Origin: Selaginella moellendorffii
Taxonomy: Eukaryota > Plantae > Lycopodiophyta
DNA: 22,827 bases
Assembly (NCBI RefSeq): GCF_000143415.4
Contig: NW_003314390.1
Coordinates: 1-22,827 of the forward strand
Reading direction: 5' to 3'
Below the pieces are notes generated by a model, which made no database searches, was not told the DNA's origin, and was given only the letters and a program-made list of their open reading frames with translations. Of the stretch, positions 1 to 22,827 are shown in pieces (positions within the stretch are counted from its first letter, which is position 1; the number at the start of each line of letters is the position of its first letter). The position numbers and the translations under genes were made by a program.

Positions 1-25
1 GTGTGGGTCGAGAGTCGAACGTTAT

Positions 26-441
26 ACTCCACCAGGAGAACTCCATACAACCTTCCCATCCCAATCGGCAACTTCCAGAGCTCCCTGATCGGTCACACGA
101 ACGGTAGCATTTTCTGTCACAGGACTGTCCCGGTTTGCAGCCCAGACGCAGACGCCAGAGTTCGTGTTGTTGCTGGAGCCAAGAACCAAAGCAAAGTAGA
201 ACTCGGCCGAGTTGTGGAATCGAAAGAAAGCCAAGCCAAATCTTCCGCTCTGGCTCAGGAGGGGACTGTCACCTGCTTGGAGCAGCCGATAACTGGCATT
301 GGACTGTGATCCTTGCAGTTCCAGAAGCTGATTGTTGTTCGTTACTTCCCAGCCGTGTGATAGACTGTAGTTCCTGCCGTGCACACGAAAGAGAATTGTC
401 ATCAGCTGAAAGAAAGCGACCAAAAAAATCTTCATAGCCAT
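26..441 (-). pseudogene. 5' portion (signal peptide plus start of the B-lectin domain) of G-type lectin S-receptor-like kinase RLK-A, copy 1; truncated or interrupted at the left
   Basis: Nearly identical to 15058-15473 (offset 15032). Homology stops at position 26, and bases 1-25 are unrelated, giving a stop after ...WSSPGGV. Confidence 0.8.
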
Positions 442-699
442 GAACCATGAAGCAGAATGCGCTAGCTATTTTTGTATCTATAGAACGGGAGCGGTCCATT
501 CACTTGACTCATTCATATTCATACTTCTTCCACTTATTCCAGTCTCGAGTACCAACTGTTACCAAAAGTTCGATTAGTCTTTGCTTGAACAGAAGTCTAG
601 TCTCCATGGCTGCAGTCTAGTCTTCAAGACTTTTCCAAGTCTTGAAAGTAAGGACTTACGTCTCGTATAAGCAGGTGTTCTCAATGCAGAACGGCAGCA
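442..699. promoter_or_regulatory. Putative bidirectional promoter between divergent RLK-A and RLK-B (copy 1, 258 bp)
   Basis: Divergent ATGs at 441(-) and 700(+). W-box-like TTGACT at 504-509. 20 bp longer than copy 2. Confidence 0.55.
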
Positions 700-3152
700 A
701 TGCAAAAGCAAAAGGTTTCACAGGTTGCTAAGGCGTTGTTCCTGGAACTAATAATGCTCCTCACAGTTACTTCTGAAGGGAAGTTGTACACGATACCTGA
801 TAAATGGCGCATTTTCATGAACAACAGTCTCCCAGAATTCCAAGGCGATGGCAGATCCGGGAGTTATCGCCTGGTGAGTGCTCTTCCAAAGGATAACCCT
901 TCTAGCCGGCCAGAATCTCTACGCAGCGACGATGAAAACTTGGGCTTAGCATTCCTCAACTTCAATGGATCAAACAAGTATTACCTGGCACTGATGTTTG
1001 GCACTCGCAACTCTTCCACAGCAGCTCCCGTCTGGCTAGCCAACCGGAACACTCCAGTGTCAGGAAATTCAATGCTCGCTAAAACAGATGGTCGCTTACA
1101 GCTCCTGGATGCAAATGGTTCCGTGGCCAGAGTCCTAACGGCTCTCTCCCTCTGCTATGGAGCCCTCTCACAGCCCAGCACTCAGCATCGCCTCTGCCTG
1201 CTTGCCTCTGGACAGCACCTCTGTCCAGTCCACCAGCGCCCCAGCACTCCAATCTCTTCACACCTCTGCCTGCAGCTTTTGGTGTCTCGCGCCTCTACCC
1301 TACAGGGTGCCCAGCGCTCACCTCTGCTCGGCCAGTGCCTCGCGCCACAGCGCCTCTGGGCTGGTCTCTGCTTGATCACGCCCTAGCGCCTTGCTCAGCT
1401 CGCTAGTGCCGTTATCTTGGCACTCAGTACAGCACAGTGCCAAATCTTGGCACCTCTCAGCCACGTCCAGTGGCTCATCGTCATCCTCGCTAGCCTCCTC
1501 CTTGGCCAGCGCCATCGTCCCTGGATCTGAAGCCCTCAGGGCTCCGATACCATGAAGAGAAGAAGAGCGGAAGCTACGATGGTGGATGACTCCAAGGATA
1601 GTCGTATATATCATAGCTATATATACATGATGAAGAGACACACCTCTAGCCTACACCTGGATCAATGAAGTGGCACTCCTGCCACCTAGGATCATGTCAT
1701 AGAGAGCGTATACCTCAACAGTGGCATGGTCTCCAAGCGAAAGCGTTGCCTATATCGGCATTCAGAATTCCGGGAACTTGCAGCTCTTCGATGAATCTGA
1801 GACCCCGGTATGGAGTTCCTTTGATCGCCCATGGAGCGCACTGATGCCAAACCAGAAGCTAGTAACTGGACAGTCAGTTGTGAGTAACAAAAACGCCTCA
1901 GACCCCAGCGAAGGCTCGTATATCGCAGAGATACAGGCCAGTGGATCAGTCGGATACATGAGCATCGGTTCCAAGAAAAAGCAGCCTTACATGTTGTGGA
2001 GCTTCGTCGGATCACAAATTGGCTCGCCCAGTGTAACCTGCCCAGGATATCGAACTGCTCTTTCATTCACGCCAGCAGGAGAAATGAGCATGGTATACGA
2101 ACCTCTTCGTGTTGGTGGTAACGAACAGCCGTGTGGCTCTCCACTGTCCGGGGAAATATTCCCAGGGAACACCACAATGAGGTATTTCCAGCTTGCCGAT
2201 GATGGGACCATGGTTTCATACAGGCGAGAGTTGGCAAATGGAAGCTGGGAGCTCGATAGCACGAGTCAGTTCTTTCCACCGCCAGCGCCATGCGGGAGCT
2301 ATGGGCTGCTCGAGAAAGGAAAGCAGTGTCAGTGCCTGACCAACGAAGCAAACAACTCTACTACCTCAGCACTTGGAAGTTGTGCCCAGCCAGAATGGTC
2401 TTCTCTTGCAAACTGCAGCTCCAGGTACGAGACCGACTTTGTAACACTCGCAGGTGCATCGTACTTCGCCAACACTTTCAACCCTCCCGATAGAACAGGC
2501 GCTGCAATGCAAGATTGCCTCGAGCAATGCAAATCCACTTGCTCCTGTGCGGCGTTCTTTTTCGACCAGGCGCTCCAGAATTGCTTTTTCATAGAAGACG
2601 TCCTGGGAAGCTTGACGGTAGACTCGAACAAGACTCAGCAACTGTTCGGCTTTCTGAAGTACCAGAATTACTCCAGGTTGCTGCCTGTTGACAACTCATC
2701 GTCAGACACTCCAAAGCTCCTAGTGATCGGAATTACCTCTGGAGGAGCTGCTGTAGCCATTGTAACTTTTGCGTTGCTTTTCACGATCCTGCATCGAAGG
2801 AGGGTCATGCTCGACGAACTAAACAGTTTCCTTAAACGCTCTGGGAAACATAAGCCACATCAACATTGTCAAACTCTATGGCTTCTGTGCCGATGCTTCA
2901 CACAGGCTGCTCGTCTACGAGCTCATGCCCAATGGTTCCTTGGACAGATGGATTTTCTCCGACAACAAGAACAAACTAGACTGGAAACGCTATGGAATGG
3001 TGCTCCTGGAGCTCATTGGCGGCAGGAAAAATCTAGACTGCTCTAAGATGGAGTCGCCACTGAGTTGGTATTTCCCAGCCTGGGCCATGAGCGAAATCCG
3101 GAAAGGGAACACGATGCAAGTGGTGGATCCGAACGTCAAGGACTCGGCAGAC
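700..3152 (+). pseudogene. G-type lectin S-receptor-like kinase RLK-B, copy 1, disrupted
   Basis: Same sequence as 15712-17600, with four lesions. A 593-bp insertion at 1128-1720. A 191-bp deletion with AAC filler at about 2835 that removes the Gly-loop and AVK and causes a frameshift. A join at 2988/2989 from LDWK straight to YGMVLLELIGGRKN, so the catalytic loop, DFG and APE are lost. The kinase C-terminus is lost after VVDPNVKDSAD. Confidence 0.92.
1128..1720 (-). mobile_element. Solo LTR-like insertion (593 bp) with 5-bp target-site duplication GTGGC
   Basis: Absent from copy 2 (TTCCGTGGCATGG). GTGGC at 1123-1127 and 1721-1725. Right end ...TCAACA reads TGTTGA on the minus strand. TATATA tracts at about 1605-1625. 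The other end lacks a clean TG/CA terminus, so orientation is tentative. Confidence 0.8.
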
Positions 3153-3449
3153 ACACCTTTGCTCGTTTTTCTTTCCAATCTCTAGCCACGACATTCCATT
3201 CTTGAAAAGAACCTCCAAATCTGATAAAAAAAAACTAGGAGATTAAAAAAAACACTTTTGTGCATAATTCTTACTTGAGAACGTTCCGAATTTAACAGAT
3301 ACATTAGTGAACCAGCTCGCACAAATTCTCCTGGGATCGCTCGGCTTGTTGGCATGCACCACAGCTCCAAACTTGGCTCCGACCGAATAAGCTTTCCGCA
3401 AAAAAGTCTCTTTTCATGTCAAGCTCAAGTTCTGGGAATCAAAAGCCCA

Positions 3450-3587
3450 CGGTCAGAAAGGTAAGGTTTCCATGCGTACCTAGCATTGTACAGTACATAG
3501 CTGTTGTTCTTTATTACATGCTTGGGTACTCTTGGCAAACTAGTTCCATTCTTCACCACCTTTCCTGTCCAAGACTAAGACCACAAG
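3450..3587 (-). pseudogene. 3' part of the F-box gene split by the copia insertion (copy 1)
   Basis: Reads LVVLVLDRKGGEEWN, in frame with ...DEHEE(L) at about 8112 when the element and one TSD are removed. Homologous to 18610-18784 and 11260-11395. Confidence 0.65.
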
Positions 3588-3673
3588 TGATAATGATCTG
3601 AGGAGACGCTAATAAGAGAGAAAACAGGTACCAGCGTCTGACCTAGCTACCCCGTAAGCCACTAGGACTAACA
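3588..3673 (-). repeat. 3' LTR of copia copy 1 (shortened by deletion)
   Basis: TGTTAG...TTATCA termini. Directly follows the polypurine tract. Homologous to 7993-8107, 18785-18900, 6563-6648 and 21701-21773. Confidence 0.85.
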
Positions 3674-3683
3674 CTCCCACTCT
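3674..3683 (-). other. Polypurine tract (PPT) of copia copy 1
   Basis: Minus-strand AGAGTGGGAG immediately 5' of the LTR start TGTTAG. Same sequence at 18901-18910. Confidence 0.8.
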
Positions 3684-3742
3684 GGCGCAGTAACTCAGAC
3701 TCACTCTCTCATGAGCGAGTGCGCAATAGCTGCGCCAGCACC

Positions 3743-6540
3743 TCACGACCGCTCCTGTTTCTCCTGCAACTGTAAACGGTTGCAATTGAGAGCAAATTTA
3801 TCCTGTGGAAGAGACTTGGTCAGCATATCAGCAAGCTGCTCGGTGGTAGAGCAAAATTGGAGGACAATAATGCCCTGCTGGACCTGCTCTCGGACATAGT
3901 GATAACGGAGCTGAATGTGCTTAGTTCTGTCATGAAACTTTGATGTAGCTGAAAGAGCAATTGCGCTAATGTTGTCACAAAACAACATCGTGGGCTGAAC
4001 AAGAAAATGTCCAAGCTCTGTGAGCAATAAGCGAATCCAGACAGCCTCTTTGCACGCTGAGCACGCAGAAATAGACGACAGAGCTGTGATGCTCTGTTTC
4101 TTGCTCCTCTAAGTCAAAGTTGAGGCACCGAGAAGGCGGATGTAGATTTGCGGGTGTCTTTGTCACCAGCCCAATCTGAGTCGCAGTAGCCGCGCAAGTG
4201 GAATTGCTCATCTGATGTAAGCGCCAAGGATTTGGTACCTTTCAAGTAACAAAAGATGCGCTTATCCGCTGCCCAGTGAGCTAATCCGGGATTTTCAGAA
4301 AATTTCGCCACGACTCCCACTGCATGCGAAAAATCTGGGCGGGTACAAATAACAAGATAAATCAGACTACCAACAGCTGCACAATACGGAATCCTCTCCA
4401 TGGAATTGCTCTCAGCTTCAGTGGTTGGAGACTGAGGTTTAGAAAGCTGAAGATTAAGCTCCATAGGTGTGGAAACTGGAGTACTGTCGTGCATATTAAA
4501 GCGTTTGAGAATTTCGTCCACATAGCGCTGCTGAGAAAGATGAATAGTTCCACGGGACCGTTCTCGAATAATATTAAGACCAAGACAAAACTTAATATCT
4601 CCAAGATCGTCCATCTCAAATTGAGAAGAGAGCTGCTCTTTGATCTTATGTAGAAAAGAAAGACAATTTGCTAGTAAGATCAAATCGTCGACATATAACG
4701 CAATAAGGACCATCATCTTTTCAACATGTTTCTGGTACACGTTCTGATCAGCTGAAAATCCAATAAAAATGAGAAATTGGTCCATTTTGTCGAACCAAGC
4801 TTTAGGAGACTGTTTAAGACCATATAAAGCTTTCTTGAGGCGACAAACCATCCCGGGCTGCTTCTGATAACCCTCTGGTTGCTGGATGAAAATTTCTTCA
4901 GTAAGATCTCCATGCAAAAATGCTGTACGAACATCCATTTGATGCACCTCGAGATCATATTGAGCTGCTAAAGCTAGCAAAGCTCGAATAGAGGCCATGC
5001 GTACCACAGGTGAGTAAATCTCGGTAAAATCAAGGCCTGGGATTTGTGTAAATCCACGAGTCACATACCTCGCTTTAAACCGAACGACCTGATTGGCTGC
5101 ATTCCTCTTAACTCGAAATAGCCATTTTGTTGAGACCACCTGGCGGTCAACTGGCTTTGAAACGAGCGTCCCGTTCTTTTGAAGCGAGAGATACTCAGAA
5201 TCCATAGCAGCTCGCCACTCCACAGCATGAGGACCTGTGAGCGCTTCAGTCACCGTTCTTGGCTCAGGAACATCGTTAGAACCAGCAAAATAAAAACGAC
5301 TTGACCGCGACCTGAAAAAGTGTTGACTCTCGGCAGCATCCCGAGCTCGTTGAGATGGAAAAAGTGGCCGGGCAGAACGAGAATAGCCGACAGGGTCACT
5401 CTGAGAACCAGGCCGCTCAACTTCTGGGACGAGATCTAGCTCTGGTGACTCAGGTGGCGGTAAGGGTGGGGTTGATGTTTGCTCCGGTGGAAGCGACTGC
5501 GGATGAAGACGCGGTGGAGGATTGAGTGGTGGTGGAGGAGGTTGTTGAGCTGCTGGTGGAGCTCCCACTGAAGCTGGAAGCACCGGAACTTCTTCCACAA
5601 GTCGCCAAGTTGAAGGAGTTGGAGTGGAAGTCTCTTTACATGGAAAGATATCTTCAAAAACCTTCACATCACGTGCTGGAAAAAACTGCCAGTCGCAAGC
5701 TTCGGCAATCGAGCAAGGTTCTTGGCATAAGCTAAGCAAGCAACCGAATACTCGAAAGTGTGCAACGGATGGCTTCTTTCCAGTCCATAATTCTTCTGGA
5801 GTGATATTAGAAAGAGTAGATGTTGGAAGACGATTGTAAAGATAAGGAGCGGTAACAATAGCCTCTCCCCAAAAAGATTTTGGACAACCAGCGCCAAGGA
5901 GTATTGCACGAGTAGACTCGACCAACGTGCGGTTCATGCGTTCTGCTGCTCCATTCTGCTATGGCGTCCCTGGAACGGTGAATTGCTGAACAATTCCACA
6001 ATAGTTTTGAAATTTCTTGGAAACATACTCACCGCCATTATCAGACCTCAGGATTTTGAGGGATTTGCCAGTCTGCTGAAAATCCACGAAGAGGGAAAAC
6101 ACTTCACTTTTACGAGACATAACTCTCACTTCCACTCGTCTATAAATGTGACAAAATATGTGTTGCCACCAAGAGAAGCAATTGGCATAGAACCAACATC
6201 AGAGTGAACTAGTCCAAGGAGATCAGCTGCTCGTTCATGAGAATTCTTCGGAAATGGTGCACGATGAAGCTTGCCTTGAATACACGGCTCACAAAAATCC
6301 AAAGGCTCCACTATATCCAGGTCACAAGCTGCAACAAGCTACTGCTTAACAATGCTGATGCACATGGCCAAAGCGTCGATGCCAGAGTTGCATCTTAGAT
6401 TCCTTGGCCATAAATATACGAGGAGGAGGCACTAAAATAGCATCAAGCTTGTAAATATCAGCATACCTGCTACCGTGCATTGCCTTGACCCCATCAAGAG
6501 AAAAAATAATGCCTCGTTGATCTCCATAAAATTGACTAAT
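3743..6540 (-). pseudogene. Copia pol: GAG-pre-integrase, integrase, Pro-rich linker, reverse transcriptase, RNase H (frameshifted)
   Basis: Motifs LWHRRFGH, CEPCIQGK, VHSDV, FVTFID, ERMNRTL, QMDVRTAFLHG, LYGLKQSP, LYVDD, YCDSDWAG, FCDNISAI, FHDRTKHI, EQLADMLTK spread across several frames. Confidence 0.95.
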
Positions 6541-6737
6541 AATCAGACTACAGAGTAGGAGTAGGCTTCTGCCACGTGGCACAGGGTAGTTAGGTGGCCA
6601 CGGCCATCCTATTTTCTCTCTTATTAGCGTCTCCTCAGATCATTATCATCAGATTGTAGATCCTGATGGTTCACCATGCTAGGAGAGACTTGTGCTTACT
6701 GATCAACAACTGCCGACTACACAGAGTACGGCGGAAC

Positions 6738-7338
6738 ATGGCGAGCAGTAGTACTGCTGCTAGTGTTTTGGAGCAGCGTTTAATCCTTTGTACAAGGAAG
6801 ATTTTGCAAATTGGGCTGCCCTCCTGAAGGTTGTTTTCTTGTGTGATAATTGCGATGGGATTGTCACAGGCAAAGAACCTGAACCAGCCCAAGGTGCTCC
6901 CGAATTAGCAGATTGGAAGCGAGCCCTATCTACAATGGATATTAATCTAGGCAAATAGTACATTCATCTTCTTGATCTTGATAATAATGCTTCCACAAAT
7001 TGGACCAATCTAACCCAGTTTCTTGGTGCTCAAATGATTGAACGTATGGTCACGTTGAAAGGTGAGTTCTTCACTTTAAAGGTGGATCCCCAATTGTCTG
7101 TCAAGAAATTTATCAAAGACATTCTCTACTATGAGAAGCGCCTTCAAGACGCAAAGCAGCCTCTGACTACTGTGGACAAGCAAGCAGCCCTGATCAATCG
7201 CATTCTTGATATCAAGGAGTATAAGAGTCTTCACACAACATTTCAGAATCTTCAAGGCCAGCTCACTTTTGAAGCAATGTGCTCATCTCTCAAGGAAGAA
7301 GAACGCCAACAGCAGAAATTGAAGACCAAGACTAAATC
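6738..7338 (+). pseudogene. Copia gag N-terminal part (UBN2/Retrotran_gag_2-like), inverted copy, frameshifted
   Basis: ATG at 6738: MASSSTAASVLEQRL..DFANWAALLKVVF..GIVTGKEPEP, then FFTLKVDPQLSVKKFIKDI..RLQDAK. No zinc knuckle or protease follows. Confidence 0.75.
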
Positions 7339-7666
7339 CAAAAGTGAGCTGGCCTTGAAGATTCTGAAACATTGTGCGAAGACTCTCATACTCCTCGATA
7401 TCAAGAATGCCATTGATCAGAGCTGCTCACTTGTCCACATTAGTCAAAGGCTGCTTTGTGTCTTGAAGGTGCTTCTCATAGTAGAGAGTGTCATTGATAA
7501 ATTTCTGGACAGGCAATTAGGGATCCATCTTTAAAGTGGAGAACTCACCCTTGAACGTGACCACATGTTCAACCATTTAAGCACCAAGAAACTGGGTCAG
7601 ATTGGTCCAATTTGTGGGAGCATGTTATTAAGATCAAGAAGATGAATGTACTGCTCGCCTAGACCA

Positions 7667-7746
7667 ATACCTATTGTAGATAGGGCTCGCTTGTTGTGCA
7701 GCTTCCATACCTATTGTAGATAGGGCTTGCTTGTTGCGCAGCTTCC
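7667..7746. repeat. 40-bp direct tandem duplication within the right arm
   Basis: ATACCTATTGTAGATAGGGCT(C/T)GCTTGTTG(T/C)GCAGCTTCC occurs twice, with 2 mismatches. Confidence 0.9.
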
Positions 7747-7992
7747 AGTCTGCTAATTCAGGAGCATCTTGGGCTAGTTAAGATTCTTTGCCTGCGACAA
7801 TCCAATCACAATTATCACACAAGAAAACGACATAGCCCAATTTGCAAAATCTCCCTTGTACAAAGGGATTAAACGCTACTCCAATGCACTGGCAGCAGTA
7901 CTATTGCTCGCCATGTTCTGCCGTACTCTATGTAGTCAGCGGTTGTTGATCAGAAAGCACATGTCTCTCCTAGCATGACCATCAGGATCTAC

Positions 7993-8107
7993 ATCTGAGG
8001 AGACGCTAATAAGAGAGAAAACAGGGTACATGGTCATGGCCGTGGCCACCAGCGTCTGACCTAACTCGTGCCACGTGGCAGAAGCCTGATTCTGACTAGG
8101 ACTAACA
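7993..8107 (-). repeat. 5' LTR of copia copy 1 (3' end and PBS deleted)
   Basis: Starts TGTTAGTCCTAGTCAG at 8107, contains TGCCACGTGGCA, and is flanked by the TSD-like ATAAG. Confidence 0.85.
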
Positions 8108-8815
8108 ATAAGCTCCTCATGCTCATCTGTTATATCTCTTTGAGTAAACATCAATTTAATATCGCCTCCAACTTCCAGCATGTGTGAATAAGCAAGTTTA
8201 GGCATCCTATTGTCCCAAGCATACAGCCATGTCAAGTTCTTGACATTTGCCATATCATTCTCTAACAACACAAGTGATGCTTGATACAATTGTGATAATG
8301 CACTCCTTTGATGCAAACCGTGTTCATAGACCACATCCTCATGGTCTGACGGAGAGGGTATAACCAAATGCCCACCTTTGAGTCAAAATGAAATGGCTTT
8401 AGAACATCATACCCTTGCTTGTGTGTAAGGTATCAGCATTTGAGTGCGAGCTATTGAGGGTTGAATTGATGGAATCTCCTCCCATTGCTTGGTCACTGGG
8501 TTTCCAACCATGAAAGGCCTTTTGGAATATGGAAACCACGAGAAGATATTTCCCTGACTACTTGCGACCCATGCTGGGCAAACCAGTTCTCAATAGATAT
8601 TTCTTTCCCCATCAGACTCCATGCTGGATACTTCCAGAAGCGTCTGAGCTCGTTGAATGAAGTATACCCTTGGTGCAGAAACAGGAACTTGGTGTGGGTT
8701 TTGTTCATCCATTGTTCCGTGAAGTATGGATGCCGTCGCAAATGAAACCATTCCTTACACACCGGCTGCAGCCGCAAAACATCTTCGGCTGGTAGAAAAG
8801 ACAGTATATGAGCAT
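8108..8815 (-). pseudogene. F-box protein (F-box plus associated beta-propeller-type domain), 5' part, frameshifted
   Basis: AHILSFLPAEDVLRLQPVCKEWFHLRRHPYF is the second half of an F-box. In another frame follow VASSQGNIF and FMVGNPVTKQWEEIP, typical of plant F-box proteins. The first half of the F-box is replaced by WDR82 sequence. Confidence 0.8.
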
Positions 8816-9085
8816 TCCATCTCGACTGGGCTTGAGCGTGAATCCATGCATCTGAGAGGAAGCTCTCGGTAGATTTGATGAACGAGAGAGAATCATACCT
8901 TCTTCCCAGGGTACGCGTTCAGCAAATAGAGAAGCCTAATTTTGCCACTAGCGACTTCCACGGTATCAACACCCACGAGACGGAGTTTAAAACACTCGAT
9001 GCATCGGAGAAATCAATCACGTCATACCTTATCAAAAGACCTTACGTCCCTACGTCAAACAGCTTGATTTCTCAACAGCAAATAC
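8816..9085 (-). pseudogene. Degraded WDR82/Swd2 fragment (second copy)
   Basis: Homologous to about 11740-12085, with internal deletions (MHGFTLKPSRD exon, DTVEVAS, IKLFD). Confidence 0.75.
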
Positions 9086-9221
9086 TAGGCCTTGCTGAAG
9101 ACGGTCTGAGAAAGTTCCGAAAGAAAGGAAAGAGGCTTTTCTTACTTCGGAAACGTTGCTGCGCAGATGCCACAACCGGACAGTGTGATCCAATTACATG
9201 AACGAATCGTTCTTCGGAGAC

Positions 9222-9563
9222 ACTTCACGACCAAGCACTCCATTTCCTTTTCGTAGAAGACGTCCTGGGAAGATTCGTCGAAGAGTCAGCAACCAGAATT
9301 ACTCCAGGTTGCTGCCTGTTGACAACTCATCGTCAGACACTCTAAAGCGCGGCACAGTACGAAGGAATGGATGAACCTAGTGGTGAGGAAACTCAGCACA
9401 CAGCATGGACAAAAGGAGTTTGTAACAGAAGTCTCGGCTCTGGGAACATAAGCCGCTTCCGATGCTTCAGAAGGCTGCTCGTCTACGACCTCATGTCCAA
9501 TGGTTCCTTGGAACAGATGGATTTTTTTCACTAGCAAGAACAAACTGGACTTGAAACTTCGAT
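9222..9563 (+). pseudogene. Third, heavily deleted relic of RLK-B (PAN-to-kinase region)
   Basis: Colinear patches match about 16970-17596 (GAAGACGTCCTGGGAAG; CCAGAATTACTCCAGGTT; CTCAGCACACAGCATGGACAAAAGGAGTTTGTAACAGAAGTCTCGGCTCTGGGAA; CCAATGGTTCCTTGGA). Confidence 0.88.
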
Positions 9564-9565
9564 AG

Positions 9566-10155
9566 GACAAGCTTTACTTTATCACGATCACAAAGAACAA
9601 CACCAGATCGCTCAAGTGTGTCAACGTGTGGGATTCACACGGCAAGGTGGCGACTTTGGCAACGTGGACGAGTCTTCCCATGGGCTTGCATCAAGAAACA
9701 TACAATGGATGCCGGAATAATAACTCCTCACTTGTTTACTGCGCGGGTAAGTTTCTTCTTTTTCTTTTGTGATTTCTACATGTTTGTGATTACTGAGTTT
9801 CAGGAAAGCTGGTGCTTGCAAACTTGATTCCAGACAGTGTCGATACACAAACCCAAGTTGGTTTTGTCTATCTGGATGAAGCATCCAGACAGTGGCAACC
9901 CTTGGCAACTATGCCTAGAGAGATTATGCCGGCAGAGCTTAAAAAGTTGGGCTGCGAGCAGGCAATATGCATGAGTGGAGTTTGATAGTGGCGGGAGGGG
10001 AGACCGAGATCACCTTGTTCATAACTCACTTAACTTTCGGTTGGGGTTGCATTTACAGTAAAGAAACCGGTATCTGGCGACCAGCTTGTGGCCTAAGGTC
10101 CGAAGGTGGTATGCTGTATCCTTTCAAGCCATCATTCCATCCAGTCTCCATTTAG
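9566..10155 (+). pseudogene. C-terminal fragment of an F-box/kelch-like protein with one intron (9747-9803)
   Basis: Spliced translation DKLYFIT...SSLVYCA/GKLVLANL...YLDEASRQWQPLATMP. After a frameshift: CIYSKETGIWRP...YPFKPSFHP*. The GTAAG...TTTCAG intron preserves frame. No 5' part is present. Confidence 0.6.
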
Positions 10156-11259
10156 TTAGAATCATCATACTCCCATTTAAAGGTGTCATGTAATTTAAGA
10201 ATGAGTATGGGAGGTGAAGAAAATTTATAAAAACTTTTTTTCCAAACGAATATCCTAAATAAATATTTATTTTTTAATACAACAATTTTTTTTTCCAAGT
10301 TTTATTGTGAGAACATTCAACACAACAGCTCCCCAAATTCACGAAGGTAATTGCCCAGATATTTCATGTCATTAAACAAAACTCCACGACCTTGCAAAAG
10401 TTCTCTTACAACCATCTTGCGACGGGCAGCCTCCAATTCATCTTCAAACGGATCTGATCGTAAGGTTCTGGCTTGGCATAGAGCAAGTTCATTTCTTATC
10501 CCCAGGTTTGTTCTTACCACCTTTTCTTGAAGAATGGATTTAAATCCAGAGCGACACTCACACTGGGCTGAAATTTGGTATTGATTTCTGTTAGAAATAT
10601 TATCTATCAAAACACACCCGATTATCAATCTCTACCAGGTAGGTACATGGCTTTTTATTTTTCTGGTACTGGTCACTTTTTCCTTCCATATCAGCCAGCT
10701 GGAGTTGTGGCTATAGAACGTATTGTGCTGAGAGAAATCTGCAGAATGCCAATGAAGTTATACAGCGTTTGCCATGGACAGTTCGATCGATAAGCTTGGG
10801 AAAGCTTGGGAAATACATTTTTCTATGGGGATGGAGTGGTTTTGCGCTGCTCTTTGTGTTTGCGTTGGAGAAAAAATTTTATGGGATGCCTCTGGTGGAA
10901 CCAAAGAGGATCTCTGCCAAAGAAGGAGATTTCGGAAGAGTCATTAGTGAGAGACATTATCAAACTCAATATCAGCCCAGCAGCACCATTGCTGGCATTT
11001 GAGTGCTCCTAAACCAAAACCAGAGCCTGGTTTAGGCTCCACCACGGTAACCATCCCGACAAGACCACCTTCGGGCACGAATTTTATCGGAAGCACAGCT
11101 TGAGAAGCAAGGGTCTTGATTTATTCTGGCGTGCTGATCTTGGTAGCATTTGTTCGATTGGCCTTAAGAATTTGAGGTCCGAACAAATCAAGAGACCTCT
11201 GGAAGTTTGGCAGTGCTCATATTATTGTTTCATCGTGTGTGAGATGGCAAAGTATACAA

Positions 11260-11395
11260 CACTCATATTCGTCGTGCTTTACTACATGCTTGGGTACTCT
11301 TGACAAACTGGATACTTTCTTCGGGTTACGTTCTTCACCACCTTTCCTATCTAAGACTAATAAGACTACAAGCTCTCTTTGATTAACATACCTGA
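11260..11395 (-). pseudogene. F-box 3' relic paralogous to the copia target site (empty site)
   Basis: ELVVLLVLDRKGGEERNPKKVSSL. A single ACAAG at 11368-11372 with no element. Confidence 0.7.
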
Positions 11396-11406
11396 CAAAC
11401 ATCCTT

Positions 11407-12661
11407 TTACAGTTTGGACACGTCGGGTATCCAAAACGCTAAAACATATGAGGCAGTCGCAAACATGAGCCTTCGCGGAGCCCATTTCACCACGGCAGGA
11501 ATTCCAGCGTTGTTCGTCCAGCACGCTACCTGGAATTCAATCAAAATAAGTCTTTTTTTTCCTCTTTTTTAGCACGAGAATTTCTCTCACCTCTGCACCG
11601 CTTAAGGAGCTCCATATTCTCAAACTTCCATCCCCGGAGCCTGAGATTCAATACTTATAGCTATCAGGAACTGATACAAACGAATGTTACCTGAGATAAC
11701 ATAGCGACCGTCTGGACTGAACGATGCTTCCAACGTTTCTCCGTCTCGACTGGGCTTGAGCGTGAATCCATGCATCTGGGAAGGAGCTCTCGGTATAGAC
11801 TTAACGAGCGAGAGAGAAGTTTACCTTCTTTCCAGAGTAGGCATCAAGCAAATACACCCGGCTGTTTGTTGTGGAGAGAAGCATCATTTTACCATCGTTG
11901 CTAAACTTCATGCCAGCGACTTCCGCGGTATCACCACCCACGAGAAAAGTGTCAAAAGGTCCCTGAAGCATTCGTTCGGACTTTCATAAAATTATTGGAG
12001 AATCAATCACATCTTACCTTGTCGAAAGACCTTCCGTCAAACAGCTTGATTGCTCCGCCTTCCATGGCAACAGCAAATACCAGGCCTTGTTGATCATACG
12101 CCACAGACAGTCTTCCCCGGACTCTAAGAAGACCCTGAAATCATGGAAATGCTCTAGCCAAAGTTCTGGAAGAAAACGCAAGAAAAGAGTTTCGTTCTTT
12201 GGAGACATACATAGTGATACAACCCTGTGAGCAAAAGAAATAAAATAAGCATGGCCTTGGGTTGCTCCAAAGACTCACCTTTGCGTGTGTCCTCTGAAAT
12301 ATCGTAGAAATCTATTATCATACAACGATAGATACCGCAAGGACTCTGGAAACAAAGAAAGAACCTCAAAGACACGAAAAACCGTTCTCTCTTACCATCA
12401 CTTCCATTGCTGGAGGAAAAAATCACAGCATTGGTATGATGCGTGAAACATATGTGATCCACGCCATATCTTGCACTGTAGAGAGTCTTCATGGGCCTGG
12501 ATGGAGCAAAGAAAAGGAAACTTGAAACCTCCCAAGAACTCGGGGGAAAAAATCACCTACGTCGCAGTGGCAGTATCGTAGAGCCGAATGGACGCGTCCT
12601 CCGCGGCAGTCACCACGAGATCCTCCGTGCGATGAAAATCCAAGGAGCTGATCTTCCCCCA
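11407..12661 (-). pseudogene. WDR82: WD40 protein WDR82/Swd2 (COMPASS/Set1 component; APRF1/S2La-like), multi-exon, probably non-functional
   Basis: Exons ~12661-12561 (GKISSLDFHRTEDLVVTAAEDASIRLYD), 12496-12396 (YGVDHICFTHH), 12345-12279 (SLRYLSLYDNRFLRYFRGH), 12224-~12188 (VVSLCMSPKNET, truncated, no donor), 12134-12018 (VAYDQQGLVFAVAMEGGAIKLFD), 11962-11825 (GPFDTFLVGGDTAEV..FSNDGK), 11775-11691 (EASFSPDGRYVISG), 11640-11591 (SGDGSLRIW), 11529-11407 (KWAPRRLMFATAS..FWIP*). Short GT-AG introns. First exon not found. Confidence 0.88.
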
Positions 12662-12935
12662 CTGTGGGACAAGATTGCTCCTGTAAGTTGATGAAAGACT
12701 TTCCATGTTTTGTTCACTCGAACGATGTAAACCGTGTGACTTGCAGGAACTTCGCACTGACGAGCAGGGCATTGCAAATTACCAAGGTCTTCCCTTCCAA
12801 ACCTCTAAAGGACCATGCAAATCAGCAATCGTCAATGGATCAATCAAATGAGAGCGCAAAGGTGATCCATATTTCGTGAGGAAAAAATATTCTATATACT
12901 TTATAATAGATCAAACTTTTCAACTATAGATTGGT

Positions 12936-15473
12936 TTATCTGGGACCAGACGGCTGGTGTGCTACCATGGCCACACTGACGCTACCACCAAGATGGTTAG
13001 TCGAAGAGAACCGAAGAACTCCCGCAGAACTCAACGCAAACCGGAAGAAGAGAGGCGGCTCCAAAATCTCCTTTCGACCTTCGAGCATCTGGACGACTGT
13101 ATCCATCGGGGGTCTTTGGCTGGGATTATCCTGGATGCACCACAGAGCTACCTGGAGCATACTTTTCACCTCGTCCTCGTCCACACTATCTCGGATCCTT
13201 GTATCCACGACTTTGAGAAACTCTCTCTTGGAGACTCGAGCTACGACCCAGGCCGGGAAGTACCACCACAAAGCTTGTTCCCCCTCGTCCATTGGAGCTT
13301 CACGACAGTCTTCTCCACCATGGCCGCCAAGCTTGGACAAGTTCCTTCGTCCACCTATGAGCTCCAGCAGCACCATACCATAGCTGTAGACGTCGCATTT
13401 CTTCGTGGCTACCGAATGTAAGAGCCACTCCGGGGCGAGATATCCTGGAGTACCTCGAACATCAGTCACGGTCTGGCTTACATCCCGAGTCTTGAGCAGC
13501 TTCGCCATGCCGAAATCGGAGAGCTTGGGACGAAACTTATCGTCTAGAAGGACGTTCTCGGGCTTGATGTCGAGATGGATAATCAGCTGCCGCGATTCCT
13601 CGTGCAAGTAAGCCAGGCCTTGAGCTACTCCCAAGGCAATATCGCGGCGGCTCTGCCAGTCCAAGCATCGATCTTCGAACAGCCACTTATCCAAGGATCC
13701 ATTCACCACGTACTCGTAGACGAGCATGAGCTGGTTCTTCTCGGAGCAAAAGCCATAGAGCTGGACAACGTTGTGGTGGCTTATCCGTCCCAGCGAGGCC
13801 ATCTCCGCCAGAAATCCCCTGTCACTCTGGTTCCGGTTCTCCAGGCGCTTGACCGCCACCTTTCTCCCGTCCGCCAGAGTCCCTTCATAGACGGTTCCAA
13901 AGCCGCCTTTACCAAGGCTCGAAGCGAAGTTCCCAGTCGCCACCTCCAGCTCCTTGTATGTATACTTCTGAGCCGAGCCTTGCAGTGCCAGAGCCAAAGC
14001 ACGCTCAACTTTGTCAAGCCTGTGCTTCCAGATCATCAGCACGACCAAGCCGAGAGCTGATAGCAGGACCACGCTCGCAGCAATGCTGACTCCAAGCAAA
14101 ACGGTGCGATCCTTGGGCTTCTTCCGCACGAAAAGCTCTGCGTTTTGCAGCTTGAGGAAGCCATCGAAGTTGGGATCCCTGGTGAGGCCTCCATACATCC
14201 GGTCGACGAAGAAACAGGTGCTCGACTGCTTGTTGTAGAAGAGTGCGGTGCAGGAGCAATTCGCTAGGCACAAGCTCCAGCACTCGCTCAAGGTGGAAAC
14301 TCTGTCGGCCTTGGTGTAATTGTTGGAGAAGTAGCCGGCTCCACTCACGTTGAGAAAGTGGTGGTTCTCGGCCTCGACTTCGTGGTTGCAAACGAGAGGT
14401 ATGCTGCTCGGACTTGGGCAAGTTTGCTCCTGATGGCCACTCTGGTCTTGGACTATACAGCTGCACTGAGCGTTCCCAGAGCAAACGCTGTTCGATTCGC
14501 ATGCCATCGGGAGGCAACCTCCAAGTCTGTTCCTCATGAACGGCGGACCCTGTTCCCACGAAGCTCGTCCGGAGTTGTAGGTGTAAGGAACCAGCTTCCC
14601 ATCGATTTCAAGTTTGAGATACTGCCGGTCATCGCTGCTGTTCCCGAGTACTGCTGTGAGAGGAGCGCTGCAGAGCTGGGAAGGGTTGCTCGTCGATGGC
14701 TGGTACGATAGTATCAGTTGGCCAGCGGAATACTCGAGCTCTGTGTGATAAGTCGGGCATGGTGCGTTGATGGAAGTCTCGTCCATTGGCAAGTTTCCAT
14801 TGTATAAGTTCCAAACCAAGTAAGGCTGTCTTGTGTCCCGGTTGAGGAAAAAGATGAGACCGCTCGGCTCAACTTCCATCTTGATGTTCCCGCTAGCAAG
14901 ACTTGATGAATTGGCGCTGCTGATAAGTCTCTGCTTAGTTACCATGACTTGTCCTTCTAAAAGGATATCTGTAGGATGGTCGAAGCTCTGCCAGGAGATC
15001 CCACCCGTGGAGTTGTAGAGGACAAAGTTCCCAGTGTCTCGAAGCTCCATCTCAGAAACTCCACCAGGAGAACTCCATACAACCTTCCCATCCCAATCGG
15101 CAACTTCCAGAGCTCCCTGACCGGTCACACGAACGGTAGCATTTTCTGTCACAGGACAGTCCCGGTTTGCAGCCCAGACGCAGACGCCAGAGTTCGTGTT
15201 GTTGCTGGAGCCAAGAACCAAAGCAAAGTAGAACTCGGCCGAGTTGTGGAATCGAAAGAAAGACAAGCCAAATCTTCCGCTCTGGCTCATGAGAGGACTG
15301 TCACCTGCTCGGAGCAGCCGATAACTGGCATTGGCCTGTGATCCTTGCAATTCCAGAAGCTGATTGTTGTTCGTTACTTCCCAGCCGTGTGATAGACTGT
15401 AGTTCCTGCCGTGCACACGAAAGAGAATTGTCATCAGCTGAAAGAAAGCGACCAAAAAAATCTTCATAGCCAT
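12936..15473 (-). CDS. G-type lectin S-receptor-like serine/threonine kinase (SD2-5-like, non-RD), RLK-A, 845 aa, intronless
   Basis: N-terminal hydrophobic signal; B-lectin (VWAANRDCPV, LRDTGNFVL, WQSFDHPTD); EGF-like Cys cluster; PAN (CWSLCLANCSCTALFY); TM segment; kinase GKGGFG, VAVK, HLDIKPEN, DFG, GTPGYLAPE, DVYSYG, RP. Confidence 0.96.
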   Translation of the reverse strand: MAMKIFLVAFFQLMTILFRVHGRNYSLSHGWEVTNNNQLLELQGSQANASYRLLRAGDSPLMSQSGRFGLSFFRFHNSAEFYFALVLGSSNNTNSGVCVWAANRDCPVTENATVRVTGQGALEVADWDGKVVWSSPGGVSEMELRDTGNFVLYNSTGGISWQSFDHPTDILLEGQVMVTKQRLISSANSSSLASGNIKMEVEPSGLIFFLNRDTRQPYLVWNLYNGNLPMDETSINAPCPTYHTELEYSAGQLILSYQPSTSNPSQLCSAPLTAVLGNSSDDRQYLKLEIDGKLVPYTYNSGRASWEQGPPFMRNRLGGCLPMACESNSVCSGNAQCSCIVQDQSGHQEQTCPSPSSIPLVCNHEVEAENHHFLNVSGAGYFSNNYTKADRVSTLSECWSLCLANCSCTALFYNKQSSTCFFVDRMYGGLTRDPNFDGFLKLQNAELFVRKKPKDRTVLLGVSIAASVVLLSALGLVVLMIWKHRLDKVERALALALQGSAQKYTYKELEVATGNFASSLGKGGFGTVYEGTLADGRKVAVKRLENRNQSDRGFLAEMASLGRISHHNVVQLYGFCSEKNQLMLVYEYVVNGSLDKWLFEDRCLDWQSRRDIALGVAQGLAYLHEESRQLIIHLDIKPENVLLDDKFRPKLSDFGMAKLLKTRDVSQTVTDVRGTPGYLAPEWLLHSVATKKCDVYSYGMVLLELIGGRRNLSKLGGHGGEDCREAPMDEGEQALWWYFPAWVVARVSKREFLKVVDTRIRDSVDEDEVKSMLQVALWCIQDNPSQRPPMDTVVQMLEGRKEILEPPLFFRFALSSAGVLRFSSTNHLGGSVSVAMVAHQPSGPR

Positions 15474-15711
15474 GAACCATGAAGCAGAATGCGCTAGCTA
15501 TTTTTGTATCTATAGAACGGGAGCGGTCCATTCACTTGACTCATTCATATTCATACTTCTTCCACTTATTCCAGTCTCGAGTACCAACTGTTACCGAAAG
15601 TTTGATTAGTCTTTGCTTGAAAAGAAGTCTAGTCTTCAAGACTTTTCCAAGTCTTGAAAGTAAGGACTTACGTCTCGTATAAGCAGGTGTTCTCAATGCA
15701 GAACGGCAGCA
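15474..15711. promoter_or_regulatory. Putative bidirectional promoter (238 bp) between RLK-A and RLK-B
   Basis: Divergent start codons at 15473(-) and 15712(+). TTGACT W-box-like motif at 15536-15541. Confidence 0.6.
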
Positions 15712-17600
15712 ATGCAAAAGCAAAAGGTTTCACAGGTTGCTAAGGCGTTGTTCCTGGAACTAATAATGCTCCTCACAGTTACTTCTGAAGGGAAGTTGTA
15801 CACGATACCTGATAAATGGCGCATTTTCATGAACAACAGTCTCCCAGAATTCCAAGGCGGTGGCAGATCCGGGAGTTATCGCCTGGTGAGTGCTCTTCCA
15901 AAGGATAACCCTTCTAGCCGGCCAGAATCTCTACGCAGCGACGATGAAAACTTGGGCTTAGCATTCCTCAACTTCAATGGATCAAACAAGTATTACCTGG
16001 CACTGATGTTTGGCACTCGCAACTCTTCCACAGCAGCTCCCGTCTGGATAGCCAACCGGAACGCTCCAGTGTCAGGAAATTCAATGCTCGCTAAAACAGG
16101 TGGTCGCTTACAGCTCCTGGATGCAAATGGTTCCGTGGCATGGTCTCCAAACGAAAGCGTTGCCTATATCGGCATTCAGAATTCCGGGAACTTGCAGCTC
16201 TTCGATGAATCTGAGACCCCGGTATGGAGTTCCTTTGATCGCCCATGGAGCGCACTGATGCCAAACCAGAAGCTAGTAACTGGACAGTCAGTTGTGAGTA
16301 ACAAAAACGCCTCAGACCCCAGCGAAGGCTCGTATATCGCAGAGATACAGGCCAGTGGATCAGTCGGATACATGAGCATCGGTTCCAAGAAAAAGCAGCC
16401 TTACATGTTGTGGAGCTTCGTCGGATCACAAATTGGCTCGCCCAGTGTAACCTGCCCAGGATTTCGAACTGCTCTTTCATTCACGCCAGCAGGAGAAATG
16501 AGCATGGTATACGAACCTATTCGTGTTGGTGGTAACGAACAGCCGTGTGGCTCTCCACTGTCCGGGGAAATATTCCCAGGGAACACCACAATGAGGTATT
16601 TCCAGCTTGCCGATGATGGGACCATGGTTTCATACAGGCGAGAGTTGGCAAATGGAAGCTGGGAGCTCGATAGCACGAGTCAGTTCTTTCCACCGCCAGC
16701 GCCATGCGGGAGCTATGGGCTGCTCGAGAAAGGAAAGCAGTGTCAGTGCCTGACCAACGAAGCAAACAACTCTACTACCTCAGCACTTGGAAGTTGTGCC
16801 CAGCCAGAATGGTCTTCTCTTGCAAACTGCAGCTCCAGGTACGAGACCGACTTTGTAACACTCGCAGGTGCATCGTACTTCGCCAACACTTTCAACCCTC
16901 CCGATAGAACAGGCGCTGCAATGCAAGATTGCCTCGAGCAATGCAAATCCACTTGCTCCTGTGCGGCGTTCTTTTTCGACCAGGCGCTCCAGAATTGCTT
17001 TTTCATAGAAGACGTCCTGGGAAGCTTGACGGTAGACTCGAACAAGACTCAGCAACTGTTCGGCTTTCTGAAGTACCAGAATTACTCCAGGTTAGTGCCT
17101 GTTGACAACTCATCGTCAGACACTCCAAAGCTCCTAGTGATCGGAATTACCTCTGCAGGAGCTGCTGTAGCCATTGTAACTTTTGCGTTGCTTTTCACGA
17201 TCCTGCATCGAAGGAGGGTCATGCTCGACGAACTAAACAGTTTCCTTACCGGTGTACAAGCTTCGCCTTACAGGTTCTCGTTCAGCAGCCTATACTCTGC
17301 AACAAAAGGATTCACAAAGGTTTTAGGAAGCGGAGGTTGCGGCACAGTGTACGAAGGAATGCTTCACAACGGGATGAAGCTGGCAGTGAAGAAACTCAGC
17401 ACACAGCATGGACAAAAGGAGTTTGTAACAGAAGTCTCGGCTCTGGGAAACATAAGCCACATCAACATTGTCAAACTCTATGGCTTCTGTGCCGATGCTT
17501 CACACAGGCTGCTCGTCTACGAGCTCATGCCCAATGGTTCCTTGGACAGATGGATTTTCTCCGACAACAAGGACAAACTGGACTGGAAACTTCGACACAG
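15712..17600 (+). CDS. G-type lectin S-receptor-like kinase (SD2-5-like) RLK-B; 3' end lies in the assembly gap
   Basis: Uninterrupted ORF: signal peptide, B-lectin (VWIANRNAPV, IQNSGNLQL, WSSFDRP), PAN (CLEQCKSTCSCAAFFF), TM segment, kinase N-lobe (GSGGCGTVYEG, LAVKKL, LLVYELMPNGSLDRW). Confidence 0.9.
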
Positions 17601-18212
17601 NNNNNNNNNNNNNNNNNNNNNNNNNNNNNNNNNNNNNNNNNNNNNNNNNNNNNNNNNNNNNNNNNNNNNNNNNNNNNNNNNNNNNNNNNNNNNNNNNNNN
17701 NNNNNNNNNNNNNNNNNNNNNNNNNNNNNNNNNNNNNNNNNNNNNNNNNNNNNNNNNNNNNNNNNNNNNNNNNNNNNNNNNNNNNNNNNNNNNNNNNNNN
17801 NNNNNNNNNNNNNNNNNNNNNNNNNNNNNNNNNNNNNNNNNNNNNNNNNNNNNNNNNNNNNNNNNNNNNNNNNNNNNNNNNNNNNNNNNNNNNNNNNNNN
17901 NNNNNNNNNNNNNNNNNNNNNNNNNNNNNNNNNNNNNNNNNNNNNNNNNNNNNNNNNNNNNNNNNNNNNNNNNNNNNNNNNNNNNNNNNNNNNNNNNNNN
18001 NNNNNNNNNNNNNNNNNNNNNNNNNNNNNNNNNNNNNNNNNNNNNNNNNNNNNNNNNNNNNNNNNNNNNNNNNNNNNNNNNNNNNNNNNNNNNNNNNNNN
18101 NNNNNNNNNNNNNNNNNNNNNNNNNNNNNNNNNNNNNNNNNNNNNNNNNNNNNNNNNNNNNNNNNNNNNNNNNNNNNNNNNNNNNNNNNNNNNNNNNNNN
18201 NNNNNNNNNNNN
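17601..18212. other. Assembly gap (612 N)
   Basis: Run of N. Confidence 1.
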
Positions 18213-18609
18213 GACATTCACATACATCACCAAAAACCCTTTAGCCCATGAGCCCTAAAATTCAAATACTAATTGAGTTTTTGCATCTTTTACTAAGGAA
18301 ATTAGTCAGGACAGAAAAAGCGTCTAAGTGCAAGTTGCCTTTGCTGGTTTTTTTTTCCAATCTCTAGCCACGACATTCCAGTCTTGAAAAGAACCTCCAA
18401 ATCTGATAAAAAAAACTAGGAGATTAAAAAAAACACTTTTGTGCATAACTCTTATTTGAGAACGTTCCGAATTTAACAGATACATTAGTGAACCAGCTCG
18501 CACAAATTCTCCTGGGATCGCTCGGCTTGTTGGCATGCAAACTTGGCTCCAACCGAATAAGATTTCCGCAAAAAAGTCTCTTTCATGTCAAGCTCAAGTT
18601 CTGGGAATC

Positions 18610-18784
18610 AAAAACAACAATCCATTTGCCCACGGTCAGAAAGGTAAGGTTTCCATGCGTACCTAGCATTGTACAGTACATAGCTGTTGTTCTTTATTAC
18701 ATGCTTGGGTACTCTTGGCAAACTGGATACTTTCTTCCAGTTCCATTCTTCACCACCTTTCCTGTCCAAGACTAAAACCACAAG
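18610..18784 (-). pseudogene. 3' part of the copia-interrupted F-box gene (copy 2)
   Basis: LVVLVLDRKGGEEWNWKKVSSLPRVPKHV. ACAAG at 18780-18784 abuts the LTR. Confidence 0.65.
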
Positions 18785-21700
18785 TGATAATGATCTGAGT
18801 AAGAGAGAAAACAGGGTACATGGTCATGGCCGTGGCCAAATTTAAACAGGTCATAATATCACAGAATCTATCATAATAATGACTTTGACTAGGACTAACA
18901 CTCCCACTCTGGCGCAGTAACTCAGACTCCCTCTGTCTCTCATGCGCGAGTACGCAATAGCTGCGCCAGCACCTCACGACCGCTCCTGTTTCTCCTGCAA
19001 CTGTAAACGGTTGCAATTGAGAGCAAACTTATCCTTGGACGAGACTTGGTCAGCATATCAGCAAGCTGCTCGGTGGTCGAGCAAAATTGGAGGACAATAA
19101 TGCCCTGCTGGACCTGCTCTCGGACATAGTGATAACGGAGTTGAATGTGCTTTGTCATGGAACTTTGATGTAGCTGAAAGAGCAATAGCGCTAATGTTGT
19201 CACAAAATAGCATCGTGGGCTGAACAAGAAAATGTCCAAGCTCTGTGAGCAATAAGCGAATCCAGACAGCCTCTTTGCGCGCTGAGCACGCAGAAATATA
19301 TTCGGCTTCAGTAGACGACAGAGCTGTGATGCTCTGTTTCTTGCTCCTCCAAGTCAAAGTTGAGGCACCGAGAATAAAAACGTAGGCGGATGTAGATTTG
19401 CGGGTGTCTTTGTCACCAGCCCAATCTGAGTCGTAGTAGCCGCGCAAGTGGAACTGCTCATCTGGGACACGAGAATATGTAAGCGCCAAGGATTTGGTAC
19501 CTTTCAAGTAACGAAAGATGCGCTTAACCGCTGCCCAGTGAGCTAATCCGGGATTTTCAGAAAATTTCGCCACGACTCCCACTGCATGCGAAAAATCTGG
19601 GCGGGTACAAATAACAAGATAAATCAGACTACCAACAGCTGCACGATACGGAATCCTCTTCATGGAATTGCTCTCAGCTTCAGTGGTTGGAGACTGAGTT
19701 TTAGAAAACTGAAGATTAAGCTCCATAGGTGTGGAAACTGGAGTACTGTCGTGCATATTAAAGCGTTTGAGAATTTCGTCCACATAGCGCTGCTGAGAAA
19801 GATGAATAGTTCCACGGGACCGGTCTCGAATAATATTAAGACCAAGACAAAACTTAATATCTCCAAGATCGTCCATCTCAAATTGAGAAGAGAGCTGCTC
19901 TTTGATCTTATGTAGAAAAGAAAGACAATTTGCTAGTAAGATGACCATCATCTTTTCAACATGTTTCTGGTACACGTTCTGATCAGCAGCATTTCTTGAA
20001 AACCAATAGAAATGAGAAATTTGTCCATTTTGTCGAACCAAGCTTTAGGAGACTGTTTAAGACCATATAAAGCTTTCTTGAGGCGACAAACCATCCCGGG
20101 CTGCTTCTGATAACCCTCTGGTTGCTGGATGAAAATTTCTTCAGTAAGATCTCCGTGCAAAAATGCTGTACGAACGTCCATTTGATGCACCTCGAGATCA
20201 TATTGAGCTGCTAAAGCTAGCAAAACTCGAATAGAGGCCAGCACAGGTACGTAAGTCTCGGTAAAATCAAGGCCTGCGATTTGTGTAAATCCACGAGCCA
20301 CATACCTCGCTTTAAACCGAACGACGTGATTGGCTGCATTCCTCTTAACTCGAAATAGCGGCAGTCAGCTGGCTTTGAAACGAGCGTCCAGGTGTCGTTC
20401 TTTTGAAGCGAGAGATACTCAGAATCCATAGCAGCTCCGCACTCCACAGCATGAGGACCTGTGAGCGCTTCAGTCACCGTTCTTGGCCCAGGAACATCGT
20501 TAGAACCAGCAAAATAAAAACGACTTGACCGCGACCTGAAAAAGTGTTGACTCTCGGCAGCATCCTGAGCTCGTTGAGATGGAAAAAGTGGCCGGCCAGA
20601 ACGAGAATAGCCGACAGGGTCACTCTGAGAACGAGGCCGCTCAACTTCTGGGACGAGATCTAGCTCTGGTGACTCAGGTGGCGGTAAGGGTGGGGTTGAT
20701 GTTTGCTCCGGTGGAAGCGACTGCAGATGAAGAGGCGGTGGAGGATTGAGTGGTGGTGGAGGAGGTTGTTGAGCTGCTGGTGGAGCTCCACTGAAGCTGG
20801 AAGCACCGGAACTTCTTCCACAAGTCGCCAAGTTGAAGGAGTTGGAGTGGAAAGATATGGATTTACATGGAAAGATATCTTCAAAAACCTTCACATCACG
20901 TGCTGGAAAAACTGCCAGTCGCAAGCTTCGGCAATCGAGCAAGGTTCAACCGAATACTCGAAAGTGTGCAACGGATGGCTTCTTTCCAGTCCATAATTCT
21001 TCTGGAGTGATATTAGAAAGAGTAGATGTTGGAAGACGATTGTGAAGATAAGGAGCGGTAACAACAGCCTCTCCCCAAAAAGATTCTGGACAACCAGCGC
21101 CAAGGAATATTGCATGAGTAGACTCGACCAACGTGCGGTTCATGCGTTCTGCTGCTCCATTCTGCTGTGGCGTCCCTGGAACGGTGAATTGCTGAACAAT
21201 TCCACAATAGTTTTGAAATTTCTTGGAAACATACTCATTATCAGACCTCAGGATTTTGACGGATTTGCCAGTCTGCTTCTCTTCTCGAGACCGAAAATCC
21301 ACGAAGAGGGAAAACACTTCACTTTTACAAGACATAACTCTCACTTCCACTCGCCTGGAATAATGGTCTATAAATGTGACAAAATCAAGAGAAGCAATTG
21401 GCATAGAACCAACATCAGAGTGAACTAGTCCAAGGAGATCAGCTGCTCGTTCATGAGAATTCTTTGGAAATGGAGCTGCAACAAGCTGCTACTTAATAAG
21501 CTTCTCAGCGTCAATGCCAGAGTTGCATCTTAGATTCCTTGGCCATAAATATACGAAGAGGAGGCACTAAAATAGCATCAAGCTTGTAAATATCAGCATA
21601 CCTGCTACCGTGCATTACCCTCGACCCCATCAAGAGAAAAAACAATGCCTCGTTGATCTCCAGAAAATTGACTAATAATCAGACTCAGAGTGAGAGTCTT

Positions 21701-22827
21701 AGGCTTCTGCCACGTGGCCCGGCCATGACCATGTCCATTTCTCTCTTGTTAGCGTCTCCTCATATCATTATCATGGTATCAGATTGTAGATCCAATGGTT
21801 CACCATGCTAGGAGAGACCTGCCCTTTCTGATCAACAACCGCTGTACAGCAGAACATGGCGAGCTGCCAGAGCAGCATTTAATCCTTTTGTACAAGGGAG
21901 ATTTTGCAAATTGGGCTGCCCTCCTAAAGGTCGTTTTCTTGTGTGATAATTGCGATGGGATTGTCGCAGGCAAAGAACCTGAACTAGCCCAAGGTGCTCC
22001 TGAATTAGTAGACTGGAAGCTGCGCAACAAGCAAGCCCTATCTACAATAGGCAAGCAGTACATTCGTCTTCTTGATCTTGATAACAATGCTCCCATAAAT
22101 TGGACCAATCTAACCCAGTTTCTTGGTGCTCAAATGGTTGAACATGTGGTCATGTTGAAGGGTGAGTTCTTCACTTTAAAGATGGATCCCTAATTGCCTG
22201 TCAAGAAGTTTATCAACAACATTCTCTACTATGAGTAGCACCTTCAAGATGCAAATTAGCCTTTGACAAATGTGGACAAGCAAGCAGCCCTGATCAATGG
22301 CATTCTTGATATCGTCTTCGCACAACGTTTCAGAATCTTCAAGGCCAGCTCACTTCTGGATTTAGTCTTGGTCTTCAATTTCTGCTGTTGGCATTCTTCT
22401 TCCTTGAGAGATGAGCACATTGCTTCAAAAGTGAGTTGGCCTTGAAGATTCTGAAATGTTGTGTGAAGACTCTCATACTCAATATCAAGAATGTCATTGA
22501 TCAGGGCTGCTCGCTTGTCCACATTAGTCAGAGGCTGCAAAGGTGCTTCTCATAGTAGAGAATGTTGTTGATAAACTTCTTGACAGGCAATTGGGGATCC
22601 ATCTTTAAAGTGAAGAACTTGCCCTTCAACATGACCACATATTCAACCATTTCAGCACCAAGAAATTGGGTTAGATTGGTCCAATTTATGGGAGCATTTA
22701 TTCAGATTAAGACGACGAATGTATTGCTCACCTATACCCCTACCCATTGAAGATAGGGCTTGCTTGTTGCGCACCTTCTACTCTGCTAGTTCAGGAACAC
22801 CTTCGGGGCCGTTCCGGTTCTTTGCCT
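21701..22827. repeat. Inverted repeat copy 2 (left arm about 21701-22358, spacer 22359-22425, right arm 22426 to window end)
   Basis: CAGAATCTTCAAGGCCAGCTCACTTCTG pairs with CAAAAGTGAGTTGGCCTTGAAGATTCTG. The spacer is the reverse complement of the copy-1 spacer. Confidence 0.95.
21774..21783 (+). other. Primer-binding site (initiator tRNA-Met type) in the inverted arm
   Basis: TGGTATCAGA immediately after the LTR end ...CATTATCA (21773). Deleted at the equivalent sites in copy 1. Confidence 0.85.

Follow-up and report, generated by a model that had tools for sequence, protein, structure and literature searches.

A defective Ty1/copia retrotransposon of the lycophyte Selaginella moellendorffii carries an inverted copy of its own 5' end. 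Within the window (the whole stretch of DNA analysed here, 22,827 nucleotides of contig NW_003314390.1), the inverted copy consists of PPT, LTR, PBS, leader and the N-terminal part of gag, and it replaces the C-terminus of gag, the zinc knuckle and the protease. The resulting fold-back is almost certainly a real structure. As an overall explanation we favor, on an even balance of the evidence, an inherited fold-back derivative of a Ty1/copia element in S. moellendorffii that would have originated by snap-back and would have acted through a hairpin.

The element and its inverted arms

The window contains a tandem duplication of about 15 kb, in which unit 1 spans ~26 to ~15030 and unit 2 begins at ~15058 and fills the remainder of the window. 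Besides a receptor kinase and a lectin-kinase pseudogene, each unit holds pieces of a WD40 gene and an F-box-like gene that a Copia element interrupts. The receptor kinase that neighbors the element, an intact G-type lectin receptor kinase of 845 aa on the minus strand at 12936-15473, is a 98% match to an S. moellendorffii protein at NCBI. A preliminary description of this DNA had placed the element in a host F-box gene on the same strand. The placement holds, and the gene or pseudogene (8108-8918, minus strand) is better called F-box-like because its Pfam scores are just below threshold: 23.7 bits for F-box-like (cut-off 24.3) and 21 bits for the F-box beta-propeller (cut-off 25). Its pieces are spread over three frames; when its last reading frame is read across the empty site, the Copia insertion point lies 14 codons ahead of the stop. 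Rfam gave no match anywhere in the window, and exact look-ups of the kinase, P0151, P0153, the loop-spanning ORF and the pol ORF matched no other record.

The composite element occupies 3588-8107 on the minus strand, as had been proposed, and was delimited by its LTR termini, its TSD and its Pfam domains. The TSD is 5 bp long with one mismatch (on the minus strand CTTAT at 8108-8112 and CTTGT at 3583-3587, which read ATAAG and ACAAG on the plus strand), and the pentamer is present once at the paralogous, uninterrupted (empty) site at ~11368-11372. Direct LTRs with TG...CA ends, the 5-bp TSD, a PBS beside the 5' LTR and a PPT ahead of the 3' LTR place the element in Ty1/copia, and its Pfam domains follow the Copia order (gag, PF14223; GAG-pre-integrase; rve integrase; RVT_2). 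The LTRs are short, about 130 nt if complete, starting with TGTTAG and ending with TTATCA. Alignment of the LTR copies and the positions of motifs put the outer 5' LTR at 7993-8107 (minus strand). It contains the G-box palindrome GCCACGTGGC at 8070-8079 and lacks its last ~14-20 nt; the start of the PBS is gone too. The 3' LTR (3588-3673, minus strand) has internal deletions, the G-box being among the parts lost. The PPT, CAGAGTGGGAG, is found at 3674-3684 (minus strand) and again at 18901-18911. The PBS, TGGTATCAGA, is intact at 21774-21783, in the inner arm of unit 2, and partly deleted in the other arms; going by the usual PBS of Copia elements, we take it to be complementary to initiator tRNA-Met.

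What remains of pol (3685-6550, minus strand; mapped by Pfam and by tblastn with full-length relatives) comprises, in order, the end of the protease (SLIISQF), the GAG-pre-integrase, the integrase, RVT_2 and RNase H. RVT_2 lies in a 607-aa ORF (4114-5937), and several frameshifts disrupt the region. By tblastn, homology resumes at residue ~370-405 of the ~1300 residues in full-length Copia polyproteins; in these relatives the knuckle occupies ~220-240 and the protease motif ~275-305. Neither a CX2CX4HX4C knuckle nor a D[ST]G[AS] protease motif was found in six frames of 3588-8107, which bears out the earlier claim that both parts were missing and that the element has the architecture of an inverted duplication plus deletion. 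The element is a defective member of Ty1/copia in which the zinc knuckle and the protease active site are absent. Frameshifts and stops are present in both gag and pol, and the element is dead.

The outer arm (R1; 7339-8087, minus strand) contains the LTR from nt 21, the leader and the N-terminal part of gag, whose ATG is at 7914-7912 on the minus strand; a 40-nt tandem duplication lies within it at 7667-7747. The inner, inverted arm (L1; 6563-7271, plus strand) likewise contains the LTR from nt 21 (6563-6648, with a G-box at 6571-6580), then a PBS remnant, the leader and the N-terminal part of gag (ATG at 6738), which has acquired one frameshift and one stop. Pfam matches this arm to Retrotran_gag_2 from position 82 to 169 of the 172 in the profile, and the match stops where the spacer begins. 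The 67-nt spacer itself (7272-7338), which would form the loop of the hairpin, is gag-sense on the plus strand (...EERQQQKLKTKTKS). The preliminary description had read gag, up to ...KTKTKS, as joined to the 5' LTR. This is correct for the second copy, where that stretch belongs to the outer arm, and incorrect for the first, where the spacer continues the inner arm.

A repeat search and gapped self-BLAST pair 6649-7271 with 7339-7998, and the outer blocks extend the arms to 6563-6582 and 8068-8087. Identity between the arms is 88.7% over 698 aligned columns. Folding of 6563-8107 with RNAfold yields 643 pairs round one center at 7305, with 8087-6563 as the outermost pair, so that repeat search, self-BLAST and folding all return exactly the limits first reported for the inverted repeat (6563-8087) and agree with the suggested stem of ~700 bp and loop of 67 nt. 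The MFE is -1144 kcal/mol compared to -429 ± 4 kcal/mol for shuffles, the longest uninterrupted helices measure 73 bp, and a single long hairpin is predicted from either strand. A transcript through the region would form an imperfect dsRNA of ~640 bp. As in loci of the Mu killer type, the inverted duplication of part of the transposon includes the terminal regulatory repeat.

Copies and history of the fold-back

A second fold-back had been suspected in the window and is present in unit 2, where the element runs on the minus strand from 18785 to beyond the window end at 22827. Its 3' LTR (18785-18900) and PPT (18901-18911) are followed by pol, a PPT-like motif (21686-21697), the inner arm (~21698-22358), the spacer in flipped orientation (22359-22425) and the outer arm (22426 onward), which is cut by the window end; the fold-back is centered at 22392. 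A third copy lies on another scaffold, GL377598.1, which is colinear with the window (flanks 99.5-100% identical) and carries arms at 9694-10411 and 10479-11299 around a spacer at 10412-10478. The ORF that spans the loop in unit 1 (7034-7534) has as its sole database relative SELMODRAFT_417155, which is this same locus on GL377598.1. The second unit on that scaffold has lost ~6.8 kb, one end of the deletion being inside the outer arm. The related locus on GL377570.1 is uninformative as a further copy, because N gaps fall on the place expected for the fold-back.

The alternative to a genuine fold-back that the preliminary description had named was an assembly artefact. Such a false palindrome could come from chimeric reads or from the collapse of a repeat. 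The source assembly is indeed gapped, with an N run at 17601-18212 in the window in addition to the N gaps of GL377570.1. However, the three copies differ by 3-14% in their arms and yet have the two junctions and the 67-nt spacer in common. Identical junctions in three separately assembled, sequence-distinct copies make an artefact unlikely, and the differences among them are mostly singletons, which mixing of reads cannot create; we regard an artefact as scarcely credible.

Across the two units, the four arms are almost equidistant (86-91% identity). The arms of unit 1 show 64 fixed differences, 51 within the arms and 13 in the unalignable junction at 6542-6562, and only 10 of the 51 (4 direct, 6 flipped) seem to predate the split of the units. 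Since so few arm differences precede the split, the fold-back appears to have arisen shortly before the tandem duplication. Comparison of the copies shows it to predate both the 15-kb duplication and the split of the two assembled scaffolds.

The spacer is inverted between the units. The spacer at 7272-7338 and the reverse complement of 22359-22425 agree at 66 of 67 positions, and 7217-7383 is 97% complementary to 22314-22480. On GL377598.1 the spacer has the orientation of unit 1, again with 66 of 67 positions identical. Such a flip is what recombination between inverted arms would be expected to produce. If the fold-back originated by snap-back, the orientation in unit 2 would be the original one. 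The crossover points of the flip could not be placed, as site patterns are mixed and form no clean recombination tract.

The arms have changed faster than the rest of the element. Between unit 1 and unit 2, differences amount to ~9-12% in the arms, 2.5% in pol and 1 of 67 positions in the spacer; between the window and GL377598.1, they amount to ~3% in the arms, ~0.7% in pol and ~0.4% in the flanks. Overall, substitutions were about 4 times as frequent in the arms as in the spacer or pol. When changes were polarised, 8 of 100 arm lineage-sites showed CG transitions vs 6 of 406 in pol (p = 0.002), and all polarised changes together were about 2 times more common in the arms (p = 0.002). The contrast does not stem from constraint on pol, because pol evolves neutrally (pN/pS of 0.6-3), which excludes selection as the cause of its slower change. 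Transition mismatches between the arms displayed no G:U bias in either transcript orientation (33:26, 40:34 and 9:16), which argues that pairing of the arms has not been preserved by selection. The arms thus appear, from their present sequences, to be decaying now without constraint. CpG is depleted in the arms (observed/expected 0.36-0.46, vs 0.74-0.80 in pol). We considered this depletion as a footprint of hairpin-directed methylation and rejected it, because the depletion seems older than the divergence of the arms: a column-by-column count of the majority state in the arms gives 0.26.

Origin of the inverted copy

The sequence that precedes the inner arm is informative about its template. 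At 6551-6562 on the plus strand, adjoining the outer end of the inner arm, lies CAGAGTAGGAGT, which differs by one mismatch from the junction of the element's own PPT and 3' LTR. In general form the motif is CAGAGT(A/G)GGAGT, i.e., the PPT plus the first base of the LTR. The 12-mer CAGAGTGGGAGT, allowing at most one mismatch, occurs 4 times in the window (0.11 expected), and the sites are only the two 3'-LTR junctions and the outer ends of the two inner arms; on GL377598.1 it is exact at 9686-9697. The PPT with the first LTR base therefore adjoins the inner arm in three of three copies, and homology to the 3' region of the element ends at the 5' edge of the PPT. The 12-mer can alternatively be read as protease codons (LLPLC), though the match is far beyond chance.

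Because the inner arm ends in the PPT and not in host DNA, it would have been copied from a product of reverse transcription. The integrated outer arm did not serve as the template, since what lies ahead of the 5' LTR in the chromosome is F-box DNA. The template would therefore have been a reverse-transcription product in the order PPT-LTR-PBS-gag.

With these ends, we consider snap-back of the nascent plus strand during reverse transcription moderately probable. The plus strand, primed at the PPT, would pass the PBS and reach gag. There it would snap back onto itself 67 nt upstream, leaving the 67-nt loop, and copy itself as far as the 5' end of its own PPT primer, which is where the inverted copy ends. 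The strand would then return to the minus-strand template at the end of the protease, just before SLIISQF, where pol and the inverted copy meet (junction 6550/6551), and the product would integrate normally. The intact outer LTR ends and the TSD fit normal integration of such a product. The first ~19 nt of the inner LTR are absent, and this is a point against snap-back. We put the snap-back origin at about even odds.

The inner LTR lacks a TG end and has the PPT in front of it, and does not have the form of an integrase-mediated nested insertion, whose second flank would by now have been lost to deletion. A variant, which we regard as unlikely but worth serious attention, is that a second cDNA of the same family entered the protease of a resident copy in antisense orientation, with an aberrant, PPT-bearing left end joined by end-joining, and that the DNA between the two gag genes was deleted later. 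The Copia element EVD has been seen to insert into itself in antisense orientation (PMC11624286), a cDNA end that kept its primer would likewise account for the PPT beside the inner LTR, and end-joining would fit the absence of the first ~19 nt of the LTR. However, the later deletion would have to stop at gag positions that match between the two elements to within 67 nt, and no trace of a second pol or a second 3' LTR is seen, while a single snap-back accounts for both the symmetry and the PPT. A one-LTR circle or a tandem junction is a further rival for the origin.

Fold-back inversions with short spacers are a frequent outcome of break repair, and the inverted arm might have been made after integration, when a break or stalled fork within the element led to hairpin repair or template switching that copied the outer arm backwards. 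The TSD shows that the outer ends integrated normally, as this would have it, but a backward copy would run from the LTR into F-box DNA, and the inner arm instead ends in the PPT; we consider such a chromosomal origin very improbable. Inversion circles formed by autointegration (PMC7197481) were rejected, as they would put an inverted 3' LTR and RNase H beside gag, which is not the order seen.

Silencing potential and comparison with known systems

Hairpins from nested or inverted copies of transposable elements are an accepted trigger of silencing (PMC11624286, PMC2725412). At this locus, transcripts could come from read-through of the F-box-like gene or from either of the two facing LTRs, each of which has a G-box. 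The hairpin dsRNA would serve as a substrate for Dicer without the need for an RNA-dependent RNA polymerase, and the products would be siRNAs against the LTR and gag. We judge it about as likely as not that such siRNAs are produced now or were produced once. The excess of change in the stem, which spares the loop and pol, is consistent with stem-specific targeting in cis, such as siRNA-directed cytosine methylation. Mutagenesis specific to inverted repeats is an alternative cause of the faster change in the arms.

The main rival is that the locus is an inert relic, a dead, rearranged and drifting element with no useful transcription and no consequential siRNAs, which never controlled other copies. 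This is a substantial possibility, if somewhat short of even. The frameshifts and stops in gag and pol and the failure to preserve pairing are in keeping with it, as is the deletion of most of the unit-2 copy on GL377598.1 without obvious consequence. Furthermore, no close relatives were found in protein searches. The best matches to pol (607 aa) in 1.84 billion representatives and in a set of 5.8 billion proteins reached 46-49% aa identity, although protein sets often omit repeats, and a search with the loop-spanning ORF returned only the GL377598.1 copy of the same locus and no other gag relative. The small-RNA profile of S. moellendorffii is also atypical, the species being reported to be without a clear 24-nt siRNA peak, CHH methylation, DCL2 or phased siRNAs (PMC5569507). 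In contrast, pure drift of one dead element does not predict that substitutions should accumulate in the arms while the 67-nt spacer and pol are spared, and the structure is on the sense strand of the gene and lies between two facing LTRs.

Live targets are not in evidence among the protein-database relatives. A 'killer' role today, in which the locus would silence other members of the family in trans by analogy with Mu killer, seems quite improbable. We likewise give little credence to the full proposal that an integrated, fixed Copia snap-back product yields, or once yielded, siRNAs from an RDR-independent hairpin and thereby shuts or shut down its own family. If that were true, defective copies made by the elements themselves would be one of the main ways in which early vascular plants gained immunity to retrotransposons.

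How plants first recognize active LTR retrotransposons is still debated, and hairpins from inverted or nested copies are a favored trigger. Natural examples of retrotransposon hairpins are few, and the present locus is a clean, old and twice-duplicated case from a lycophyte, in which a remnant of the primer where the arm ends tells how the structure arose. It is suited to asking whether a retrotransposon hairpin draws stem-specific silencing under an unusual RNA-silencing toolkit. Should it draw none, it would still document well how a fold-back forms, how its spacer flips and how its arms decay.

Hairpin self-priming (snap-back) by reverse transcriptase and the copy-back defective genomes of RNA viruses are familiar as by-products of replication in vitro or in infected cells. 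The Selaginella locus resembles them in that a strand would have folded back and served as its own template right up to the end, leaving a short loop, with the inner arm ending at the PPT primer. Unlike those by-products, the Selaginella product was seemingly completed, integrated and inherited.

Endogenous pararetroviruses of Solanum have inverted rearrangements with matching siRNA peaks (PMC9868043). They too are integrated reverse-transcribing elements with small-scale inversions, and they have been proposed as heritable sources of hairpin siRNAs that act against their relatives. Unlike the Selaginella Copia, however, they belong to the Caulimoviridae, and their formation has not been tied to a primer remnant.

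In rdr6 lines of Arabidopsis, the Copia element EVADE (EVD) is found as an antisense self-nested insertion (PMC11624286). As in Selaginella, the LTRs of a Copia element face each other, and the EVD arrangement has been proposed to give rise to LTR hairpins or convergent transcripts and so to initiate transcriptional silencing (PMC11624286). The EVD case is a recent and complete nested insertion in an experimental line, with LTRs ~2-2.5 kb apart, and its role in silencing is a proposal (PMC11624286). The Selaginella fold-back differs in being compact, with a 67-nt spacer, no second pol and a PPT at the arm end, and in being an old natural fixation.

The closest parallel in architecture is Mu killer (Muk) of maize, an inverted duplication of a truncated MuDR for which, according to later accounts of the original work, a hairpin transcript, siRNAs and heritable trans-silencing have been demonstrated (Slotkin et al. 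2005, via PMC3440606, PMC2725412 and PMC11624286). Like Muk, the Selaginella locus duplicates a truncated transposon in inverted orientation, and the duplicated part takes in a promoter-bearing terminal repeat and the start of the coding region; read-through from a flanking gene is possible, and the hairpin could do without an RNA-dependent RNA polymerase. Unlike Muk, which derives from the DNA transposon MuDR, it is an LTR retrotransposon with arms that are only 86-89% identical and a hairpin that is a predicted one. The locus is a natural addition to the transposon inverted duplications of which Mu killer is an example, and one whose origin is unusually readable.

Substitutions and rearrangements in the fold-back arms

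The inverted LTR-leader-gag arms of the Ty1/copia element (6563-8107) carry substitutions about four times more commonly than pol (3700-6550) or the spacer, and 6-8 times more commonly than the host flanks (8108-12190). This excess, together with one of CG transitions, was present both when the two tandem units were compared with each other and when these window regions were compared with their equivalents in L003, the scaffold GL377598.1, which carries the same fold-back.

The 67-nt spacer that would form the hairpin loop is inverted between the tandem units: 7272-7338 and 22359-22425 are identical at 66 of 67 positions as reverse complements. The L003 spacer (10412-10478) has the orientation of unit 1. 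The inversion looks like the product of flip-flop recombination, with the two arms as the exchanging repeats; the site patterns are too mixed to locate the crossovers. Two length changes were also seen in outer arms. A 40-nt tandem duplication (two copies, 95% identity) at 7667-7747 is confined to the outer arm and produces a bulge in the hairpin, and the outer arm of the L003 copy has a 61-nt insertion (10542-10610) without counterpart in the window.

G-box and residual coding capacity of the element

A perfect palindromic G-box, GCCACGTGGC, is present in the 5' LTR (8070-8079) and in both inner LTRs (6571-6580 and 21709-21718), and has been lost by deletion or replacement from both 3' LTRs (3588-3673 and 18785-18900). 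Although the element is dead, it retains an open reading frame of 607 aa (4114-5937, minus strand) that runs from the integrase end to RVT_2. Its pN/pS between copies ranges from 0.6 to 3, which indicates no constraint.

Tandem duplication and the receptor-kinase cluster

The segmental duplication of about 15 kb (26-8107 and 15058-22827) contains a receptor kinase, a lectin-kinase pseudogene, the F-box-like gene in which the element sits, and pieces of WD40 genes; its gene parts are 97-100% identical. Unit 2 is interrupted by a run of 612 N (17601-18212) that looks like a sized assembly gap; unit 1 (2989-3155) and L003 (6102-6268) each have only about 167 nt of real sequence at the matching place. 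A single intact G-type lectin receptor kinase gene, intronless and encoding 845 aa, lies on the minus strand at 12936-15473, and each unit also holds lectin and kinase copies that are truncated or carry frameshifts (22-441, 700-3200 and 15700-18500). Together they form a small, unstable receptor-kinase cluster.

Related loci on other scaffolds

The second unit of GL377598.1 has a deletion of about 6.8 kb. In this region (19190-19660) the outer arm is reduced to its outer ~415 nt, comprising LTR, leader and gag start, with kinase-upstream DNA joined at one side and the F-box-like gene at the other; the LTR start has been lost in an additional 49-nt deletion. The public assembly contains a further related locus, the third, on GL377570.1 (4068938-4089822). 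It has the kinase end together with the 3' part of the element twice, and the positions at which the fold-back would be expected are taken up exactly by N gaps, one of 560 nt and one of 4086 nt.
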